Source of the DNA: a virus
Lineage: Duplodnaviria > Heunggongvirae > Uroviricota > Caudoviricetes
Virus record (IMG/VR): IMGVR_UViG_2872147552_000001
Direction: 5' to 3' (one strand)
DNA: 64,000 nt
The translations under genes and the position numbers were made by a program. This document shows positions 1-64,000 of this stretch, piece by piece. Numbering within the stretch: position 1 is the first letter of the stretch; each line of letters opens with the position of its first letter. The notes under the pieces are model-generated. The model was not told the origin of the DNA, did no database searches, and saw nothing but the letters and a program-made list of their open reading frames with translations.

Positions 1-374
1 CAGCCGGGCTACGTCGCCGCTTTTTAACCCAGTATAAACGACATAATTGAACAAAATGACGTAACAGGATGGGCGGTCAGTGGCTAAGAATCCGGGAGTC
101 ATATGGAGTTGAAAATATACCAACCGCCCATTCTGTTACTTCATCGGAGGGAACATGAATGTTCCCTCCTGCGTTCTGCAATCACACTCGCTCAGTGTGT
201 CCCATTTCGGTAACGAGGCTGGAAACTGACCTCGCTGGTGTTTGGCTTATTAGGCTACTGCCAGATAGACTTCTTCGTTTGCACTTGTATTTAAGTTCAA
301 ACAGTCGCGTCTCAACGAAAACAAAGTCATCTTATACATAAAAGATAAGTAAGTAAATACTTATCACCATGTTT

Positions 375-665
375 TTATTCGGTTGTGACTTTTTTGATCA
401 AGGCCACTCTACGACTAGGTGTTCTTGTGATGGTGGCAGTGAATCGTTTCGCTTGGATAGTAATGGTTTCGTTCTCCTTAAGTTGCCCGTAGCGAGTTTC
501 CACCAGGGTGCCAAGACGCCACAGACCATCATCGATACGTTTATGACTAGCAAATTTAATCAGCAACAGTTTTACGACTAACTGACCTACGTAAAAGGCG
601 AATGCGACTCCGGCCGCTAAGAAATAGGTGGCCAACCACCATTCCCAAGAAGTTAAATTGCTCAT
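375..665 (-). CDS. hypothetical small membrane protein (N-terminal TM helix)
   Basis: ORF with AAGGTG RBS about 6 nt upstream of ATG; hydrophobic N-terminus WWLATYFLAAGVAFAFYV; last gene of the minus-strand replication operon. Confidence 0.45.
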   Translation of the reverse strand: MSNLTSWEWWLATYFLAAGVAFAFYVGQLVVKLLLIKFASHKRIDDGLWRLGTLVETRYGQLKENETITIQAKRFTATITRTPSRRVALIKKVTTE

Positions 666-810
666 TTTTTCACCTTTGTTTCATGAACTACCCGATACAC
701 ACGCTTTCCGATGCACAGTGTTTTGGTTTTAAGTTCCTGCTTAATTAAATCACGACAGATGCCGAAGCCGATAAGGAAGCCACCCATAAAAGCTAATGAG
801 ATGTATGGAA

Positions 811-1026
811 TCATTTTAACACTCCTGATTCTACTAATTGCTGTAGCAATACTTTCCCTTTATCAGTTAACTGGTAGTTGGCCGAGCACCACGTTTCAGA
901 AACGTTTGCAACCAACCCTAAACGCTCTAACTTAGCTCGCGTTTTAGGCTTCCAGTACTCAGGGAACTCCGGCCACTTACTGATTTCATGAAGCGTTTCT
1001 TTCTCCCTTTTACTTAATACGATCAT
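811..1026 (-). CDS. hypothetical small protein
   Basis: Start overlaps ligase stop (ATGA coupling); overlapping plus-strand ORF 711..935 judged less likely. Confidence 0.4.
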   Translation of the reverse strand: MIVLSKREKETLHEISKWPEFPEYWKPKTRAKLERLGLVANVSETWCSANYQLTDKGKVLLQQLVESGVLK

Positions 1027-2345
1027 TCTTTATCTCCGATTCGATCTTCTGTATCGCGTAAGCAACGCGGCCATTTCAGTCGTGGGTGGCGTAAGCTGCC
1101 GTCCGGTGTTTTCTCGTGACAATGAACCTCGACAATACGACCACGGTACTTCTCTTTGTTGTTCCAGATCTCGTCCAGATATTTATGCTTAATGCCGCTC
1201 GCACGAACGATGACGCCGTTTTCAAGACGAATAACAATTTTTCCAAGTGTGTTGGCAAAACCAGAGTCCGGGTCGCCCGGCTCAAAGTCGATAATTTCAC
1301 CATCTTCTGAATCTTCGTCTTTTAACTTCCACCAGCTGCGGGTACGTTTAAACTCGTAAACAGAGTTCGGATCTTTGCCCATCTCCCCTTCTTCGTTATC
1401 GTCCAGGCGTTTCATGAAGCGTTCGATGAAGTCTTCGTGGCTATGGATGATGTAGAACGGATGTAGGTGAATGTCTTGCGCGTAGTCTTCACTGCGATCG
1501 TTTTTGAACAACGCCACGAGAATAGCCAGGCGCTCTTTCAGCTTCATACCTGTCTTTGCATACTCTTTGGATTTAGCCTGTGCTCGCCATTCCGGTAGGA
1601 AGAAGTCGAAAACATGATAAATAGCGCCAATTGCCTGCACGTTCTTTTTGCGCAATGCAGATACGGACTGGTTAAATGAACCGGCTGTTCCTTCACCATC
1701 GAAGAAGATGTGTTTGTGGCCTGAAAGTTTGCCTAATTCGAGCATGGCTGGCTTTAGGTGATCGAGAGACGTGATTGGATTACCAGTACGAGAAAGGAAG
1801 TTCACCTCTTCCTCGTCAACAATAACCTCACAAATTACTCGCAAACCATCGAGCTTAAGACTGCCAATCATCGGCCATTTTGCTTTAGGATTTGGCTTGA
1901 AGGGGTATTTGTCGCCTTTTTCTTTATACGGTGACGCCAGCTGCACCTCGAATTTCGGAATGGGATTTTCAAAAACCTTGTTGCATAGGCTAATCCCAAC
2001 ACCTGCTTTCGGGTCTTTTAAGAGGAAACGACGGAACACGTCCTGCCCATCGGCGCACATTGACGCCACGATAGACTCAACAGCTTCTATTGCTGCGTTC
2101 CCCGTCAGCTCGCGAGAGGCCAGCTTATTCAGTACATCAATGGCTTTTTCGTCACTTGGGACGGACTCACTAAGCGGCTCTGCCACTTTGTATTTCTTTA
2201 CCCCAAAACGGATGAAAGGGTTGAGCATCAATGAAACCATGCTTTGCTCGAAGTCATCCATGTTGGCCAATGCCTCTTTTTTTGCATTGGTTCCCATAGC
2301 TTTCATTTCGTCCAGCTTATGCTTAAGTGCGATCAACTTTTTCAT
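1023..2345 (-). CDS. ATP-dependent DNA ligase (T7-type)
   Basis: Adenylation motif KLDGLR (K-x-D-G-x-R), FDGEG and WWKLK motifs; 440 aa; translationally coupled to neighbours. Confidence 0.85.
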   Translation of the reverse strand: MKKLIALKHKLDEMKAMGTNAKKEALANMDDFEQSMVSLMLNPFIRFGVKKYKVAEPLSESVPSDEKAIDVLNKLASRELTGNAAIEAVESIVASMCADGQDVFRRFLLKDPKAGVGISLCNKVFENPIPKFEVQLASPYKEKGDKYPFKPNPKAKWPMIGSLKLDGLRVICEVIVDEEEVNFLSRTGNPITSLDHLKPAMLELGKLSGHKHIFFDGEGTAGSFNQSVSALRKKNVQAIGAIYHVFDFFLPEWRAQAKSKEYAKTGMKLKERLAILVALFKNDRSEDYAQDIHLHPFYIIHSHEDFIERFMKRLDDNEEGEMGKDPNSVYEFKRTRSWWKLKDEDSEDGEIIDFEPGDPDSGFANTLGKIVIRLENGVIVRASGIKHKYLDEIWNNKEKYRGRIVEVHCHEKTPDGSLRHPRLKWPRCLRDTEDRIGDKE

Positions 2346-2824
2346 TGTTGTTTTGCCTCCATATGTTGATCGATTTGCTCATGTGTTTCTTTTGTTGTTT
2401 CTTCAAGCAACGCCGCATACACGTCAGTGATCGCTGTTTGTGATGTGGTGCTCTTCTTAACCATGCTATTAATCGTTACACTGTCACGTTTTCGTTTTAT
2501 AGTTCTGGCTTGTTTATTCCGTTCTTCAACCTCCTTAATGAGCGCGGTCATATCTTCGAAATACAGAGATTCTCCTTTACGAATCTCTTCAACCATCATT
2601 TTTAACGCCTTGCATTTGCCTGCTTTAATAGCGGTTGCGCACGACTGGAAAGAAGTTCGAGGAAGACGGTTTTCTTTGAAGGCAAGAATGGTGTGCTGGC
2701 AAACGGAATAGCTGCAATATGCCGACTCACCGTTTATCTTTACTTCCTCACAACGAAGTGAATAACCGTTATTTCCTGAAATAGAAGGGATTTTTGACAA
2801 ATCAGCTTTCACAACTACCGCCAT
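2342..2824 (-). CDS. hypothetical Cys-rich protein in replication module
   Basis: 160-aa ORF, ATGA overlap with ligase start; several Cys pairs (possible Zn binding). Confidence 0.5.
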   Translation of the reverse strand: MAVVVKADLSKIPSISGNNGYSLRCEEVKINGESAYCSYSVCQHTILAFKENRLPRTSFQSCATAIKAGKCKALKMMVEEIRKGESLYFEDMTALIKEVEERNKQARTIKRKRDSVTINSMVKKSTTSQTAITDVYAALLEETTKETHEQIDQHMEAKQQ

Positions 2825-2879
2825 AAATAATCTTGTACTTACCTATCGTTATTTGCGTAAAAAACGACGCGCGGAGAGA

Positions 2880-3656
2880 TTACCAACTTCCCCAGCTAAC
2901 CATCTTGCGCTGATTGCTTTCTAAGCGATAGGGGACAAGAAGCTCTGTGACATGATTGGTGGCGTATGATTTGGCCTCTTGCTCTATCATCGGTAATTCG
3001 TTAGCAATCCTGACCACCTTCCAAGCAAATTCCGCCATTACGCCATCACATGCCTTCCCAGCATCAATAACGATATGCACCAGATCCAACTGGCTTTTGC
3101 ACATGTCGCAAAGAGACGCATACTCACTCTCTCTGATTACATTTACGGCATCATTAGCCCCTTTATTAAGCAAGACTTCCAACAGATTTTTCGGGGTAAC
3201 GAAATCTGCTTTCAGAGATAATGTCTTTTCACCACTTATCGAACGCAAGTACTCTTCGTAGTTATTCTTCATCAAACCGCTGCTGCGCATTGCTAGAACT
3301 GCTTCTTGAATGGCCGCTTCAATAGTTTCGTCGTTTGAAAGACAAAAAACGGTATTTGTGTAGATCACTTTTCCATCCATCCATGCACCAACCTGCACTT
3401 TAAGACTGAGCGGGTTTTCTTTGCTAATAAAAACAACTAATGCAGAACGCCGTGAACAAGAAGGTTCACCCCATACGTGTAACTCAACTTTCAGATAAGG
3501 TAGCCCTGGTAGCGGGATCTCGACCAAACGAGTGGCGATATGATCCATTGCTGTTTTTACGGCTTTTTCAATGATGTCTAGCCGATTGCTCTCGCTGATT
3601 TCTAAACCAGTTTTATCAATGATGTCGCAGGCTAATTTCTGAATTTCGTCTTTCAT
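2880..3656 (-). CDS. hypothetical protein (replication module)
   Basis: 258-aa ORF with AGGAG RBS; TAAGTA..TACTTA operator about 40 nt upstream. Confidence 0.55.
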   Translation of the reverse strand: MKDEIQKLACDIIDKTGLEISESNRLDIIEKAVKTAMDHIATRLVEIPLPGLPYLKVELHVWGEPSCSRRSALVVFISKENPLSLKVQVGAWMDGKVIYTNTVFCLSNDETIEAAIQEAVLAMRSSGLMKNNYEEYLRSISGEKTLSLKADFVTPKNLLEVLLNKGANDAVNVIRESEYASLCDMCKSQLDLVHIVIDAGKACDGVMAEFAWKVVRIANELPMIEQEAKSYATNHVTELLVPYRLESNQRKMVSWGSW

Positions 3657-3734
3657 ACCAACTCCTAGCTAACAGATGAAAGTATTCTCACAGAAAGATA
3701 AGTAATCATCTACTTATTTTAAAGGTGATTGTTA

Positions 3735-4913
3735 TCATAGAGCCTTAATGCCCAAAACCTTGCTTTGTAACTCCAACTGCTTGGTATACGGTTTTGCCCG
3801 ATAATAGGCTTTGATGATTTGCTCTGGCGTTGCATCGCCCGGGTCGAGTCCTTCCTCGCCCAAACACGCCACTTTGACATTAAGACCAATACTGGTCAGT
3901 CGCCTGGCTGCGGCCATAGTGTTGCGTATAGCTTGCTTTTCACTATCCCACATCATGATCACATTACGTAATCCACGCGCCTTGAGCGTCAGGAACGCGC
4001 CCAACTGATCTTCTGCATCCTGAGTGGTGTTACCAGATAGATGCATCCCGAACGTTCCTATCGGTTCCACGTAATCACGTAATGTTTCTTCATCAAAAAT
4101 AGCTCGTTTAACTCCCATAACATCGAACGCCCCCTCACAGACAACTACAGTCTGTTTGCCGACCGCATTATGGCCGTTGTAGAGAAACTTACCTGAAGCT
4201 GGAAGCTGCATAGGAAAGAGGTAGCGGCGTTCTGCTGTACCGGTAATGTCTCGCCCCTGAAATGTCTTCATTACCCCATCCAGATCGTAAACCGGTATCA
4301 GTATTCGCATATCGAATATCTGTCCTTTAACCTGATCTGTATACGGATCTACATAAGCGTGCTTGCCTTCGACGCAGTATCGTAGGTCAAAATACTTTGC
4401 CATTTCAGGCGATATGTTTCGTTCAACCAGATAGTCTGGAAGACGGCCATCTATAGGAAGTTCGTAATGACGAGGGAGTGCAAGTGGTCCCTCTAACTCG
4501 ACTGTGCTTGCAAGCACTATCTCTTCTTTCTTTGGTGCCCACCCCTGGGAAAGAAGGGCGTTCTGCACATATTCCTCGAACTGTCGTCGTGATTTGCCGC
4601 TGTAGTGCTTGAGGAAGACCAGCTTATTGAACTGAATCTCTTCGGGATGATCACCAGCGAAGCATTTACCGACGCCACTGGTCAGATTGAAATATACCTT
4701 CCAGTTGGAGCTGCCACATACCGGACACTCCTTGATATTCACTTCACGACCGCGAGTACTCACGCCTCCACGTCGATAAACGATACCTTCAGTATCCAAC
4801 CATTGTTCAAAATCTAATTCGGTAATTAGCTCTTTCAGCTCGCTCACGATAATTCCACTTTTAACAGGCAATATTGTGACCAACCTAAATGTTGATATAA
4901 CATAAAGGCTCAT
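3735..4913 (-). CDS. DNA primase (Zn-ribbon + TOPRIM)
   Basis: CPVCGSS...GKCFAGDH zinc-binding motif and TOPRIM-like VVVCEGAFDVMG / LGEEGLDPGD; track ORF extends to 4985 but a hairpin lies at 4967-4988, so start placed at Met25 (4913); start uncertain. Confidence 0.7.
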   Translation of the reverse strand: MSLYVISTFRLVTILPVKSGIIVSELKELITELDFEQWLDTEGIVYRRGGVSTRGREVNIKECPVCGSSNWKVYFNLTSGVGKCFAGDHPEEIQFNKLVFLKHYSGKSRRQFEEYVQNALLSQGWAPKKEEIVLASTVELEGPLALPRHYELPIDGRLPDYLVERNISPEMAKYFDLRYCVEGKHAYVDPYTDQVKGQIFDMRILIPVYDLDGVMKTFQGRDITGTAERRYLFPMQLPASGKFLYNGHNAVGKQTVVVCEGAFDVMGVKRAIFDEETLRDYVEPIGTFGMHLSGNTTQDAEDQLGAFLTLKARGLRNVIMMWDSEKQAIRNTMAAARRLTSIGLNVKVACLGEEGLDPGDATPEQIIKAYYRAKPYTKQLELQSKVLGIKAL

Positions 4914-4994
4914 GTGTTTTTCTTTTGTGGTTTGGCAAAAGAAAAGTTGTTTCACCAATGAATCAAGCGTGGAGGTGTTCTCCACGCTTATTTT

Positions 4995-6335
4995 TTAGGT
5001 AACGTCTAAGATTCGCTCAATGAAGCGCATTTGTTCGAGGTTTTGTTTAACGCGAATGCTGATCCCTCCCTGCTGGTTACGTGAACCAGCAAAGTAGAGA
5101 CGAGCCTCTCCTTTCGCTTCTTCTTCTTCGGTTTTGTTGATCGTTATTACCAGGTCAGCAATACGTACTTTTTCGATGTTGTCGGCAGCGTGCATCATTG
5201 TGGCAACTTCTGACGCGCCACCTTCACGGTTTGTCTGCGATGCCGTGATACCAGCAACGTTGTGTTTGTCATAAAGAGCACGTAAGTCGGTATAGATACT
5301 ACGTATGTTGGCGCGATCATCACGAAGGTCATAACTGGCACGCATCAAATCTGCATAGTCGACAACAACCATGTCAGGCACCATGCCATTGGCTTTCATG
5401 CTGTTAAGCATACGATCCAGATCTGCCGGTGACATACTTCCTGACGGACGCTCAACAACCCACAAACTACCAATCCCCTTCGTGGCTCCCAACTCTGCCA
5501 ACTTACGATGAACCTCATCGCGCCGTTCCACCAGCTTGGACATTTCTGTCTCCGACAATCTTGCATCAAAACGGTCGGATAAAATGGTGGTGTGAACCTC
5601 CAGCGAGAGATACAGAACATTGTAGCCAGCAAGCGTTGCGTTTATGGAAAACTCACCCATTGCGGTCGATTTACCGGATTTAGCGAACCCCATGAAGAGC
5701 ACCATTTCACGCTTCGCCCAGCCTTTTTGGTACAGCAACCTATCGAGCAGAGGGAGTCCAGTTGTAATGCTGTTTGGCACATACTCCTCTGAAGCCTCAT
5801 ATTCACGCGCCTTCAATCGCTCACTTGCGGAGGTGTAGTAGTCATAGATTCCGGTCGCTTCGTTCGATCCAATCTGCTGAACCTTGGCCATGATTGCCAT
5901 CGCCCCCTGAAAGTCGCCTTTCTCTTTCAGTTCAGCAGCCTTAATCAGAGCATCATCAAACGCTACACTTTTTGCGAAGGTTGATACCTGGTCAACCATG
6001 TACGAGGTATCAGACAATTTTTCTGCAAGGATGCGCTTAAACGCAGCAACAACATCGGCGAATAGTTCCTCACGGATAGTCTTATCGCGTTTCGCACGCT
6101 TAAGCATATCCAGAATCGCAGATGAAGAGGGCGCGCTCTTGTACATACGGTAATAGCCCGAAACCATATTAACCAATATGGCATTGGCCGCATTGGCAAA
6201 TTGGCTAGGTACAACCAGATCTCCAGCACGAGTAAGAAACTCGTGATCACGACAAAAATAGGCCGTCAATCTGTTCTGAAAATCTTCATCAAACTCTTCG
6301 GACAGCCCGCGTCCTGTATGGCAAAGTTCGGTCAT
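4995..6335 (-). CDS. replicative DNA helicase (DnaB / T7 gp4-helicase family)
   Basis: Walker A GFAKSGKST, Walker B VVVDYADLM, RecA-like C-terminal domain; 446 aa. Confidence 0.85.
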   Translation of the reverse strand: MTELCHTGRGLSEEFDEDFQNRLTAYFCRDHEFLTRAGDLVVPSQFANAANAILVNMVSGYYRMYKSAPSSSAILDMLKRAKRDKTIREELFADVVAAFKRILAEKLSDTSYMVDQVSTFAKSVAFDDALIKAAELKEKGDFQGAMAIMAKVQQIGSNEATGIYDYYTSASERLKAREYEASEEYVPNSITTGLPLLDRLLYQKGWAKREMVLFMGFAKSGKSTAMGEFSINATLAGYNVLYLSLEVHTTILSDRFDARLSETEMSKLVERRDEVHRKLAELGATKGIGSLWVVERPSGSMSPADLDRMLNSMKANGMVPDMVVVDYADLMRASYDLRDDRANIRSIYTDLRALYDKHNVAGITASQTNREGGASEVATMMHAADNIEKVRIADLVITINKTEEEEAKGEARLYFAGSRNQQGGISIRVKQNLEQMRFIERILDVT

Positions 6336-6378
6336 GTGCTTTCCTTTGTTTTTTAAACAAATTGTTTTCTAGTATTAG

Positions 6379-7128
6379 TTAATTAGATAGGGGATCAATA
6401 AACCGCCGTGCTTCTTCCAGTTCTTCTGGAAAGTGGGCGGAAATAAGGCGCTCTGGAACGATTTCCATTAGCCAGATAGCGGAGAAAATTGCGCGTATGC
6501 GCTTGCTGCGGGGGATGGTGCGTAAACGCTCCAGAATCCACTCAAAATAGCTTTCCTGAATCGGGTTGAACTGCATGTCCCCCATATGCTTAAAGCTAAC
6601 CAGAGAGTCATCCAGACGGGTTGTTGCGCGTCTGGCTAATTTCTCTTCGAATATCTCAATCAGTTCTTGCTGCCATAAATGCTGTGGGCGCGGCAGCTTG
6701 TCCCACAGCCGTCGTGCAGCTGCGGAAAGAACGGTGGAGATAAAGTAGTCGTATGAGCAGCAATAGCGATCCGCAAACTGGCGCGCTTTCCATAGCGACG
6801 TTTTATTGGCAGTCGACAACTCCTGATAAGGCAGGCGTTTTAACCCGGTGGTGAACGGAGCTGTTTCAAAGTGTTCGCGACCGTGCGTCAGCATGATATT
6901 TGAGTACTGACGTTTGTATGCCTCCGTAAAAAGACAGGTGGCCATGAGAGGATGCATGTCGCGGTAATCAAACCACTTCGTCTCGAAGAGTTCAGCCTCG
7001 TCTTTACAGCGCGACAAACCAATGTTTTCAGCGACCCACTTGTCCATAACAGCGGTATTCCACTCTGTCATGAAGTCGTACTGGTCGTTGTCGATGGTAT
7101 CGAAAAAGATCTGGCTCATGTGGCTCAC
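6379..7128 (-). CDS. hypothetical protein, first gene of replication operon
   Basis: 249-aa ORF with AGGTGAG RBS; operator motif immediately upstream. Confidence 0.55.
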   Translation of the reverse strand: MSHMSQIFFDTIDNDQYDFMTEWNTAVMDKWVAENIGLSRCKDEAELFETKWFDYRDMHPLMATCLFTEAYKRQYSNIMLTHGREHFETAPFTTGLKRLPYQELSTANKTSLWKARQFADRYCCSYDYFISTVLSAAARRLWDKLPRPQHLWQQELIEIFEEKLARRATTRLDDSLVSFKHMGDMQFNPIQESYFEWILERLRTIPRSKRIRAIFSAIWLMEIVPERLISAHFPEELEEARRFIDPLSN

Positions 7129-7233
7129 CTGGTAGGTAGTTACTTACTTATCACGATGAGCGGATGATAGCGACTGGTGGCAGTTTTTGGAAGTGGAAAC
7201 GGAAGGGAGTTGTTCTGGTGGTGTCTTTTAAAA

Positions 7234-7291
7234 GACCTGCTTCCGTATATATATTTAATAAGTTACTTATTATTTATATACAGAAACAGGT
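7234..7291. repeat. 58-bp AT-rich imperfect palindrome, copy 1 (second copy at 40272-40329)
   Basis: gacctgcttccgtatatatatttaataagttacttattatttatatacagaaacaggtc; about 95% identical to copy 2. Confidence 0.7.
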
Positions 7292-7491
7292 CAAGAAACC
7301 AACCCAACCTAGTTTTTAGTCTCATGGTATGCAACCTTAAGATCTACTTTAAAACAGCTGCACGCCAGACGGTTGCAACATTGTTAAGTGTAACAAATTA
7401 TTGTAGATTACTCAGGCACAGAATAGCGTCTACAACTTAAGAAACGTCCAGAAATAAACAATGTTCCAATCACGTAGAAAGGGAATTAAGA

Positions 7492-8169
7492 ATGAAGGCG
7501 AATAAGTCAGCGGCACTTTTAGTTTTATTATTAGCCGGTTGCGCGCAACAAAGTAACCCACAACAAAATGCCACTGTAAAACCAATCCTAACCCAAGAAA
7601 TATTGCCTTCCTCTAACGTAGAGTCAAAGGCGAAAATGGGTGACCTTGTCGTTTATAACACGTTTGTGTCCACGTTAAAAACCGACATGGTCACTCTTGG
7701 TAACGCTTCTGGTTCGATGTCTGAGATTAAAGCGGGCAACTACTGCCACGTTGGTGGTGGGGTCTACCGGAACTTTGAAGACTCAAAAGCTGTGGGCCTG
7801 AAGGCCATTACAGGGCAGGTAGTGAGCCACACTGATAACGTCAAGTATGACAAGGTCAAAAACACTATATCTCCTCCAAACACCACGACGTTCGACGCCT
7901 CCGAAATATCCATAAAATTCGCACAAAATGTCCCCTGCCATGTAGAGAAAAAGATTGTTCAGTCTATTTCTTATAATGGTAAAAGCGGCGAAGAACTTAA
8001 ATTTATTTATTCCGAAAGCTACCCATATTTAGATGAAACTAAGACTGAGTTTTCAGTGCCTCTTTCCGATGCAAAAACCAAAGTCGAATATAAAAACCTG
8101 GCATTCAGGGTTATTGAAATGGAGGGTACTACAATCCGCTACTATGTATTACCATCTGGCAATAAATAA
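7492..8169 (+). CDS. lipoprotein (signal peptide + lipobox LAGC)
   Basis: N-terminus MKANKSAALLVLLLAGCAQQ; GGAA RBS; sits between replication and partition modules. Confidence 0.7.
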   Translation: MKANKSAALLVLLLAGCAQQSNPQQNATVKPILTQEILPSSNVESKAKMGDLVVYNTFVSTLKTDMVTLGNASGSMSEIKAGNYCHVGGGVYRNFEDSKAVGLKAITGQVVSHTDNVKYDKVKNTISPPNTTTFDASEISIKFAQNVPCHVEKKIVQSISYNGKSGEELKFIYSESYPYLDETKTEFSVPLSDAKTKVEYKNLAFRVIEMEGTTIRYYVLPSGNK

Positions 8170-8184
8170 ACTGCTTTAAAATAT

Positions 8185-8202
8185 AGGCGCCATCTGGCGC
8201 CT
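8185..8202. terminator. bidirectional hairpin terminator
   Basis: aggcgccatctggcgcct stem-loop between convergent lipoprotein and parG-like genes, T-rich flank. Confidence 0.6.
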
Positions 8203-8207
8203 TATTC

Positions 8208-8567
8208 TTAACTCTTCTTCATTAACTCGCGTTTAATTTCATCGGTACGCATCGTGACATCGGCAGCAGTGATCGCCTCGTTCAGCTTCACGATGTCCTC
8301 GATTTCCTGCGGTGTCTTCTCCGCAAGATGGAAAATAGCAGCACGAATCACATCAGAGCGGGTGAATTTCTCAAAGCGAGGGATGAACTTCATCATCTCC
8401 AGCAGTTCGAAGTATTCGTCTTCCAGTGACATTGTGCGGCTTTTAATTTTCTCTTTGCCACGAGTCGGGCGTCCCTGTGGTCTGACTGGTTGGCGCAAAG
8501 GAGTTGTGTTCTTAGCCGGTGCATCAGGCTCTTTGCGCTTTGCTAGGTCACCCATTTTCATGGACAT
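8208..8567 (-). CDS. small partition protein (ParG/RHH-like centromere-binding partner of ParA)
   Basis: 119-aa basic N-terminus, immediately downstream of and overlapping parA stop. Confidence 0.55.
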   Translation of the reverse strand: MSMKMGDLAKRKEPDAPAKNTTPLRQPVRPQGRPTRGKEKIKSRTMSLEDEYFELLEMMKFIPRFEKFTRSDVIRAAIFHLAEKTPQEIEDIVKLNEAITAADVTMRTDEIKRELMKKS

Positions 8568-9235
8568 TATTCTTTTTCCTCCAGACTCAACAGATAATCT
8601 ACAAATTCTTCAAACTCGGCTTCCGCCTTTTTGTCGCGCTCGCTACCGGTCATTTCAAAGATAGAACGACCAGACTCTTCCGCATCATCATAGACGTTGC
8701 GGTTATATAGATTGACTGGCGCAGACTCGATGCCAAACGTCTCAACAATCTCTTTAGCCGCCAGAATGCGAGACACTTGTGATGGCAAAGCCGGACACTG
8801 GTTCATGACCGCGCGGACCTTCACTTTATCGTTTACATTACGAACATTGTCGATAATAGGATCGATATCACGCAGAGATTTCAAATCACGACGCTTAGGA
8901 CGAAGCGGGATAATGATAACGTCGGCCATCAGCATCGCTTGTCGCTGAATTTCGGAGTCAAAGCCACCAGCATCTACCACGACAAACTCAGCTCTACCCT
9001 GAAGCGATTTTAGGTGCTTAATGATGTCATCCTGAACGTATGCAAAAGGAATCAGCTCAAGGTCTTCGTTCTGTCGACGGTCTTCACACCAGCTCGTTGT
9101 CGTGCGCTGAATATCTATATCGGTAATATAAACCTTCTTCTTCTTTTTGACTTTCAGGCAAACGGCAATTTGCTGGGCAACGGTGGATTTGCCAGGCCCG
9201 CCCTTTGTGCCGCCAACCACAAAGATCTTGGTCAT
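8567..9235 (-). CDS. parA: ParA-family partition ATPase (small type Ib)
   Basis: Deviant Walker A GGTKGGPGKST, Walker B VVVDAGG; 222 aa. Confidence 0.85.
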   Translation of the reverse strand: MTKIFVVGGTKGGPGKSTVAQQIAVCLKVKKKKKVYITDIDIQRTTTSWCEDRRQNEDLELIPFAYVQDDIIKHLKSLQGRAEFVVVDAGGFDSEIQRQAMLMADVIIIPLRPKRRDLKSLRDIDPIIDNVRNVNDKVKVRAVMNQCPALPSQVSRILAAKEIVETFGIESAPVNLYNRNVYDDAEESGRSIFEMTGSERDKKAEAEFEEFVDYLLSLEEKE

Positions 9236-9553
9236 TGGAGAGTTCCCTTTGCGTATATAATTATCGTCTGAAACAACTTGTTTTCTTATATGTGATATAG
9301 CCTAAATGCCTACGGCTGCGGTGTAAAGGTTAAATGGTAGGTTGTGATTAACAATTGGCAATCATAGCTTGTATTTGTCTGTTGAAAAAAGTAACAATGA
9401 CCTCTATATTACAAGTACGGTGTTATGCCGTACACAATTTGATAATGCACACGTAATGGGCTATAGCCTTTTAAAGTAATTTTTGAGTCGAAAACTCAGT
9501 TTGAACAGAGGAGATTGATGGCCTTCCTACATCACGGCCATCAGGAGGAATAC

Positions 9554-9823
9554 ATGTCAGCACTAAAAAAGCAGCGCATCGATTTGAGATTAACCGATGA
9601 CGATAAAAGCATCATCGAGGAAGCTGCCGCAATGTCTAACCAGAGCATTACTCAGTTTATGGTTAGCAGTGCATCTGAACGTGCCGTGAAAGTTATAGAG
9701 CAACACCGTAGACTAGTTCTAAGTGAAGAGTCCTGGAATCTGGTTATGGATGCTATAAGCAATCCTCCGGCACCGAACGACAAGCTGAAACGAGCTGCCA
9801 ATCGTCTGAAAAGCATGGAGTAG
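9554..9823 (+). CDS. antitoxin of GNAT toxin (DUF1778, AtaR/TacA-like)
   Basis: Start placed at MSALKKQRIDLRLTDDDK with AGGAGG RBS (track ORF starts at TTG 9515); 8 nt before toxin gene. Confidence 0.75.
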   Translation: MSALKKQRIDLRLTDDDKSIIEEAAAMSNQSITQFMVSSASERAVKVIEQHRRLVLSEESWNLVMDAISNPPAPNDKLKRAANRLKSME

Positions 9824-9830
9824 TTTACTC

Positions 9831-10352
9831 GTGAGCAATACGACGATCGAGATTTTCTCTGGAGAGAACGATTATGATCTAAACGGTTTTGATTGCGGCG
9901 AAGAGTCACTAAACGCATTTTTGACCAACCACTTAAAAAGACAGCATGAAGGAAAAATTCTTCGCGCTTATGTGCTTTGCACTAAAGAAGAAATACCAAA
10001 GGTATTAGGTTATTACACTTTGTCAGGCAGCTGCTTTGAGAAAGAAACCTTACCTTCAAAGAGTCAGCAAAAGAAAGTGCCTTATCGGAATGTCCCAAGT
10101 ATCACTTTAGGCAGACTGGCTTTGGACAAATCTCTTCAAGGTCAGGGGCTTGGCTCAATGCTTGTAACTCACGCAATGCGTGTTGTGTACAATGCATCTC
10201 TTGCGGTAGGCATTCATGGGCTTTTCGTTGAGGCGTTGAACGATAAAGCCAGGGCGTTTTATAAAAGTTTGGGCTTTATCCAGCTGGTTGGTAACAACGA
10301 TCGTTCTTTGTTCTATCCAACAAAATCTATCGAAAAATTGTTCGAAGAATAA
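9831..10352 (+). CDS. GNAT-family acetyltransferase toxin (AtaT/ItaT/TacT-like)
   Basis: YDLNGFDCGEESLNAFL..., GNAT motif A LQGQGLGSML and motif B AFYKSLGF; 173 aa. Confidence 0.85.
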   Translation: MSNTTIEIFSGENDYDLNGFDCGEESLNAFLTNHLKRQHEGKILRAYVLCTKEEIPKVLGYYTLSGSCFEKETLPSKSQQKKVPYRNVPSITLGRLALDKSLQGQGLGSMLVTHAMRVVYNASLAVGIHGLFVEALNDKARAFYKSLGFIQLVGNNDRSLFYPTKSIEKLFEE

Positions 10353-10384
10353 TGTGTCCCCCTCATTTGAGGGGAACTTCGACA

Positions 10385-10600
10385 TCACCAACCGCAAACT
10401 CTCTCTCCCATCGTATTGTGAAAAAGGATTTGGCGTTCGGTTTCTTCGGTCATTACATCGTCATTGCTGATATAAATAGGTTCAGCGCCATCGCAGAACA
10501 ACACGCTAGTGGTTTGTGGCTTAATGACGCATCCACTTATCATGCAGCTCACGATGAATGGCAGAAGCATCTTTCTGACGTATTTCACTGTTCGTCTCAT
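10385..10600 (-). CDS. o-spanin (Rz1-like lipoprotein) overlapping i-spanin
   Basis: Lipobox MLLPFIVSCMISGC; out-of-frame overlap with the Rz-like gene end. Confidence 0.55.
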   Translation of the reverse strand: MRRTVKYVRKMLLPFIVSCMISGCVIKPQTTSVLFCDGAEPIYISNDDVMTEETERQILFHNTMGERVCGW

Positions 10601-10772
10601 TCACCACTTTCACTGTGTTTTGAAGTCGTTTTCTGTCTTCCTGTTTTGCCTTCTCTTCCATTGCTCGTCGCGCCGCATTCCCGCCCATCGTGTAAGCGCC
10701 GACAAGAACGAAAAGAACGGCAGCCAGCGTAATCAAAGCAACTTTTAGCTTTGTCATCAGGCTGCCTAGCAT
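10521..10772 (-). CDS. i-spanin (Rz-like)
   Basis: N-terminal TM helix then charged coiled-coil region; follows endolysin. Confidence 0.6.
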   Translation of the reverse strand: MLGSLMTKLKVALITLAAVLFVLVGAYTMGGNAARRAMEEKAKQEDRKRLQNTVKVVNETNSEIRQKDASAIHRELHDKWMRH

Positions 10773-10773
10773 A

Positions 10774-11466
10774 TTAGACCATCCCTTTCTGGTGTTTTCT
10801 TACCTGCGACCAGGCAATGAATCCTGCCACAACAATAGTGGCAATACCGAAGATGATGCGTACTGTATCCCCGCTAGAGATATGACCTTGTGCTTTATCC
10901 ATAGCAGCGGAAACCTGCGGCATAACATCGGCCAGCTGCGCCAGACCAATACCTGCTGTAACAGTTGCGCCTGCGGTTTCTTTAGTTACAGGAACAGCCT
11001 TCACGGTTTTCACCGGCTTAACAACGCCAGCTCGACGCAGACCTTCCTCAATAACTTCTGCCGCATACCAGGTGTTCAGCGTTTTTAGCGGGCCTCGGCC
11101 ATTCTCGTGGCGAATGATTGCCTCAACCAAAGGTCGAAGGATGTCGTAATCATGCAGATCGATGATCATGTCTGCGGTTACACCAACGGCTTTAGACACT
11201 TCATTAATGTAGGCGTCAGTATTGTTTTCATTCGGCGGTGCCCAGCGTTCAATAACTTCACGAATGGTATCGATACTTGTGCCGTCTTTTGCGCGACGTT
11301 TATCGTGGTAGGTAATTAGAGTCACCGCCAGCGCACGAATCCCCCAAACAGGGTCTTTAAACGTGCAAAAGCGCGGTTCGGCAGGGTTGTCGATTAGCCC
11401 CTGCCACGGCGAACCTTTGTCGAGGTTGCCAGGGTTGTTATTACGAATGCCTCTCGGAGTTTTCAT
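10774..11466 (-). CDS. endolysin-like peptidoglycan hydrolase with C-terminal hydrophobic segment
   Basis: Lysis-cassette position; MKTPRGIRNNNPGNL N-terminus; AGGAGA RBS at internal Met (track ORF to 11493, GTG); C-terminal IIFGIATIVVAGFIAW. Confidence 0.55.
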   Translation of the reverse strand: MKTPRGIRNNNPGNLDKGSPWQGLIDNPAEPRFCTFKDPVWGIRALAVTLITYHDKRRAKDGTSIDTIREVIERWAPPNENNTDAYINEVSKAVGVTADMIIDLHDYDILRPLVEAIIRHENGRGPLKTLNTWYAAEVIEEGLRRAGVVKPVKTVKAVPVTKETAGATVTAGIGLAQLADVMPQVSAAMDKAQGHISSGDTVRIIFGIATIVVAGFIAWSQVRKHQKGMV

Positions 11467-11479
11467 CCTTGATCTCCTG

Positions 11480-11815
11480 TTATTGCAGTCCACTTTTTAC
11501 GCCATACGCGGCTAACCCCAAAAGCAGTGCGGTAATAATGAACGACGTTATTTTAGAAACAATGCCGCCAAAGAACCCACTTGAGATGGAATCTAACCGG
11601 TTAAGGAGTTTGTCCAGATTGGAGTGTTGAATACTATGTTGCGCCGGGGTCATATCACCAAAGTAGGTTTTCAGCTGATCATTGACCTCCTGGCCAATTT
11701 CTTCACGTAGCTCTTTACCTAATTTGCCAACAACCTCCCGAGCAACGATCGCGGCAATACGCTCAACTTGCTCTGTTGTAACGCCCGCCATCTCGTTCGA
11801 CATGTTTTCCTCCAT
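11480..11815 (-). CDS. holin-like small membrane protein
   Basis: 111 aa, C-terminal TM ITSFIITALLLGLAAYGV; immediately upstream of endolysin. Confidence 0.45.
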   Translation of the reverse strand: MEENMSNEMAGVTTEQVERIAAIVAREVVGKLGKELREEIGQEVNDQLKTYFGDMTPAQHSIQHSNLDKLLNRLDSISSGFFGGIVSKITSFIITALLLGLAAYGVKSGLQ

Positions 11816-11877
11816 GAAAAGTCAAATCGGGATGGCGGTTTTATATCATAAAACGCCCACACTTGGTAGGTAAGTAC

Positions 11878-12717
11878 TTACACATGAGCGCCGTAAATTG
11901 CTCCAACTTTAGTCCAAGTTGGAGCATTACCAGTAACAGCTTTACCAGCTGCTCCGCCGTTATATTCTGTACCGTTACCTTGAGTATTACATCTTCCTCC
12001 AGCAGCACCGACATTACCACCCGAACCGCCTGTATATGCACTAAGAGACCCCTCACCAACAGATCCCTTACCAGGAGTGGAAATAGTACCAGCAGTTGCA
12101 CCGGAACTCATATGAGAGGAAGACCCACCAGCACCGAATGGGCACCCACCGCCACCACCAAATACTAGTCGACCCCTGTTACCGCCGCCACCGCCGCCAC
12201 CACCTCCAGCGATTGCACCATTATTCGTAATACGCAAGCGTGTACCGATGCCATTATTAATTGCGTTACCACCAGCAGCACCGGCAGCGTTACTACCACC
12301 ATTGCCACCGCGTCCATAGACAGTCACACCTGCGTTGATTACAAGGCTGATATAAGAGTTGGTAAGTGAACTCGGGAAATCTAAACATGGCACGCCGCTA
12401 CTGGACGACACCAGATCCCCTGTAATGGTAACAACGACTGGCGTCGCCCCCTGGGATTTTAAATAGTTGATCAGTGTGTCTTTGTTGTAGTTATGATTCG
12501 CACCGATGCTGTACTGAACTTCTTTAGATCGCCCGGCCATTTGAGACATTGAACCAGCCGCTGGCAGTTGCACCGCCGTTCGAGCCGCACTCATCCATCT
12601 CTGGCCTGTCACACTGACAGCCGAAGACCCAATCCAACCGGGAACACCGACAATTGGCACATCTAATCTCCTTTTTGATGTGAATATCCTGAATTGGTGA
12701 GGGTGGCCCCTCACCAT
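11878..12717 (-). CDS. glycine-rich tail fibre-associated protein
   Basis: Poly-Gly tracts (GGGGGGGGGNRG); directly downstream of the long tail fibre gene. Confidence 0.5.
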   Translation of the reverse strand: MVRGHPHQFRIFTSKRRLDVPIVGVPGWIGSSAVSVTGQRWMSAARTAVQLPAAGSMSQMAGRSKEVQYSIGANHNYNKDTLINYLKSQGATPVVVTITGDLVSSSSGVPCLDFPSSLTNSYISLVINAGVTVYGRGGNGGSNAAGAAGGNAINNGIGTRLRITNNGAIAGGGGGGGGGNRGRLVFGGGGGCPFGAGGSSSHMSSGATAGTISTPGKGSVGEGSLSAYTGGSGGNVGAAGGRCNTQGNGTEYNGGAAGKAVTGNAPTWTKVGAIYGAHV

Positions 12718-12726
12718 TCACCTTGA

Positions 12727-15700
12727 TTACATTTTTGCCTTCAGTTCGCGCACTTCCTCGCGCAACTCTTTGACAGCCTCAACCAACATGCCGATAACGC
12801 CGTTGTAGTTAAGACGCAGACGAGGCTCTCCTGACTGATCGTTATGGTCGACCGTTACCAGTTCAGGTTGAACATTCTGGACATCCTGAGCGATGAGGCC
12901 ACCAGACTGCTCATAACGGCCACAGACCTGAATCTCGTAGAGAACACCTTCGATCTGCTCCAGCTTGTCGAGCGCCCGGTCAATCTTGCGAATATTGCGC
13001 TTACTACGGCGGTCAGAACGGATATAAACGTCATTAAAGCTGCCATTACCGCCGCAAACCCAAGTACCGTCATTCTGGAGGTATGCGTTCGCATCCGTGC
13101 CGTTCGCGGTTCGTGACTTGTTAATCATGTAGAACCCGAACTGAGAGTTGCCTAAACCACCAACAAAATAATGACGATCGGCGTGCTCCTGACGAATAAT
13201 GGCCGATGCAGAGGAAGTGGCAACCGCAGAACTGTTAGACAGAGCGGCATTGTTTCTCATGTCGATCCAAGATGTACTCGACGTCGGGATTCGGATATTT
13301 CCGCTCGTGACATTTAAGCCACCGGCAAGCGACAACCCGTTCCCCATCGTAACCGCGCCTGAAGCGTTGTTAATGTACATTGGACGCAAAGCATTCCAGC
13401 TTCCGAACTTGTCGCCAGAAGCAGTCAGCATGAAGTAAGTTGTTCCGCCATCATTGCGAATAAAGAAGCCGTAATTCCCGTAAGCCACTCTAAGGCCATT
13501 CGCGCTAAGGGAAGTGATTTCACCTCTTGCTCGAACACCATAGCCAGTACTGATAGACAGTTCTTCTTGCGCATCTGTATTGCCGGTTGCCCAACGAAGG
13601 AGGCCGCCCTGAACCGTCTCATGCCAGATGGTGTCTGTGTTGCCGCCGCGGAATTTTCGAAGGTACGATTTACCACCAACTGTGCCGGCGTTAAGAGCAA
13701 CTTGATGGTAAGTACCCTGTGGAACTGAACTTTGATCTAATGAAGCGACAAGACCTAAGTTCCCATTGTTTGCGAACGTGAACTGCTTGCCCTTCGCATT
13801 AATACGCACATTACCATCAGCAGCCAACTCGATTCCGTTGGAACCGGTATAGTTCCAGAGCATCGCACTGTCTGATCCGTTGTTCGCCTTACCCACATAC
13901 CATGATGTAGCGCCGTCAGTCCTGTACCCCATAATGTACTGTCTGGTGTCAGAGCCTTGTCCCCGCAATTGAATATTTGGCGCGGTCATCGAGACGGCAA
14001 GAGAACCAGAAAGTGTTCCACCACCGCTCGGCAACGCACCGACATCAGCCGCAGTGGGTTTATGAGCAGTTGTGTAGATCTGCGCCCAGCCAGACCAGTT
14101 CGCTGTCGAAGTATCACGGCGTGAACGAACATAAACCGGTGCATGAGCACCATCCGTTCCGCTCCAGCCAATAAGCAACTCGCCCTCACCAGCAGCACTC
14201 GCACCTTTCATGTGCAATACGTTGCCATACGTGGTCGGGTAGCTATTGTTGTACGCCTCATACATTTGAATGCCAGCAGTGCCTTGAGTAGAGCCGCTTA
14301 ACGCCGTAACTCGGCCACGAGATACCAATGTATTAATATTGATATCGCCTGAACCATCAAACTTAACACCATTGATGTTTCTCGCTGTTTGCAACTTCGT
14401 AGCTGTTGAAGCATTACCGTTCAAACTACCATTGATGCCGCCAGTAACATTGAGTCCATTACCGATCGTAACAGCACCATTGGCATTGTTAATGATAAGC
14501 GGCCTTAAACTATTATAGGTTCCCAGGCTGTTACCCGAATCGGTCAACATGAAGTATGTGCTTGAACCATCGTTTCGGATAAAGAATCCGTAGTTTCCGT
14601 AGGCAATGCGCAGACCATTCGCCGATTTTGAAATAATCTCGCCAGCAGCAGTTAATCCGCCAGTTAACGCTCCTCCAGAAAGCGATAATGCTCCTACATC
14701 AGAAGCTGTTGGTTTGTTTCTAGTATTATAAGAACGACGCCAGCCTGGCGAGTAATCACTGCCATTGTACACATAAATAAATTCCGCATTATTAACGCCA
14801 CCATGACCCGATGTTGTTGTCGTTGTAACACGAATAGTGTAATTGCTTGTTGTCTTATTACTAAACACCTCAATCACGGAACCAGATAGATCGATCCTAC
14901 CGCAACCAGTGTCGTCTATATAATTATTGTTGGCGTAATACCATGAGCACCGTGCAATCCAATATTTGTTTGAAAATGCACCCTGATTATTTAGCCACGT
15001 TATAAACTGAGCAGTCGTAAATGCTGTTCCGTTACCACTATTTAACCATCCGTCGGCAGCGGTTGGTGCGTTTATATCAGCCGGCTGAGGTCTAAATCCA
15101 GTCGTGTAAACCTGCTCCCAACCACTTTCAAAACCATAGCCATCGCGAGATGAACGATAAAACAACCCGCCATTTTTATAGTGAGCCTTAATTTGAAGCG
15201 TACGGCAACTACCTACACCAGTATAAAAGTTGGCAAGAATATAACTGTCGCCCGTTCTAGTTACATTATAAGCACCAGATTCAGCATTCCACGGCACGCC
15301 GCCATCAGCATCAGCATATGACCCTGTTGCTCTTCTTGCGAAAGCGGCAACATGCGCGGCGGTTAAAGTGATATCAGTAGAGCCATCAAATGGAACACCG
15401 GATATTTTTCTTGCAGTCTGAAGTTTCGTAGCTGTATCAGAGTTCCCCTTAACCCCTTTTGGAGAATTAAGTGGTGTATTGATCGTCACTTCACCTGTTG
15501 CGTTATTTACTGCAAATGGTCGAAGACCGTTCCAGCCACCGTACTGGTCGCCTTTATCAGTCATGAGCAAGTAAGTATTTGCTCCATCATTTCGCCATAT
15601 GACACCGTAATCGCCAGCAATCATCCTTAACGCATTCTGACTACGGACAATAACTTCATCATTAGCGTAAACCTTATTACCACTAATATCCGCATTTGTG

Positions 15701-17784
15701 AGGAGTGCGTGCGAACTATAGAATCCTCTACCGTTGGAGAAATCAAGTATAGTATCAGCGTCCACGCATTCTGTTCTAGGGTCTGTAGCGCCCCATTTGT
15801 AAGTTGATTGCCCGATAACATAATCGGCAGATGGTACAACAACAGATAAGCCTTCTTCTACATATACAGCAATAGGAAACGCTTCACCTTCAACATAGAA
15901 CACAGAACACAGATCATCCGCTTTTCTACCCATCATGATAGAATGAATAGCACGCTCATTTGCGTGATAGATATGAAACATTCCATAAGCATAATGTCCC
16001 CTGTCAGTCCAACCGCCAGGCATGACAAAACCATTGAACTCACAGTTGTTCATCCTATCATTGGCAGTCTTTGAACTTGTACTTATCGTCACCCTGGATG
16101 CTAATTCACTGCTGAATCCAGAAGAACGACGAATAACCACAGGGTAAAACTTACCAGCTTCAACTCCTGCGGGCGCATTCACTGTTGAATACTTCATTCC
16201 TCGTTTAGCGGCCATATCAGTCTTGCTGGCAGCATTAATGTTGCTCAGGAAGCGGGCCTTGTCTGGTATATCCGCACCGTTCTGGTTCTTCGCCAATCGG
16301 CTATTCGCATTGTCATTGGCTGCTTTAACTGCTTTTGGCGTTGCGGCCAGCGTTTCAGATGTGCTGTTGGTTGCACTACTGAGCTGGACTATCCCCTTTT
16401 TCGTCGTGCTCGCATCCTCAAGCGCCACGGCGGATGCAATATCCTCTGCCCGTTTTGCCGCTGTCTCAGCGCGCGTTGCTGCGGATTCTGCCGTACTTTT
16501 GCTCTGTGCTGCCGCCGTCGCACTGCCAGCAGCCTCTGTTGCCTTCGTGGATGCCGTCGTGGCGCTGCCCTTCGCTGCTGACGCCTGTCTGGTCGCCTCA
16601 TCTTTTGAAGCAGACGCAGATGATGCCGATGACGCCGCCGAACTGGCGGACGATGCGGCAGCCGTTTTTGAGGATTCTGCGCTGGTTTCCGACGCTTTCG
16701 CGTTCGTTTCGGATGTCTTCGCTGCGGAAGCAGACCTCGCTGCTGCGCTGGCCTGTTCAGTGGCTTCGCCAGCCTTCGTTGTGGCTGTTGAAGCAGACGA
16801 TGCGGCACTTTCTGCCGATTTTCCGGCGGCGGTGGCACTGGCTGAGGCCTGCCCGGCACTTGTTGACGCGGCACTGGCAGACGACGCAGCCGCTGTTTTT
16901 GAGCCTGCCGCAGCTGAGGCGCTCTGTCCCGCTGCCGTCTCAGAAGACTTAGCGTTCGTCTCGGACGTTTTTGCCGCCTTCGCGGAATTTGCTGCCGCCG
17001 TTGCCGAGGAAGCTGCGCTACTGGCGCTCAAGGATGCGTTCGTTTCTGATGATTTCGCTGCCTCTTTTGAGGCCGCCGCATCCCGGGCTGAGGTGGCAGC
17101 TTCTGACGCTTTCGTGGTCGCGGTGGATGCAGAAGTGGCTGCTGATTGTTGTGACGCTGCGGCATTCGTTTCAGATTTTTTCGCAGCAGTTGCACTCGCA
17201 CTTGCGGCACTTTGTGAGGATGCCGCAGCGGATGCACTTTGAGACGCTTGAGAGGCTTTTTCTCCAGCGGTATTGGCGCTTTCTGCTGCTGCGGCAGCAC
17301 TGGCCGCCGCCTCACGAGCTTTGTCGCCAGCAGCATCAATCGCGTCAGTGTTATTTTTATACCACTCAACGTTTTCGTTGTGCTCGTTGACGATCTGCAT
17401 TAGCGGCTTAACGGTCACTTCTGTACCGTCTTCACGCTCGATTGTCACCTCATCCAGCGCAGTCAACCAACTGCGCATGGACTTGGAATCAGCCGACATA
17501 CGCGACATTAGCGCAGTAAAGCGCGCGCTAAACTGTGTTAAGTCGCCTTCATAGGTCGTAATGATTCGGCACGGAACTTCAGACTGAGTTTCGCCGGTAT
17601 AAGGTTCTGAGAGAACAATATTCGTATCGCTTATTACGCGCTTGATCTCATACAGCTTATTGTCGGGGCCAATGACGATCATCCCCGGCAACACACCATT
17701 AGCTGTTACGTTCCAGGCTGTCCCTGCCCCAACCAGAGTATTGCTACCCTGTGTAAATGTGATAGTACCTTCCCTGTACCACAT
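12727..17784 (-). CDS. side/L-shaped tail fibre with C-terminal intramolecular chaperone domain
   Basis: 1685 aa; Ala/Ser-rich low-complexity region; conserved fibre motif GIVQLSSATNSTSETLAATPKAVK; three tandem ~110-aa repeats; C-terminal S74-type motif SDRRSKRNI...GGLIAQDVQ. Confidence 0.85.
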   Translation of the reverse strand: MWYREGTITFTQGSNTLVGAGTAWNVTANGVLPGMIVIGPDNKLYEIKRVISDTNIVLSEPYTGETQSEVPCRIITTYEGDLTQFSARFTALMSRMSADSKSMRSWLTALDEVTIEREDGTEVTVKPLMQIVNEHNENVEWYKNNTDAIDAAGDKAREAAASAAAAAESANTAGEKASQASQSASAAASSQSAASASATAAKKSETNAAASQQSAATSASTATTKASEAATSARDAAASKEAAKSSETNASLSASSAASSATAAANSAKAAKTSETNAKSSETAAGQSASAAAGSKTAAASSASAASTSAGQASASATAAGKSAESAASSASTATTKAGEATEQASAAARSASAAKTSETNAKASETSAESSKTAAASSASSAASSASSASASKDEATRQASAAKGSATTASTKATEAAGSATAAAQSKSTAESAATRAETAAKRAEDIASAVALEDASTTKKGIVQLSSATNSTSETLAATPKAVKAANDNANSRLAKNQNGADIPDKARFLSNINAASKTDMAAKRGMKYSTVNAPAGVEAGKFYPVVIRRSSGFSSELASRVTISTSSKTANDRMNNCEFNGFVMPGGWTDRGHYAYGMFHIYHANERAIHSIMMGRKADDLCSVFYVEGEAFPIAVYVEEGLSVVVPSADYVIGQSTYKWGATDPRTECVDADTILDFSNGRGFYSSHALLTNADISGNKVYANDEVIVRSQNALRMIAGDYGVIWRNDGANTYLLMTDKGDQYGGWNGLRPFAVNNATGEVTINTPLNSPKGVKGNSDTATKLQTARKISGVPFDGSTDITLTAAHVAAFARRATGSYADADGGVPWNAESGAYNVTRTGDSYILANFYTGVGSCRTLQIKAHYKNGGLFYRSSRDGYGFESGWEQVYTTGFRPQPADINAPTAADGWLNSGNGTAFTTAQFITWLNNQGAFSNKYWIARCSWYYANNNYIDDTGCGRIDLSGSVIEVFSNKTTSNYTIRVTTTTTSGHGGVNNAEFIYVYNGSDYSPGWRRSYNTRNKPTASDVGALSLSGGALTGGLTAAGEIISKSANGLRIAYGNYGFFIRNDGSSTYFMLTDSGNSLGTYNSLRPLIINNANGAVTIGNGLNVTGGINGSLNGNASTATKLQTARNINGVKFDGSGDININTLVSRGRVTALSGSTQGTAGIQMYEAYNNSYPTTYGNVLHMKGASAAGEGELLIGWSGTDGAHAPVYVRSRRDTSTANWSGWAQIYTTAHKPTAADVGALPSGGGTLSGSLAVSMTAPNIQLRGQGSDTRQYIMGYRTDGATSWYVGKANNGSDSAMLWNYTGSNGIELAADGNVRINAKGKQFTFANNGNLGLVASLDQSSVPQGTYHQVALNAGTVGGKSYLRKFRGGNTDTIWHETVQGGLLRWATGNTDAQEELSISTGYGVRARGEITSLSANGLRVAYGNYGFFIRNDGGTTYFMLTASGDKFGSWNALRPMYINNASGAVTMGNGLSLAGGLNVTSGNIRIPTSSTSWIDMRNNAALSNSSAVATSSASAIIRQEHADRHYFVGGLGNSQFGFYMINKSRTANGTDANAYLQNDGTWVCGGNGSFNDVYIRSDRRSKRNIRKIDRALDKLEQIEGVLYEIQVCGRYEQSGGLIAQDVQNVQPELVTVDHNDQSGEPRLRLNYNGVIGMLVEAVKELREEVRELKAKM

Positions 17785-17877
17785 GTTGAATATGCTCCTT
17801 GATTTGGCGGGTTATCCTTGCCCGCCATTAAGTAAATACTTACCTATTTTTACCGATATAAAAATTTTTTTCCACCA

Positions 17878-20800
17878 TCACAGACGGCCAATTCTTACTC
17901 GTAGGACGTTGTTATCGTCATAAACGTCAATCCGCTGACCATTTATAACCAATCGCCCATTGCCGCCGCTATTACCGTTGATCTCAAGCGTTCCATTTTT
18001 GCCGAACCGCCATCCAGATCTACCGCTAACAAAATTGGTAGATTGCAGATCGCCTACTTTTGCATTGGTGATTGTGCCATCCTTGATATACGCTCCATTC
18101 ATATAGGCGATACTGTTTTCGATAACAAATGGCGTTGTGATCTTCCCGTTAACAGAGTTGACCAAACCAAACCTGTCCGCCTGAACCAAAAACTGAGATA
18201 GCCCAGTGGTGTCAATACCAAGCGCAATACCGGCAACATACTTCTGCCCTCCGCTCGTTGAAGTCTCCATTTTCAACGTCCACGCGGTTGATACTTTTTT
18301 GTTGGTATCAGCAATAGCTGTTGCCTGCTGTTGAATTGTCGCGGTATTTCCATCCACCTCTGCTTTCAGAGTATCGATTCGCCCACTCAGAGCATTATCT
18401 GCCTGCGTTCTCGCTGTCGTTTCAGTTGTTACCGCCGCGGAAATGTTGGCTGCCGTTTGAGACTCTAAGTTTGTGATTTGAGTCGCCAATGCAGCATCTT
18501 GCTCTGTACGCGTTTTCGTTTCGGTTGCTACAGCCGCTTTAATATCCTCTTTGTATTGAGAGGTCAGCTTGGTGATCTGAGACGACAACGCCGAGTCAGC
18601 ATCAGTTCGAGCCTGCGTTTCAACTGCAACGGCCGCACTAATATCTTTCGCTGTCTGTGCTTTTAAATTTGAAACCTCTTTTGTTAAAGCGGTATCACCA
18701 TCTGCACGAGCCGTTGTTTCTCTGGCAAGAGACGCCTCGAGATCATTAGCTTTTGCTGTAAGAGACGTAATCTGGGTAGACAATGCACTATCGGCATCAG
18801 TCCTTGCTTTTGTCTCTACAGCAACCGCTGCGGCAATATCAGTTCCGGTTTGTGCTCGCAGGCTGTTAATTTCTCGTGAGAGCGCCTGGTCAGCACTTGC
18901 TCTGGCCTCCTGCTCCTGAGTGATGGCAGCGGATATATCACCGTCAACCTTTGACTGAAGCTGGTTTATTTGTTTGGCTAACGCAGAGTCCCCGCTTGCT
19001 CGGGCCTCCTGCTCACTACGTATTGCAGCAGAAATATCATCATCAACCTTTGCCTGAAGTTGGGTGATCTGGCTTGCCAGAGCCGAATCTTCCGTTGCTC
19101 GGGCTTCTTGCTCTTCCTTAATAGCTGCGACGATATCGTTGCTTACTTTCGACTCAAGCTGAGTGATCTGTGTCGTCAGAGCTTCATCGGCAGATGTACG
19201 AGCCTCCTGCTCTGTACTAATCGCCGCGCTGATATCTCCTTCAAACTTAGATTGCAGCTGAGTGACACGCTTTGCTAACGCTTCATCGCCATCTGCACGC
19301 GCGGTGGACTCTTCCAGAATACTGGCCTTAATGTCTTCGCCAATTTCTACGCGAATTTCTTCAACCTTCGTAGCCATTGCAGACATATCATCAGCAAAGG
19401 TTTTCTGTGTTGTTGCGATCTTCGCGTTATTGACCATCTGCTTGTGCTGGTCTTCATCTTGACGAAGAGCCAGGTCAATATTTGTTTTGGCTAACGCCTC
19501 AATGTTCGTAGTCAGTTCTGCACTGGCACGATCGACCTCTGCAACCGTCTTTTTCATTTCTTCAACGGCAGCGGAGCTTTCCTCTACCGTTGACTGCAAC
19601 ACTTCCAGTTGTTTAGCGTTTGCAGCATCGCCTTCAACACGAGCCTCGCTTTCCTTAGCAATAAGAGCCGCCGCTTCATCTCTTGCAGCCTTTATTGCCT
19701 CGACTGTATTAGCGAGAGCTTTATCGTGTTCAGATACGGTGTTTTCGATTTCAACAATTGCAGCATCAGTAGCATCAATTTTTTCAAACGCTTCATTGAC
19801 CTTGTCGATCGTTGCCGAAACCTCACCTTTAAGCTCGGTTTGTGCGTTCTCCAAAGCATCGCTACGCTCGTTGAATTTTATTTCAAAATCCGCGAGGTTA
19901 TCGCTGAACTGCTTATCTAATTCAGCTATATCTTCCTTAACGTCGTTTACCGCCCCCTCCAAAGATTCGACGCTCTGGTTGATATGCTCATTTAACTCGT
20001 CAACTGCTTCTTGAGAGGCTTTGCTGTTGATGTCCTCAAGCAGAGCCTGACCAAGCTCGGAAGATGTAATTTTGCCAGTCAGGAACGACAGTACATCGCG
20101 AGTTGTCGCCTCTGTACCCAAGTTTGAGTTCGGAGGACTTAACATACCTCGCTTGTTCGATGCTCGAACCCAGTAATACCACGTTTCGCTATCCCCAAGA
20201 CCAGCATGTGTAAAGGTGGTGCTTGCAGACTCTGCGATCAGTTTCGCCGTATCCAGATTGTTGGTCTGGGATGCGTAAACATTAATGTGATCAAGGTCTA
20301 CCGAATCTGGATTAACCCAATTCAGTATCACATTACGATAGTCTCCAACGGCCGTTAATGACGTTGGTGCATCCGGCGGTGTCATTGTGCCCAGCACCTG
20401 ATAAACGGTACTGATAATTTCTGTTTTTTTACCGTTGAATGAAACCGCATACAGTTGGAAGTCGTAGCGTCCATTCTCCGCGACATTAACGATTTCGTAT
20501 TGCTCTTCGGTTACACGCGCCGATTGCCAGTTCGATACATTGTTTTCATCAGAACGTCGCCAACTGATCCAATACTCTGGAGATTTCCCTTCCCATGTTG
20601 CAGTCAGTTTTACTGACAGGTTGCCCGGGCTTGAGAGGTAAGTTCCTTCAGTGATTTGCAAATTAGACGGCTTGGAGTAAGTCGGGTCCAATACCGTCGT
20701 ATTCTGCGGAATCAGCGTTGCACCATTGTCGATTGCCTCATATTTAGACGGATTGTTCTCAACAGCGGTGATGTCAAAGCTACCCGGCGTTTCCCCCTGC

Positions 20801-22611
20801 GCGATGTTAACGATGCGAACGCGCATAGGTTCGAGGTCTGGTTCTGTAATAGTCCAGACGCCGTTCAAAACAGGCGTTTCAGCCGAAGACAGGGCTTTTG
20901 AAAACGTAACTTTTGTTATATTTTCGCCAGTTTCAAGAACATCGCGTTCAACGATTTTGCCTTCCTGATTCAGTATTCGAATAAAGCAGCCGCCTTTGGC
21001 TAACGACACAGGCGCATCGAGTGTGACGCTGTTTTTGGTAAACGCCACAATTCGACCTGAGTTACGTTTGCCTGCGCGATATTTGTTCTGAATCAGAACG
21101 GTTTCACCAGGCATCAGAAATGACGCGTCTAAGCCGGCAGTAAATGTAATTACATCCGACTCCATTCTGGCGGTATATAAAAGCCACAAACCAACTCGGT
21201 GAGCCTGCCCTCGGCTTGTACAGCCAAATGCTACGACTTCTGTTTTACGCTCACCATAACGGCGCATTGCGTCCTGATCTTCGACGTACTCGATGTTTTG
21301 CTTATAACCGTCCTCCTTGTTGTTATAGGTTACGAGCGCAACGGATGGGCGATCTTTACGCGCAGAACCTTTATAGGTAAACAATCCATCTTTGACGTTA
21401 GAGTTGGTAAACATCATTACCGGATCTGATGGGCTATCCTGCATGATGTTAACCATCCCACCAGCCCAAAACACCATGCCGCGGAATGCACCGGCAATAT
21501 CCTGAATTAGTCGGTATGCGTCCTGTCGACTGGTGATCTGCGTATTGATTGCAAAGCGTTTCTCTTTGCCACCAAAGCCATCATCGACTTCTTCGTCACA
21601 ATATCGACCAATCTGGTACAACTGGCCAAGGTCAATCATAGATTCCGACACATACTGACCAAGGCCATATCGAGCATTGGTAAGCAAATCAAAGAGAATC
21701 CACGCGGGGTTTGAAGAAGACAACAGCTTAAAAGTGCCATCCCATACACCATCATAAGTGTTGCTGGCCTCGTTGTAGTTTGACGGCACGCGAATTTTTA
21801 ATCCACGTACCAAATACGAACGAGATGGCATGGTGCTACCAAACTGCTCAGAATTAACCTTCAGACCCACCAGCACAGAGTTTGGGTAGTTCATCGGTGT
21901 ATCTACAATCTCACCTATTGAGTCCACCCATGTATCGTTATAGAGATACTGGCTGCTGTTATCATCGGTAATACGGACTACACGAACCTTGTACGCGCGT
22001 CCAGGCTTAGGCAGCTTCAGCTCATAGCTACGGTAATAAACACCTGTCTTCTTTGCTGTTAGCTTAATGCCAACGCTTTTTTCACCTTCTGCGACCACAT
22101 CTACAAATGTTGAGTCGCCATTTGCTATCTGGAACTTGTACTCAACGGTTGTACCGTTCGTGTCACCAGTTTTTTTATCTATGCTTCGCAAAGAAGGAAA
22201 CTTCATGATGACACGAACCCGATCAGCTTCATCGTTATCGATTGAAACCGTTACATAATGTGTTTTTTTTAACTGGATATTGACGGATTTAGGCGTTTCA
22301 ACGAAATCAAAGCCAGACATTGGAGTCTGGTCTTGCGAACCGTCGCGAAAATCCCATGTGATTCCGCTGAAGTTGGAGGAACCGTCTTCATTTACAATCG
22401 GCAGATCGTCGACAAAAATAGATCTTGCGCCATTTACCAAGCCGCCAATTACACCTTCCCCAAGAAGATCGAGGATAGCGGCCATTGCACGAGAATTTAC
22501 GGTATCGTCGGCTTCAACCGGTGTACGGCTAGAGCTTTTGCTGCTTTTTTTACCACCCGCACCTGCAATAAACAGCGGTAACTTTTTCTTCTTGAACTGT
22601 TCCATGTTCAA
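17878..22611 (-). CDS. tail tip / host specificity protein (lambda J-like) with C-terminal tandem coiled-coil repeats
   Basis: 1577 aa; lambda-J-like N-terminus; about 12 tandem ~25-aa repeats (DISAAI..EQEAR..DSALA.QI.QLQ.KV). Confidence 0.8.
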   Translation of the reverse strand: MNMEQFKKKKLPLFIAGAGGKKSSKSSSRTPVEADDTVNSRAMAAILDLLGEGVIGGLVNGARSIFVDDLPIVNEDGSSNFSGITWDFRDGSQDQTPMSGFDFVETPKSVNIQLKKTHYVTVSIDNDEADRVRVIMKFPSLRSIDKKTGDTNGTTVEYKFQIANGDSTFVDVVAEGEKSVGIKLTAKKTGVYYRSYELKLPKPGRAYKVRVVRITDDNSSQYLYNDTWVDSIGEIVDTPMNYPNSVLVGLKVNSEQFGSTMPSRSYLVRGLKIRVPSNYNEASNTYDGVWDGTFKLLSSSNPAWILFDLLTNARYGLGQYVSESMIDLGQLYQIGRYCDEEVDDGFGGKEKRFAINTQITSRQDAYRLIQDIAGAFRGMVFWAGGMVNIMQDSPSDPVMMFTNSNVKDGLFTYKGSARKDRPSVALVTYNNKEDGYKQNIEYVEDQDAMRRYGERKTEVVAFGCTSRGQAHRVGLWLLYTARMESDVITFTAGLDASFLMPGETVLIQNKYRAGKRNSGRIVAFTKNSVTLDAPVSLAKGGCFIRILNQEGKIVERDVLETGENITKVTFSKALSSAETPVLNGVWTITEPDLEPMRVRIVNIAQGETPGSFDITAVENNPSKYEAIDNGATLIPQNTTVLDPTYSKPSNLQITEGTYLSSPGNLSVKLTATWEGKSPEYWISWRRSDENNVSNWQSARVTEEQYEIVNVAENGRYDFQLYAVSFNGKKTEIISTVYQVLGTMTPPDAPTSLTAVGDYRNVILNWVNPDSVDLDHINVYASQTNNLDTAKLIAESASTTFTHAGLGDSETWYYWVRASNKRGMLSPPNSNLGTEATTRDVLSFLTGKITSSELGQALLEDINSKASQEAVDELNEHINQSVESLEGAVNDVKEDIAELDKQFSDNLADFEIKFNERSDALENAQTELKGEVSATIDKVNEAFEKIDATDAAIVEIENTVSEHDKALANTVEAIKAARDEAAALIAKESEARVEGDAANAKQLEVLQSTVEESSAAVEEMKKTVAEVDRASAELTTNIEALAKTNIDLALRQDEDQHKQMVNNAKIATTQKTFADDMSAMATKVEEIRVEIGEDIKASILEESTARADGDEALAKRVTQLQSKFEGDISAAISTEQEARTSADEALTTQITQLESKVSNDIVAAIKEEQEARATEDSALASQITQLQAKVDDDISAAIRSEQEARASGDSALAKQINQLQSKVDGDISAAITQEQEARASADQALSREINSLRAQTGTDIAAAVAVETKARTDADSALSTQITSLTAKANDLEASLARETTARADGDTALTKEVSNLKAQTAKDISAAVAVETQARTDADSALSSQITKLTSQYKEDIKAAVATETKTRTEQDAALATQITNLESQTAANISAAVTTETTARTQADNALSGRIDTLKAEVDGNTATIQQQATAIADTNKKVSTAWTLKMETSTSGGQKYVAGIALGIDTTGLSQFLVQADRFGLVNSVNGKITTPFVIENSIAYMNGAYIKDGTITNAKVGDLQSTNFVSGRSGWRFGKNGTLEINGNSGGNGRLVINGQRIDVYDDNNVLRVRIGRL

Positions 22612-22623
22612 AAAAATCCTTGT

Positions 22624-23217
22624 TTACATTAGCTGGTCAATCGTGATTGAAGAACTCACAACCTGTGAGCCAACCAGAATTTCCTCGCCATAGATAAGTT
22701 GTACTGGGTTGCCCTGGTTTTCTGTATTTTGAGGGCCGTCGAAATAATAAGAGTTCGAGTTATCTGCCTGTCTCACACTTTCGTTAGTGGCTTGCGGCGA
22801 TATGATTTGTGATATGCCGCCCATCATCAGTGACAAACCGAGAGGTGCTAAAGCAGGCATCACTACCGCCGATACAACCAACAAAGCGGCCCCTACTACC
22901 GTCTGAAACCACCCAAAAGCAGATCCACCGCTTCCTCGCGGAACAGGTGTAATGCGGATTTTGGCAATGTTGTCAGACTGCCCCATCATCTGATATTCAC
23001 TTTCGTCAACAGACCACTTGTGGCCCTGTTTATTGGTGATCTGGATGTGGTAACGGTCATAGGTTTTGATATTGCGCTTCATCCATGCTTTAAACCCAGG
23101 CTTGTTGGCCTCAATTAAATCCAGAGCCTGTTTTGTATTGCGCACCTTTAGATGCCAGTGGCGGCCAAAATGTTTGGCCATAGGGCCGCCAAGCTGCACA
23201 TGAACTAACTCAGACAC
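22624..23217 (-). CDS. tail assembly protein (lambda I-like)
   Basis: Position between K-like and J-like genes; 197 aa with C-terminal hydrophobic region. Confidence 0.65.
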   Translation of the reverse strand: MSELVHVQLGGPMAKHFGRHWHLKVRNTKQALDLIEANKPGFKAWMKRNIKTYDRYHIQITNKQGHKWSVDESEYQMMGQSDNIAKIRITPVPRGSGGSAFGWFQTVVGAALLVVSAVVMPALAPLGLSLMMGGISQIISPQATNESVRQADNSNSYYFDGPQNTENQGNPVQLIYGEEILVGSQVVSSSITIDQLM

Positions 23218-24029
23218 GTCTCATCTCCCTTGAGCAAGTCTCTGTGACGCAAGTGATGCGTCGTATGTTTCTGATACATTCCGCCGTAATAAGCACGACA
23301 ACTAAGACGGTCGATCTGGTGATGAAGAATCATTCCATCGCCGATATAAACCGCGCAGTGATCTGGCATTTTCCCGTATTGAATAAAGAAGACGTCCCCA
23401 CGTTGAGGCTCTGTTCCAGGCGCAAGCCGTACCAATCCCTCGTTTCGGTAGTTCTGGTCGAGAATGTCGTTATCGCCGGTGTACCACGATGGAATATGCA
23501 GGTGTGCGTTCGGGTTTAGTTCGACGTTAAACTCACGCTTCAAATAGTCCCGACACAACATCCAGCAATCGAATACGCCAAATACATACGGTCTGCCCAG
23601 GTATGGCATTTCGAAACCATCAGGTGTGATCACATTCATCTCGCTAAAATGGAAAGGGGCATCTCCCTCAACATTCTTGCGAATAGCCAGAATCATCCAC
23701 GGAACTTCCGTCGCTTCGCAGCCTGCACGATCGGCATCAGATGCTTCTGCTGATTCATCGGTATGTGAATGCCAGATTGCGATAACATCACCCGCATCCT
23801 CTGCCGCCATAATGTCGTCAACGTGCATTACAAAAGTGTTCTGCGGGTTCTCCGAAACATTCCGCGCTTCCATAAAGCGATATTTGTCGCCATTAGTTCT
23901 AACCAGAAAGCCACACGCTTCATTAGGGTAGCGATTTATGGCGCAGAGATAGATTTGCTGCATAACGTCAGAGCCAAGCTCAGGGATTGCTTTATTACCC
24001 ATACCGCGTAGCTCCAATAAATCCGCCAA
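23205..24029 (-). CDS. tail assembly protein (lambda K-like; JAB/MPN + NlpC/P60)
   Basis: HSHTDESAEASDADR metalloprotease-like motif; Cys-containing C-terminal domain; synteny. Confidence 0.7.
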   Translation of the reverse strand: MADLLELRGMGNKAIPELGSDVMQQIYLCAINRYPNEACGFLVRTNGDKYRFMEARNVSENPQNTFVMHVDDIMAAEDAGDVIAIWHSHTDESAEASDADRAGCEATEVPWMILAIRKNVEGDAPFHFSEMNVITPDGFEMPYLGRPYVFGVFDCWMLCRDYLKREFNVELNPNAHLHIPSWYTGDNDILDQNYRNEGLVRLAPGTEPQRGDVFFIQYGKMPDHCAVYIGDGMILHHQIDRLSCRAYYGGMYQKHTTHHLRHRDLLKGDETCLS

Positions 24030-24726
24030 AATGGATCACACCGTCGGCAAAATAATTCCGACGCGCATTACAGGCGTCATAACGTTTTGTGCAGTAATCC
24101 GCACCAGACATAGACGTCTGCTGGTTATTTTTGTCGAAATATGGACCGGTATAGCCGCATTCTGGCCCTCGGTATTTCCACGGGCAGGTGTTTTTAATGA
24201 TCTGACGATACGGCAGTTGCACCCCCATCAAATCGAACACACTGGACAATTCAAACTCGACAACCTGATGAGTTTCGAGAGTTTTCTGTTCGATAAACCA
24301 CATTTCATCCGGGAAATGTTGGTTTGGATCTGCTGTTGGGTTGCCGTCTTTAAAATTAACGGCATCGAGGAAGCGAGCCAGCGTCATCTTGCGAATAATG
24401 CGGCAGCCAACAAGATCGTCGTTTGCCTGAACTTCCGCAGAGACAGTTCCGGCAAAGTTCGATACCTGAATTTTTGGACGTGGCAACGTTCCCTGGCCAG
24501 TTTTGTCAAAGCCTGATGCTTTGATTGGCCACGGCTCGTATGTCACTCCTTGCCAGACGACCGGTTGCATCAGTTCGTTTGTTCCGGCGTGGAAGAATAA
24601 CTTCCCCCCTGAAGTTGTGTTCGACATATCCAGTACGAACAACTCAATGAGTGCAGAGGGAGATAAGCTCTGAATATCAGCTTTAATTCCCATTGTTTCA
24701 TCCTTGAAATAAGTAGGCGCTAACAT
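23995..24726 (-). CDS. minor tail protein (lambda L-like)
   Basis: C-terminal Cys cluster CTKRYDACNARRNYFADG typical of L-family Fe-S motif; synteny. Confidence 0.7.
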   Translation of the reverse strand: MLAPTYFKDETMGIKADIQSLSPSALIELFVLDMSNTTSGGKLFFHAGTNELMQPVVWQGVTYEPWPIKASGFDKTGQGTLPRPKIQVSNFAGTVSAEVQANDDLVGCRIIRKMTLARFLDAVNFKDGNPTADPNQHFPDEMWFIEQKTLETHQVVEFELSSVFDLMGVQLPYRQIIKNTCPWKYRGPECGYTGPYFDKNNQQTSMSGADYCTKRYDACNARRNYFADGVIHFGGFIGATRYG

Positions 24727-24775
24727 CCTGTCAGCGCCACAATGATAGTAAATTAGTACTTACTTATCCAGATAC

Positions 24776-25111
24776 TTAAGCCTCAAATACTTGTCTGAAT
24801 GTAGCAGTTAAGACACAGTACCCCTGATATCGCTTGACCGTATGACTGTCACATACAACTACAATCCGTTTTCCTCTTGGATTAACCCAATAGAACGACT
24901 CAACGCCTGCTCGCTCAGTCAGGAAGTCATCGATTGCATTAATTTCGTTGTATGATCTGGTAAAGGTTAACGACCATTCTTCTTTAATACGATTAAGACC
25001 TTGAGCCTGTCGCTGCTCGTAGTCATCACCAAAATTAAGTACCGTTACATTCGGTTTTACGCTCTTTTCAGATTCGTAATCTGGATACCAATTAAACGTT
25101 TGTCTTTCCAT
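24776..25111 (-). CDS. minor tail protein (lambda M-like)
   Basis: 111 aa; position between tape measure and L-like gene. Confidence 0.65.
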   Translation of the reverse strand: MERQTFNWYPDYESEKSVKPNVTVLNFGDDYEQRQAQGLNRIKEEWSLTFTRSYNEINAIDDFLTERAGVESFYWVNPRGKRIVVVCDSHTVKRYQGYCVLTATFRQVFEA

Positions 25112-25153
25112 CTCACATCCTTGTGAGACTGCCCCGGTCGGGGCAGTCGATAG

Positions 25154-28100
25154 TTAGTTACGTTGAGTGTTTGGGTTGAGTGATCCGCCAGGGCGTTTCT
25201 CTTGAGCGATAGTCTCAAGCGCGATTGCTTTCATCCGTTGAGCGGCATTGTTCCATATGCTTTCTGTATCGCCGGATTCAGTTGTGCTACCGTCACTATG
25301 GACGTTGATCTCAATTGATACCGGAGAAAGAACATTTCCTCCTCCACTCATACCATCGGTACTGAGCGTTACAGGGATTGTTCGACCATCAGGCAATGGA
25401 ACATACGCCTCATTCATATCGCCCTCCCCAAACAACGCCAATTGAGGTGAGTTGGCGATACCGCCTTTCTGGTATGCCCGGAGCGGGATCACGCCGTCTT
25501 TTCCGAATATGCCACCATTTGCAAACTTCGGAATTGCAGGAATACCATTCGTGCCATCGGCAGCAGAACTGGTCAGATTGTTGAACCCGGAAGTTGAGCC
25601 AGAAGAACCGGACATCAATCCATCGAATCCACCACCAGCCCATACTGAAACCAAACCAGATGCAACTGTCGCGCCGAAATTCAACCACTTATTACCAGAG
25701 CCGGAAGCATTAGCTCCAAGCATTGCAAACGCGGCAGACAGAGCGCCGGTAACAGAGCTGAGGTTCTGCATCGAGAAGATGGAGTCCTTCACTGCTTTTG
25801 TCTCAGCATCTTTGGCTTCGGTGCTATTAAATAGCCCTGATACCCAGCTACCAATCGCATTTGTTGCTGTGCCAATTGCGCTGGTGGTCTGCTGTGTCGT
25901 TTGCCCCAATCCAGTTACCGAACTGGACGTCTCCTTCGTGGCTTCTCCTACCGACTTGTCGCCATTAACAGTGTTGCTTATGCGCACACCTTGATTGGCA
26001 ACTGCGGAAGCAACCCCGGTGAGCAAATTACCACTCTGTGAACTACCAGCTGCGGTGGTTCCCATCCCCAACATGTTCATTAGAGGCAGCGTGATCTGCG
26101 ACTTCACGACCATATTGGTGATATCTTTCAAAATGGACTGAGATAGGCTGGAGAAGCTCATCTTCCCGTTAATAACGAAATCAGTCAGGACATCAGTTAA
26201 GCCACTAAACAAATCAGTCCAGGTGCTTTCGATCTGCTCTGCCAGATTTTCGTATTCCAGTGCCAACTTCTGCGTCGCAGTCCCCGTCTCTTTAATAAGC
26301 GCGGTATTGCCAGCAGCAATCAGTTGATTGATTTTCTTTGTATAAAGCGCCACAACTTTAGGATCAGACGCCTTATCACGAAGTTCTATCAACGCTTTGA
26401 GATTGCGGTTGTAGGTGTCTTCGAAATCAGCAACTTTCTCTTCGCGAGACGGCGTATAGCCAGCACTAATAATGGAATCCGCCTCCGGTGCCCAAGTGGA
26501 GATCATCTGCTCAACATTGCGGCGATTAAACATCTCGCGATATTCAGGTGTCGCATTTTTGAGGTCTTCAAGACGTTTTTTCGCCTTGTCGATCATCTCT
26601 TGAGTGATGAACTCGTTAGGAACCGCATTAGCCAAATCTGTCAGCGATTTCGTTGTATCGCGAAGAGACTGATCAAACGATACCGTAGCCTTAGAGCTTT
26701 CACCCATTTGCCCCATAAGCTGATCGGCTTTGTCCAGAGCCTTCTGGTATCCGGCTGCCAGTTTCTGTTGCGCTGCCTGTTCCTTCTTGGCCGCACGCTG
26801 CGAGGCGTTAGCTGATCGTTGGGCTGCTTTCTCGGCAGCTGCTGCATCCTGTTCACGAGCTTTAGTAAGTGCGGCAATGGCTGCGGCACGCTCTTCATCG
26901 CTCATTTTCTCCAGAGAGCTGGCGCTGGATGCTTTCTGCAAATTAAGCTGCGTCTTGAGTTGTTTAGGCCCAATAATCGGCTTACCTTCGAAGTCCATCA
27001 TCGGAGTGCCGTCAGGCAAAGTACGCTGATAAGTCGCAGAATCCATCTGGTTTCGCATATATTGCGCCAACGCCTTCTGAGCAGCTTTATCAGTTGTACC
27101 TAACCCAAGAACAGTCCCCTGGTTTGACATTACGCCCTTACCAGTTTTGGCCGCGTTATCTCTCTCGAACTCTGCCTGAGTCAGCTCCTGAGCAACGGCT
27201 TCCAAATGCTCCTGATAACCACGAATACTGCCTTGCAGTTTCTGGATCTGCTCGGTATTTCCATCCTTTTTGGCTTTTTCAAGCTGATCATTAAGAGTCG
27301 CAATTTGCTTCTCGGTCGCATTCTTACGAGAAGAAAGTGAATCAACCAGTTTTTGCGCAGGCTCCAGATAGCTTTTGTTTACCGTTTCACGTAACGGTGC
27401 CAATAGCTTGTTCTTTTCGTCATCTGAAAGTGAACCGTCATCATTGATTTTCTGGATCTTATCCAGAGCCTCTTGCCGGGCTTTCACGAATGTTGCCGCG
27501 AAAATCTGGTTTTCCGCTCGAATTTTCTCAATCTGAGATTCGGCAGCCTCTTTAGCCAAACGCTTTGCTACAGCGCCGTCACCAAGAGCTATCGTGCCGG
27601 TTATCTTTTGATACTCTTCCTGATTTTTTTTCAGGCGTGCTTCGATGTCAGCCTTCGACTCTTTGTGAGTAATAACACCGGCAGAGTTAGATACGTAATT
27701 AACACCCTCACCAGTTTTTAATGCTCGTTGATCAGCAAGAATCTGCTTTTCGAGCTTTTCTGCGCGGTCGGCCATTTGTGCACGTTTGGCCGCCGTCATC
27801 GCCTCTGGTATTTTCCTAATCTCGTCAACGACCTTTGAAGTTTCGCTGCGGAGCATGGTCATGTACGTGATTAGGCCAGCAACAGCTACAGTGGCAACTG
27901 TAAATGCTGCCCCTATAGGGTTTGCTGCAATGAACGCCGTTAATCCAGCAAAAGCGCCTTTAAGCCCCGTAATCGCCCCACGGATGGCGAAAATAAGAGA
28001 GGGGATCGGAGCCAGCCCCATACGTGCCGCACGATTGAATCGGGTTACTGCTGTAGCGCCGAGGTTAAATGGAGTCTGTATGGCGGTCGCCATCGTGGCA

Positions 28101-29746
28101 AAGGTGCTAACCATCTGGCTGCCTGCGCCAACTACCCCCATGATCCCTGCTCGCATCAGTTTGAACGCAACCATCGCGGCCACGACCTTACCGAGATTAA
28201 TTACCAGCTCTTGGTTCTTTGCTAACCATTGAGCAAGCTGACGCAACCCATCGATTGCCGTCGTTAACCCCGAGCCTAAAGAATTGGCAAACGAAATCCC
28301 TTCGGCGCTATTCATGATTGAAGCCAGTTCTTTCATCCCCTTCGATAGAGAATCCAGATATCCGGCCTGACCAACCCGATCAGCAAATAACGTGAATGAC
28401 GTCTGAAGTTGCGCCAGCGCACCTGTGTAGGTTTGCATCATGTCTTTCGCTGCGTTCTCATTCTCCGCACGCAGACCAACAAACATCAGAGACAACGCCT
28501 GTTTTGCCTCAACCGTACCGCTGGCAACGGCTTTAGTCAGTTCCCCCATAGTGATGCCTGCGGCGTCTGCCATTGCCTGCATCGCGTTAGGAACGGCTTC
28601 ACCTAATTGCTGACGTAGCTCTTCCATTGACACAACGCCCTTACCGGACATCTGCTGAACGGCCACAGCCGCACGTTTCAACAGCTCACTATCACCACCA
28701 AAACGAGCAACGGAGTCCACCAGCGCCTTCAGAGAACCATCGGTTGGATCTAAGCCAGCAGAACGAAACTTCACGAAGGAATCTGTTAACGCCTGCATCG
28801 CGAACGGCGCATTTTGCGCCATGTCTACGATGTACTTCATATCATCAGCGGCAGCCTGGCCCGGGTTGGACTTCTCCTTATTCAACCCTCGAAGCATCAC
28901 CCGCATACGTTCCATTTCGGCCGCAGCTTCAACAATAGGCTTCTGCCACCCAAACATGATGTCAGTAACCGTTCTGGCTGCATCTCCGATCTCGCCAAGC
29001 AGGAAAATGTTGCCACGAAGGCCAGAGAACATACCTCCTTCGTTACTTTTACCGCTATGGCCAGAAGCGCCGCTACGCCGCCCGCTACCACCATCGCCAC
29101 TTCCAGATGTACGAACGCGTACCGGCTTGCTAATCAGTTGCTGACGTCCGATAACTTCGTCCATCTGCTCACGAACCTTTTTCAGTCCCTCGGCAGCCTG
29201 ACTCGTTGTGACACCCCAATTACTGAGTCGCTTCGTCGTGGTATTAAGGCGCGTATTCATGCCACTCACGGACGCAGAGGCTTCTTTGACCTCCGTACCA
29301 AAGCGGCTTGCGCTTTTGCTTGCATAGGTCGCCCAATCAGAGAAATCATTTAGCTCTGATTGCACTTTACGTAATGACGCGGTGAGTTTATCTACTGAAG
29401 AAGTTGTCGTATCGACGCGCTCAATCAGGGCTTTAAGACCAGAATTGAGGCTGGTGATGTTGCCACGCATTTTACGCGTAGCATCTGAAGCAAGCTCAAA
29501 ACCGGCAGCTACATCCTGTAGTTTATCTGCCGTAGAATCGAGCTTGCTTTCCAGAACGCCAATGATACGGGCGACCGAACCCAAAGAGCGTTCAAAGGTT
29601 TGGATTTTTTGAGCAGGCTTTGTTACCTGCTCACCAAATCGAGTAAGCAGTTTCCCCGCACGATCGATTGACGCTGTAAACTGTTTGTCTTCCAGCGACA
29701 GGATAAACTCTACGTTTTGTGACATTCCCTTGTCATCCTCTGCCAA
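25154..29746 (-). CDS. tail tape measure protein
   Basis: 1530 aa, helical/coiled-coil rich with Gly-rich hydrophobic stretches; lambda H position. Confidence 0.85.
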   Translation of the reverse strand: MAEDDKGMSQNVEFILSLEDKQFTASIDRAGKLLTRFGEQVTKPAQKIQTFERSLGSVARIIGVLESKLDSTADKLQDVAAGFELASDATRKMRGNITSLNSGLKALIERVDTTTSSVDKLTASLRKVQSELNDFSDWATYASKSASRFGTEVKEASASVSGMNTRLNTTTKRLSNWGVTTSQAAEGLKKVREQMDEVIGRQQLISKPVRVRTSGSGDGGSGRRSGASGHSGKSNEGGMFSGLRGNIFLLGEIGDAARTVTDIMFGWQKPIVEAAAEMERMRVMLRGLNKEKSNPGQAAADDMKYIVDMAQNAPFAMQALTDSFVKFRSAGLDPTDGSLKALVDSVARFGGDSELLKRAAVAVQQMSGKGVVSMEELRQQLGEAVPNAMQAMADAAGITMGELTKAVASGTVEAKQALSLMFVGLRAENENAAKDMMQTYTGALAQLQTSFTLFADRVGQAGYLDSLSKGMKELASIMNSAEGISFANSLGSGLTTAIDGLRQLAQWLAKNQELVINLGKVVAAMVAFKLMRAGIMGVVGAGSQMVSTFATMATAIQTPFNLGATAVTRFNRAARMGLAPIPSLIFAIRGAITGLKGAFAGLTAFIAANPIGAAFTVATVAVAGLITYMTMLRSETSKVVDEIRKIPEAMTAAKRAQMADRAEKLEKQILADQRALKTGEGVNYVSNSAGVITHKESKADIEARLKKNQEEYQKITGTIALGDGAVAKRLAKEAAESQIEKIRAENQIFAATFVKARQEALDKIQKINDDGSLSDDEKNKLLAPLRETVNKSYLEPAQKLVDSLSSRKNATEKQIATLNDQLEKAKKDGNTEQIQKLQGSIRGYQEHLEAVAQELTQAEFERDNAAKTGKGVMSNQGTVLGLGTTDKAAQKALAQYMRNQMDSATYQRTLPDGTPMMDFEGKPIIGPKQLKTQLNLQKASSASSLEKMSDEERAAAIAALTKAREQDAAAAEKAAQRSANASQRAAKKEQAAQQKLAAGYQKALDKADQLMGQMGESSKATVSFDQSLRDTTKSLTDLANAVPNEFITQEMIDKAKKRLEDLKNATPEYREMFNRRNVEQMISTWAPEADSIISAGYTPSREEKVADFEDTYNRNLKALIELRDKASDPKVVALYTKKINQLIAAGNTALIKETGTATQKLALEYENLAEQIESTWTDLFSGLTDVLTDFVINGKMSFSSLSQSILKDITNMVVKSQITLPLMNMLGMGTTAAGSSQSGNLLTGVASAVANQGVRISNTVNGDKSVGEATKETSSSVTGLGQTTQQTTSAIGTATNAIGSWVSGLFNSTEAKDAETKAVKDSIFSMQNLSSVTGALSAAFAMLGANASGSGNKWLNFGATVASGLVSVWAGGGFDGLMSGSSGSTSGFNNLTSSAADGTNGIPAIPKFANGGIFGKDGVIPLRAYQKGGIANSPQLALFGEGDMNEAYVPLPDGRTIPVTLSTDGMSGGGNVLSPVSIEINVHSDGSTTESGDTESIWNNAAQRMKAIALETIAQEKRPGGSLNPNTQRN

Positions 29747-30002
29747 ATATTTGCATCAGTTGCTCTTTGGCGTCAGGGTCTGCCTTATCCTGGCTTGGAT
29801 CGTAGACTTTATCTGTTACGACTGGTCTTCCAATCCTGAGTTGCAAACCCTCCATGAACGCCTTCACAGCCTCGCCATCCGCCTGGGACGCACGAGCGAC
29901 TTGTAAGTTGCGGACATCCTCTTCCGCACGCAGACGGTCTATATTGCGACTGAGCATCCAGAACATCGTGAGAGGAACGTTCAGTAGCTCTAATGGCGAC
30001 AC
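29733..30002 (-). CDS. T-like extension of tail assembly chaperone (putative -1 frameshift product segment)
   Basis: -1 frame relative to G-like gene; that frame stays open across the G stop (30083) up to at least 30120. Confidence 0.4.
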   Translation of the reverse strand: MSPLELLNVPLTMFWMLSRNIDRLRAEEDVRNLQVARASQADGEAVKAFMEGLQLRIGRPVVTDKVYDPSQDKADPDAKEQLMQIFGRG

Positions 30003-30082
30003 GGCGTAGTGAGCAACTACACGACTGAAATAGAATCCGAGATCTATTGAGACGGTCCTTGTCCCGGATTCATCGCGGGAAA

Positions 30083-30400
30083 TTACTTTGCCCCTTCGCC
30101 AGCCGCTTTTTCGTTTTCTTCATCAATCACTTCCATAGCGAAGGTGAAGATCTGCTGGAGTTGCGGAACAGTCAGTTTTTCAAGAACTTCGTCAGGTACT
30201 GAAGGGATAACCTTACGAACCAGATCTGCATAAGCTGTCACTTGCTCAACAGGAGACATGTTCATGAGATCTTTGCCTTCCATCTGCTTGATGGAAACGA
30301 ACAGACCTACCGTCATTTCAACGATGGGATATTCCTGACCGCCAAATTTGATGCTTTTCTTCGGAGGCAGAATGGAATCGAGATCGAGTAATTTGGTCAT
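30083..30400 (-). CDS. tail assembly chaperone (lambda G-like)
   Basis: 105-aa acidic protein between major tail protein and tape measure. Confidence 0.65.
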   Translation of the reverse strand: MTKLLDLDSILPPKKSIKFGGQEYPIVEMTVGLFVSIKQMEGKDLMNMSPVEQVTAYADLVRKVIPSVPDEVLEKLTVPQLQQIFTFAMEVIDEENEKAAGEGAK

Positions 30401-30455
30401 TGGTTAAAATCCTTTTAAAAGAGAGGCCCATCCTGAGCCTCTGCTTAATTACTGA

Positions 30456-31202
30456 TTAATCTGCGGGGTTAATCGTTACTGACTTAGTTGCCTTCTTACC
30501 ACCGCTATTGCTGGTGAAGGAGATATTTGTAGAACCCTGCGCCACACCACGTACCAGACCCGTTTGATCTACCGTGGCCTTTTCCTGGTCTTCGGATTCC
30601 CAAACACCGGTTTTGTCTGCGGCATCAGCTGGAGTGATTTCGGCTGTCAGTTGCACAGTTTCTCCAGCTTTTACGGTTGGAGATTCCGGTGAGATCGACA
30701 CAGTTTTTACCGGTTTAGGACCGCTCATTTTGCCCAGAACGCCTTCATCATCCGGGTATGCGCTGAACTGAACAGAGAACACACGAACATCATCAGACTG
30801 GTAAGTCATGGTGAAGTTGCCCGCGGTTGCCGCTTTCGGGATGGTCAACACATAGTCGGTGGTGTCCTGCGGAGTCAGAACCAGCTCCTTCGCCACATCA
30901 ATCAGGTTAACGCCCTGTGCAGATGTGATCGTGACAGAGCTGTCATCTTCGCTCAGAGTAGAACCAGGCATCAGGTCAACCATGTTTTGGAGTACAGACT
31001 CAGCCAGAGGCGCGGTGATGGTAATGTTGCGCCCCTGAACTAATTCGGAAATTACGGTCTGCCCCAACTGATCGACGGTGACTTTCAGCGTTTCAGTGGC
31101 TACTTCAACCTGAACACCACCTTTGGTGTAACCCAAATCCACACCACCAAACGACACCTTACAGGCACCAAGTTTGATGTTTTTTACATGGGTATTAGAC
31201 AT
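30456..31202 (-). CDS. major tail protein with C-terminal Ig-like (BIG2-type) domain
   Basis: AAAGGAG RBS before MSNTHVKNIKLG (track ORF to 31238); C-terminal Ig-like repeat (TVQLTAEITPADAADKTGVWESEDQEKATVD...). Confidence 0.75.
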   Translation of the reverse strand: MSNTHVKNIKLGACKVSFGGVDLGYTKGGVQVEVATETLKVTVDQLGQTVISELVQGRNITITAPLAESVLQNMVDLMPGSTLSEDDSSVTITSAQGVNLIDVAKELVLTPQDTTDYVLTIPKAATAGNFTMTYQSDDVRVFSVQFSAYPDDEGVLGKMSGPKPVKTVSISPESPTVKAGETVQLTAEITPADAADKTGVWESEDQEKATVDQTGLVRGVAQGSTNISFTSNSGGKKATKSVTINPAD

Positions 31203-31276
31203 TGATGGAAAACTCCTTTTTCCGTTAATTCTACGCATTCATTGCGCTAATAGTAAGTATATACTTACCAATTGAG

Positions 31277-31633
31277 TTAATTCAATAAATAGCCAGCAAA
31301 TTCAACAGGAATGCCTGCTTCTATTAATGCCCCATCATTTTTGGGATAAATGATTGGCATCGCCATCGGTCGTACAAGTCGAAAATAAACACCACCAGAT
31401 TCCGTTTCCTCTACTGGAAACATCTCAATGATTTTATTGGCTTTCTCAACCGTCGTAGTAATTGACGAACCACGCACAATGATTGTGAATGATTCGTGAT
31501 AAAAGCCCTGTAGCTCATGATCGATGCTGATACCGGTATTTGGGTTAATAAGCAGGACGCCAGATTTCACATTGGCAGGCAAGTAGTGACAGAAAATGTC
31601 AGTCCCGACCGTGCCAATCTTTGCCTTCTGCAT
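31277..31633 (-). CDS. tail terminator / tail completion protein (U-like position)
   Basis: Track ORF 31277..31783 overlaps upstream gene; start placed at internal Met51; function from synteny only. Confidence 0.45.
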   Translation of the reverse strand: MQKAKIGTVGTDIFCHYLPANVKSGVLLINPNTGISIDHELQGFYHESFTIIVRGSSITTTVEKANKIIEMFPVEETESGGVYFRLVRPMAMPIIYPKNDGALIEAGIPVEFAGYLLN

Positions 31634-31661
31634 CAAACTTGCAAACGCTTCGATAAACACA

Positions 31662-32135
31662 TTAACCTCTCGTAAAACCGGCTTTTCTTGCAGCCTCAAG
31701 AATCGCTTCTGAGAACTGCTTCTCGCTAATTTCCACCGCTCTTTCCAGAAAGTGTGGCCCAACACGAGGTTTAACACCGGCAATTGGTGGGTTTGTCACG
31801 TTCTTCATTCGAGAAAGATAACCGAGTCGGTATTTACCCAGCTCCATGTACTTAGCATAGTCACCGACTTCTACGCCCGGATGCCCCTGACGTGGTTTTG
31901 CTCCAGACACAGAAAGCTCAATACGCAGCCCTGAATAACCTTCTTTAATCACCCTGGCAAAGATGGCTGTCTCCAGAGATCCGGTTTCCAGCGGGGCCAT
32001 TGCACGGCTGAGACGCTCAACCAAACGCGCCAGCTTTTCCATGTCCCGAATAAGATATCGCTTAAATGCTTTCTGGCTGTTATTGAGTCTATTCCCCGCA
32101 CGTTTGAACTGATGCGCATCGTATTTCAGACCCAT
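31662..32135 (-). CDS. head-tail connector / neck protein
   Basis: 157-aa ORF in head-tail joining block; translationally coupled. Confidence 0.5.
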   Translation of the reverse strand: MGLKYDAHQFKRAGNRLNNSQKAFKRYLIRDMEKLARLVERLSRAMAPLETGSLETAIFARVIKEGYSGLRIELSVSGAKPRQGHPGVEVGDYAKYMELGKYRLGYLSRMKNVTNPPIAGVKPRVGPHFLERAVEISEKQFSEAILEAARKAGFTRG

Positions 32136-32566
32136 ATATTCGCCCCCACTTCAAGATGCCCAGGTCTTCCTCGTAGCCCCCAGCGGCGATGAACACTGGA
32201 CACCTTTAATTTTTGACCTTCAAGGATCAGCACATCATCAAGTTGTACAGCCGCTTCTAAAGGGACAACTAACACAGCATCAAACAGCTCCAGACTCGCC
32301 TTACCACGACTACCAGAGCTATCAGCACGAACTGACGATTTCTCATTACTCTGTTCGAACTTAACCACGCCGACATTCGTCTTCCTGACGAATTGTAATT
32401 GCGCCTCACCGTAAACGTTCTTTGCGCCAAAGCGGTAGATCGCAATTTCTGTTTGCCATGAAATATTCATGCTCTCTCCCTGTTGTTGTCGGTCGCTCTC
32501 ATTACTGGCCAAAAAACCTTTCGACCAAAAGTAAATAATGCGACTGGCGTTACGCACGGCGAACAA
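32126..32566 (-). CDS. head-tail connector / neck protein
   Basis: 146-aa ORF overlapping neighbours in operon. Confidence 0.5.
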   Translation of the reverse strand: MFAVRNASRIIYFWSKGFLASNESDRQQQGESMNISWQTEIAIYRFGAKNVYGEAQLQFVRKTNVGVVKFEQSNEKSSVRADSSGSRGKASLELFDAVLVVPLEAAVQLDDVLILEGQKLKVSSVHRRWGLRGRPGHLEVGANIWV

Positions 32567-33383
32567 TCATACGGTTGTTGATGTAACTGACCAGCAAGCG
32601 CCAGGTACTACGAGCCACATGCACGTTTGCAGCTTTACCGGTACGGTACATGTTGGTTGTTTCACCGATGGACTCTGACAAAATGCCATCCTCTCGTGCT
32701 GCGGCTACATCATTGCCATTTGCGATCTCACACGCTTCGTTGACAACGGCAAGCATCAACGCTTCTTTGAAGTAGTCAGGGAACTCTTCAAACTTCTCCT
32801 GCGTCATCTTTTCCCAATCGACTAAATCATGCCGGTACGCTCCATCTGCTCCCCACGGAATGTCATACACATTCAGCATATTTTGAGGGCGATCGTATCG
32901 GTCAAAGTCGATACGTAGAATTTTGCGGATTGAGAACGGTAAAGTTTTAATTCGTCTGGTAGCCTCAATGAGACGCTTGCGCATTAAGCCTTCACCATCC
33001 GACAGCAAAGTGTCCCCATTCAGCATATCGATCGCCTGCATTTGAGCATCAGCGACAGTTGCAAACGACTGTTCTGGTATCGACAGTTCAAAACTATTCA
33101 GCAGAACATACATTTGCCGCTCTTCATGCGTCAGACCCGATGCAACAGCCTTCACAATGACGTACCGCAGATCGCGTTCTTTCTCAGAGAGCTGGTTATA
33201 TTCAGCCGACACGACAACCGGAATCGACATTTGACCGCTGGTAATTTCTAGCGGCTCGCCATCAACGAGAATAGCCCCGGTGCTGTCCTTTACTGTGTAG
33301 GTAGCAGATTCGATATCCAGCACGTTGAAGGCAAATGAAAGGGAAACAGCTTCACCGCTACGATACGAGTCGATCTGCGCCAT
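32550..33383 (-). CDS. head-tail adaptor / head completion protein
   Basis: 277-aa ORF; synteny downstream of capsid genes. Confidence 0.5.
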   Translation of the reverse strand: MAQIDSYRSGEAVSLSFAFNVLDIESATYTVKDSTGAILVDGEPLEITSGQMSIPVVVSAEYNQLSEKERDLRYVIVKAVASGLTHEERQMYVLLNSFELSIPEQSFATVADAQMQAIDMLNGDTLLSDGEGLMRKRLIEATRRIKTLPFSIRKILRIDFDRYDRPQNMLNVYDIPWGADGAYRHDLVDWEKMTQEKFEEFPDYFKEALMLAVVNEACEIANGNDVAAAREDGILSESIGETTNMYRTGKAANVHVARSTWRLLVSYINNRMIVRRA

Positions 33384-33817
33384 TACTCACCGCCTTGTGC
33401 TTTCAGGATGCCTTCAATCATCTCGACAATTCCTTTCGCTTTGACACCAACCTGATTACCAATCACACGTAGACCGGCAATGCCTTCATTGTCTGCAATT
33501 GACTCCAACTCTTCTCGTGTGAAAGTCTGGATCTGTTTGGCCGGTTCATCTGGTGTCCCACGTTTCATTGGCACAATGTCAGGTGCTGCTGGCTCGGTAA
33601 TCAGGTCTGCGGTCAACTCGCCACGATCACTGTATGCGGCAGACGGAGAAACATTTTTGCCCTCGACTGTTGATGCTCGCATTGAGGCACAAATCCTTTG
33701 CTGATCGATAAAAGGCAACTCCGCTACGGACACCCCGTTCTCGAACTGAACGCCGCACAACATTCCCGAATAACCGGAAAATTGCGGTTCTAATAAAACA
33801 ATTTTTGCTGGTTTCAT
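33383..33817 (-). CDS. hypothetical virion protein
   Basis: 144-aa ORF coupled to downstream gene. Confidence 0.45.
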   Translation of the reverse strand: MKPAKIVLLEPQFSGYSGMLCGVQFENGVSVAELPFIDQQRICASMRASTVEGKNVSPSAAYSDRGELTADLITEPAAPDIVPMKRGTPDEPAKQIQTFTREELESIADNEGIAGLRVIGNQVGVKAKGIVEMIEGILKAQGGE

Positions 33818-33861
33818 AACGCATTCTCTCTACATGGGCGGCTTTCGCCGCCCAATATTGA

Positions 33862-34782
33862 TTATTCCTGTGCAGCAGTGACTTCTACGGTCGCTGTCGC
33901 TTTGTGGCTACCATCTTGGGTAGTAACCTCGATTGTGGCAGTACCAGCCGCAACGCCAGTTACAACACCGGTTTCGCTATCCACCGTTGCAAATTCGGTA
34001 TTTTTGGATTCCCAAGTAACGGTTTTATTTGTTGCTCCTGCCGGCTCGACATTTGCGGTCAGCTGAACAGTTTTGTTTGCCTCAACGTTTGTGCTATTTG
34101 GGTCGATTTCGACGCCGGTAACAGCCACAACAGGCGCAGTTACTTCCACCGTTGCAGTTCCCTTTTTGCTGCCATCTTGGGAAACGATCTCAATCGTCGC
34201 AGTGCCAACTTCTACACCAGTAACGTTCCCGCTCTGGTCTACCGTTGCCTTATCTTCATTTTTGGAAGACCAGGTAACAGCCTTATTCGTCGCATTTGAC
34301 GGCTGAACATTCGCTTTCAGACTGACTGATTTCCCTTTCTCAACAGACGTTGATTCTGGCGTTACCGTTACGGATTGAACGGCTACCGGATTTACGGTGA
34401 CTTCCACTGAAGCGGAAAGCTGGGTTTCCTGATCAGTTGCAGTAATTTTTACTTTGCCTGGTGCTACGCCAGTTACTAATCCAGTGCCGTTAACGGTTGC
34501 AATTTGGTCATTGGCTGACTTCCAGGTGAATGAACTGGCACTCTTACCCATAGTAATACCTGCACTAAGTTGAACAGTTTTCCCAACCAAAACTGACGGT
34601 GAAGCCGGGGTTATGTTTACGGATTGGGAGAAGGGAACCGCCTGCAAACAAGCAGATAGCTGACTTTGTTGTCGCTCGGTTAAAGGTTCATCGGAGATAG
34701 AATTGGTAAATCCGGCACGGCACATATGCCCCGTAAAATCCGAAAATGTCTCTTCCGTAATCTTCATCTTTTGTTCTGGCAT
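33862..34782 (-). CDS. Ig-like (BIG2) repeat protein, probable capsid decoration / head fibre
   Basis: Three tandem Ig-like repeats (TVQLSAGIT.., SVSLKANVQPSNATNKAVTWSS.., TVQLTANVEPAGATNKTVTWES..); follows major capsid gene. Confidence 0.7.
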   Translation of the reverse strand: MPEQKMKITEETFSDFTGHMCRAGFTNSISDEPLTERQQSQLSACLQAVPFSQSVNITPASPSVLVGKTVQLSAGITMGKSASSFTWKSANDQIATVNGTGLVTGVAPGKVKITATDQETQLSASVEVTVNPVAVQSVTVTPESTSVEKGKSVSLKANVQPSNATNKAVTWSSKNEDKATVDQSGNVTGVEVGTATIEIVSQDGSKKGTATVEVTAPVVAVTGVEIDPNSTNVEANKTVQLTANVEPAGATNKTVTWESKNTEFATVDSETGVVTGVAAGTATIEVTTQDGSHKATATVEVTAAQE

Positions 34783-34855
34783 TTCTCGCTCCTACAAAAA
34801 GGGTGGGCGTATAGCCCACCCTTTAACATAGATAATTACTTATCTACTTCACTGA

Positions 34856-35731
34856 TTAAATTTTTACATTGGTCAGTGCAGCGATAGCCTTATCGTGCTT
34901 ATTCGCCAGAGAGCAGTACCACTTCACACGGGTACGTACTGCGTCTTTGTTCTGTACAGTACCAATGTTTTCAACAACGATACCTGCGTTGTCGCCGCCA
35001 TACAGACCAGTAACGCCGTTCTCTTCTGACAGATGCAGGCAGTAGATGCTTGCTTTGCCAGAATCGGTCGGGATGAAGTCGTTGATGATGAACGGAACGC
35101 CGTTATGACACAGCATCGGACGACCGAAGTTCTCCATCATGATTTCAGACGGACCTACGTTTACTGTACGCAGCAGCGCACGGTAAGCACGCAGGTGCTC
35201 TGAACGCATCATGATGCAGTCAGCACCAAGATCTTTCACCGCATCGACCAGTTCGTCGAACATAGAGAAAGTCATAGATGCACCGGCGATATCGATCTTC
35301 TGATCTGCGTGCATCAGGCGTGGAATGCCGTCAAACGCCTTGTTGTTGGAGCTGGAGTCACCCAAAATCAGGTTGCGACGGAACGCACGAGCCAGACCTT
35401 TAACTTTCTGACGAACCTGAATAGCCAACTGGTTGTTGGTGTCGGCCATAGTGGTCGCCAGGAATTTATCAACGTCTACGTCACCAGCCAGAATACGCAG
35501 TTTCGCAACGCATTCTTCGAAGGTTGCTGCACCTTCAGGGATGGTGTCGTTAACGTCGATGAAGGTAGCTTCACTCAGCGTTTTTTCACGGTTGTACAGA
35601 TATGCCTTTGAATTAATTTTCATAAAAGGCAGGATGGCAAACAGGTCATCGCGATCGATGATAGTTTCGATCACACCCTGTTCAAGTTCGTTGTTAGACA
35701 GCTTTTCAGCTTCTTCACGCAGTAATGGCAT
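34856..35731 (-). CDS. major capsid protein
   Basis: 291 aa; follows scaffold and portal in T7-like order. Confidence 0.75.
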   Translation of the reverse strand: MPLLREEAEKLSNNELEQGVIETIIDRDDLFAILPFMKINSKAYLYNREKTLSEATFIDVNDTIPEGAATFEECVAKLRILAGDVDVDKFLATTMADTNNQLAIQVRQKVKGLARAFRRNLILGDSSSNNKAFDGIPRLMHADQKIDIAGASMTFSMFDELVDAVKDLGADCIMMRSEHLRAYRALLRTVNVGPSEIMMENFGRPMLCHNGVPFIINDFIPTDSGKASIYCLHLSEENGVTGLYGGDNAGIVVENIGTVQNKDAVRTRVKWYCSLANKHDKAIAALTNVKI

Positions 35732-35756
35732 CTATCAATTCCCTTTGATTTAGATG

Positions 35757-36644
35757 TTACTTAAGTCCAATTTTCCCCAGACCGGAGGCCAACTTATCCA
35801 TAGTCGACTTGTTCTTCGGTTGGGATATTGTGTAGGTCGATTTGGAATGTGAGCCTACACCCTGCTTGGCTTCGCTACGCATCAATGCGTCAGCTTCCGG
35901 ATCTGCCCGCACAATGCGTTCAATCGCGGATTCAAACGGCAACGGCTTACCTTCACCGTCAACCAGAACAGCTCGTTCTTTGTGACCTGCCGGTTTGTCA
36001 TAACCCACTACGCTACCGTCTTCACCAACTTCAAAATGAGAACCGTAGATCACGCGGGCTTTTGCCGGGGTCATCAGAACTTTGTCACGTAGGAAGAGAG
36101 AGTTACTGAAGGAAGCGCCCACGGTCATCTCGACTAATTGAGATTTCAGTGATGCGTTTTCACTTTCCAGTGCTGCATAACGTTCGTCACGCTGTGCCAG
36201 CTCTGCCTGGTGTGCTTCGATCATCTGTTTTTTAACAGCATCGAACTCACCACGACGCTCCAGTTCAGCTTGCTCCGCCTCACGACGTGCGTTTTCTGCG
36301 GCCTGTTCAGCTTCTAAAAGCTGGCGAGCACGAGCCGGATCGATATCACCGTACTGAGCAAGCTGATCGGCCAATGTGCGCTCTTTCTCTTTGCGCTTCA
36401 TGTTCTCCTTCAGCAGTTCAGCACCAGCTTTCTTGGTTTTACGAAGTTCGGCCAGTAACTCTTCCTGAGTCATGCCAGCGTATTCGTCATCGCCCTTCGG
36501 CTGCTCTTTTTGTTCACCCTGTTTGTCAGGATCTTGTGTACTCTGCTCATTATCAGCAGCTACACCGCCAGCGCCTCCACGCTCATGCGCTTCAGCGACA
36601 TCCATCAGACCACGACGGGCCAAAAGCATTTGCCACAGATTCAT
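35757..36644 (-). CDS. capsid scaffolding protein
   Basis: Acidic coiled-coil-rich 295 aa between portal and capsid. Confidence 0.65.
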   Translation of the reverse strand: MNLWQMLLARRGLMDVAEAHERGGAGGVAADNEQSTQDPDKQGEQKEQPKGDDEYAGMTQEELLAELRKTKKAGAELLKENMKRKEKERTLADQLAQYGDIDPARARQLLEAEQAAENARREAEQAELERRGEFDAVKKQMIEAHQAELAQRDERYAALESENASLKSQLVEMTVGASFSNSLFLRDKVLMTPAKARVIYGSHFEVGEDGSVVGYDKPAGHKERAVLVDGEGKPLPFESAIERIVRADPEADALMRSEAKQGVGSHSKSTYTISQPKNKSTMDKLASGLGKIGLK

Positions 36645-36665
36645 AAAAATTCCTTTTGTTACTTA

Positions 36666-38240
36666 TCACTCGTTCTCTTGAGTAGATGAGTCCCCATTCC
36701 CTCGGGGTTGATCTTGCCCGCTTTCTTGGGCTGCACCACGATCATAAGTAAGTACTGACTTATTTTCAAGGGTATTTAGATCATTTTTTGGAGGAAAATT
36801 CAAGAGATCTTTATCAAATTCCTTTTTCATCGCCTCAGTAATGTTCGGGAAAATCTTCTCAATAAGCATTTCCATCTGGTGACGACGTACAGAGTCCGGT
36901 GCCTGAAGTAATGACAGTTTCTCGGCAACAGAAAATTCATCAGTAAGGCCACGAATATCGAAACTTTCTGGATACGCAATTAAAGAGTGGTCTTCGTCCA
37001 GATCTACCCCCATCCATTTCGCAACCAGTAGCATGATTTGGCGTTCAGCCCTTTCCAGACGCTCTGCTTTTGTGACAAGCAAGCTATTTACACGCTGGAA
37101 GTCATACATTTTTGCGGCACCAGATGAATTATCGATTCCCTGTGCGTTGTCCTGCTTCGTTCGCTCACCAGCTACACCAACTGAATGGTAGATTTCGTTA
37201 ATCACCGTCTTAATCGTAGTGATGATCATCTGAGCTTGTTTCGGGTCTGGTGACAGATAAAACGGCTGGTTTCCACCTTCAGAATCGTAGGTGAAGACTC
37301 GCTTTGTGCCCATTTCAAGCACTTTAGTGTGGTTTTCATCACCAGGTAAAAGCGACTGTACCGGTATAGCCAACTGGCTAAATGTCTGATCCTGAATAAT
37401 GGCATCAAGGTTTGACAGATAGTTTGCAACCGCACGATCAAGATAAGCGATATCATCGATCAACGATGGGCTGAAATACGGTGATTCACTTTCTCCAATA
37501 CAATCAACAGGAAACACAGGAACTACGCCGAGATTATGCTCACCGCTATCCTCTAAAATAACTTTTGCCTGACGGCGACCTGCTCCACCAGCGCCCTTCT
37601 TCACTTCCTCACGGAACAGATACCACTCGTTTTGTGTCCACAGACGATAACGTTGGTATTCCTGACCTGTAGAAGTAAAAGGATCTGCGTCATCACGAGC
37701 GACTTCCACAATTAACGCCCACAACATATTCCCGTCGTCGTCCCATGCCACATCCAGCATTTGCTGAGGTGAAATCCAGTAGGCGTAGGCGCGAGCATCT
37801 TTCTTTTTCTCGTCAGCTACTGACTCAACATCACCACTCATCGTGCTATCGACAACAACCCATATGCGACCGTAAATAGACGACTGCAAATCAATAGCGG
37901 CCATAAATGAGTCAATAGAGGCATTCTGGCGAGTCGCACGTTTCCAGAAATTGCGGATCTGCTCTGGTGCCTCTTCGATATTTCTATGAATGTCTTCTTT
38001 AAAGAGATATTTGTTGATGAGGTTTACCACCTCACGAGTGTGGTTGAAGCGATAAGCACGTTCAACTCGCTCCTTAAACTCCTGATCTCCCTCTTTAAAG
38101 TAACGAAAGATATTGTCTGTAAACCAACCACGCCCGCCAGCGTAAGTGCTGGCGAGGAAGTCCCAATGTTCTTTTTTCTTTTCGTATTCCGGGTGGCGTC
38201 GCGCCACCAGATCCTTAATTTGTTTGTCGTTCAATTCCAT
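36666..38240 (-). CDS. portal protein
   Basis: 524 aa immediately downstream of terminase large subunit. Confidence 0.75.
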   Translation of the reverse strand: MELNDKQIKDLVARRHPEYEKKKEHWDFLASTYAGGRGWFTDNIFRYFKEGDQEFKERVERAYRFNHTREVVNLINKYLFKEDIHRNIEEAPEQIRNFWKRATRQNASIDSFMAAIDLQSSIYGRIWVVVDSTMSGDVESVADEKKKDARAYAYWISPQQMLDVAWDDDGNMLWALIVEVARDDADPFTSTGQEYQRYRLWTQNEWYLFREEVKKGAGGAGRRQAKVILEDSGEHNLGVVPVFPVDCIGESESPYFSPSLIDDIAYLDRAVANYLSNLDAIIQDQTFSQLAIPVQSLLPGDENHTKVLEMGTKRVFTYDSEGGNQPFYLSPDPKQAQMIITTIKTVINEIYHSVGVAGERTKQDNAQGIDNSSGAAKMYDFQRVNSLLVTKAERLERAERQIMLLVAKWMGVDLDEDHSLIAYPESFDIRGLTDEFSVAEKLSLLQAPDSVRRHQMEMLIEKIFPNITEAMKKEFDKDLLNFPPKNDLNTLENKSVLTYDRGAAQESGQDQPRGNGDSSTQENE

Positions 38241-38266
38241 TTGAATAACCTTAGATAATTACTTAC

Positions 38267-39523
38267 CTATCGAGAACCACCAAGAATAACACGGTTTTTG
38301 ACTGGATACCTACGATGTACTGGATAGCCCAATGCGTCTGCACTATGCTCAATGCCACCTGTCTTATCCATATCTCGTGTTCCAGGCTTGTAGATGACTT
38401 TTTCCAGTGAATCAATCAAATGCTTGCACTTCGGATCGATATACAGCCGGATATCTCCAGATGCGGTCATCAGCATTCGGTTAACAGCATTAACACGATC
38501 CGCAATTGGCGGGTGCTTTTTCGAATAATCGACACGTAAGAATCCCTTCTCTTTGAATATGTCGACGTCAGACTCCCCGCGAGCATGTTGGCGATAAGCA
38601 CCTGCCGGATCTGGAAATACCGTTATCTGTGATTTCCAGCGCCAGAAGCGTCTCTCAAGCTCATCACAAACCTCTGCCGTGTTAGAGGAAAAGAGCACCA
38701 ATTCATCAATTGCCCATAGCTCACCATTTGGCTGAGGTTGCAAAATTACTGAAGACATCGGGTCAATGTTGAAGTCCTGCCCTACCCATATAGGCAACCG
38801 AGGGTTGAACTGAAGCGGTTTTACATGCACGTTACGATCGAACGGGTAGTAAACGCGCCCGGACATGTTCTCAAAGCTCGCCAGGTACTCCTGAGCGAAC
38901 GATTTCGGGTCCATATCGTTCTTAGCAGCTTCAATTTCCGCCGTAGGTACAAACGGAGAATCGGCAGTTACAAACTGCCAGCTCTTCCACTGTCCCTTTC
39001 TTTGCAGCTCTACGTTCTGGCCTATAGTCCACAGTTTGTGAAATTCCGAGAAGCCTTTTGGCGTACCAATGATCAGTGCACCGCCGCGTGTCGATGAAAG
39101 AGTAGGTCGTAACACCTTGTACCAGGTGTCAGCCTTCATATCCTGAAATTCATCAAGCACTACAAAATGCAACGCTACGCCGCGCAGAGTGTCAGGCTTA
39201 TCAGCACCTTTGAGGGCGATCTCCGAACCGTTCTTCAACACGATTGTCATCGTGGTGTCGTTCTTTTTCCTAACCCACTTACGAGGCAGAACTTCCTGTA
39301 GATCGTCCCACAAAATCTGGCGAGCCATCTGGTAAGTAGGAGCGACATACCAGACCCTTTGCTTTTTTTCCTTTGCCGCCGCACGAATAATAGTGGAGAT
39401 CGACAACCGGGATTTTCCCCAGCGTCGACCAGCACAAACAACTTTAAATCGATGCGGAGACTGGAAGACTTTCATCTGTCCAGAATGCAGTTGCACAAGA
39501 CTGAGCGAGGACGGGATTGCCAT
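38267..39523 (-). CDS. terminase large subunit
   Basis: Walker A CAGRRWGKS, Walker B VVLDEF, C-terminal nuclease-like domain; overlaps TerS stop. Confidence 0.9.
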   Translation of the reverse strand: MAIPSSLSLVQLHSGQMKVFQSPHRFKVVCAGRRWGKSRLSISTIIRAAAKEKKQRVWYVAPTYQMARQILWDDLQEVLPRKWVRKKNDTTMTIVLKNGSEIALKGADKPDTLRGVALHFVVLDEFQDMKADTWYKVLRPTLSSTRGGALIIGTPKGFSEFHKLWTIGQNVELQRKGQWKSWQFVTADSPFVPTAEIEAAKNDMDPKSFAQEYLASFENMSGRVYYPFDRNVHVKPLQFNPRLPIWVGQDFNIDPMSSVILQPQPNGELWAIDELVLFSSNTAEVCDELERRFWRWKSQITVFPDPAGAYRQHARGESDVDIFKEKGFLRVDYSKKHPPIADRVNAVNRMLMTASGDIRLYIDPKCKHLIDSLEKVIYKPGTRDMDKTGGIEHSADALGYPVHRRYPVKNRVILGGSR

Positions 39524-40155
39524 TATTCGTCCTCCCCTTTACTTCCATCATCTGTCGCATCAAATTCGCTTAGAGCTTCTTCTTCTAACGTCTCAAGCAA
39601 TTCGTCATCGATGATTTCAGGCTCGTCGTCTTCCTGACGTAATTTCGCCACCTGGGAAGGCGTAAGCTCACCAAATACCAGGTTCGGAATTTCTTCCTCG
39701 TCATTTTCCGCATGATCCATGCCCAATGCTTTGGACGAAACTTCAAAGCATTTTGCAAGGGTATTACTGGCTCTCTGTAAGCTCTTGAGAGAATCCTCAA
39801 TCGCCCCTAAAGGCTTACCCTCACGTTTGGCCGTAGTGACTTCGACCATCACCATCTGCCCCAACGCATACGCCCAGCCGTCATAACGTGTACGACGTTC
39901 TTCTATCTTTTCCGCACGGGCTTTAGCGCGAAGCTCTGCGTCAGATTTAAGAGACTCACGAACCATCTTCCCAACAGAGTCCGCGCCTTTCTCTAATCCT
40001 CGCTTTTTGAAATGTCTGGAGAGTGTTTCACGACGAATGCCGTACTCTTCCTCCAGCTTTGAGAGTGTATATTCGCCTGACGTCCATTTGGCTTCAGCTT
40101 CGGCCCACTCCGCTGGTGTCAGGCGAGTTTTTACCTCGTCTTTTTCGACCGTCAT
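39523..40155 (-). CDS. terminase small subunit
   Basis: 210 aa, N-terminal HTH-like region, acidic C-terminus; directly upstream of TerL. Confidence 0.7.
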   Translation of the reverse strand: MTVEKDEVKTRLTPAEWAEAEAKWTSGEYTLSKLEEEYGIRRETLSRHFKKRGLEKGADSVGKMVRESLKSDAELRAKARAEKIEERRTRYDGWAYALGQMVMVEVTTAKREGKPLGAIEDSLKSLQRASNTLAKCFEVSSKALGMDHAENDEEEIPNLVFGELTPSQVAKLRQEDDEPEIIDDELLETLEEEALSEFDATDDGSKGEDE

Positions 40156-40271
40156 AGATCCCTCTAAAACACACAGAGCGCGTCCATGCGCTCTAAAACA
40201 ACTTGTTTACTGAATCTGCTAACCAACTTGTTTTCTGGGGTGTTTAATTAGGTCTGGGCATGTCTTATTAA

Positions 40272-40329
40272 GCCTGCTTCCGTATATATTTAATAAGTTA
40301 CTTATTATTTATATATACAGAAGCAGGTC
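40272..40329. repeat. 58-bp AT-rich imperfect palindrome, copy 2, flanked by GGTCTGGG / CCCAGACC inverted repeat
   Basis: gcctgcttccgtatatatttaataagttacttattatttatatatacagaagcaggtc; upstream of terminase operon; two GAAAACAA.TTGTTTTC-type sites lie at about 40190-40240. Confidence 0.7.
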
Positions 40330-40351
40330 TTTAAATAAGCTCCCAGACCGG

Positions 40352-40618
40352 TTACATCACCAGTAACTTCGCTTTGGCTCGACCTAAAGTGGTTAACCCA
40401 AGAGTTCGGCGGTGATAGCGATTGTCACTGCGTTGGCGCGTATGCCCTTTCTCCACCAGCCCCTTTTTTATCAGAGCGCGAATTGAGAACTGGATACTTT
40501 GCTTGGTTGTCTTGTACGGCAAAACTTCAAGCAATTCGTCCAGATCAAGTAAATGACCTCGCTCATAACCGAGGTTGAGCGTTTTGATGATGTCCTTTTG
40601 TTTATCGGTTAACGTCAT
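40352..40618 (-). CDS. small winged-helix DNA-binding protein (putative regulator)
   Basis: 88 aa with LEVLPYKTTKQSIQFSIRALIKKGLVEK helix-turn-helix-like segment. Confidence 0.45.
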   Translation of the reverse strand: MTLTDKQKDIIKTLNLGYERGHLLDLDELLEVLPYKTTKQSIQFSIRALIKKGLVEKGHTRQRSDNRYHRRTLGLTTLGRAKAKLLVM

Positions 40619-40627
40619 GGCAAATCC

Positions 40628-41527
40628 TTATGCCGGTAAAGCAATTTCTAACGGTTTATCCAAAGGTTGTTTGTCGAATGCCAGCAGTGGCAGCGTGTCA
40701 GGCAGCCGACGACCAAAGTCAGGGTTTCGGTACACACCATACAACGGAGACGTAAAGCTCAGGTTGTGAATGTCCTTGAGCAGCTTCACAATGCTGGCCT
40801 CGTCCACCAGACTGTCGGCAATGTCCTGAATCGTCGTGCCACGATTCCGCCCAGCTTTTGCCAGGGAACTGTTCTTGTGGTAGTCCGCTACCAGATCACG
40901 CAGTGCACGGCGACGACGAGACTCGCTCATTGCGAACAACTCTTTGACGATCGCCTCGTTATCACCCGGGTCGGAACGGAAATGGCGCTGGAATACACGC
41001 AGTGCACTTTCATAGCTCTTCGGTCGCTCAGGGCGGATGAACTTAAACCCTGCTTTCATGGCGAAGGGATTGTATTTGCTCATCGAGGACTGGATCTCAA
41101 TGATTGGCCGGTCGTGCATCCTGCTAACCAGGTTAATCATTCGATAGGAGACGCCGACACCGCGGTACTGAGTGTCCACAACGGAACGGCTGATCACCGC
41201 AAAGTTGTTGTTCACGTACCGCCCCCAATACTGGTTGGCCACGGTGGTATTGGTGGTTGGCTTCAGCTTAGGAAACATGCGATGGCGAGGCGCCAGCAGC
41301 AGTTTCGGGTAAGCCATAACCACGACGCCCACCAGCCGGTCGTCCAGTTCGCAGCGATAATACGTTGGCGCAAACGGCTTACCATCCGTCTTGTAGTGCA
41401 GCGACTTCAGCGCGTGCCAGTCTTCAACCGTGCCTTTGGTAACGGTCATACGCTCCAGAAAGTCCAGATGACGCGGGAACTCTTCCGGGCGGTAGCGTTT
41501 GATGATGATGCCTGTCATGTCGATCAC
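40628..41527 (-). CDS. GNAT-fold acetyltransferase domain fused to helical C-terminal domain
   Basis: GNAT motif A QYRGVGVSYRMI and motif B NPFAMKAGFKFI in N-terminal ~170 aa; 299 aa. Confidence 0.5.
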   Translation of the reverse strand: MIDMTGIIIKRYRPEEFPRHLDFLERMTVTKGTVEDWHALKSLHYKTDGKPFAPTYYRCELDDRLVGVVVMAYPKLLLAPRHRMFPKLKPTTNTTVANQYWGRYVNNNFAVISRSVVDTQYRGVGVSYRMINLVSRMHDRPIIEIQSSMSKYNPFAMKAGFKFIRPERPKSYESALRVFQRHFRSDPGDNEAIVKELFAMSESRRRRALRDLVADYHKNSSLAKAGRNRGTTIQDIADSLVDEASIVKLLKDIHNLSFTSPLYGVYRNPDFGRRLPDTLPLLAFDKQPLDKPLEIALPA

Positions 41528-41778
41528 CTACGCTCGATATTGGCATTGATGAAGTCCAGGCGAAGCGATTCCATCGCCCCAACCATGACGTATGGACGCC
41601 CACCGTTATGCCAGCAATCCAGCACACTGCCGTCGTTGTTGATCATCAGCAGTGCCAGGCTCTGGCTTTTGCCTTCTCTGGCGTACTGGAGTGCTTCTTC
41701 CAGCAGGCGGATGACTTCAACGTTGTTGTTGTCAGCCTCTTTCGATGGCTTCAGCTCTACGATCTTCAAATCAGGCAT
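41524..41778 (-). CDS. hypothetical small protein
   Basis: 84-aa ORF translationally coupled between ABC ATPase and GNAT genes. Confidence 0.45.
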   Translation of the reverse strand: MPDLKIVELKPSKEADNNNVEVIRLLEEALQYAREGKSQSLALLMINNDGSVLDCWHNGGRPYVMVGAMESLRLDFINANIERR

Positions 41779-42409
41779 ATTCCACCTTCACGCGTTCTTT
41801 GTAGTGCTTGGTGATCTGCATATCCGGGCGCAGCGCGTTCTTCAGGTCTTCGTGAGTCGTCGCCACCATTACCGTCGCACCAACCTTTCGAGCGGCACGC
41901 TGGAGGTTAGATGCCACAACCTGAGCGGTTACACGGTCTAGAACAGCCCCGAACTCGTCAGCAGCCCACACTTTAGCGCCTGACTCAATCAGTTTGGCAA
42001 TCTTGAGACGATATTTCTGGCCGTCTGACATTTCAGAAGGCTTGCGAACAAACAGATATGCATCGTTCAGACCAGCCATAGATAACAACCCAAGCGCATC
42101 ACTGGTCGTTTTGCCCAACTGATCGATGACGTTAACCTCATTATCGAAGGTAAAATCATCGATGGAGGCTACAGACAGCCCTTCATCCTTCATCTGTCGT
42201 TGCAACTCGCGCAGCACAACGGATTTGCCGGATCCGGATTGGCCGGTGATGTACACCACATCGCCCTGCTTCACTTCCAGCTCCAGATTGTCGTAAAGCG
42301 TCCACTCTTTTTCGTCCAGACCAAGCCCGAACGACTCAGCGATTTCCAACGTGCGCGTGGTTTTATTTACGCGTGTCTGAAACGATACGTTGATGATGTA
42401 TTTGCTCAT
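41771..42409 (-). CDS. compact ABC-type ATPase (nucleotide-binding domain only)
   Basis: Walker A GQSGSGKS, ABC signature SDGQKYRL, Walker B VWAADEF, H-loop TTHE; 212 aa, no membrane domain. Confidence 0.75.
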   Translation of the reverse strand: MSKYIINVSFQTRVNKTTRTLEIAESFGLGLDEKEWTLYDNLELEVKQGDVVYITGQSGSGKSVVLRELQRQMKDEGLSVASIDDFTFDNEVNVIDQLGKTTSDALGLLSMAGLNDAYLFVRKPSEMSDGQKYRLKIAKLIESGAKVWAADEFGAVLDRVTAQVVASNLQRAARKVGATVMVATTHEDLKNALRPDMQITKHYKERVKVEYA

Positions 42410-43074
42410 GCAGCCATCTCCCCGGAAGAGATCTTCTCCGCATATGCCACAAATGCGTCTACCCCGCTTTCTCCTGTCATTTCTTCCATGTGGGCAAGCA
42501 AATCACCAACAACAATGGCAGAGCCAGCAGGGAGCGTTTTAAAGCCCAATACGTCGACAACACGTACTTCTTCCGCTGCAACTTCACGACTGATCTCGGT
42601 GTGTTCATCCTTCTGTCGTTTAGTTTCTTCGCCAAGATCGATAACTAGCGAGTCGGTGTCCATTTCTTCTGTCATACTGCCAACGAGAACATTCAACTCA
42701 CGCTCTTCAAAGCCGAAAACCTCGATATCGTCCAGAACAAGCGACTCAAGCTCTTTCTGTAGCTTAATTGCATCGTAATCAATGCTGGCTAGTCGGTTAT
42801 CTTCAAGGCGCTTCGCACGAACCTCGTCATCACTCAGATCATCGCGAACAATAACCGGCACGCGCTCAAGTCCAGCAAAAATTGCAGCCTCACGGCGGCC
42901 GTGGCCAGTAATAATTACGTCGTTCTTATCGACCGTAATTGGCTGGTCAAATCCTCGCTTTTTAATGGCTGCGGCCAGATCTCGGATCTGCTGTTCATCA
43001 TGCTTTTTGGCATTCATCTCATAGGGAATAAGATCTGCCGGGTCGCGATATACGATTTCAAACTTTTTGGTCAT
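42406..43074 (-). CDS. ParB/Srx-like nuclease-domain protein 2
   Basis: LIPYEMNAKKH...ITVDKNDVIITGHGRREAAIFAGLERVPVIV ParB N-domain signature; start placed at Met12 overlapping upstream stop (track to 43107). Confidence 0.65.
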   Translation of the reverse strand: MTKKFEIVYRDPADLIPYEMNAKKHDEQQIRDLAAAIKKRGFDQPITVDKNDVIITGHGRREAAIFAGLERVPVIVRDDLSDDEVRAKRLEDNRLASIDYDAIKLQKELESLVLDDIEVFGFEERELNVLVGSMTEEMDTDSLVIDLGEETKRQKDEHTEISREVAAEEVRVVDVLGFKTLPAGSAIVVGDLLAHMEEMTGESGVDAFVAYAEKISSGEMAA

Positions 43075-43772
43075 TACATACGCTCCTTGTAGTAGTCGAC
43101 CAGCCACACCAGAGCCTCACCAGCGTTCTCCATTTCATTACCGGTGTTAATAGCCTGCTCTTTGATGATGTTTTTTATGGTTTCTGCAACACGATCTGAC
43201 GCATCGAAAGTTACTTTGAAGCGCATGGTCTGATGTTCCGCCCCCACACGTTCGGTTTTCTCTCGTTTGTCGGTATCGACAGGCTCATCACTACCACGAG
43301 ACAACGCCTCCAGTGCTTCAAGGTCGATTGCCGCCTCTTTTGCTAAAACCATCGAGATTTCGTCGTCATACGGGGCGATTTCAGACAGTTGATAGTCAAG
43401 TTCTGACTGAATTTCTTCAATGAAGCGTTGCAATGCGATTTGGTCGTCTTCACCGTATCGCTCGTTGTCCACCAGTGACATCTGTTTAGCTACGACATCG
43501 CTAATTTTGCCCACAGAAAGCACCGGAACCGTTGAAATTCCTTGCTCAATAGCAGCACGCCAGCGATGTTCGCCGCCGAGGATTTCAAAAAATCCATCTT
43601 CAAGTTCACGAGCCAAAATTGGCTTAAAAAAGCCCAATTTTTCGATAGAACCTTTCAGTTTTTCAAAATTCTGCGCACCAACCGAATTGGTGTTCCAGGT
43701 ATTCGGGCGAAGGTTGGCAACATCAACCTGCAAAATCGTGATTTTTACATCCATTTTATTGCTACAATCCAC
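43074..43772 (-). CDS. ParB/Srx-like nuclease-domain protein 1
   Basis: LRPNTWNTN...ILGGEHRWRAAIEQGISTVPVLSV ParB N-domain signature; 232 aa; first gene after the divergent promoter. Confidence 0.65.
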   Translation of the reverse strand: MDCSNKMDVKITILQVDVANLRPNTWNTNSVGAQNFEKLKGSIEKLGFFKPILARELEDGFFEILGGEHRWRAAIEQGISTVPVLSVGKISDVVAKQMSLVDNERYGEDDQIALQRFIEEIQSELDYQLSEIAPYDDEISMVLAKEAAIDLEALEALSRGSDEPVDTDKREKTERVGAEHQTMRFKVTFDASDRVAETIKNIIKEQAINTGNEMENAGEALVWLVDYYKERM

Positions 43773-43797
43773 TAAGTAATCACTTACTTATTATAAT
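43773..43797 (+). promoter_or_regulatory. divergent promoter/operator region (TAAGTA-NN-CACTTA operator overlapping TATAAT -10)
   Basis: taagtaatcacttacttattataat between divergently transcribed ParB-like and helicase genes. Confidence 0.5.
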
Positions 43798-43836
43798 AGC
43801 CAAATAACATACAAAAGGCACTAAGGAAAGAGGTTT

Positions 43837-45396
43837 ATGACTGTTCGGATTGTATCTAACGCAGTAAATGCGCTTATTTCTGGCGCAGATGACAAGGTAA
43901 AGCAACTGGTGCAGCAAATGTTGAGCTACGAAGTCGAGACTGGCGACTGGAAGGGCACAAGCACGATGTTCAACTGGAGTAAAAACTCGTTCCCTGCTGG
44001 CTTTGCCAAGCCTGTAGCGGCGAACTTGAACAAGGCGGGCATCAAATGTGTTCATATCCGCAAAGACAAAGCCCCGGCGCTTGGTAAACCAAATCCTGCG
44101 GTTAACCCATTCCCATACAATCCTGATTATGCGTATCAGGATCAGACTGTGGAAACACTGGTTCGAGAGGGAATGATGATTGCGCAGATCGCTACTGGTG
44201 GCGGGAAATCTAACGTTGCCTGCAAAGCAGCTGCACGTATCGGTCGAATGACATTATTTTTAACAACCCGCTCTGTTCTGATGTTTCAAATGGCCGAAAA
44301 CTTCCAGAGATCCATCGACTACCGCGCCGAAAATGGTGAACCGTGGTTAAAAGACCAAAAGGTTGGAGTCATTGGCTCGGGTGAGTTCCAGGTATCACGA
44401 CATATCAACGTCGCTACAGTTCAAACTCTTGCAAGTTTCCTCGAAGAACCACCACGCGATGCAACACCAGATAAGAAAAGCTACCACCTCAAACGTCGGG
44501 AGTTGGTGAAACGCTTCCTTTCAAGTGTCTCTCTTCTTATTCTGGAAGAGGCGCATGAGTCTTCAGGCTCAAATTTCTATGACATCGCCAGATTATGTGT
44601 GAACGCAGACTATCGTCTGGCGCTTACAGCCACGCCGTTCATGAAGGATTCGACGGAAGCCAACATGCGCCTGATGGCGGTGGCCGGGCGAATTGAAATT
44701 AAAGTCACAGAAAAGTACCTGATTGATCGAGGCATTCTGGCAAAGCCGTACTTCCTTTATCATAAAGTTGCCTACAAGCCAGACGAGGCCAGAATCAAGG
44801 CCGAACTTGCCAACAAACACCTCAATTTTAGAGTTGGTATGAGCACCGCCTACCAAAAGGCTTATCAGTTGGGGATCGTGTATAATTTGGGACGTAACGA
44901 GGCCATAGTGCGCGAGGCATTGCTTTATAAGCAACATTCACTCAACTGCATGACTCTGGTTCGTCTTAAACGCCACGGGCAAATCCTGATGGAGATGATG
45001 AAGGAGTCAGGTCTTAAAGTTGATTTCATCTATGGGGAATCTAACCAGACGACAAGGCAAGCAAAGCTGAATAGTTTAGCGTCTGGTGAAATAGATGTTT
45101 TAATAGGCTCGACTATTCTGGATGTTGGTGTTGATGTGCCAAGCGTTGGTGCGGTCATTCTTGCTGGTGGTGGGAAAGCAGAAGTTGAAATGAGACAGCG
45201 TGTCGGTCGTGGCTTACGAGCCAAAAAAAATCAGGCAAACGTGTGTTTTATCACTGATTTCATTGACATTAGCAACAAATACCTGTTGTCTCACTCTTAT
45301 GAGCGAAAACACATCATCGACACCACACCTGGCTTTGCAGAAGGTGTATTGCCTATTGATGGAGCATTCGATTTTGGAGTTCTGAAACGAGATTAG
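43837..45396 (+). CDS. SF2 helicase (DEAD/DEAH-box, ResIII-like)
   Basis: Motif I ATGGGKS, motif II LEEAHE, motif III TATP, motif VI QRVGRGLR; 519 aa. Confidence 0.8.
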   Translation: MTVRIVSNAVNALISGADDKVKQLVQQMLSYEVETGDWKGTSTMFNWSKNSFPAGFAKPVAANLNKAGIKCVHIRKDKAPALGKPNPAVNPFPYNPDYAYQDQTVETLVREGMMIAQIATGGGKSNVACKAAARIGRMTLFLTTRSVLMFQMAENFQRSIDYRAENGEPWLKDQKVGVIGSGEFQVSRHINVATVQTLASFLEEPPRDATPDKKSYHLKRRELVKRFLSSVSLLILEEAHESSGSNFYDIARLCVNADYRLALTATPFMKDSTEANMRLMAVAGRIEIKVTEKYLIDRGILAKPYFLYHKVAYKPDEARIKAELANKHLNFRVGMSTAYQKAYQLGIVYNLGRNEAIVREALLYKQHSLNCMTLVRLKRHGQILMEMMKESGLKVDFIYGESNQTTRQAKLNSLASGEIDVLIGSTILDVGVDVPSVGAVILAGGGKAEVEMRQRVGRGLRAKKNQANVCFITDFIDISNKYLLSHSYERKHIIDTTPGFAEGVLPIDGAFDFGVLKRD

Positions 45397-45398
45397 TT

Positions 45399-45677
45399 AT
45401 GAGTGAAAAGAAAACAACTTACTGTCAGGTAGCATTGTCTGATAAGGCCAATGACAAACTTGGAAAGTTTCAAGTGAAACTAAAAGAAAAAAATATCAAA
45501 ATGTCTAAGGCTGAAGTCATAAATACCATTCTGGAACAATTGACAATGGCCGACTTTGACAAGGTTATATCTTCTGTCGGGGCTTCCGCTAAGACTCGTG
45601 AGAAAATCATGCGTATCTATGAGAACTCTAATATGACAAAGGAAGATCTCGAAACGCTATTAAGCAGATTAAAATAA
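45399..45677 (+). CDS. small putative RHH-type DNA-binding protein
   Basis: 92 aa, coupled to helicase stop; KFQVKLKEKNIKMSKAEVINTILEQ resembles ribbon-helix-helix. Confidence 0.45.
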   Translation: MSEKKTTYCQVALSDKANDKLGKFQVKLKEKNIKMSKAEVINTILEQLTMADFDKVISSVGASAKTREKIMRIYENSNMTKEDLETLLSRLK

Positions 45678-45745
45678 TCACGCTATCAATTAGGGAGACA
45701 AAGATGAAGTCTCCCATACTGTTCACTTTCTGTTCTAAAACTATC

Positions 45746-46168
45746 ATGAAATACTCGCTTCTCCCTCTACTAACGTTACCAGTGTTGATGCTTACCGCGT
45801 GCCAATCACGCCCAATATCAATCCATGACGCCAAACCAGCACCGCAGGCCAAAGTGTTCAAGTATCAAAGCGCAGCGCCAGCTACGTTGGTGGTAATGAG
45901 AGACACAGGTTTTGTAGGAGCTGGATGTGATGCTTCCATTTTCATCAACGGCGAAACTGTCGCAAAACTGGCTACAGGCGAAAAAGCGACTTTCCATTTA
46001 AATGCCGGAGAATTAATTGTGGGTGCATCTCTTGAAGGTGCAGGTTTATGTGCTCTAAACCCCGCTCGTCAAGAGCGAGAAACGACTCTGAAGAATGGAG
46101 ACACAAAAGCATTCAGGGTGTTCACCAGCAATTCTGGTGACATCGACATTCTGCCAACAACTCTGTGA
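45746..46168 (+). CDS. lipoprotein
   Basis: Start placed at MKYSLLPLLTLPVLMLTACQS (lipobox LTAC); track ORF from 45704. Confidence 0.6.
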   Translation: MKYSLLPLLTLPVLMLTACQSRPISIHDAKPAPQAKVFKYQSAAPATLVVMRDTGFVGAGCDASIFINGETVAKLATGEKATFHLNAGELIVGASLEGAGLCALNPARQERETTLKNGDTKAFRVFTSNSGDIDILPTTL

Positions 46169-46172
46169 TGAC

Positions 46173-46697
46173 ATGACAACCAAAGATATTACCTACGGTA
46201 TCCAAGCTGAACTCTGGCCGCGAGATTACACTAACGTTGAAAAACTACTGATGTTCTGGCGCAGAGAACAAATTCCTGTAAGGGTCACTCTCGAAGATGG
46301 CCAGGCGTTTTGCATGTACGTTTATGGCCTCATGCCATCTCGTAACAAAGTTGACCTTTGCCCAGCCCCTTTTGACAAAGAAAATCGTATAAGGCTCCCA
46401 CTTGAACGCATTAGTACAATTGAATCAGGTGTGGTTGACAGTATCGCTCACGATTTCAAAGGTCGACTAACAGTTCACCCTGATTATGTCGATAATCGGC
46501 CATCACGCCGCGATTTTTTTGCAATTTGCAACCAAGCCTACAAAGCAAACAAATCTATAAGGGTGTACATGGCGGATGGCCGTGAAATTGAGGGGGTGTC
46601 AGCAGGCGCAGATGCTTGTCAGGTTACACTACGTGTCGAGAACGGTAGAAAAATAGTTGTTTTGTTCGATTGGGTTGAACGAATTTTGCCTTTTTGA
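46173..46697 (+). CDS. hypothetical protein with internal duplicated beta-rich motif
   Basis: Start placed at first Met after upstream stop (track from 46095); repeated IPVRVTLEDG / IRVYMADG segments. Confidence 0.5.
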   Translation: MTTKDITYGIQAELWPRDYTNVEKLLMFWRREQIPVRVTLEDGQAFCMYVYGLMPSRNKVDLCPAPFDKENRIRLPLERISTIESGVVDSIAHDFKGRLTVHPDYVDNRPSRRDFFAICNQAYKANKSIRVYMADGREIEGVSAGADACQVTLRVENGRKIVVLFDWVERILPF

Positions 46698-46700
46698 GTT

Positions 46701-47009
46701 ATGAAATCGATATTGTTACCACCATTATTTTTACTTTGCTCAGTTGCGGCAAATGCAATGGACTATAAGCCTGTCATTCAATCGCTGATGAATGATGTGT
46801 GCTCAACGTCTCAGAATGTATCAGTTTGCATGTATCAATTTTCGGCAGCCGTAAAAGCAGGAAAAGCGATAGGTGAGAATGTGGAACTGTGTAAGAAAGT
46901 GGCAAATGAAGAACGGGCAATGTTGGATTGCGAATCTAGCGAGTCATCGGCACAGTTCGTTGATGCGCTATTTGACACCAATCGTAAGGCTGTAGAGTCT
47001 GTTCAATAA
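46701..47009 (+). CDS. secreted Cys-containing small protein
   Basis: Signal peptide MKSILLPPLFLLCSVAANA; 102 aa. Confidence 0.6.
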   Translation: MKSILLPPLFLLCSVAANAMDYKPVIQSLMNDVCSTSQNVSVCMYQFSAAVKAGKAIGENVELCKKVANEERAMLDCESSESSAQFVDALFDTNRKAVESVQ

Positions 47010-47021
47010 ATCTATAAGGTT

Positions 47022-47052
47022 AATAACCGGCTAAGTCCGGTTATTATTTTTC
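47022..47052 (+). terminator. rho-independent terminator
   Basis: aataaccggctaagtccggttatt hairpin followed by T-run. Confidence 0.65.
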
Positions 47053-47199
47053 ACATCACTTCTTTATATCTATAAATCAAATAACCTAAATATATATAAG
47101 GTCTAAAGCCGGAATCGATTATTTATTTAGGGAACACCTTCGACGATCTCGCTTTTATTTCTAGGACTTTCATCCCTGCAAAAAAATTTAAAAAAACAC

Positions 47200-47228
47200 T
47201 TGCAATCTTTTTTCGCATATCGATAATT
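47200..47228 (+). promoter_or_regulatory. sigma70-like promoter of AT-rich moron cassette
   Basis: TTGCAA, 16-17 bp spacer, GATAAT; about 60 nt upstream of 47293 start. Confidence 0.5.
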
Positions 47229-47292
47229 GAACTCGTCGAAAGCGAAGACGCTAACGACAATAAATTTTAAATTTACATAAGGAAAAATTATC

Positions 47293-47943
47293 ATGGCTAA
47301 CATTATCATTTCTAAAAAATCCATCATTGAAGCTGCTTCCATTGTATCCGATGAACTGCGCGAAAAAGCAGATCTGGCAACTCAAACATATAACGAACAT
47401 TATAAAAATGGTACGCACACTAAAGCAGACAAAGCAAATATGCAAGCTGCGACCACTAAACTTGCTTACTTCATCAACAACGTTGTAAACGCTGTAGAAG
47501 ACGAAAAATTATGCTCTGTTTTCTACTATGCGATCAAAGCAAGCAAACAAGCGCCAGAAGTTTTTTTCCGTGATGCAATGACTAACAGTTATTCTCTGGA
47601 AAAACTGGTTTATCTGGTCAAATCAATTAAATCTGGTAAATGCGTTTATTCCGTCGCTGATATGTCAGGATCTCGTGTATTTGCTTTAATCGATATGATT
47701 AACGACGAGATCGACACGTTCACCAATGGCGCTGTTTTCGATTTAATGAATGAAGCTAAAAAAGCGTGCGAAATTAAATTGGACGCTGGCTATACTCAAG
47801 CCAACCAGTTGATCAATCTTTGCGAACGTCTCGGACTTGTTGAAAAAGTCAAAGGAGCTGGGAGCGCGAAAGCTGGTACTCAGCAATATCGCTTCGTTAA
47901 AAATGATTTTTATAACTATCTGGCTGATGCTTTTAAAGCGTAA
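47293..47943 (+). CDS. hypothetical protein (AT-rich moron gene 1)
   Basis: 216-aa ORF with AAGGAAAAA RBS; AT-rich composition distinct from flanking phage genes. Confidence 0.6.
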   Translation: MANIIISKKSIIEAASIVSDELREKADLATQTYNEHYKNGTHTKADKANMQAATTKLAYFINNVVNAVEDEKLCSVFYYAIKASKQAPEVFFRDAMTNSYSLEKLVYLVKSIKSGKCVYSVADMSGSRVFALIDMINDEIDTFTNGAVFDLMNEAKKACEIKLDAGYTQANQLINLCERLGLVEKVKGAGSAKAGTQQYRFVKNDFYNYLADAFKA

Positions 47944-47991
47944 TTAATGGAATCAAGCGCCCACTATGGGCGCTTTAAAGGAGCTTTAAAA

Positions 47992-48195
47992 ATGGTCAGC
48001 TATGACAAGATCCGCGCGGAATATCGCGCAAAGTATCGCGCTTATAAACTGGAATTAATCGATGATTTGATCGCGCAACGCGACCAATTAAATTTTACGT
48101 TTTCTGATTTGCTCAACAGCAAGCGAGATTGCAAGCGCAAACGTGAATACTTACGTTTAAGCGCATTAATCGGAAAACTTCAAAATTCTATTTAA
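47992..48195 (+). CDS. hypothetical small basic protein (moron gene 2)
   Basis: Start at MVSYDKIRAEY with AAAGGAG RBS; track ORF from 47947 would include hairpin gcgcccactatgggcgc (47957-47973). Confidence 0.5.
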   Translation: MVSYDKIRAEYRAKYRAYKLELIDDLIAQRDQLNFTFSDLLNSKRDCKRKREYLRLSALIGKLQNSI

Positions 48196-48216
48196 TTTTT
48201 TTTAAGGAGCTTTATC

Positions 48217-48447
48217 ATGTTTGTTCTTATCGCTGGCGTTAACGTGCGCAATGAATATTTTGTTAATCGCATCGCTGGGATCGCTGGTTACGCTGGGCGC
48301 TCAGTCGAGTTTATCGATGAAACAACGCGTAAAATTGATTTATTGAGCGACCAGGAGCGAAAAAAAGCAGACGTGAACGACGCTGATATATTTTTAATGT
48401 TAAAAGCGTTTGTAGAAATGGGATTTAAAATCAGTTTACACAAATAA
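48217..48447 (+). CDS. hypothetical small protein (moron gene 3)
   Basis: 76 aa with TAAGGAG RBS (same RBS context as gene 2). Confidence 0.55.
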   Translation: MFVLIAGVNVRNEYFVNRIAGIAGYAGRSVEFIDETTRKIDLLSDQERKKADVNDADIFLMLKAFVEMGFKISLHK

Positions 48448-48453
48448 AATCGA

Positions 48454-48477
48454 GCGCCCATAGTGGGCGCTTTTTTC
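48454..48477 (+). terminator. rho-independent terminator
   Basis: gcgcccatagtgggcgc hairpin + TTTTTT. Confidence 0.7.
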
Positions 48478-48498
48478 GTTTCCAATACTCCCACCATA

Positions 48499-48524
48499 GC
48501 GCGCCATCATTGGCGCGTTTTTTA
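48499..48524 (+). terminator. second tandem rho-independent terminator
   Basis: gcgcgccatcattggcgcg hairpin + TTTTTT. Confidence 0.65.
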
Positions 48525-48935
48525 TTGTCTTTAACTCACTCCAACAACATAAAAATAAGCGCCAAAATAACGCCATAGACGCGCTTTTATATCCTTACCA
48601 GTACATACCCATTACTTAGCACATTAACGCGCTTAAAATGCGTTATATTGCGCTATAACGTATGGCTAATCATTGGCTTTTATTCTTGCTATGTGATCCG
48701 CGTTTATTTGTCGGCGCGGATCGGCATTTTGTGTTGTTCTGTATCCGCTCGCGTATTATGTGCGCGTGATTTTTCACATAATCACACCACTTAATCACGT
48801 ATGTGATTACGCTACGAAAGAAATCTGGATGTCTCAGGCGACGAAAGTCATCATAATTTTCCCCGCTCGCCTGTCCGACAACCGCTGGTTGGATTCCACC
48901 AGCTTCCCGATGTTTTTTTCTACATAAAGGCGAAT

Positions 48936-49055
48936 GCAGCCGTTTCCCGAAAAAATCCTGGCCGTTTCCCGTCGGCTCATGAATACGTTCCTCGCCGTTT
49001 CTGAAAATTTCCCTGCGGCAGCTGGTGGCTATAGAGAAAGGGCCGTTTCTGGCCC
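48936..49055. repeat. iteron-like direct repeats (GCCGTTTCCCGAAAA family), cluster A
   Basis: Four copies of gccgtttc(c)c(g/t)gaaaa-like units at about 48938, 48961, 48994, 49042. Confidence 0.55.
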
Positions 49056-49064
49056 TCTTCTCAG

Positions 49065-49547
49065 TTACACGCCATCAAGGATGTGGATGCGGTTGCTTGC
49101 GTATACATTCAGCATAAAGTTAGCGCAAAACAGTTTCCATGTATCAACGCCAGCGGTATACGTAATGTTTTTGCATTTAATCGCATTGTTGGCGATCCGC
49201 ATCCCCTGCGATACTGCTTCATCGTCGGAAAATTTGAACGACGATTGAGTTTTAATCCAGACAGAAATCTGCGTAGCGAACTCAATCAGCTTGGACTGGC
49301 AGAATCGCCCGGAGCGCACCGGAAAGACGAACGTTCCGAATCCAGAATTTACCACATACGCTTTCTCAAATACCCGCGAGTAACGACGATTGCCAATGAT
49401 GTCGCGTGCAATAATGCATTTTTCTTGTGCTGACAGTTCTACCGTCTCATTGTCGCGCCATGCACCAAGTACTCGTTTTTCAATGTCAGAGAACGTTACA
49501 GCGATATTGCCATGTGCGGGTGCGTTTACAGTAGCGATAAAATTCAT
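49065..49547 (-). CDS. hypothetical protein
   Basis: 160-aa ORF with AAGGA RBS; GAAAACAA.TTGTTTTC-type operator upstream. Confidence 0.55.
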   Translation of the reverse strand: MNFIATVNAPAHGNIAVTFSDIEKRVLGAWRDNETVELSAQEKCIIARDIIGNRRYSRVFEKAYVVNSGFGTFVFPVRSGRFCQSKLIEFATQISVWIKTQSSFKFSDDEAVSQGMRIANNAIKCKNITYTAGVDTWKLFCANFMLNVYASNRIHILDGV

Positions 49548-49724
49548 GATTAATTCCTTATCGTAAATAACAAATTGTTTTCTTGTTGGTGTTAATTATC
49601 GTTGTACGAATAAGGCGTCAAAGTGGAAAGTTGCGGTAGCCGGACGGGAACAGGTGGGTTTGTCGGTTGCCTGGAGGTAAGAGGTTGGTGTTTTTAGCCT
49701 GCGGGAAACAGGATGGTCATTTAA

Positions 49725-49744
49725 GGCCACCAGCATTGGTGGCC
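49725..49744. terminator. hairpin terminator (ggccaccagcattggtggcc)
   Basis: Perfect 8-bp stem immediately downstream of the 49752 gene stop; related hairpins at about 50196-50216, 51821-51839, 58827-58847, 63100-63120. Confidence 0.55.
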
Positions 49745-49751
49745 TTAATCT

Positions 49752-50039
49752 TTAGTGGAGCAGACCGATGTCGATGGTATCCCCTGAATCATCCACACGG
49801 ATCATCAGCATGGCGAAGGCGTTTAGTGGATAACTGGCGTGCCATTCAGGGAAGCGGTCATCTCGCATGAAGTCGGCAATGTCGTAAACGCATCCCTCAA
49901 AGTGGAAGAATCGCGTGCTTACCTGCTCGTCATATTCCACATGATCCATTTCTTGCTGTTCTGTTTCCGGCAAGTCCAGCCATGATTCAAGGAATACATT
50001 TTGTGCTTTAGGGGTAATGGTGAAATCAGTCATGAGCAT
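49752..50039 (-). CDS. small acidic protein
   Basis: Start at MLMTDFTITPK with GAGGA RBS (track ORF to 50165 would cover the upstream operator); strongly acidic. Confidence 0.55.
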   Translation of the reverse strand: MLMTDFTITPKAQNVFLESWLDLPETEQQEMDHVEYDEQVSTRFFHFEGCVYDIADFMRDDRFPEWHASYPLNAFAMLMIRVDDSGDTIDIGLLH

Positions 50040-50368
50040 ATCCTCACTGCGTAAACATGTTGTTTTCTTGTTGGTGTAATTATCGCAGTGTAGATAAGGC
50101 ATAAAAGAAGTTAATACAGGCTGAATACACAAGAAAGGTTCTGGAAGTTGATAGCCAGGTTTCAAACTAACCTTCGGTTATTAAAAGTCATTTAAGACCA
50201 CCAATGCTGGTGGCCTTAATAATTATCGACCGATTACGCTAAGGATCTTTTCCTCAACTGATTTGTTGTTGCGACTAAACTGCCTTGCGTATCTGATGAC
50301 AGAAGAGGCGTTTTGCTTTCTGACCATCTCGGCTCTTTCCTTCAGGCGTTTCTTGAAATCGCCCATAT

Positions 50369-50743
50369 TTACCACCAGGCGCAGAAGGTCAGTCTGTTAT
50401 TGTGAAAGTCGTGGTTCTTAATCAGATCTTCCACAATCTCTTTCAACTCCCCCACATCATGCCAGTAACCTTCATCGTACTCCTGACTGCCGAAGAAAAA
50501 ACCTTCCCGGGTAGGCAAGTACTCTTCGCAATTACTTTCGTTTATGTGCATCAAATGAGCCTTCAGAAAACAAATGTCATTCATCGTTAATTCTAAAAGC
50601 TCACAATTTTCGACTTCACCTACGTTGCGCTCCATCCACCCAACGAGCGCATTGAACTTACGGAAGTAAGCAACCTGCTTTCTGGATGCCTCGTTATTCA
50701 GATCGTTTTTAGGCTGTGTCTCGATATAGATATCAAGTCCCAT
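50369..50743 (-). CDS. small acidic protein
   Basis: Start at MGLDIYIETQ with AAGGAAA RBS (track to 50785). Confidence 0.55.
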   Translation of the reverse strand: MGLDIYIETQPKNDLNNEASRKQVAYFRKFNALVGWMERNVGEVENCELLELTMNDICFLKAHLMHINESNCEEYLPTREGFFFGSQEYDEGYWHDVGELKEIVEDLIKNHDFHNNRLTFCAWW

Positions 50744-50860
50744 GATGGTTTCCTTATTAAGTTGCTTCAGTGAAATCATTTTCACAAATCAGATAAGGCA
50801 GAAAACAAATTGTTATCGGGCATAAGAAAATGGCGCGGTTTACGCGCCATTTAAAGAGGA

Positions 50861-51256
50861 TTAAGCGAATACGCTTTCAGGGATTAAGGTGTCGGCAGGA
50901 ATGCCAGAGGTAATGCGCAGGCCGTACTGACCAATCCAGGCAGTGTTGGTATTCAGGTTGGAGGCGAATACGGTGTCAACCATATTCATCATTGGTTCAA
51001 ACACCTCTTCATCAACCTGGCGGAAGTAGTTCTCGATTTTCAGCAGCAGCGGGTCAGTTGCATCGAAAATAGACTGGTATTGAATCGCGTACTCGCCGCC
51101 GGAGGCATCACCTTTACGCACGATCGTACTGGCCTGGACTTCGGCACCAGTTTCGGTGTTGTACGTAACAACGGTGATTTTTGCCACATTCTTACCTTCG
51201 GCGGTTTCAGAGGCATAGTAAACATCAACTGTCAGTTTTTCGCGTTTAACGGTCAT
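50861..51256 (-). CDS. hypothetical protein
   Basis: Start at MTVKREKLTVDVYY with GGAGAG RBS (track to 51322); TAAGTA-TG-TACTTA operator at about 51301-51316. Confidence 0.55.
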   Translation of the reverse strand: MTVKREKLTVDVYYASETAEGKNVAKITVVTYNTETGAEVQASTIVRKGDASGGEYAIQYQSIFDATDPLLLKIENYFRQVDEEVFEPMMNMVDTVFASNLNTNTAWIGQYGLRITSGIPADTLIPESVFA

Positions 51257-51326
51257 TTCACTCTCCGTAGTGTATTGGTTATTTTTATATTCTATGATCG
51301 TAAGTATGTACTTACAATACAAAAAA

Positions 51327-51347
51327 GCCCCGTAAGGATGGCGGGGC
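51327..51347 (-). terminator. rho-independent terminator
   Basis: gccccgtaaggatggcggggc hairpin followed on minus strand by TTTTTTG. Confidence 0.7.
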
Positions 51348-51382
51348 TGTCGTACTGTCGACTAATTACCACTTGCACATTA

Positions 51383-51694
51383 TCAGGCTATTGCCATCAC
51401 TGATGCTCTCTGAATTTCTTGCTGGGCCACGCGGTTAACTTCCATCAAAGCCAGTTCGAGCTGATGTTCCGGCCACATTCTTTGAAATGCCATCCAGCCT
51501 TTTCCACGCTGGCGACGAACATTCATTACATAACGAGTAAAGGTGTTTTTATCGAAAGACACCGCTGTTTCACGGAACAGACGAATAGAGGTTCCATTGG
51601 CAACGATGTCCAGCAAAGTTAATTGAGCAACCAGCGCAGGCTTCTCTTTTCTCTTCTGGTCTTTGTCCAGACCAAGAACCAATGATTTTTTCAT
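51383..51694 (-). CDS. hypothetical small basic protein
   Basis: Start at MKKSLVLGLDK with ACGGAG RBS (track to 51724). Confidence 0.5.
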   Translation of the reverse strand: MKKSLVLGLDKDQKRKEKPALVAQLTLLDIVANGTSIRLFRETAVSFDKNTFTRYVMNVRRQRGKGWMAFQRMWPEHQLELALMEVNRVAQQEIQRASVMAIA

Positions 51695-51848
51695 CACAAC
51701 TCCGTAAACAACTTGTTTTCTCAATGGCGTAAATAATACCAGTAAGAAAACGGCTACAAAGCATAATGATCAGGTGCATGATCGATATGCAGGTTCTTCC
51801 CTGCGGCTACATATTAAGTTAAGCCAGCAATGCTGGCTTTGGTTGGGG

Positions 51849-52178
51849 TTACTCGAATACTTCAAGAAACTCCTGAACGTCCCAATGCTGGACGAGGTGA
51901 AGATAGACCTTAGAAATCACGTCATTTTCGCTATCGCATGTGAAGTAGTACTTCTGGCTGCGGTTGTATGTGTCCACACAAAATTCGCTCATATCCATAA
52001 AGTCAGCATCTTCACCCATGTCGCAAATCATCAAAGCAGGTGCGTCATCACGAGTCATCAGCTCAAGCACCCACCGCGAATTGATCAGAGTGGAAGACCA
52101 ACCTTCTAACTCATAAAACTGATCAAACTCTTTTTGAGTTAATTTCTTGATTTGGTTGATGTCGATATTTGCAAACAT
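51849..52178 (-). CDS. small acidic protein
   Basis: Start at MFANIDINQIKKL with AAGGA RBS (track to 52196); net charge about -17. Confidence 0.55.
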   Translation of the reverse strand: MFANIDINQIKKLTQKEFDQFYELEGWSSTLINSRWVLELMTRDDAPALMICDMGEDADFMDMSEFCVDTYNRSQKYYFTCDSENDVISKVYLHLVQHWDVQEFLEVFE

Positions 52179-52537
52179 AAAGCAATCCTTAAACAACTTG
52201 TTTTCTTGATGGTGTTATTATCGCAATAACGCACAGGCGAAAAAGGATTTTATTCCGGTGAATGTGGTTTTGGCAGTGAGTTTTCAGGTTCAGTACCGAG
52301 TACACTTTTTACATTATTCTGATTTAGTGGCCGAAGGTGGCTGGTGGGCAGAATAATCATCTCCCCGAAAACCTACTGAAATCGATTGTGACCCGTTGGC
52401 TGTCTGGCACAATTACGCTGTAGCTGGGCATTCAGAGGGAGTCCAACGGTAAGTTAGTCCGCCTGCACGTGAGCGCCTCTCTTCTTCCCGCACATTACAG
52501 GTGGGTAGCCGCAACTCTCCCTCACGCTATACCGGTA

Positions 52538-52680
52538 CGCCGCCGTTCCTGAACCGGCATCGAGCCTTTTCCCGAAATCCACACAGGCAACTCGACCGTT
52601 TCCCTGAAAACCTCCAGCCGTTCCCCGAAGGCAACCCAGCCGTTTCTGTAGCGGGATGCAGCTTTTTCCCTGTATGGACC
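52538..52680. repeat. iteron-like direct repeats (GCCGTTTCCCGAAAA family), cluster B
   Basis: About six units spaced 22-31 bp (gccgttcctgaa, gccttttcccgaaa, accgtttccctgaaaa, gccgttccccgaagg, gccgtttctgtag, gctttttccctgta). Confidence 0.55.
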
Positions 52681-53731
52681 GAAGGCTGACCGTAGGGGTG
52701 TTACGGGGGATAAAATCAGGAGTTGAATAAATACGAAAAAGGAGGCGACACCCCTCCTTCCCTCCCCACTTATACATACCTGGCTTCTTCGCTATACATG
52801 TTGTGTTTTATTCGTGTTTTATCTGTCTCAACCTCTCTATGGACGTTAACACTCACTCCTTCCAGAACGTTCTATACGGCGACTAATTCTGTTGGTGAAT
52901 TGGGTGTGTTGTTCTCTCTGTCGGTGTATGTGGTTTCGTTCGTTTTGCGGTGGTTCTTCTATGGGGTGTTCTCGTCGTTTTGGTGATTGTTCTTCTCCGT
53001 GTATGGAGTAATGGCAGGTGGGCGATTCCTTTCGTTGTTGTGTTTGAGTTGTTTGTCTGGAGTGTGAAAGGCTTTTGTAGTTATTCGTGTATTGGGTAAT
53101 GGCGTTTCCCGTGATTGTTCTGTTTCGTGTCTTTTGGGATTGAGAGAAGCCTTGCGGTTACAGGCTTCGTTGGGGGTTCAGTGATTCTGGTGTTTCTTCG
53201 CTGTTTGGGTAATGGCGTGTCGTGGGTATCGCGCGTATGAATGTTTTCGGATTGCCTGTGAAAGTTAGGTTGGTTGTCCGGTAGCCTGGGGAGAAGAGGT
53301 GGGTCTTTTCGGTAGCCTGCCATAAAGAGGTTGGTTGTTTTTGGAAATGGCATATGTGTTATTTAGTTGTTTTGTTATGCCTGAAAATAAGTTGTTTATA
53401 TGGTTATGTAACGCAACGGGAACGATTTTGAGCGTGTGTTTTTGTTGGTAGTGTGTTGGGTCGTCTGTGGTGAAAATTGGACGCTGTGGCGCTGTCTGCT
53501 GCGTAGAATTACGGGTATAAGCAGTGATGTGTGAAAACGTCAATTTTTTAGACCAAATAGGGTGAAAGCGTTGATGTTTCGTTGATCTGTTATTTAGTTG
53601 TTTTCTTGTTTGTATAAACAACTATAACCTATTGATATTTAAGGATGTGATTGCGGGTATGGAAGGGGAGTAGTGGCGATCAACGGATTCTTATAGAAAA
53701 GAATCAAATTGTGACCGCCATTATCAATGTT

Positions 53732-54466
53732 TTACTTAGTTTTGTTTAGCAGAGAGAGAATTTCATCACTAATTTCACTCGCCTGTTTGATAGCCAATGC
53801 AGTTACCTCTTCTATGGTTGGTGACTGTTGATGCTCATGTTTGGTTTCAGTTATGACAATGTGTTCTTCACCTGAATTTGCGCATAGTGCCGCATTGACT
53901 ATAAGGTTTGAGTAAGAATTTAGCAGAGCACTGTTGATAAACGCTTTCACGGTATTACTGTCTGCACCAAATACATCTTTTCTGACCGCTTCAGCCTCAC
54001 AGCGAACCCCTGCAGCAACATCGTGAAGAACATGTATGGCCTTGGAGCTTGTTTGTTCACAGTACTCAATCATTATTGTCGAATTGTTCTGTTCAACAAA
54101 TGATCTGATGCCTGACGATTCACCCATAGCATCGAAGGCAGCGTGACCCGCACTAGTAGAGATATCTTCGTAGAGTTCTTCATCGCTATCTTTTTCTTCA
54201 GGTGTCGAGGTGTCTTCATCGTCGTAATAGATATTGCCTTTAATCAGTGTTTTGGATACTTGATATAAACAATAAGAGACGAGATTTAAGCATTGGATTT
54301 TAGCTGTATTGTCCTTTGTCGCCTCGCTCTTCAGTTCTTTCGCTTCTTCAGTAAGGCTGTTGATAAGACTTTGTATTTTTTCCAACGCGTTAGGTGCACA
54401 CTCCGCGTTGTCCATAAAGAATTTATAACCAGTTCCAGGGATTTCTAAACTTTTCAACTTTTTCAT
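53732..54466 (-). CDS. hypothetical acidic protein
   Basis: 244-aa ORF, first gene left of the metG-proximal operator pair. Confidence 0.55.
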   Translation of the reverse strand: MKKLKSLEIPGTGYKFFMDNAECAPNALEKIQSLINSLTEEAKELKSEATKDNTAKIQCLNLVSYCLYQVSKTLIKGNIYYDDEDTSTPEEKDSDEELYEDISTSAGHAAFDAMGESSGIRSFVEQNNSTIMIEYCEQTSSKAIHVLHDVAAGVRCEAEAVRKDVFGADSNTVKAFINSALLNSYSNLIVNAALCANSGEEHIVITETKHEHQQSPTIEEVTALAIKQASEISDEILSLLNKTK

Positions 54467-54511
54467 TTCTTTGATAATCCTAAAAACAAACTACCAATGC
54501 TTTAATATCTG

Positions 54512-54811
54512 TTACCAGTTCCAGCACTCAAGCCCTTCAACGACCGGTGCACCACAATCAAAATGTACAGAGTCAAAGCCTACATCAAGTACTTTCTGAA
54601 TGTTAGCAATCGCGCCTTCGGATATACCATATCGACGCAAGTCCTCTTTCCAGACATCATCCTGTAACCCGGCGTGGACAATACAACCGCCGTCAATTTG
54701 CGAAACCCAATCCAGCTCATTGCTTGCGATCATGAATCGGCGAGCATCTTCCTCTGATGTATGAGATGAACTGATCAATGCCACCTGGTAGGCTTGGGTA
54801 ATGTTCAACAT
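54512..54811 (-). CDS. small acidic protein
   Basis: About 99 aa; two GAAAACAA.TTGTTTTC-type operators at 54823-54885 immediately upstream. Confidence 0.5.
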   Translation of the reverse strand: MLNITQAYQVALISSSHTSEEDARRFMIASNELDWVSQIDGGCIVHAGLQDDVWKEDLRRYGISEGAIANIQKVLDVGFDSVHFDCGAPVVEGLECWNW

Positions 54812-54931
54812 TTCAACCACTCCGAAACAATTTGTTTTCTTATGTGGTTTATTATCTCCATCAACAAAAGGCAGAAAACAAATTGTTTTAGGTACTGTGT
54901 AAATCAGAAGGGATTGTGTCTATATGAAAAT

Positions 54932-54950
54932 GCCCGGCGTGTTGCCGGGC
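54932..54950 (-). terminator. metG rho-independent terminator
   Basis: gcccggcgtgttgccgggc hairpin followed on minus strand by ATTTTCAT, 20 nt after metG stop. Confidence 0.75.
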
Positions 54951-54972
54951 ATTGCGAAGAGAGGTTGTTTAA

Positions 54973-57006
54973 TTACTTAACCTGGTGGCCAGGTTTAGCA
55001 CCAGCATCCGGGCTTAACAGGAAGATATCTTTCCCGCCGGGGCCAGCAGCCATCACCATGCCTTCAGAGATACCGAAGCGCATTTTACGTGGTGCCAGGT
55101 TAGCCACCATAATGGTGTGACGACCAATCAGTGCCTGTGGATCTGGATAAGCGGAACGGATGCCTGAGAAGACATTACGCTTTTCACCACCGAGATCCAG
55201 CGTCAGGCGAAGCAGTTTGTCAGAACCTTCTACAAACTCTGCGTTTTCAATCAGCGCCACGCGCAGGTCAACTTTGGCGAAGTCGTCAAAGGTGATAGTT
55301 TCCTGAATCGGGTCGTCAGCCAGTGGGCCAGTTACCGGTGCGGCTGTGGCTTTCACTTCTTCTTTGGATGCTTCCACCAGTGCTTCAACCTGCTTCATAT
55401 CGATGCGGTTATACAGTGCCTTGAACGGATTTACTTTATGGCCCAGCAGCGGTTGCTGGATACCATCCCAGGTCAGTTCTGTATTCAGGAATGCTTCTGC
55501 ACGTTCAGTCAGTTTCGGCAGTACCGGCTTCAGGTACGTCATCAGCACGCGGAACAGGTTAATGCCCATAGAGCAAATCGCCTGCAGATCGGCATCGCGA
55601 CCTTCCTGCTTCGCCACCACCCACGGAGCCTGTTCATCGACATAGCGGTTAGCCAGGTCAGCCAATGCCATGATTTCACGGATAGCTTTACCAAATTCGC
55701 GGCTTTCCCATGCTTCGCCAATCACTTCAGCGGCATCAGTAAAGGTTTTGTACAGTTGCGGGTCAGCCAGTTCGCTTGCCAGCACGCCGTCAAAACGCTT
55801 GTTTATAAAGCCTGCATTACGGGAGGCCAGGTTAACCACTTTGTTCACGATATCGGCATTCACGCGCTGAACGAAATCCTCCAGGTTGAGATCGATATCA
55901 TCAATGCGCGAAGAGAGTTTCGCAGTGTAGTAGTAACGCAGGCTGTCGGCGTCAAAATGATTCAGCCAGGTGCTGGCTTTAATAAAGGTGCCGCGAGACT
56001 TGGACATCTTCGCGCCGTTCACCGTCACATAGCCGTGAACAAACAGGTTGGTCGGCTTGCGGAAGTTGCTGCCTTCCAGCATGGCAGGCCAGAACAGGCT
56101 GTGGAAGTAAACAATATCTTTACCGATGAAGTGGTACAGCTCGGCGGTGGAGTCTTTCTTCCAGTATTCATCGAAGCTGGTGGTATCGCCGCGCTTGTCG
56201 CACAGATTCTTGAAGGAACCCATGTAGCCAATCGGCGCGTCCAGCCAGACGTAGAAATATTTGCCCGGCGCGTCCGGAATTTCAAAACCGAAGTAAGGCG
56301 CATCGCGGGAGATATCCCACTGTTGCAGGCCGGATTCAAACCATTCCTGCATTTTGTTCGCCACCTGCTCCTGCAACGCGCCGCTGCGGGTCCATGCCTG
56401 CAACATTTCGCTGAAAGAAGGCAGATCAAAGAAGAAGTGTTCGGAATCACGCATTACCGGGGTAGCGCCAGAAACCACCGATTTCGGCTCGATCAATTCA
56501 GTCGGGCTATATGTTGCGCCGCAGACTTCACAGTTATCGCCGTATTGATCTGGCGCTTTACATTTCGGGCAGGTGCCTTTTACAAAACGATCCGGCAGGA
56601 ACATGCCTTTTTCCGGGTCGTACAACTGAGAGATAGTGCGGTTTTTAATAAAACCGTTCTCTTTCAGGCGAGTATAGATAAGCTCAGACAACTGACGGTT
56701 CTCTTCGCTGTGCGTCGAGTGATAGTTGTCATAGCTGATGTTAAAGCCTGCGAAATCAGTCTGGTGTTCCTGACTCATTTCGCCAATCATCTGCTCCGGT
56801 GTGATACCAAGCTGCTGCGCTTTCAGCATGATCGGCGTACCGTGGGCATCGTCGGCACAGATGAAATTAACCTCGTGGCCGCGCATTCGCTGGTAACGAA
56901 CCCAGACATCAGCCTGGATGTGCTCCAGCATATGGCCGAGGTGGATTGAGCCGTTAGCGTACGGCAGCGCGCACGTCACCAGAATTTTCTTCGCGACTTG
57001 GGTCAT
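54973..57006 (-). CDS. metG: methionine--tRNA ligase
   Basis: 677-aa product starting [37 protein letters not shown] and KMSKS motifs, Zn knuckle CPKC...CEVC; recalled from memory as near-identical to E. coli MetG; track ORF has a 43-codon spurious N-terminal extension. Confidence 0.97.
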
Positions 57007-57163
57007 AGTAGGCATTACTTCTTTGTAGTGAAAAGGGGCTTGATAGTAACAAAATGGCCTTATGTCTGCCATGTGATAACAGCATTTCTCATAAATGATT
57101 AAATGTCGTAGCTGGAGTACACTACAAGGCGACAATTGCGCAAATTAAAATAAAGGAGACGGG

Positions 57164-58264
57164 ATGAGCGAGTCCAAATCGCCGGATGCCCTGAGAGCAA
57201 TGGTAGCCGGTACGCTGGCTAATTTTCAGCACCCAACCCTGAAACACAACCTGACTACGCTTAAAGCGTTACACCATGTTGCGTTGATGGATGACACACT
57301 GCATGTCGAACTAATCATGCCTTTCGTGTGGAATAAGCCTTTTGAAGACCTGAAAGAGCAATGTAGTGGTGATCTGCTCCGTATCACTGGCGCAAAGGCT
57401 ATTGACTGGAAGCTGTCGTACAACATTGCCACGCTTAAGCGCGTCAAAAACCAACCAGGCATTAATGGCGTTAAGAACATTATCGCCGTCAGCTCAGGCA
57501 AGGGCGGCGTGGGTAAATCCTCCACGGCGGTAAACCTGGCACTGGCGTTGGCTGCTGAAGGTGCGAAAGTTGGTATTTTGGATGCCGATATCTATGGTCC
57601 ATCAATTCCAACCATGCTGGGTGCGGAAAACCAACGTCCAACCTCACCTGACGGTACTCACATGGCACCTATCATGTCTCATGGCCTGGCAACCAACTCT
57701 ATTGGTTATCTGGTCACCGACGACAATGCAATGGTGTGGCGTGGACCGATGGCCAGCAAGGCGCTGATGCAGATGTTGCAGGAAACTCTATGGCCTGATC
57801 TGGACTATCTCGTTCTCGATATGCCGCCGGGCACTGGTGATATTCAGTTGACGCTGGCGCAGAACATTCCTGTAACTGGTGCGGTTGTGGTAACTACGCC
57901 GCAAGACATCGCGCTGATCGATGCGAAGAAAGGCATTGTGATGTTCGAAAAAGTCGAAGTGCCGGTACTGGGTATCGTCGAAAACATGAGTGTGCATATT
58001 TGCAGTAACTGCGGTCATCACGAGCCAATTTTTGGCACCGGTGGCGCACAGAAACTGGCCGAGAAATACAACACGCAGTTGTTAGGCCAAATGCCACTTC
58101 ATATCTCTCTTCGTGAAGATCTGGATAACGGAACACCAACCGTTATTAGTCGTCCAGATAGCGAATTTACGGCTATTTATCGTGACCTCGCAGATCGCGT
58201 TGCCGCCCAAATGTATTGGCAAGGTGAAGTAATACCTGGCGAAATCGCATTCCGCGCAGTGTGA
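57164..58264 (+). CDS. apbC: Fe-S cluster carrier ATPase Mrp/ApbC
   Basis: P-loop SGKGGVGKSST, CxxC motif ICSNCGHH; 366 aa; divergent from metG as in the E. coli chromosome. Confidence 0.95.
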   Translation: MSESKSPDALRAMVAGTLANFQHPTLKHNLTTLKALHHVALMDDTLHVELIMPFVWNKPFEDLKEQCSGDLLRITGAKAIDWKLSYNIATLKRVKNQPGINGVKNIIAVSSGKGGVGKSSTAVNLALALAAEGAKVGILDADIYGPSIPTMLGAENQRPTSPDGTHMAPIMSHGLATNSIGYLVTDDNAMVWRGPMASKALMQMLQETLWPDLDYLVLDMPPGTGDIQLTLAQNIPVTGAVVVTTPQDIALIDAKKGIVMFEKVEVPVLGIVENMSVHICSNCGHHEPIFGTGGAQKLAEKYNTQLLGQMPLHISLREDLDNGTPTVISRPDSEFTAIYRDLADRVAAQMYWQGEVIPGEIAFRAV

Positions 58265-58270
58265 TAAAAA

Positions 58271-58289
58271 GGCGGTGCATTGCACCGCC
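58271..58289. terminator. bidirectional terminator between apbC and UmuD'-like gene
   Basis: ggcggtgcattgcaccgcc hairpin flanked by A-run / T-run. Confidence 0.65.
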
Positions 58290-58301
58290 TAATCAGTTCT
58301 C

Positions 58302-58691
58302 CTACATCACGGGACAATCATCAAACTCGCCACTTCTTGCGTCGTTGATAATGTGAGTGATCACACCAAACACGGCATTGCTGCCCGTGCATCCATCGTC
58401 ATCCTTTGGCAATGCTTCCTTCTTACCGGTTCTTAAATCCTCCAGATGCTGACGTGGGTACTTCCGGTATCTTTTTACGCGATATTCCCCATCCAGAGCG
58501 CATACAAGCAGAGAACCATCAACCGGGGTAAGCGAGGAATCGACCACCAGCAATGCACCCTGTAATATTCCCTCACGATGATGACTATCAGCTGCCCTCA
58601 TGAAGTAGGTCGCTGAAGGATGTCTAATTATCTGCTGATCAAGAGAAATACGGCTCTCAGCATAATCCGCCGCAGGAGAAGGGAAGCCCAT
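58302..58691 (-). CDS. UmuD'-like S24 peptidase (lacks N-terminal arm)
   Basis: Begins MGFPSPAADYAE (equivalent to the UmuD cleavage-site region), retains Ser (DSH) and Lys (RVKRYRK) of the catalytic dyad; 129 aa. Confidence 0.75.
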   Translation of the reverse strand: MGFPSPAADYAESRISLDQQIIRHPSATYFMRAADSHHREGILQGALLVVDSSLTPVDGSLLVCALDGEYRVKRYRKYPRQHLEDLRTGKKEALPKDDDGCTGSNAVFGVITHIINDARSGEFDDCPVM

Positions 58692-58863
58692 AGCGTTTTG
58701 CCCTCAATACTGTTCATTTATACAGTATACATGAAAGAAGCTCACTCAGTGCAACTGATCGGTACATAGCACCAGACAAAGGAACGTTATTTTCTCGAAC
58801 AAGAAAAGGTAGAAAACAAATTGTTTAAGGCCACAACTAGTGGCCTTAATGGAGAAGGGATGC

Positions 58864-59388
58864 TTATTGGCTATGGCTAAAAATCAAATGAGACACTTCA
58901 TTTGGTTGTAGCTCGTCAAGATCCGGGGCCACAAAACCTTTTCCAAAAGACTTCACAAGTGATTCACCAGCCGCATCATTGTCACCTATTACGCGAAAGT
59001 CATACGGCAGCATTGCCAGTTGACGACGTAATCCTGCTGAGAAAGTCGAACCTAACAGCGCCCACGAATTTCCGCCCGCGTTGTGCACTGCTGCACTTTT
59101 AAAAATCGACTCAGTTATCCATATCGGTCCATCTTTTAAAGGAAGATAGGTTCCCCATAGTAGCTGTCTGCCGTTCGCTCGTGTGAAATACCGGGCCATC
59201 TTCGGATTGCTATGCTGCTTAGGAGCGCCTGGTCTGTATGTCTGATACCCGGCCAACATCCCATCAAACCTGTATAGAGGGAACGTAACAACTCCTTCGC
59301 TTTCATCGATCCACTGTCTATATGGATGCACATCATGGCGGTAGTTACGAGTTAGCAAATGAGCTTCCAGCTTTCCATATTTGGTCAT
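58864..59388 (-). CDS. small TOPRIM-like domain protein
   Basis: DFRVIGDNDAAGE (DxD-type TOPRIM motif); start at internal Met after upstream stop (track to 59427). Confidence 0.45.
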   Translation of the reverse strand: MTKYGKLEAHLLTRNYRHDVHPYRQWIDESEGVVTFPLYRFDGMLAGYQTYRPGAPKQHSNPKMARYFTRANGRQLLWGTYLPLKDGPIWITESIFKSAAVHNAGGNSWALLGSTFSAGLRRQLAMLPYDFRVIGDNDAAGESLVKSFGKGFVAPDLDELQPNEVSHLIFSHSQ

Positions 59389-59401
59389 AACTTCGCATCC
59401 C

Positions 59402-60217
59402 TCATAACACTTCCCATTTATCACCATATTTCTCCATAGCTCTTAGCCAGTAAACATGGCCACTAGGCATAGTGATGTGAGGCTCGCCAAACTCTTCTCC
59501 ATGCACATCAAAGATGTCCCCAACAGAGAATTGGGGGATTTCTACGCCGTTTTCACCTATATGCGTAATTCGTATACGTTTCGGTTGAGATTCTCCCCCT
59601 TTGAGCGAGTTGTTCACTGCTCTGGCAATCTTCTCCCGCAATTGCTGCGTTCCGTGGTACTGAACCGCAATATCCCTCAACTCATTCACCAGTTCTCGAA
59701 TCTGGTGATCTTTAAGCTCATTATTTGAGTGATGGGTAACAACTCTGGTTAATTCACCCTTGTCTTTTGCTCTTACGTATGCAGCTCTTGTGCATTCGAC
59801 CCATGTATTACCGCCTACATTAACTTCGTAGATTAGGCTGGACTTATCTGTCAATTCGGAACAAATACGGGCCGTGGTCTGGCAACTAGAGCATTCGCAG
59901 TTATCGCGGAAACCGTGATCTACCGGTCGAGAAAGAGGTTTAACTTTTTCATCCAACTTCATCACAGCATCGTGATAAGCGTTCCAGCCGTCATCTTTAC
60001 CAAGTTGATAAATCTCTGAAGGCTCCATGTAGTCTATATCGCAACCTTCTTCATCCGATCTATCTGGTCGCTTCCCTGGTAATCGCTCATAAAAACGATT
60101 TCTGTCTCGACGTTCGGCTCTCAGTGCTAACGCAAGAAGTTGCTCAAGCGAGGTATTTGCACCAGCAATAATTTCATTGAGAATATCTTCTGTGAGATCT
60201 TTCGCTACCGTGCTCAT
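59402..60217 (-). CDS. hypothetical protein
   Basis: 271-aa ORF in coupled minus-strand operon; Cys cluster CECSSC. Confidence 0.5.
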   Translation of the reverse strand: MSTVAKDLTEDILNEIIAGANTSLEQLLALALRAERRDRNRFYERLPGKRPDRSDEEGCDIDYMEPSEIYQLGKDDGWNAYHDAVMKLDEKVKPLSRPVDHGFRDNCECSSCQTTARICSELTDKSSLIYEVNVGGNTWVECTRAAYVRAKDKGELTRVVTHHSNNELKDHQIRELVNELRDIAVQYHGTQQLREKIARAVNNSLKGGESQPKRIRITHIGENGVEIPQFSVGDIFDVHGEEFGEPHITMPSGHVYWLRAMEKYGDKWEVL

Positions 60218-60597
60218 TTATCTCTCTCAGTATGTTGCGATGGCGTAAATTTGACGACATCAAATATTTTGGATGGCATCAACTTTATCCGCGAGCTTAG
60301 TTCGGCTCTTCTCTGTAATGCGGTTAATAATGTTTTCGTTCTGACGCCTTCGTGTATCCTCATCCCTGGCACAAGAACTACATCGCAGGGGAGATGCTCA
60401 GGTGACAAATCATTTTGGGCATCGCTAATCAGTCGTGTAATCTCTCTTTCAAGCCGACCGCCTAGCTCTGTTTTAGTGCAATGTTCTGACCAATCACCAG
60501 CCTCAAGCAGCGCGAGAATGCTTAAAATATCGTCCAATAGATCAGTGGTATTATCGACTTCCTTCTGAAGCTCACCGGCTACTGATTTATGCATCAT
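60214..60597 (-). CDS. hypothetical protein
   Basis: 127-aa ORF, ATGA-type overlap with neighbours. Confidence 0.45.
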   Translation of the reverse strand: MMHKSVAGELQKEVDNTTDLLDDILSILALLEAGDWSEHCTKTELGGRLEREITRLISDAQNDLSPEHLPCDVVLVPGMRIHEGVRTKTLLTALQRRAELSSRIKLMPSKIFDVVKFTPSQHTERDK

Positions 60598-61247
60598 TCG
60601 TCATCCTCATCCGAGTCATCCTCATCACAGGATGAGAGTAGTGGGTTAGTCATTCGCCCTACTTGAGTGGCGTAGCCACGCCGACAGAGATTGCGCAGCA
60701 CACTGTATATTTCGAACATCTCGGTTCGTTCATCGCCAACATCAAGCTCAGATGCTATAGCGTGGCATTCAGTCGCGAGAGCCGATATTTTCTGAAATAA
60801 CTCTGCATTATTCACTGTTCGACTCCTGCGGCGTTCTGGTAGTGACATCCAGTGTGTGACATTGCTAATCAGACCATATTCATTAGTTTGAGGATGGTTG
60901 CCGTTAGCGTCTCCGTATTTAAGACTCTCCATAAAGCCATAATGCCTATCACCATTAACGCTCACAAAGCCGTAATAAGCAGGTATAACGCCGATCTCAC
61001 ACGTAACCAGTAAAGGAAAACTAGTTCTCCAATTTAGCTCGCCAATTACAGGCATTCGCTCACTACAGCTTATCCAACCATCCTTAGATGCGGCTGTATT
61101 GGCATAGGCCTTACGGTGCTTCTGTAACTCTGCTGCAATCGCTCTCACGACTTCAACTGGTGCCCTTGCAGCAAACTCAATGTTGGTGATCAGCTCATTA
61201 AGATATTTCTCGCTTGGGTAGCATTTCTTATTGTTAACGGTGGTCAT
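60594..61247 (-). CDS. hypothetical protein with poly-acidic C-terminus
   Basis: 217 aa ending SSCDEDDSDEDDE. Confidence 0.5.
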   Translation of the reverse strand: MTTVNNKKCYPSEKYLNELITNIEFAARAPVEVVRAIAAELQKHRKAYANTAASKDGWISCSERMPVIGELNWRTSFPLLVTCEIGVIPAYYGFVSVNGDRHYGFMESLKYGDANGNHPQTNEYGLISNVTHWMSLPERRRSRTVNNAELFQKISALATECHAIASELDVGDERTEMFEIYSVLRNLCRRGYATQVGRMTNPLLSSCDEDDSDEDDE

Positions 61248-61432
61248 TAGGCAGCTCTCTCAACAACAAGCAATTCGTCGTAGTCATAATCAGTTTCGGA
61301 ACCATCCGTACCGAACAGAGTCACTTTGTCATTTTCCATCCAAAAAGATTTAACCGCACATTGTTGACCTTTAGATGTTATGAGCACATCACCAGGGATT
61401 ACGTCTTCAGCGCGAACCTCTAGTGTTCTCAT
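61247..61432 (-). CDS. hypothetical small protein
   Basis: 61-aa ORF coupled in operon. Confidence 0.35.
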   Translation of the reverse strand: MRTLEVRAEDVIPGDVLITSKGQQCAVKSFWMENDKVTLFGTDGSETDYDYDELLVVERAA

Positions 61433-61851
61433 CGTGCTGCCCCCTCTTTGGTGAAAATGCCTGCTGCAATGCTGTTTATGATGCTGTCAGTGCATGGAGT
61501 AGAAAGCTGGGCATCTCCAGCAATTTTCATGACCTCAACATCCGCATATCGAATACCGAGGTGTATCAGACCGGCTATACCTGACTTAAGTCGAACATTT
61601 TCCATAAACAGATCCTTTTCCCGCTGTTTAACGGTCTCCAGCTCAACACGCAACTTCTCAATTTCGGCAGCCATGTAGTAACCAACCATAGCGAAAGTGG
61701 CGAAAGGGTAGTCCGAATCATCAGGAGATACGGAGGCCATTAGCAGACCATCGTGCATGTTCTGGCTTCCATCAGTGATAGATACCGCATAAGAATCGCT
61801 GGTTTCCCGCTTATACAATACGACGACCGGGTTCTTGATTTTCTCTCTCAT
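61429..61851 (-). CDS. hypothetical protein
   Basis: 140-aa ORF coupled in operon. Confidence 0.45.
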   Translation of the reverse strand: MREKIKNPVVVLYKRETSDSYAVSITDGSQNMHDGLLMASVSPDDSDYPFATFAMVGYYMAAEIEKLRVELETVKQREKDLFMENVRLKSGIAGLIHLGIRYADVEVMKIAGDAQLSTPCTDSIINSIAAGIFTKEGAAR

Positions 61852-62405
61852 TACGATGCCTCTAACTTGTCTAACTCTTTCAGCCCTTCACGTACCGCGT
61901 TCACAATGCGTTCCAGATACTGGTATTTCGGGTTTGGTACCGTTGGCCAGTCGGCATACCACGGATCATCACCAAAGAGATTCAGTAGTTTGTTACCGAC
62001 GCCGAAACAGCAGCAGCTTTCTTTTACGTCATCGGCGTTTTCCGCCTCGTCCCACATTTCGCGAGCCAGTACGGCGTCTATTTCTCTCTCTCTTCGTAAC
62101 TTTATGATTTCTGACTTCACGAAAAGCAGATTTGCATCGTTGTCATCGTCGACCGTGCTTCGCAGTTGAGGGTCGAAATAGCCGATTAGATACTCGTTGC
62201 TGACCCGCTTAATGAACGTCTGCACATCATCACCGCCCATAGCAAACCAAGCCGCAGTCCACGCTTTTCCGTAGCAGGTGATGGTGATTCTTCCCTTACC
62301 AGGTTCGTAGTTTTCAATCATCACTCGAACCGGATCGAGGCGTTCCAGATCCGTCAGCACAAAGGAAAGAACATCTATTTTTTCGATCTTCATGCAGCCT
62401 CCCAC
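61851..62405 (-). CDS. hypothetical protein
   Basis: 184-aa ORF coupled in operon. Confidence 0.45.
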   Translation of the reverse strand: MGGCMKIEKIDVLSFVLTDLERLDPVRVMIENYEPGKGRITITCYGKAWTAAWFAMGGDDVQTFIKRVSNEYLIGYFDPQLRSTVDDDNDANLLFVKSEIIKLRREREIDAVLAREMWDEAENADDVKESCCCFGVGNKLLNLFGDDPWYADWPTVPNPKYQYLERIVNAVREGLKELDKLEAS

Positions 62406-63031
62406 GCGCTCCAGATCAGCGATTTGTGTTTTTCATAACGTTTGATGTGTACCGGTTTCAGAAGCGCAATACCTTCAGTGACTTTCGCCATTGCGCTTAA
62501 TAACAACGGGTGTTCTATACCTATCCTCTCCATGTACTCGACAACATCAGCGTTGGCACCAATCTCCTTCCCGTTAAAAAGTACGTCCAGCATCAGCTCT
62601 TTCTCTGCAAGGTAGATAGCTGAAAACTCAGGATCGCGACTCACGATAGAAGAGGTATTGTCGAGCAGGTCAGCCAGCTTGATCATGCGCGTCTGCATGT
62701 CGAGATTTTGCTCCAGCTCCCGGACATTGATGATGAAACGCTGTATTCGATTGCCGTCTTCTGGCCTTGCAATGTTGGTCAGAGCCTGAACCATTTCAGC
62801 TACGCGCTCACCGAAGTGATCACGAACCATCTCTATGGTTACATGGGTGTCTTCGACCACATCATGCAGAAGCGCCGCGATTTGCATCTCCACGGTTCCG
62901 TCATGCAATGCAACAATCTCTCGGACAGCAACCGGGTGGTTGATGTAGTCTTCGCCGGTATATTTTCTTTTCTGACCAACGCCACCATGAGCGCCAGCGG
63001 CGAACATATGAGCTTCGGAAATACTAGACAT
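62390..63031 (-). CDS. HD-domain phosphohydrolase
   Basis: H...HD signature (IAALLHDVVEDT) and downstream His/Asp; 213 aa. Confidence 0.65.
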   Translation of the reverse strand: MSSISEAHMFAAGAHGGVGQKRKYTGEDYINHPVAVREIVALHDGTVEMQIAALLHDVVEDTHVTIEMVRDHFGERVAEMVQALTNIARPEDGNRIQRFIINVRELEQNLDMQTRMIKLADLLDNTSSIVSRDPEFSAIYLAEKELMLDVLFNGKEIGANADVVEYMERIGIEHPLLLSAMAKVTEGIALLKPVHIKRYEKHKSLIWSAWEAA

Positions 63032-63150
63032 TCTTAACTCCGTTGTTTTCTAGTTGTGGTTATTTTCACAAATAAGAAAAGGTAGAAAACAATTTATTTA
63101 AGGCCACAACTTATGGCCTTTATTTATTCATGCCGAAGGATTTGTAGCGT

Positions 63151-63531
63151 CTAATTGCCGGATAAAATGGGGTGAGGTGCTTGCCAGTAGGCTCCACCGG
63201 TCCATGTGAACCCCATGCGAATAAGAGTGTTTATTGCGGCTTTGGTAGACTCCGATTCGACACTGGCTTTTCGAAACTCTTGAACCTCTTTCGCCAACTT
63301 GTATGTAATTGTGCAGGGGACGATTGCAGCCCAGCCTTTCTCATGACTGTTAATGACCATCTGGATGTGACCATCCAGAATAGGTTGATTAGGCATGTTA
63401 TTGAAAATGTCTGCCTGTTTTTGAATGTGAAGAAAAAGCCTTGCCAGCTCCATTTGCTCACTACGAGACAAGGGATTATCAAGAGGGCTTTTTGCAAAAG
63501 CGGCTATACGCTGTGCGTCAATGCCAAACAT
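63151..63531 (-). CDS. hypothetical protein
   Basis: 126-aa ORF; operator + hairpin at 63060-63120 downstream. Confidence 0.45.
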   Translation of the reverse strand: MFGIDAQRIAAFAKSPLDNPLSRSEQMELARLFLHIQKQADIFNNMPNQPILDGHIQMVINSHEKGWAAIVPCTITYKLAKEVQEFRKASVESESTKAAINTLIRMGFTWTGGAYWQAPHPILSGN

Positions 63532-63998
63532 CAGCGCACCTCACCATCTTTATGGCTGGAGTTAACTTCCGCCATTAAATGTCTGACGTAATCGACAAGA
63601 GAGCCGCCTGGTGGAATCTGGCATTCCTCAACTAACTGGAAGTAGATATCCGCTGCATTACGTGTATTGCTACCCGCGCATATTCTTTCTTCCCGAAGTG
63701 CATGAAGCTCGTTGATCAAACGGTCACACTCTCCGTTACGCTGATCCACAACGGCCTCAAGCTCTGCGACGCGTTCACCTGGCGTCTTACCTTCTTTGCG
63801 TTGGATGGTAACGACGAAATCGCCAATTGCAGGGACGTTGTAATCCAGCTCAAGGTAGTTTTTGGCACCGCTGCGGACGAACTCACCCGCGAACATGGTG
63901 GCGAACATCGCAGAGGCCACTTCGCCGTTGAAAAGTGACTCCAGATCTAACGGAGTCCCGGCATCAAGAGCCTCTTTTGCTGTATCCATTGCATCCAT
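63531..63998 (-). CDS. hypothetical protein (start close to window edge)
   Basis: 155-aa ORF, ATGA-type overlap with downstream gene. Confidence 0.45.
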   Translation of the reverse strand: MDAMDTAKEALDAGTPLDLESLFNGEVASAMFATMFAGEFVRSGAKNYLELDYNVPAIGDFVVTIQRKEGKTPGERVAELEAVVDQRNGECDRLINELHALREERICAGSNTRNAADIYFQLVEECQIPPGGSLVDYVRHLMAEVNSSHKDGEVR

Positions 63999-64000
63999 GA

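Follow-up and report, generated by a model that had tools for sequence, protein, structure and literature searches.

The window analysed here, a stretch of 64,000 nucleotides (64 kb), is part of an Escherichia coli phage-plasmid of the SSU5/pHCM2 type, with Escherichia phage CMS-2020a and Cyrano as its nearest relatives at 96–97% identity. The minus strand holds most of its genes. Two A+T-rich dyad elements lie within it. Copy A (GACCTGCTTCCG...CAGAAACAGGTC, 7234–7292) stands upstream of a gene for a 249-aa homologue of SSU5_038 (6379–7128, minus strand), which is the first gene downstream of the element and heads the helicase/primase block. Copy B (GCCTGCTTCCG...CAGAAGCAGGTC, 40272–40329) stands between an 88-aa gene (40352–40618, minus strand), which ends just upstream of it, and terS (39523–40155, minus strand), annotated as small terminase or DNA-binding protein and the first gene downstream. 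Because these genes are read from the minus strand, an earlier note on the window was correct in placing the two copies upstream of the replication and terminase operons. Copy B thus follows a co-directional gene, and the gene upstream of copy A, a 225-aa cargo gene (7492–8169, plus strand), is divergent. In the wider neighbourhood, copy A is located between a parA/RHH-like gene pair and the helicase/primase genes, and copy B at the end of a ParB_N-ParB_N-ABC-ATPase operon. Searches of the neighbour proteins against Pfam, PHROGs, NCBIfam and the PDB returned only ParA, ParB_N, terminase and ABC-ATPase domains, along with a weak RHH hint for the 119-aa gene after parA and weak wHTH-type matches, below the cut-off, for the 88-aa gene before copy B. 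The 249-aa neighbour is confidently predicted to be all-alpha (model pLDDT 86.8), and comparison of that model with fold libraries gave no informative match.

The duplicated, nearly identical AT-rich palindromes reported in the earlier note are real and had been placed within 1 nt: direct alignment of copy A with copy B leaves one substitution and two TA-dinucleotide indels, and a core of 33 nt is 100% identical between them (7248–7280 and 40283–40315). A search with the 18-mer core TTAATAAGTTACTTATTA, allowing up to three mismatches, gives five matches in the window against 0.04 expected from shuffles, four of the five being the two copies, each on both strands. The family to which they belong is built from inverted, GC-rich arms of 14 nt (CCTGCTTCYGTATA ... 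TATACRGAAGCAGG) around a near-pure A+T centre. In copy A, the left arm (CCTGCTTCCGTATA, 7236–7249, plus strand) has no mismatches and the right arm (CCTGTTTCTGTATA in its minus-strand reading, 7277–7290) has a C>T change that yields a U.G pair in minus-strand RNA. The arm scan places the arms of copy B at 40273–40286 (plus strand) and 40314–40327 (minus strand). The A+T centre of copy A (7250–7276) is, tied with copy B, the least stable duplex stretch of the window, and directly after the copy A hairpin, in the direction of the genes, runs a T-rich tract (TCTTTTAAAA on the gene strand, 7226–7233, minus strand). Copy B is enclosed, as had been noted, by an inverted repeat, GGTCTGGG (40251–40258, plus strand) and CCCAGACC (40342–40349, plus strand); its pairs covary, and on the gene strand the latter arm starts about 6 nt past the stop codon of the 88-aa gene. 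Elsewhere in the window, neither single half-sites nor further copies of the outer motif occur above chance.

The regions between the elements and the operons contain further signals. A sigma70-type promoter for the replication operon (TTCCAA-17-TATCAT, 7164–7192, minus strand) is predicted from the sequence 40–70 nt downstream of copy A. It was not flagged by the consensus scan, and the same arrangement, with a promoter downstream of the element, is seen in SSU5, L132, Moellerella and Morganella. In the terS promoter region, two operator-type palindromes of the form AAACAAnTTGTTT are located at 40196–40208 and 40221–40233 (minus strand). These belong to a motif family separate from the dyad element; the earlier note had counted them correctly but described them as enclosing copy B, when both are on the terS side. 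The terS leader additionally contains a terminator-like hairpin (AGAGCGC-ATGGAC-GCGCTCT, then GTGTGTTTT; 40165–40195, minus strand), the stem of which covaries between lineages. Among known repeats, the AAACAAnTTGTTT motif is a closer analogue of the mycobacteriophage stoperators and the Cluster K start-associated and extended repeats than the dyad element is. Those repeats are 13–17 bp long and present in tens of copies; like the dyad element, they recur in the short gaps between genes of temperate phages and are associated with gene starts and the silencing of prophages, whereas the element is present in three copies of 55–105 bp.

The distribution of the element is both wide and restricted in position. 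BLAST finds it several times per genome in SSU5 and in E. coli and Klebsiella relatives, and a pattern scan of IMG/VR yields at least 120 loci, the flanks of which, when mapped onto SSU5, fall at only three positions among the matches listed. Site 1, upstream of terS, corresponds to copy B; site 2, upstream of SSU5_038 and the helicase and primase genes, corresponds to copy A; and site 3, between a Dam-like methylase gene and SSU5_089, is expected from synteny about 6 kb beyond the end of the window. All three are the heads of gene blocks: packaging, structure and lysis at site 1, replication at site 2 and, at site 3, the block after the Dam-like methylase. The question raised in the earlier note, whether related phages carry the element at the same positions, is thereby answered in the affirmative, in that it occupies these operon heads in the phage-plasmids of relatives, with the third syntenic copy beyond the window. 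Ordinary short GC-rich terminators are used elsewhere in the phage-plasmid, for example at 8185–8202 and 48453–48477, and the three element sites therefore form a special class. In an independent retrieval of loci by their flanking proteins, in which the arms were not required, the element is present in 78 of 80 loci at site 2, the remaining two contigs ending inside it, in almost all loci at site 1 and in most at site 3. Among 5426 complete E. coli genomes, 259 (about 5%) have the element, at 404 places that are all on plasmids, and none has a chromosomal copy. Full-text searches found no description of the element in the literature, and the texts searched give no account of a three-site dyad element at gene-block heads.

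Departures from this pattern are informative. The L217/L220/L222 lineage has no element at site 1 and retains that at site 2; the gene upstream of its terS is divergent. The proposal in the earlier note of a shared control element is upheld insofar as the element is conserved and common to the replication and packaging heads, but it is not indispensable for the terminase operon, given that this lineage is viable without the terS copy. The gene nearest to site 2 on its upstream side is divergently oriented in about 48 of 76 loci, the window being one of them, and the element is still always present. The whole element is flipped in L054/L228, in L262 and at site 3 of SSU5. In the SSU5 type the centre spans 25–29 nt, TA slippage giving total lengths of 52–57 nt, and across the family its sequence and length are free, with a composition of about 90% A+T in every lineage. 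An outer inverted repeat of 8–10 bp (GGTCTGGGAG ... CTCCCAGACC), 12–27 nt beyond the arms, is found at all three sites, and its downstream member persists where the upstream partner is absent.

The arms have evolved in a manner that gives some insight into the constraint on them. In the SSU5-type clade they are nearly unchanged even where the adjacent protein is only 64% identical. Distant lineages have other arms that match on both sides (CCTGCTTCY, CCTAGCTCC, CCTTGCTCC, CCGTGYTCC and ACCGCGCTTCC), and such divergent, matching arms occur in Moellerella, Morganella and Xenorhabdus-like lineages. Moellerella pW1-b, the only genome of this kind read whole, has CCTAGCTCCCATA arms at all three sites, around centres of 53–105 nt; CCTTGCTCCCATA arms are found in L367 (site 3 only), CCGTGYTCCSATA arms in Morganella (site 3 and the right arm of site 2) and ACCGCGCTTCC arms in L136 (site 1 only). 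Lineage-specific arms that match on both sides point to compensatory, concerted evolution. In addition, GC/AU pairs covary beside the arms and in the outer stem (columns 39/101, 20/119 and 21/118), and a C-G > U.G > U-A path is seen once, with its endpoint in L303. Taken with the matching lineage-specific arms, the covarying pairs and this path identify complementarity as the conserved feature; on the evidence of the aligned sequences, it is complementarity, not a fixed sequence, that is preserved over long distances.

Not every change follows this rule. Uncompensated single-arm changes occur (CTGCATC, CTGCGTC and GAAAGCAG); site 2 of Morganella has lost the left arm and keeps the right half, along with a new hairpin and TTTCTTTC; and the L358-365 lineage has a site-3 palindrome that is degenerate, with a canonical GC-rich terminator after it. 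Within genomes, copies resemble one another. Copies A and B have a common, identical core, unlike the orthologous cores of Cyrano and SSU5, and site 1 of Moellerella has a hybrid arm, its 30-nt right half being that of site 3 bar one base. This within-genome identity of copies was probably generated by gene conversion, although a shared trans-acting factor would also explain copies that change in concert.

Both window copies have strong folding potential. As a DNA hairpin, the core gives z = −5.6 to −8.9 relative to shuffled controls in the two copies, with a 3-nt loop and an arm stem of about 10–14 bp. The full stem reaches about 25 bp in the core and, when the outer repeat is included, about 45 bp at copy B. 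Folded as RNA in extended form, copy A gives z = −6.1 on the gene strand and −2.1 on the opposite strand, and copy B −9.6 and −8.9, respectively; comparison of sense and antisense folding energies over 67 variants revealed no consistent strand preference. A scan of the whole window against Rfam gave no family match at gathering score. The Moellerella-type centres, at 53–105 nt, fold poorly, and Moellerella site 1 pairs over only 8+3 bp. Copies A and B rank first and second for lowest duplex stability among 30–40-bp stretches of the 64 kb, sites 3, 2 and 1 of SSU5 rank 1, 2 and 7 for instability in its 103 kb, and Moellerella site 1 ranks 1. On account of this low duplex stability and hairpin folding, the DNA-unwinding or cruciform site suggested in the earlier note is still a live reading.

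The sequence following the hairpin differs among the three sites. Counted on the gene strand in the best 8-nt window beyond the right arm, T averages 5.5 at site 2 and likewise 5.5 at site 3, whereas site 1, including copy B, is without a U-tract, with a mean of 3.1 T in 8. Copy A itself continues after the right arm with TCTTTTAA, which has 5 T in 8, and Moellerella has no U-tract at sites 1 and 3. A terminator consensus scan flagged neither window copy. Behind a co-directional upstream gene, the structure starts 5–12 nt past the stop codon of that gene. Among the mismatches, transitions that stay paired as G.U in the sense RNA are more frequent than A.C types (98 versus 52 cells, or 25 versus 17 distinct variants), CCTGTTTC being a common form, an excess that is modest and could be caused by a bias towards C>T mutation of the non-template strand. 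The earlier note did not mention the U-tract that two of the three sites have, the presence of the outer inverted repeat at every site or the lineage-specific compensatory arms.

Because of the U-tract at two of three sites, the outer inverted repeat and the compensatory arms, the leading reading, tentative and at somewhat less than even confidence, is that the elements are hairpin insulators or terminators that would shield repressed lytic operons from upstream transcription. In the circular genome, almost every gene is read in one direction, and each element lies just upstream of the promoter region of one of three large gene blocks; RNA polymerase arriving from upstream genes (for plasmid maintenance, cargo and others) would transcribe it. 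The transcript would then fold into a long hairpin, with the 14-bp arm pair as its GC-rich base and an A-U stem on top. At copy A, the U-rich tract directly after the hairpin would promote release of the transcript, so that, as proposed, the repressor-controlled lytic promoter downstream would not be bypassed. Copy B, which has no U-tract, has an extra outer stem that brings its pairing to about 45 bp, and would be backed by the separate leader terminator before terS. We infer that transcription runs into the element and ends there, and that selection acts on insulation.

Several of the lineage-specific events described above fit an insulator, as far as comparison of sequences can tell: the loss of the site-1 element in L217/L220/L222, the terminator in L358-365 and the new hairpin in Morganella. 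Tight silencing of the downstream operons also appears to be needed, in view of the promoter regions downstream of the copies and the AAACAAnTTGTTT operators at terS. The element is akin to intrinsic terminators and insulators in its GC-rich hairpin base, its U-tract at sites 2 and 3, its start a few nucleotides past a co-directional stop codon and its position just upstream of a promoter region. It is unlike intrinsic terminators in that its stem of about 25 bp has a near-pure A-U upper part and its three copies evolve in concert, and also in lacking a U-tract at copy B and in the Moellerella-type copies and in being kept behind divergent genes. Several of these differences count against an insulator. 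Site 1, including copy B, and Moellerella sites 1 and 3 have no U-tract, and the poor folding of the Moellerella type is not terminator-like. The divergent upstream gene at many site-2 loci leaves no obvious transcript to stop, the ordinary short terminators in use elsewhere in the phage-plasmid set these three sites apart, whole-element flips and uncompensated arm changes are tolerated, and the constant centre of about 90% A+T, with the lowest duplex stability, looks like a constraint at the level of DNA.

In the main rival explanation, possible but doubtful, the constraint is on DNA: a putative phage-plasmid protein would bind both arms, and the A+T centre would serve as a melting or bending spacer. 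Such dyads could be (a) lytic origins, (b) dispersed, centromere-like partition or ParB-like sites or (c) a roadblock or silencer at the lytic operons. The identity of the arms at all three sites of Moellerella pW1-b, together with their differences between lineages, is what would be expected from co-evolution with one DNA-binding specificity. An extremely A+T-rich centre that is free in sequence and ranges from 25 to 105 nt in length is similarly consistent with a spacer, as are the top ranks of the element copies for duplex instability in the window, SSU5 and Moellerella. Persistence of site 2 even behind divergent genes, survival of the right half in Morganella without the left arm and tolerance of flips all favour a DNA-level role, as do the locations of site 2, between the parA/RHH-like pair and the helicase/primase genes, and of site 1, at the end of the operon with two ParB_N genes.

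The search of neighbour proteins, however, identified no binding protein, and isolated half-sites are absent elsewhere in the window. The distance between the arms changes by amounts that are not whole helical turns, a difficulty for a single protein bridging both, uncompensated changes occur in one arm, and the U-tracts at sites 2 and 3 would have to be coincidence. GC skew in SSU5 and in the Moellerella plasmid follows the gene strand, with no switch or inflection at the sites. Type Ib partition systems normally have arrays of short repeats upstream of parA, which may be a further difficulty for version (b). The more specific proposal, that a lineage-co-evolved trans-acting protein recognises the three dyads as multiple lytic origins or as N15-like anchoring or centromere sites and that the A+T centre is melted or bent, is graded as unlikely.

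Known systems offer partial parallels to such protein-bound dyads. In the herpes simplex origins oriS and oriL and the oriL and oriR of Bacillus phage SPP1, initiator-type inverted sites flank an A+T spacer. The element shares with these origins the presence of several intergenic copies per genome, tens of kilobases apart; in the phage-plasmids, by contrast, the arms can change on one side, and an origin role is putative. The phage-plasmid N15 reportedly has dispersed palindromic centromere sites (work of Ravin and Lane and of Grigoriev and Lobocka). There, too, a phage-plasmid has a small number of palindromic sites dispersed between its phage genes, with one close to the partition operon. 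Each N15 site, though, is a short, uninterrupted palindrome to which SopB binds, whereas the arms of the present element are split by 25–105 nt and the partition pair consists of ParA and a small RHH-like protein.

A role in RNA processing, in which the stem would be an RNase III-type site where long polycistronic transcripts are cut between gene blocks and, as at the intercistronic sites of phage T7, a protective 3' hairpin is left behind, is improbable. In its favour are the length of the stems in the SSU5 type (about 25 bp for the core, and about 45 bp at copy B once the outer repeat is counted), the occurrence of several homologous hairpins between the genes of a single genome and the sense-strand G.U excess, and, as it needs no U-tract, it fits copy B. 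Divergent upstream genes at site 2, the pairing of only 8+3 bp at Moellerella site 1 and the lack of an Rfam match in the window tell against it. The intercistronic RNase III sites of phage T7, said to have been described by Dunn and Studier, are comparable as related intergenic hairpins in one phage genome, between co-directional genes. An internal loop of characteristic form and an orientation that does not vary mark the T7 sites, however, whereas the phage-plasmid elements are nearly symmetric and sometimes flipped, and their cleavage is only putative.

It is slightly less probable still that the element is a fragile or selfish palindrome, acting mainly as a recombination joint and kept for its use in module and cargo exchange and ectopic repair, not for a service to gene expression. 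Many different cargo insertions have their breakpoint at the left edge of site 2, identity to SSU5 often changes abruptly from one side of the element to the other among the matches listed (97% versus 83% in one example), signs of gene conversion are present in the core of copies A and B and in the hybrid arm of Moellerella site 1, and flips occur. Against this, the arms stay complementary across deep lineages, the element keeps to three fixed syntenic sites, with none in chromosomes and none at new positions among the matches listed, and intergenic regions are in any case the usual joints of mosaic genomes. Exchange between copies, as one sense of the recombination hotspot suggested in the earlier note, is not supported: among the 120 loci listed, none joined the flanks of two sites where both flanks could be mapped. 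Mobility of the kind seen in palindromic repeats (MITEs) was rejected on the same grounds of fixed syntenic sites and absent chromosomal copies. ERIC and Correia or MITE-like repeats resemble the element as imperfect palindromes of about 100 bp that are possibly transcribed; the element differs in having no mobility, chromosomal copies or target-site duplication and in its three fixed sites. Site-specific recombination or telomere resolution (lox, dif, telRL) was likewise discarded, in that the arms are 25–105 nt apart and not 6–8 nt, and the SSU5 annotation lists no recombinase. Comparison by eye with attC, lox, dif, telRL, IHF sites and T7 or T4 promoters found the defining features of none of them.

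A promoter cassette, with one or two outward promoters in the A+T centre and the arms as transcript starts or flanking operators, would be a shared control element as meant in the earlier note, but is very unlikely. Sequences just inside the arms are conserved (TATAAATACT-ATGGGAG in Moellerella, L367 and L369; TAAATATATAC-GGAAG in the SSU5 type), only 37–50 nt separate the right arm from the start codon at Moellerella sites 1 and 3, which leaves scant room for another promoter, site 2 often lies between divergent genes, and the consensus scan detects TTTAAA-17-TATATT reading into copy A. No −35/−10 pair is consistently found at a fixed distance across variants, though, and TA slippage alters the spacing freely; promoter-like matches in the region are not above shuffles. 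Moreover, separate sigma70-like promoters with operators are already predicted downstream of both window copies, and the annotations of the family list neither a phage RNA polymerase nor a sigma factor.

A pac or cos packaging signal recognised by the small terminase encoded beside copy B is the least credible of these readings, for although copy B is directly upstream of terS and the SSU5 GenBank record opens inside the site 1 element, each genome has three equivalent copies, the terS copy is absent from the L217/L220/L222 lineage and contigs break inside site 2 as well. Record ends were also rejected as physical termini: the PhiR41_1 record opens at a gene and, given this start and the contig breaks in site 2, record ends at the element are better explained as assembly breaks at a repeat.

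Whichever reading prevails, the element bears on the biology of a common group. SSU5/pHCM2-type phage-plasmids are common in Enterobacterales and carry resistance and cargo genes, and the silencing of about 100 kb of lytic genes during plasmid life is essentially unstudied, such that the three-site element provides a handle on how these genomes are organised. It also disrupts assemblies and record coordinates as a repeat, and can serve as a simple diagnostic marker for the family. Were it an insulator, it would account for the tolerated expression of cargo beside lytic operons and would constitute a ready-made, strong bidirectional insulator part. Were it a protein-bound dyad, it would point to a new origin, centromere or silencing system; protein-recognised dyads at three fixed sites would amount to a genome-organising system that splits the circle into three functional arcs.

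The AAACAAnTTGTTT palindrome occurs 14 times in the window, against 0.43 occurrences expected. Its 13-nt cores lie at 6355, 9271, 40196, 40221, 49568, 50053, 50803, 51706, 52191, 53385, 54825, 54876, 58814 and 63087. Read on the gene strand, most copies have a GATAAT-like -10 element immediately upstream and a start codon 15–35 nt downstream, and the genes so arranged include those for the helicase, ParA and terS. The motif is probably an operator for a repressor governing at least ten promoters.

Some database records end inside copies of the AT-rich dyad element. The SSU5 reference record, NC_018843.1, opens within the site-1 element upstream of terS (its ends correspond to L005 3263-3299 and L003 1-18), and two IMG/VR contigs, L236 and L241, terminate within site 2, upstream of the helicase/primase operon. 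The dyad repeat evidently breaks assemblies, and record coordinates at these points are therefore not to be taken for physical termini. In Morganellaceae-type copies, found in Moellerella pW1-b (NZ_CP093257.1, 22.59-22.71, 51.25-51.37 and 95.84-95.92 kb) and in L374 (1340-1395), the right arm is followed downstream by a conserved box, ACACTGCGGAA, which is sometimes present twice and accompanied by an inverted counterpart upstream. It stands where the SSU5 type has the CTCCCAGACC box.

Directly upstream of site 2 lies a cargo hot spot, comprising window positions 7292-8210 and the orthologous left flanks in L224-L303. The left flanks adjoining the site-2 arm fall into 28 different classes, and in about 48 of 76 loci the nearest upstream gene points away from the element. 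A bidirectional GC-rich terminator (8185-8202) follows a 119-aa gene that overlaps the preceding gene for ParA (222 aa; 8208-9235 for the pair, minus strand). Annotations elsewhere call the 119-aa product a RelE/ParE toxin, but its weak ribbon-helix-helix-type match makes a partition adaptor the more likely identity. A minus-strand operon encoding two ParB N-terminal-domain proteins and an ABC-type ATPase (41771-43772) ends at copy B, the site-1 element, and is kept in Moellerella, Xenorhabdus and other relatives.

A separate observation concerns the 1577-aa ORF at 17878..22611 (minus strand), which contains four 99-nt tandem repeats (18865-19260). They match the first copy at 62–72% identity and presumably encode a domain repeated within a tail protein.

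A terminator-like leader hairpin containing GTGTGTTTT (40165-40195, minus strand) directly precedes the terS ribosome-binding site. In one lineage (L217, L220 and L222 (1-700)), the entire terS upstream region, dyad element included, has given way to a divergently oriented gene and another promoter region, and the replacement still has an AAATAAATTGTTTTC motif and a leader hairpin. Among lineages the stem varies with compensation, as GAGCGC/GCGCTC, GAGCAC/GTGCTC, CGGCGC/GCGCCG or GGTGCA/TGCACC. These compensatory changes, together with the terminator-like character of the leader, suggest that the late operon is under attenuation or antitermination control.

Follow-up and report, generated by a model that had tools for sequence, protein, structure and literature searches.

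The region between positions 8208 and 10352 of the 64,000-nucleotide stretch of DNA analyzed here (the window) very probably comprises two independent stability modules, a core type Ib partition (par) operon and an accessory toxin-antitoxin (TA) cassette of the AtaRT/KacAT type. An initial annotation, which had described plasmid-type maintenance functions inside a phage, was essentially right in its reading. The feature is already present in databases and is an ordinary one. What was found is conventional, namely a partition operon of type Ib that is joined, in a minority of elements, by a well-understood GNAT-RHH (ribbon-helix-helix) TA cassette. Phage-plasmids of the SSU5 type are commonly encountered in E. 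coli, Salmonella and Klebsiella, which makes it of practical value to know what stabilises them.

The gene content was obtained directly. All four genes assigned to the region by the initial annotation are present as open reading frames (ORFs) with the limits proposed for them. The par and TA operons are divergent, with 318 bp (9236-9553) between them. The features are listed below in window coordinates.

8185-8202, no strand assigned: GC-rich hairpin AGGCGCC-ATCT-GGCGCCT (inverted repeat I2), found in a terminator scan of both strands
8208-8567, minus strand: ParA partner, 119 aa, ORF
8567-9235, minus strand: ParA, 222 aa, ORF
9236-9342, minus strand: par promoter/regulatory region; no other DNA within the conserved par module is non-coding
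9343-10387 (about), plus strand: accessory TA cassette (promoter, operator, antitoxin, toxin and hairpin)
9382-9410, plus strand: predicted sigma-70 promoter of the TA operon, TTGAAA-N17-TATATT, 10/12 matches, promoter scan
9415-9433, no strand assigned: putative TA operator, GTACGG-N7-CCGTAC, directly after the -10 hexamer
9554-9823, plus strand: antitoxin, 89 aa (full ORF 9515-9823)
9831-10352, plus strand: toxin, 173 aa, GTG start
10356-10377, no strand assigned: GC-rich hairpin between the toxin stop codon and the convergent Rz1 gene, terminator scan

The hairpin at 8185-8202 is a predicted bidirectional terminator and separates the partner gene from a cargo lipoprotein gene next to it. 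At the other end of the region, the hairpin at 10356-10377 received a terminator call for the minus (lysis) strand only. A search of positions 7000-10600 for known RNA families found none and returned only chance miRNA-like hairpin scores.

Identity and lifestyle of the element

Comparison of the window with phage Cyrano and with circular IncFIB plasmids of ~108 kb gave 95-98% identity, and the region itself is identical at the same level to the isolated phages Cyrano, CMS-2020a and PhiR41_1. By sequence, the window is an E. coli phage-plasmid of the already well-known SSU5/pHCM2 type. Phage-plasmids of the SSU5 type form an established group (PMC7969092; PMC3999498), and some of these relatives bear ESBL genes (PMC3999498). 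The order of the backbone (tail fibre, lysis genes, a slot, parA, partner, a second slot, helicase, primase, ligase) is common to the window, Cyrano, SSU5 and PhiR41_1. In the closest complete relative, repA maps to DNA beyond the 64-kb window, and the iteron clusters cited by the initial annotation stay putative.

The region was found in 263 of 5,426 complete E. coli genomes (~5%). All 265 occurrences in these genomes were on plasmids and none was chromosomal. The window is also continuous across both ends of the linear Cyrano record. For the relatives, then, evidence of extrachromosomal maintenance consists of the plasmid-only counts and the ~108-kb circular records, and for the window itself only of its continuity across the Cyrano ends. 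The phage-plasmid lifestyle suggested by the initial annotation was borne out by the identity to phages and circular plasmids, by the plasmid-only distribution and by this continuity; integration together with degenerate par genes, the finding that the initial annotation had named as refuting it, was not observed.

The partition operon

The 222-aa protein scored above the Pfam cutoffs for MipZ (52 bits, cutoff 20.7), AAA_31 (52, cutoff 27) and CbiA (32, cutoff 25.4), and matched PHROG 164, "ParA-like partition protein", with E=5e-51. Its best solved relatives are TP228 ParF (4dzz) and ParA (5u1g), both with E=1.2e-10. A deviant Walker A motif, KGGPGKS, starts at residue 11 and there is no N-terminal helix-turn-helix (HTH) extension. 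Judged from these features, the protein is a small type Ib, ParF-like partition ATPase. It missed the NCBIfam ParA_partition equivalog cutoff (115.7 bits vs 180) and is, on sequence grounds, a divergent member of that family and not an equivalog. The partition pair proposed by the initial annotation was confirmed to the extent that the gene of a small Walker-type ParA and that of a small partner are translationally coupled, the start of the second overlapping the parA stop in the sequence TAATG.

The 119-aa partner matches PHROG 5111, a group of unknown function. Thirteen members of its family gave no Pfam match even at E<=10, a profile search of PDB sequences found no match, and neither did a fold search with the predicted structure. 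The family is narrow: a HMMER profile search of 1.84 billion proteins yielded 18 representative clusters, all belonging to one family. In nine out of nine fetched loci the homologues, down to 25-32% identity, follow a small ParA gene directly, with the synteny preserved. Below threshold, signals for ribbon-helix-helix proteins were detected, namely RHH_1 with E=0.0053 for one family member (P0027) and aCcr1, which we take to be an RHH family, with E of ~2e-4 in 14 of the 18 members. AF2 models built from alignments of 13 and 18 sequences had pLDDT values of 65 and 70. The predicted layout consists of a disordered basic N-terminal tail carrying an invariant MGDLAKR-type motif (residues 1-25, pLDDT <50), a strand at about 41-47, helices at 48-59 and 70-82, and C-terminal helices at 86-97 and 101-117. 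Conservation within the family is strongest at residues 41-51 and 68-78; this pattern and the sub-threshold RHH matches both fall on residues 41-82, and the putative DNA-reading strand (IKSRTMS) is nearly invariant. The core formed by the strand and the helices at 48-59 and 70-82 is a probable ribbon-helix-helix.

The initial annotation had called this partner ParG-like. The name holds as a functional analogy and not as a statement of homology: besides the lack of a Pfam match, hhalign of the family profile against ParG gave a probability of 0.1%, and the RHH fold was seen only below threshold. The same profile aligned with the RHH antitoxin encoded in the window also gave no significant match. 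By analogy, the partner may work like ParG, but it falls outside the ParG family. For the operon we infer partition activity. ParA in its ATP form would, by homology, bind the nucleoid, while the adaptor would dimerise via its RHH-like core and bind a cis-acting plasmid site, its conserved basic N-terminal tail stimulating ParA; together they would position plasmid copies in both daughter cells.

The par promoter region, 9236-9342, is 93.5% identical to that of SSU5 and 82-86% identical to those of Klebsiella relatives, compared with only 84% and 77%, respectively, for the parA coding DNA. Within it, the palindrome AAACAAcTTGTTT occupies 9271-9283 and closely follows a -10-like hexamer, TATAAG. 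There is almost no variation across 9270-9342, and the block 9284-9342 is invariant in SSU5, in E. coli and in the group of Klebsiella elements with 80% identity. Where the partner is no more than 32-50% identical, nothing of the region is retained except the palindrome and the -10 hexamer. Two relatives (L007 and L009) do not have the upstream block in common, though their adaptors differ little. Direct, inverted and tandem searches of 8100-9600 found no iterated centromere-type repeats near the par operon, and when k-mers of the upstream block were compared with the rest of the window the palindrome was the sole match. The module-specific block 9284-9342 is put forward as the best candidate for the centromere/operator. 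A 59-bp palindrome at 7234-7292 was also considered as a par site and was rejected, as it travels with the helicase module and not with par.

The palindrome of the parA promoter, AAACA-N3-TGTTT, is found across the element. With up to one mismatch there are 16 sites in the window vs 2.7 expected, and a longer form gave 21 sites vs 2.5 expected. In Cyrano, about 18 sites precede gene starts by 18-80 bp. Distant groups also keep the palindrome ahead of parA; three loci (L014, L015 and L018) have no perfect copy there, and in the first of these a single site with one mismatch lies ~120 bp upstream of parA. Plasmid pMT1, in which tblastn found a homologue of neither the small ParA nor the 119-aa protein (E>0.7), keeps eight sites vs 2.9 expected at homologous promoters, e.g. 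two upstream of the small terminase gene. With its copy of the palindrome, the par promoter would be wired into a general regulon of the phage-plasmid, whose binder would not be a Par protein.

A tentative proposal in two parts is made here, to be held jointly and with less than even confidence. The partner may represent a new family of adaptors, RHH-like and centromere-binding, that do without the usual repeat array, and par may be co-switched with replication, nucleotide-metabolism and packaging operons by a backbone regulator. The co-switching may act via the 13-bp AAACA-N3-TGTTT just downstream of the -10 hexamer, at no fewer than 13 promoters (>=13) in the window. Searches of the available literature found no study of this adaptor, of the SSU5 par centromere or of the AAACA-N3-TGTTT regulon.

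Other roles for the 119-aa protein were weighed against that of a partition adaptor. In the GenBank record of Cyrano the corresponding gene, CYRAN_29, is annotated as a RelE/ParE-type toxin. This annotation was rejected and can practically be dismissed: Pfam and NCBIfam gave no ParE or RelE match, permissive thresholds included, and the gene is translationally coupled to parA and has no adjoining antitoxin gene. It is also unlikely that the true partners of ParA are two proteins with a ParB N-terminal (ParB_N) domain encoded at 42406-43772, or that ParA has another role, the 119-aa protein being only a transcription factor. These two proteins are annotated "ParB" in Cyrano and the 119-aa protein has no significant family assignment; however, a Walker A motif at residue 11 with no N-terminal extension indicates type Ib, and ParAs of this type work with small adaptors that are not ParB proteins and whose genes lie next downstream. 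Moreover, the overlap of parA with the 119-aa gene is accompanied by their co-occurrence in every fetched locus, and pMT1 retains the ParB_N pair while P1-type ParAB has replaced the small ParA and the 119-aa protein, so that the pair is not linked to this ParA.

A further possibility is that the 119-aa protein binds the dispersed AAACA-N3-TGTTT sites, acting as a centromere-binder and global repressor in the manner of KorB or omega, with the palindromes serving as a dispersed centromere. Autoregulation at the par promoter is usual for type Ib adaptors, the palindrome is the sole element of that promoter conserved across groups, and the strand IKSRTMS is nearly invariant, all of which would agree with such a role. 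Against it, the strand residues are kept in the three loci that have no perfect palindrome upstream of parA. Because pMT1 keeps its palindromes in the absence of these par genes, the binder is not the 119-aa partner; the adaptor was rejected as such, and we regard the dispersed-centromere explanation as very unlikely. A partition adaptor remains the preferred reading of this protein.

The TA cassette

The antitoxin matches Pfam TacA1/DUF1778 with 91.4 bits vs a cutoff of 21. It is 79% identical to KacA (5zgn_A, E=2.5e-41) and also matches AtaR (6ajm_C, E=5e-40). The ATG at 9554 aligns with KacA residue 1, and an upstream in-frame ATG at 9518 is put out of frame in the close relative pWEM25 p1 by a 1-nt indel. 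From these alignments the true start is the ATG at 9554 and not that at 9518. The DNA-contact residues R8, D10 and R12 of KacA are kept, whereas KacA R77 is replaced by Lys. The toxin, whose GTG start lies 7 nt past the antitoxin stop, is above threshold for Pfam Acetyltransf_1/7/10. It is 70% identical to AtaT (6gts/6ajm, E=1.5e-78) and matches KacT (5zgn_C) with E=6e-76. The catalytic Tyr is kept, Y144 being the equivalent of KacT Y145, and the acetyl-CoA loop QGQGLG is present. The identities to AtaT and KacA agree with the initial annotation of a divergent DUF1778/GNAT pair, which falls in the AtaT/KacT clade.

The predicted TA promoter is conserved in Cyrano and pWEM25 p1. The palindrome quoted in the initial annotation, gtacggtgttatgccgtac, is real and occurs as a single copy in the window, but lies at 9415-9433, ~25 bp to the left of the 9440-9460 given for it. 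A repeat of this kind can be expected by chance, as 43% of shuffles of the intergenic region hold a perfect 6-bp inverted repeat. The palindrome is significant because it matches a known operator, and not as a repeat alone. The KacAT operator in the crystal structure 5ZGN is a 27-bp sequence, AAATGTACGGTTATTAACCGTACATGA (PMC6698736). The GTACGG/CCGTAC arms and the length of the AT-rich spacer, 7 bp, are the same in both, while the sequence of the spacer differs. Among relatives of the window the arms are invariant and the spacer is variable.

The initial annotation had left a choice between a TA operator and a centromere site. Given its match to the KacAT operator and its place after a good promoter, the palindrome is by sequence a putative TA operator, and the centromere alternative was dropped. 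A role as the partition centromere would suit its location between two operons, yet we consider it extremely improbable: the site is inside the optional TA cassette, SSU5 and PhiR41_1 keep the same par operon with no cassette, the arms and spacing are exactly those of the KacAT operator, and there is one copy only.

The slot that the cassette occupies is a variable one, with parA on one side and the lysis genes Rz/Rz1 on the other. Homology to SSU5, PhiR41_1 and Klebsiella relatives, all of which have other genes there, stops at ~9336-9345 and resumes at 10384-10403; for SSU5 and PhiR41_1 the break is at 9342. In PLSDB, 144 plasmid records carry the cassette vs 720 that match a 2.5-kb par-TA query (~20%). 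The TA pair is therefore real but is optional cargo, and not the core maintenance function that the initial annotation had seen in it.

This status raises the question of whether the cassette serves mainly in defence or competition, through abortive infection or the exclusion of rival plasmids, and not as a stabilising addiction module. The presence of unrelated genes in the slot of relatives would fit such a role, and in one distant relative its occupant is an ApeA/HEPN-like gene with a match to a candidate defence family in PADLOC, an Abi_2 gene lying on the other side of the par operon. A cassette found in ~20% of the region-matching records is also not needed for maintenance. However, neither TA protein matches any PADLOC model, and the position beside par fits a stability function equally well. 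AtaRT and KacAT have been described as growth-arrest/tolerance modules, and the role in which TA modules were originally reported is the stabilisation of plasmids (PMC6698736, PMC9431474); both count against defence. We give a mainly defensive or competitive role a minor, though real, share of the probability, and prefer the stabilising addiction module.

For such a module we infer toxicity, a tRNA target and addiction. The GNAT toxin would acetylate aminoacyl-tRNA (for AtaT the reported target is Met-tRNAfMet) and so block translation, and the RHH antitoxin would wrap and inhibit the toxin. A toxin2-antitoxin4 complex would repress its own promoter at the GTACGG-N7-CCGTAC operator, near the predicted start site. 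In cells that lose the plasmid the toxin would be set free, leading to post-segregational growth arrest.

Comparison with known systems

KacAT of K. pneumoniae (5XUN, 5ZGN) and AtaRT of E. coli O157:H7 (6AJM, 6GTS) are GNAT-RHH type II operons of the same kind, with the antitoxin gene first. They are chromosomal, whereas the cassette described here rides a phage-plasmid as cargo. Most toxins of clade 1 (KacT1/AtaT-like) in K. pneumoniae have been reported to be encoded on the chromosome (PMC9431474).

The par operon can be compared with TP228 ParF-ParG-parH, with which it has in common a small deviant-Walker ParA, an adaptor gene directly downstream and regulatory DNA upstream of parA. A basic N-terminal tail predicted to be disordered, followed by a probable RHH core, likens the partner to ParG. 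It is longer, however (119 vs 76 aa), with two extra predicted C-terminal helices and no detectable sequence similarity, and no tetramer-box repeat array can be seen here.

The classical phage-plasmids P1 (ParAB-parS and Phd/Doc) and N15 (SopAB) are likewise extrachromosomal prophages with active partition and type II TA addiction. They differ in having a type Ia ParA with an HTH partner of the ParB/SopB family and in having centromeres that are defined, either downstream or dispersed. Phd/Doc is of another TA family than the GNAT-RHH pair found here, and the TA genes here are optional cargo.

In delta-omega of pSM19035 and IncC-KorB of RK2, partition proteins double as global regulators. The element described here resembles them in that the palindrome of its par promoter is common to many of its promoters. 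It differs in that the par operon would be a target of the regulon and not its master, and in that the palindrome persists in pMT1, which has no such par operon.

Gene layout and nature of the element

The initial annotation placed a partition pair and a toxin-antitoxin (TA) pair in 8208-10352, and our analysis confirmed this observation: four ORFs fill the span exactly. They form divergent par and TA operons with 318 bp between them.

8208-8567, minus strand: ParA partner, 119 aa (ORF call)
8567-9235, minus strand: ParA, 222 aa; Pfam MipZ, AAA_31 and CbiA, all above cutoff
9515-9823, plus strand: antitoxin; Pfam TacA1/DUF1778, 91 bits
9831-10352, plus strand: toxin, 173 aa; Pfam GNAT acetyltransferase families

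The families matched by the 222-aa protein are ParA/MinD-type P-loop families; zero Pfam matches were found for the 119-aa partner. In public records these genes already carry the names ParA, 'KacT acetyltransferase-type toxin' and antitoxin.

Over the 2.5 kb around the par-TA region, identity is 95-97.5% to the isolated phages Cyrano and CMS-2020a and to hundreds of plasmids that are non-mobilizable and ~105-115 kb long, among them the circular IncFIB NZ_CP061531.1. Identity to PhiR41_1 and Salmonella phage SSU5 is in the same range and restricted to the par half. The gene order is that common to SSU5-type phage-plasmids, a well-described group (PMC7969092; pECOH89, PMC3999498): tail fibre, holin, endolysin, Rz/Rz1, a variable slot, parA and its partner, followed by another slot, a 249-aa protein, DnaB-like helicase, primase and ligase. 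The region was found in 263 of 5,426 complete E. coli genomes (par and TA in 150, par only in the remainder), and all 265 places were on plasmids and none on chromosomes, in agreement with the phage-plasmid lifestyle proposed earlier. At 40289/40290, ~130 bp upstream of the small terminase gene, the window joins position 1 of the linear GenBank record of Cyrano to position 108,379 with no break, the pattern expected of a genome that is circular or circularly permuted; Cyrano repA maps outside the window. The plasmid-only distribution and this continuity therefore argue against an integrated element with degenerate par genes. Overall, the data support the initial interpretation with the corrections described below.

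The TA pair, its operator and its slot

The toxin matched the solved structures of AtaT (6GTS, 6AJM; E ~1e-78) and KacT (5ZGN, 5XUN; ~1e-76). It shares 70% identity with AtaT over 171 residues and retains the QGQGLG acetyl-CoA loop and Tyr144, corresponding to KacT Y145, the residue changed in the published Y145F variant. The antitoxin is 79% identical to KacA and keeps R8, D10 and R12; operator binding requires R8 and R12 and is much weaker with D10A (PMC6698736). Its start is ATG 9554, which is preceded by AGGAGG and aligns with KacA residue 1. The Cyrano annotation uses an upstream in-frame ATG, 9518, which a 1-nt indel puts out of frame in pWEM25 p1. The assignment to an AtaT-type GNAT toxin with a DUF1778 antitoxin thus holds: the pair displays every defining feature at the sequence level and clearly falls within the AtaRT/KacAT clade of GNAT-RHH systems. 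Homology predicts that the TA promoter would be repressed by a toxin2-antitoxin4 complex and that free toxin would acetylate aminoacyl-tRNA; according to reference 11 as cited in PMC9431474, the reported target of AtaT is Met-tRNAfMet. The window also encodes a methionyl-tRNA synthetase with a divergent neighbour:

54973-57135, minus strand: methionyl-tRNA synthetase, full length; Pfam tRNA-synt_1g (4.6e-166) and tRNA_bind domain
57164-58264, plus strand: Mrp/ApbC-like P-loop NTPase

A link between this synthetase and the toxin is probably coincidental. Both genes also occur in Cyrano and in PhiR41_1, the latter lacking the TA pair.

The palindrome noted in the divergent intergenic region is real and unique in the window. 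It is located at 9415-9433 rather than at 9440-9460, and reads GTACGG-TGTTATG-CCGTAC. A perfect 6-bp inverted repeat arises by chance in 43% of shuffles of this intergenic region, so its meaning has to come from outside support. The DNA crystallized with KacAT, AAATGTACGGTTATTAACCGTACATGA, consists of GTACGG, a 7-bp AT-rich spacer and CCGTAC, and the transcription start reportedly lies within the kacAT operator (PMC6698736). In the window the palindrome starts 5 bp past the -10 hexamer of a TTGAAA-N17-TATATT promoter; among relatives its arms are invariant and its spacer is variable. The match in arms and spacing and the placement at the promoter identify it as the predicted TA operator, and of the two roles first suggested, operator or centromere, only the former stands.

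The TA cassette is cargo: SSU5, PhiR41_1 and Klebsiella relatives are homologous up to ~9336-9345 and again from 10384-10403; the same slot holds two unrelated hypothetical genes in each of SSU5 and PhiR41_1, one gene in pJN2-26 and none in some Klebsiella-type elements. The cassette is present in 144 PLSDB plasmid records, almost all from Escherichia, whereas a match to at least part of the 2.5-kb par-TA query was found in 720. A second variable slot, which flanks the par operon on its opposite side, carries a predicted lipoprotein here:

7492-8169, plus strand: predicted lipoprotein, 225 aa; signal peptide, lipobox LLAGC; PHROG 1353, unknown function

In Cyrano and SSU5 this slot contains DUF2971 and other genes. 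Distant relatives make the flanks of the par operon look like a hotspot for cargo genes, accessory or defensive. Genes in two such loci (L014 1650-3059 and 5591-6559, L009 1998-3182) are ApeA/HEPN-like (PADLOC PDC-S58, 5e-17), Abi_2 or an unannotated 394-aa gene. No PADLOC defence model matched either TA protein, and an ApeA/HEPN-like candidate defence gene fills the slot in one distant relative; therefore defence or competition, as against plain addiction, is retained as a minor alternative for the cassette.

ParA and its partner

ParA has a deviant Walker A motif, KGGPGKS, at residue 11, with no N-terminal extension. Its best matches among solved structures are TP228 ParF and ParA (E=1.2e-10), and it scored 115.7 bits against the NCBIfam ParA_partition equivalog, under the cutoff of 180. 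These features describe a divergent type Ib ParA.

The parA stop and the start of the partner gene overlap (TAATG). The partner belongs to a narrow family: word search gave 25 clusters, and a full profile search of 1.84 billion proteins gave 18 representative clusters. In 9/9 fetched loci, down to 25-32% identity, a small ParA gene immediately precedes the partner gene and the phage synteny is the same. An invariant N-terminal MGDLAKR-type peptide is followed by a variable linker. The most conserved blocks, residues 41-51 (IKSRTMSxEDE) and 68-78 (FTRSDVIRAAI), fit a ribbon-helix-helix strand and then the N-terminus of helix 2. Profile matches were sub-threshold only: RHH_1 for one family member (E=0.0053) and the aCcr1 family, which we take to be ribbon-helix-helix proteins, for 14/18 members (E ~2e-4). 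AlphaFold2 monomer models (pLDDT 65-70) showed residues 1-25 disordered, helices at 48-59, 70-82, 86-97 and 101-117, and no strand. Of the proposed 'ParA/ParG-like' pair, the ParA half was borne out by Pfam and by the relationship to ParF; the partner is not a member of the ParG family, hhalign of the partner-family profile against ParG (sequence verified as PDB 1P94) giving a probability of 0.1%. By analogy, we consider it fairly probable that the partner acts as ParG does, as a small dimeric adaptor. RefSeq names its gene hypothetical. The 'RelE/ParE putative toxin' label in Cyrano (CYRAN_29, L001 5994-6353) has no model support and looks like a mis-annotation.

Two adjacent ParB_N-domain proteins could in principle be the partners of ParA instead.

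42406-43107, minus strand: ParB_N-domain protein; 'ParB' in Cyrano, conserved in pMT1
43074-43772, minus strand: ParB_N-domain protein; 'ParB' in Cyrano, conserved in pMT1

However, the pair persists in Yersinia pestis pMT1 without this small ParA, and the type Ib architecture argues for a downstream adaptor; their role seems unrelated to the small ParA. The two genes are flanked by those for a UvsW-like helicase and for ABC-type ATPases, and the terminase genes are a few kb away.

Palindromes and candidate centromeres

The palindrome AAACA-N3-TGTTT, often AGAAAACAAnTTGTTT, occurs at 16 sites in the window with <=1 mismatch (2.7 expected); a longer version of the pattern occurs at 21 (2.5 expected). 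Of the 16, 13 fall between genes or at the very 5′ end of a called ORF:

6355, 9271, 40196, 40221, 49568, 50053, 50803: 13-bp sites
51706, 52191, 54825, 54876, 58814, 63087: 13-bp sites

Most of these 13 lie 7-55 bp upstream of minus-strand start codons, often right past a GATAAT-like -10 hexamer. Homologous promoters of Cyrano carry the motif as well; ~18 sites there lie ahead of genes including small terminase, parA, helicase, cobT and the RNR beta subunit. Two window genes are each preceded by a hairpin and a copy of the palindrome:

58302-58691, minus strand: Peptidase_S24-only protein, 129 aa, without HTH domain; possibly UmuD-like
62390-63031, minus strand: HD-domain protein, 213 aa

Plasmid pMT1 has the backbone common to the element and is partitioned by P1-type ParAB; tblastn of pMT1 found no homologue of the small ParA or the partner (E>0.7). 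It keeps 8 sites (2.9 expected) at homologous promoters. This rejects the partner as the palindrome binder in a KorB- or omega-type arrangement. Retention of the sites without the par genes assigns them to the backbone: the palindrome looks like an operator serving a regulon that spans the element, with the par promoter as one target.

No repeat array flanking the par operon was found. Non-coding DNA in the conserved par module is confined to 9236-9342, which is more conserved than the genes: 93.5% in SSU5 vs 84% for parA, and 82-86% vs 77% in Klebsiella relatives. More distant groups keep only a -10-like TATAAG hexamer and the adjoining AAACA-N3-TGTTT. Within 9236-9342, the block 9284-9342 is a module-specific candidate centromere, against which counts its lack of conservation between L007 and L009, two relatives whose partners differ little. 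A second candidate is:

7234-7292: 59-bp imperfect AT-rich palindrome, GACCTGCTTCCGTATATATATTTAATAAGT-T-ACTTATTATTTATATACAGAAACAGGTC

It folds far better than shuffles (z=-5.35). Against it as a centromere counts that it travels with the helicase module in all groups, keeping its position upstream of the 249-aa gene and helicase/primase; it could be a replication element (origin), a regulatory site or a centromere.

Both the TA pair and the par operon belong to already known kinds. The par operon would work like TP228 ParFGH, from which it differs in having an adaptor that falls outside ParG on profile comparison. In combining active partition with a type II TA, the phage-plasmid mirrors P1 with its ParAB and Phd/Doc.

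Follow-up and report, generated by a model that had tools for sequence, protein, structure and literature searches.

Several described systems share components with the locus studied here. The nearest for its enzyme are the COG2401-type proteins, named 'ABC-type ATPase fused to a predicted acetyltransferase domain' (MK0520-like; PHROGs 293 and 886), whose N-terminal domain is 46–49% identical to the full length of our ABC ATPase and whose GNAT-like domain, recovered by profile search, carries the same conserved motifs. JGI and the record of phage Cyrano had already given this name to the 299-aa protein of the locus. Membership in this family names the ABC–GNAT enzyme and does not explain its function. 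Here, in contrast to the fused proteins, the enzyme is split in two genes, and it is at the split point that small genes have been inserted. TmcA/NAT10 is an ATPase-coupled GNAT making N4-acetylcytidine in RNA; the concept in common is a GNAT that works on a base of a nucleic acid and is coupled to an NTPase module. Mom of phage Mu is a GNAT-fold enzyme modifying adenine in DNA. It has neither an ATPase nor a ParB partner, and our protein shows no specific sequence similarity to it, the likeness being no better than to ordinary GNATs.

The two ParB-like proteins of the locus, called here ParB1 and ParB2, have relatives of their own. Type I ParABS and KorB-type ParB proteins share the ParB/Srx N-terminal fold and a GxxRxxA-like motif, and ParB1 aligns to the structures of Spo0J, ParB and Noc. 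Unlike in these systems, there is no adjacent ParA and no confident HTH domain, and proteins of the ParB1 type are found together with ABC–GNAT and terminase in what appear to be integrated prophages. The N-terminal ~150 residues of ParB–DNA methyltransferase fusions match the N-domain of ParB2, and these fusions, as well as stand-alone 'ParB-like nuclease domain' genes, have the terminase-proximal position in common with it; however, ParB2 lacks the methyltransferase domain and its neighbour module is an acyltransferase with an ATPase. Finally, a T-dioxygenase needs a phage ParB-like activator to act on double-stranded DNA, and such dioxygenase loci co-occur with ParB (27%) and terminase (19%) (PMC13229309). 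The phage ParB paired with 5mYOX is short; it has a nucleotide-binding domain at the N-terminus, another domain at the C-terminus and no obvious DNA-binding domain (PMC13229309). By architecture and context, our locus can be likened to these pairs, which also place a short ParB-like gene beside an enzyme, near the terminase; it differs in having no TET/JBP dioxygenase, an ABC–GNAT partner instead and two ParB paralogues rather than one.

A lytic-cycle operon conserved across the SSU5-type lineage

The window, a stretch of 64,000 nucleotides, comes from the genome of an E. coli SSU5-type phage-plasmid, and the region studied is present in 782 PLSDB plasmids. All seven open reading frames listed in the original prediction were found at the coordinates it gave: on the minus strand ParB1 (43074–43772, 232 aa), ParB2 (42406–43107, 233 aa), the ABC ATPase (41771–42409, 212 aa), an 84-aa protein (41524–41778), the GNAT-like protein (40628–41527, 299 aa) and a small winged-helix (wHTH) protein (40352–40618, 88 aa), and on the plus strand a divergent SF2 helicase (43837–45396, 519 aa). 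Its domain assignments (ParB/Srx, ABC, SF2 helicase, wHTH) also agree with the HMM matches, which for the wHTH are weak but consistent. The genes of the operon overlap by 4–8 nt or are spaced by 9 nt and are therefore translationally coupled. All seven frames are under purifying selection, with dN/dS of 0.01–0.075 against the SSU5 and Klebsiella relatives where dS could be estimated.

The combination, which the original prediction could match to no named operon, is not unique to this element and turned out to be the syntenic core of a whole phage lineage. At about 41–45% identity, the order divergent helicase, ParB, ParB, ABC ATPase, GNAT-like, small wHTH, TerS-like, TerL and portal recurs unchanged in the Pseudomonas phage nickie, the Rhizobium phage RHEph10 and Chitinibacter as well as in two contigs, one from Ectothiorhodospira and one metagenomic. 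Since this layout is kept across these relatives, the cluster belongs to the core phage equipment: it is a lytic-cycle operon of the SSU5-type phage-plasmid, conserved lineage-wide. The operon is real, strongly conserved and, as first stated, still uncharacterised, its core consisting of two ParB-like proteins and a two-gene ATPase/acyltransferase enzyme: none of the Pfam, NCBIfam and PADLOC models names the cluster as a system, and literature searches found no paper on the function of the operon or of the ABC–GNAT module.

ParB1 (ParB_N 3e-13; phrog_723 2e-79) probably starts at the internal ATG 43754, as annotated in phage Cyrano and by NCBI. Its ParB/Srx N-domain carries the motif GGEHRWRAA; a helical middle part and an acidic linker lead to a C-terminal domain of ~60 aa, which is conserved (THxxxRFKV…TNAGDAL). 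The alignment to Spo0J (1vz0) covers residues 23–171 and keeps the GxxRxxA-type motif, and the AF2 model is confident for residues 1–97 only. ParB2 (ParB_N 1.5e-8; phrog_930 1e-112), whose start is in all probability the internal ATG 43074 annotated in the same two sources, is a paralogue 33% identical to ParB1, with the N-domain motif GHGRREAA. It matches phrog_498 'DNA methyltransferase' (5e-32) at profile positions 29–179 of 633 and the PADLOC MTase_II model (2.7e-17) at positions 15–149 of 436. Its type of domain is otherwise the N-terminus of phage ParB–DNA-methyltransferase fusions, and a tblastn search returned 288 phage records, many labelled methylases and many with the match at the record end; in ParB2 itself the methyltransferase domain is not present. 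No HTH domain was detected with confidence in the ParB proteins by Pfam search or in the ParB1 AF2 model, and the ParB C-terminal domain gave no model or match.

A divergent promoter had been predicted at 43773–43836. A sigma-70 scan of this interval found none, and what stands is a promoter-like element before ParB1 (43773–43797, minus strand), made of a TATAAT-like hexamer (~43795–43790 on the minus strand) followed by the palindrome TAAGTA-N6-TACTTA (43773–43790). The motif is significantly repeated: seven sites with at most one mismatch were found against 0.11 expected, all just upstream of minus-strand gene starts, and the genes behind them include DnaB, primase and ligase, scaffold/capsid and tail-fibre genes. 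Relatives have TATRATAAGTMA at the same place; the promoter-like half is conserved, the palindrome is not. At its other end, the operon is followed by a gap of 196 bp (40156–40351, minus strand) which contains a 63-nt hairpin element (40273–40335), two AAACAAnTTGTTTTC palindromes (40194–40235) of a family with 26 strand matches against 1.2 expected, and a terminator-like hairpin (40174–40195). The next gene (39523–40155, minus strand) encodes a DNA-binding protein of 210 aa, first described as the terminase small subunit. It matches phrog_867 'DNA binding domain' (5e-100) with no match to terminase HMMs or Pfam, and is TerS-like by position alone. The final base of this gene is the first base of the start codon of the large subunit TerL (38267–39523, minus strand, 418 aa; Terminase_6N and Terminase_6C).

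The ABC ATPase and the GNAT protein as one split enzyme

The ABC-type ATPase (41771–42409; ABC_tran 5e-13) is soluble, and the cluster holds no gene for a membrane partner. All its catalytic motifs are present (Walker A GQSGSGKS, signature MSDGQ, Walker B VWAADE, H-loop TTHEDL), and they are invariant across the fused ABC–GNAT family. The GNAT-fold acyltransferase-like protein (40628–41527) likely starts at the internal ATG 41518, again as annotated in Cyrano and by NCBI. Its core (~residues 25–165) contains motif A (R122-G-V-G-V-S) and motif B (NPFAMKAGF), both conserved; beyond the core come a helical insert (~172–258) and two closing strands. The GNAT fold was confirmed. The net charge of the core, +9 to +17, counts among the links to DNA, though without a control set. 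The similarity is generic, protein and small-molecule acetyltransferases scoring equal to or above Mom.

The original prediction treated the ATPase and a 'GNAT fusion' as separate components, but they are the split version of one ABC–GNAT family, the 212-aa ATPase being the N-terminal and the 299-aa protein the C-terminal half of one enzyme. A profile of the GNAT protein matched 971 proteins, with E values for fused proteins down to about 1e-29. In most matches of 440–500 aa the GNAT-like region runs from about residue 200 on, and an ABC_tran domain lies upstream of it in all ten of the longer matches scanned with Pfam. Viral homologues that are single ABC–GNAT polypeptides number in the hundreds; one homologue has an intein in its ABC domain. 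In Cyrano and in locus L085, the separate ABC and GNAT genes overlap directly. Both genes are as constrained as TerL (96–98.6% amino-acid identity and omega of 0.01–0.03 against SSU5 and Klebsiella; for the ATPase, 97–98.6% and 0.01–0.02). The enzymatic heart of the operon is this soluble ABC-type ATPase with a basic GNAT-fold acyl-CoA transferase, split in two genes.

Proposed function and its alternatives

The neighbourhoods of the enzyme in other viruses bear on its function. TerL is present in 64 of 80 viral ABC–GNAT loci, immediately upstream in 44, and it adjoins ABC–GNAT also in Bathyarchaeota, Gemmata and Planctomycetaceae contigs. PolB or PolA is the neighbour in loci L051 and L060, and PolB–ABC–GNAT forms a single frame in two contigs that are mutually only 45% identical. 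Because the enzyme lies beside packaging and DNA-polymerase genes in bacterial and archaeal viruses, a role on the viral DNA is most likely, more so than one in partition or defence, and we infer that it works between replication and packaging. ParB1-type relatives follow the ABC–GNAT genes in a Thaumarchaeota contig (L093) and two Sedimentisphaerales contigs (L094, L097), and in prophages that appear to be integrated the ABC–GNAT(+ParB) pair sits at the edge nearest the terminase. The partnership with ParB is not obligatory, since most fused loci lack it.

The reading we favour, with a probability of roughly one third, is that an ATP- and acyl-CoA-dependent enzyme, with ParB as its helper, works on the phage DNA before it is packaged and most likely modifies it covalently. 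The two ParB/Srx-fold proteins, if they bind DNA as assumed, would bind or clamp double-stranded phage DNA and bring in or activate the ABC–GNAT enzyme, in a way similar to that of the phage ParB-like activator with thymine dioxygenase. The ABC dimer, by binding and hydrolysing ATP, would power the engagement of the substrate, and the GNAT domain would move an acyl group from acyl-CoA onto a base, by analogy with Mu Mom of the same fold; phage DNA would thereby be marked ahead of packaging. The DNA-modification and packaging-linked alternatives of the original prediction lie in the direction to which the evidence points. On the other side, no phage with the module is known to carry a modified base.

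Adjacency to TerL or a polymerase fits equally well an enzyme whose targets are proteins bound to the DNA or the motors as such. ABC–GNAT could acetylate proteins, clearing or tuning those that sit on the DNA so that replication and packaging motors move, with ParB as the DNA tether; HU, H-NS, Alba, histones or else terminase, polymerase or virion proteins would be its substrates. We consider this possible, if unlikely: the matches to the fold are unspecific, basic DNA-binding substrates would sit oddly with a catalytic core that is itself strongly basic, no candidate substrate gene co-varies and an ABC-ATPase-driven protein acetyltransferase is without precedent. The location of the operon immediately before the genes for the TerS-like protein and TerL, the structured, repeat-rich gap, the ABC–GNAT/TerL adjacency in many lineages and the ParB2-type genes, annotated 'ParB-like nuclease', at genome ends beside terminases in many phages would all suit a packaging accessory, in which the ParB/Srx proteins are site-specific nucleases or pac/cos-recognition factors preparing ends or nicks and the ABC protein is a helper motor. 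Such a role is doubtful, as it leaves unexplained the conserved acyl-CoA motifs and the PolB fusion maintained inside replication modules; moreover, most ABC–GNAT/TerL loci have no ParB, and the nuclease activity of the ParB2-type subfamily is annotation only.

ParB1, ParB2 and the wHTH protein might instead be KorB-like global regulators on scattered palindromes, with ABC–GNAT as unrelated operon cargo. Two palindrome families are indeed over-represented (7 against 0.11 and 26 against 1.2), one of them at the operon's own promoter as autoregulation would have it, and ParB1 retains the GxxRxxA-type motif; but what relatives conserve is the promoter-like half TATRATAAGTMA and not the palindrome, ParB1-type proteins accompany ABC–GNAT in unrelated contigs of archaea and planctomycetes, and a confident HTH domain is missing, all of which makes this quite improbable. 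We think even less of an accessory role in anti-phage defence, in anti-defence other than by DNA modification or in a second partition system. ParB domains, ABC ATPases and SF2 helicases do recur in the Dnd, Pbe, BREX and MADS systems, and PADLOC gives matches to mad3 (1.8e-13), PbeA (7e-23) and MTase_II; these are generic and domain-level only, no PADLOC system matched as a set, and the cluster, fixed and syntenic, lies outside any variable hotspot and shows purifying selection equal in strength to that on TerL, which speaks against a defence system. The separate ParA-like gene of the element was confirmed at 8567–9235, 33 kb away, in line with the earlier view that the locus is probably not the main partition system, and ABC–GNAT(+ParB) also occurs in apparently integrated prophages, where partition is not needed. 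Acetylation of RNA, for example of tRNA cytidine as by TmcA, would follow the same ATPase-coupled-to-GNAT logic as TmcA/NAT10, and next to the helicase of phage nickie lie genes for tRNA-Met and tRNA-Asn, while our element carries metG; we regard it as a very slim chance.

The helicase, the winged-helix protein and the 84-aa cassette

The divergent helicase (43837–45396, plus strand; Pfam ResIII/DEAD/Helicase_C) is XPB/Rad25- and UvsW-like, its best PDB matches being XPBII (1.7e-12) and UvsW (2e-8). Its placement is conserved in nickie, RHEph10 and loci L084, L085 and L096, and it was not found beside the ABC–GNAT genes of other lineages. Its membership in the module is unproven because the link is confined to the SSU5-type lineage, and it may be a mere neighbour.

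The last gene of the operon (40352–40618, minus strand; phrog_900 2e-45) encodes a probable winged-helix protein, given the weak but consistent matches to LexA_DNA_bind (0.07), Sta1/Lrs14 (0.003) and the C-terminus of PADLOC CARF3 (4.5e-5). Throughout the SSU5-type lineage the gene has conserved orthologues in the same position, with BLASTP values of 1e-11 to 5e-7 for the homologues in nickie, L084 and L085 and only a weak pairwise match in RHEph10 and L096. It could act as a lineage-specific regulator or specificity factor.

The six-gene unit first proposed loses one member, as the 84-aa gene (41524–41778, minus strand; phrog_796) is a recently spread insertion, a cassette outside the conserved module and presumably a passenger. 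It is absent from Cyrano, PhiR41_1 and CP054387 (one of two CMS-2020a records), and its slot is occupied by zero to three unrelated genes in nickie, RHEph10, L084 and L085. Across hosts it keeps 96.5–98% nucleotide identity, with dS of 0.08–0.14, whereas dS exceeds 1 for the ParB and terminase genes. Homologues of the 84-aa protein were found in head-tail modules of Klebsiella prophages.

The operon and its conservation

An ORF scan reproduced exactly the gene map of the original prediction. Six minus-strand genes follow one another with overlaps of 4-8 nt or a spacing of 9 nt: ParB1 (43074-43772) and ParB2 (42406-43107), both recognized by ParB_N, a 212-aa ABC ATPase (41771-42409; ABC_tran), an 84-aa gene (41524-41778), a 299-aa GNAT protein (40628-41527) and a small wHTH gene (40352-40618). 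A 64-bp gap separates this operon from the divergent plus-strand gene of a 519-aa helicase carrying SF2 helicase domains (43837-45396), and on the other side a 196-bp gap leads, on the same strand, to the gene of a 210-aa protein, then to TerL (38267-39523, minus strand; Terminase_6N and Terminase_6C) and, beyond it, to the minus-strand portal gene. HMM scans confirmed the domain calls made at first reading (two ParB proteins, an ABC ATPase and an SF2 helicase). The 210-aa protein, then called the terminase small subunit, has the expected position but no terminase HMM match; its sole match is phrog_867 'DNA binding domain', and only its position makes it TerS-like.

Escherichia, Klebsiella, Salmonella, Yersinia and Enterobacter frequently carry SSU5-type phage-plasmids, and the region is matched by 782 PLSDB plasmids from these genera and others. 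Identity reaches 97-98.6% with E. coli phage-plasmids and the phages Cyrano and CMS-2020a, 85% with Salmonella phage SSU5 and 80-81% with Klebsiella relatives; the existing annotation of the operon genes in these elements is just 'ParB', 'ABC transporter' or 'hypothetical'. A codon-level comparison of the window with SSU5 and one Klebsiella relative gave a dN/dS of 0.01-0.075 in every gene with an estimable dS. The ABC ATPase and the GNAT protein are constrained like TerL (96-98.6% amino-acid identity, omega 0.01-0.03), and the ParB proteins less so (86-90% identity). Using tblastn, the 299-aa protein was found at about 41% identity in 105-122-kb siphophages of Rhizobium, Pseudomonas, Stenotrophomonas and Xanthomonas. 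Two related phages, nickie and RHEph10, share the order of a helicase divergent from ParB, ParB, ABC, variable small genes, a GNAT-like gene and a small gene, continuing with a DNA-binding protein, TerL and portal, and the identical order occurs in an Ectothiorhodospira contig, a JGI metagenome contig and Chitinibacter tainanensis; the small wHTH gene has a positional orthologue in all these relatives. The operon is thus core phage equipment and no accessory island, and its genes are among the most conserved of SSU5-type phage-plasmids.

The 84-aa gene breaks the unity of six genes that had been proposed, and is better described as an insertion. It is missing in Cyrano, PhiR41_1 and one of the two CMS-2020a records (CP054387), in all of which the ABC and GNAT genes abut, and it is absent from the related locus L085; in nickie, RHEph10 and a further locus (L084), one to three unrelated genes take its place. 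Its DNA is 96.5-98% identical between the E. coli, Salmonella and Klebsiella elements, with a dS of only 0.08-0.14 against values above 1 in the ParB, terminase, wHTH and portal genes and intermediate values in the flanking ABC and GNAT genes. This difference suggests that the 84-aa cassette was recently at the centre of a horizontal sweep or a recombination tract. More distant homologues lie inside the head-tail modules of Klebsiella prophages, and the 84-aa gene is a passenger in the operon.

The ABC–GNAT family, split and fused

A profile of the 299-aa family run against 1.84 billion representative proteins gave 971 matches, many of them 440-500 aa long with the GNAT-like part starting at about residue 200 and, in 10/10 longer matches tested, preceded by Pfam ABC_tran. 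The GNAT-like domain of the 299-aa protein is homologous, by profile search, to the C-terminal half of these fusions, and the 212-aa protein (ABC_tran 5e-13) aligns with the ABC domains of two of them over its full length, at 46% and 49% identity. It carries a Walker A (GQSGSGKS), a signature (MSDGQ), a Walker B (VWAADE) and an H-loop (TTHEDL); the fused family retains all four, with the catalytic Glu of Walker B, and likewise the GNAT residues of the 299-aa protein. In the window the two domains lie not on one polypeptide but in two genes, with the 84-aa gene between them; in Cyrano and L085 these genes are adjacent and overlapping. By these alignments, the ABC and GNAT genes are a split member of the fusion family, and their products make up one enzyme encoded in two genes. 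Judging by their motifs, both halves are catalytically intact, and the GNAT is unusually basic: in 50 homologues its core has a net charge of +9 to +17. The GNAT family profile had no match in the PDB, and a Foldseek search of BFVD returned just generic GNATs at TM 0.3-0.4.

The sequences themselves are already known: the genes are present in databases by the hundreds and the family has a COG name. Both JGI and the Cyrano record give the 299-aa protein the COG2401 name, 'ABC-type ATPase fused to a predicted acetyltransferase domain'. Our literature search found no paper on the COG2401-type family, none stating that the ABC and GNAT genes form one enzyme, and none on its linkage to terminase, polymerase and ParB in both prokaryotic domains.

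ABC–GNAT is encoded on more than 557 IMG/VR contigs. Among the best 80 of these loci, a TerL family protein is encoded in 64, and TerL lies directly upstream on the same strand in 44. A second group of ABC–GNAT enzymes is part of a replication module. PolB, ABC and GNAT form a single ORF of 1260 or 1310 aa in two contigs, and these are mutually just 45% identical, which argues that the fusion has been maintained; their neighbours resemble, by eye, primase-helicase, RecA and Mre11/Rad50. Elsewhere an intein-containing PolB (4336-7980 in L051) precedes ABC–GNAT or PolA follows it (L060), and one homologue (P0224) carries an intein within its ABC domain. The viral contigs L004-L083 often stop near this gene, 21/80 inside the ABC–GNAT ORF and 48/80 within 1.5 kb downstream, for which hypervariability of the region, a physical end of the genome or the assembly could be responsible. 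In one isolate-genome viral region (L004, IMGVR_UViG_644736351_000004), an integrase flanks the fused gene, which is followed by a 290-aa protein (3645-4517) resembling, by eye, amidoligase-type enzymes.

A scan of species-representative genomes found true relatives in several groups. TerL leads into ABC–GNAT in Bathyarchaeota (L090, L091) and Gemmata (L095), ABC and GNAT lead into TerL in Planctomycetaceae (L099) and into a ParB1-type protein in Sedimentisphaerales (L094, L097), and in Thaumarchaeota (L093) the order is ABC–GNAT, ParB1-type protein, TerL. ParB is missing from all 80 archaeal-type viral loci, which makes it a recurrent but not obligatory partner. The ABC–GNAT gene was also found at the terminase-proximal edge of seemingly integrated prophages, bordering host-like genes, and in L094 a ParB1-type gene accompanies it there.

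ParB partners and the candidate reaction

ParB1 aligns to structures of Spo0J, ParB and Noc, its GGEHRWRAA falling on the GERRxRAA motif (GERRYRAA in Spo0J), and by its ParB_N match it has the N-terminal CTPase-fold domain with the GxxRxxA motif. As for a possible central HTH centromere-binding domain, the alignment to Spo0J extends to residue 160 with low confidence, and the palindromes of the window are putative parS sites. In the AF2 model, which was built on a shallow alignment of 85-88% identical homologues, the N-domain alone is confident and the chain is unreliable past residue 97; for the C-terminus, a ribbon-helix-helix was considered and found no support in PDB and Pfam profiles. The distant ParB1-type proteins encoded beside archaeal and planctomycete ABC–GNAT genes align over the whole length of ParB1 and share N21, N23, R49, G61, H63, R64, D86, N97 and G101 with it. 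ParB2 is a paralogue, 33% identical to ParB1 in the N-domain, with GHGRREAA as its GxxRxxA-type motif. Over its first ~150 residues it resembles the N-terminal part of phage ParB–methyltransferase fusions (phrog_498, 5e-32; PADLOC MTase_II PDLC03229, 2.7e-17); ParB2 is 222-233 aa long, neither match runs past profile position 149-179, and Pfam detected no MTase domain in it. By tblastn the ParB2-type module occurs in 288 phage records; DNA methylase is a frequent annotation among them, and many of the matches fall in the opening few hundred bases of a record, where by our reading these genes would adjoin terminase. A locus search with the ParB2 alignment returned close SSU5-type loci only.

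The cluster had been judged unlikely to be the main partition system, and this judgement holds: no ParA lies within it, a ParA-like gene (phrog_164, 5e-51) is found at 8567-9235, 33 kb away, and apparently integrated prophages, for which partition is irrelevant, also carry ABC–GNAT, joined in L094 by a ParB1-type gene. A possible role in defence, raised at the same time, fared less well. PADLOC-DB v2 gave scattered generic matches at the domain level (MTase_II N-terminus, mad3/mad8, PbeA, PtuA) and no system set, and none for the 84-aa and 299-aa proteins. HMM scans of the seven proteins found none of the cysteine desulfurase, PAPS-reductase and DndE-like domains of Dnd/Pbe, and the helicase scored 59 against 600 bits with PbeA and dnd_restrict_1, far under the cut-off. 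Defence, other anti-defence or a second partition system would therefore be very doubtful readings, and our literature search found no paper on the exclusion of partition and defence for this cluster, nor any on its function; a ParB–5mYOX precedent was all that it yielded.

Three precedents come from phage DNA modification. In phage Mu, Mom modifies DNA with a GNAT fold, which is also present in the 299-aa protein. ParB–DNA methyltransferase fusions share their N-terminal module with ParB2, which lacks the methyltransferase domain, and no SAM-dependent N6A/N4C methyltransferase domain was found in the cluster. In 5mYOX systems, the gene near terminase encodes a short ParB-like partner made up of an N-terminal NBD and a C-terminal domain. 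The ParB proteins of the operon would be putative counterparts by architecture and position; HMM scans of the cluster found no TET/JBP-type Fe(II)/2OG dioxygenase. The thymine dioxygenase needs its phage ParB-like activator on dsDNA, and co-occurring genes at its loci include ParB (27%) and terminase (19%) (PMC13229309). The operon is best filed as a variant of the phage enzyme-plus-ParB modules adjoining terminase, with a substantial chance that it hides new DNA chemistry.

Supported by the ParB–thymine dioxygenase, ParB–methyltransferase fusion and Mom precedents, we tentatively propose, at somewhat less than even odds, that the ABC–GNAT enzyme acts on viral DNA and that ParB proteins would recruit or activate it on double-stranded DNA. 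The fuller reading, to which we give a probability of roughly 0.3, is that ABC–GNAT forms the core of an unrecognised viral ATP-dependent DNA-acylation pathway. Its catalytic core would N-acylate bases from acyl-CoA in tailed viruses of both Bacteria and Archaea, coupled to replication (the PolB fusions) or to packaging (the terminase adjacency); the enzyme's loading or activation on double-stranded DNA would, in the SSU5 lineage, fall to ParB/Srx-fold proteins. The repeated linkage of ABC–GNAT genes to two viral DNA-translocating machines and to ParB-fold proteins fits equally well the main rival, in which the enzyme acetylates DNA-bound or motor proteins; we regard this as fairly unlikely. 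A packaging nuclease or pac recognition is improbable, KorB-like regulation deserves a little less credence, and RNA acetylation is the least probable of all; the cluster does not encode the single protein of TmcA/NAT10, with its RecD-like helicase ATPase, GNAT and tRNA-binding domain.

Together, the two halves of one enzyme, the ties to terminase, polymerase and ParB, and the lack of a partition or defence match make a testable hypothesis out of what was a vague cluster. If the enzyme acylates DNA, phage DNA modification would gain a new chemistry and enzyme activation by ParB-fold proteins a second example, with a bearing on restriction escape and on how the DNA of these elements appears in sequencing; the DNA packaged by hundreds of enterobacterial phage-plasmids would then carry a chemical mark overlooked so far. 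If it acetylates DNA-bound proteins, it would be a new viral route to clear chromatin ahead of motors.

Regulatory motifs and other genes of the element

The gap before ParB1 contains a TATAAT-like hexamer followed by TAAGTA-N6-TACTTA. This palindrome has 7 copies in the window against 0.11 expected (346, 2824, 3699, 7133, 17829, 36745 and 43773), each just upstream of a minus-strand gene start, and relatives carry TATRATAAGTMA at the corresponding place before ParB1. Because copies precede both replication genes (DnaB/primase/ligase) and structural genes (scaffold/capsid, tail-fibre), the ParB1 operon shares a promoter-like motif with lytic-cycle operons, and the motif is probably a phage-specific lytic promoter or operator. 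Reading it as a late-gene marker, which would make this a 'late operon', was rejected since replication genes carry it too; it would mark lytic-cycle promoters in general. A second palindrome, AAACAAnTTGTTTTC, has 26 strand matches against 1.2 expected, at 6355, 9271, 40194-40235 and 49566-63099 (about 14 sites), and is densest at 49.5-63 kb; two copies precede the TerS-like gene, and others the ParA-like gene and DnaB. Directly 3' of the wHTH gene lies a 63-nt hairpin-forming element (40273-40335), with AATAAGTAACTTATT in its loop, which recurs inverted 33 kb off at 7228-7290 with 86% complementarity.

Elsewhere in the window, close to the ParA-like gene, lies the gene of a second, unrelated acetyltransferase of 173 aa (9831-10352, plus strand; phrog_1758, E 3e-52), and a 1577-aa ORF (17878-22611) contains four tandem 99-nt (33-codon) repeats of 62-72% identity at 18865-19260. 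A 200-aa protein (46095-46697, plus strand) matches Flag1_repress, the FljA-like repressor of phase-1 flagellin (E 2.5e-84), and its gene is a putative host-behaviour gene on a phage-plasmid. Finally, a full-length methionyl-tRNA synthetase gene, metG (54973-57135, minus strand), stands divergent from the gene of the 366-aa iron-sulfur carrier apbC/mrp (57164-58264, plus strand), for which the Pfam name 'ParA' is misleading; we take this layout to be that of the E. coli chromosome, and about 200 E. coli-type plasmids share the two-gene cargo at 95-99.8% identity.
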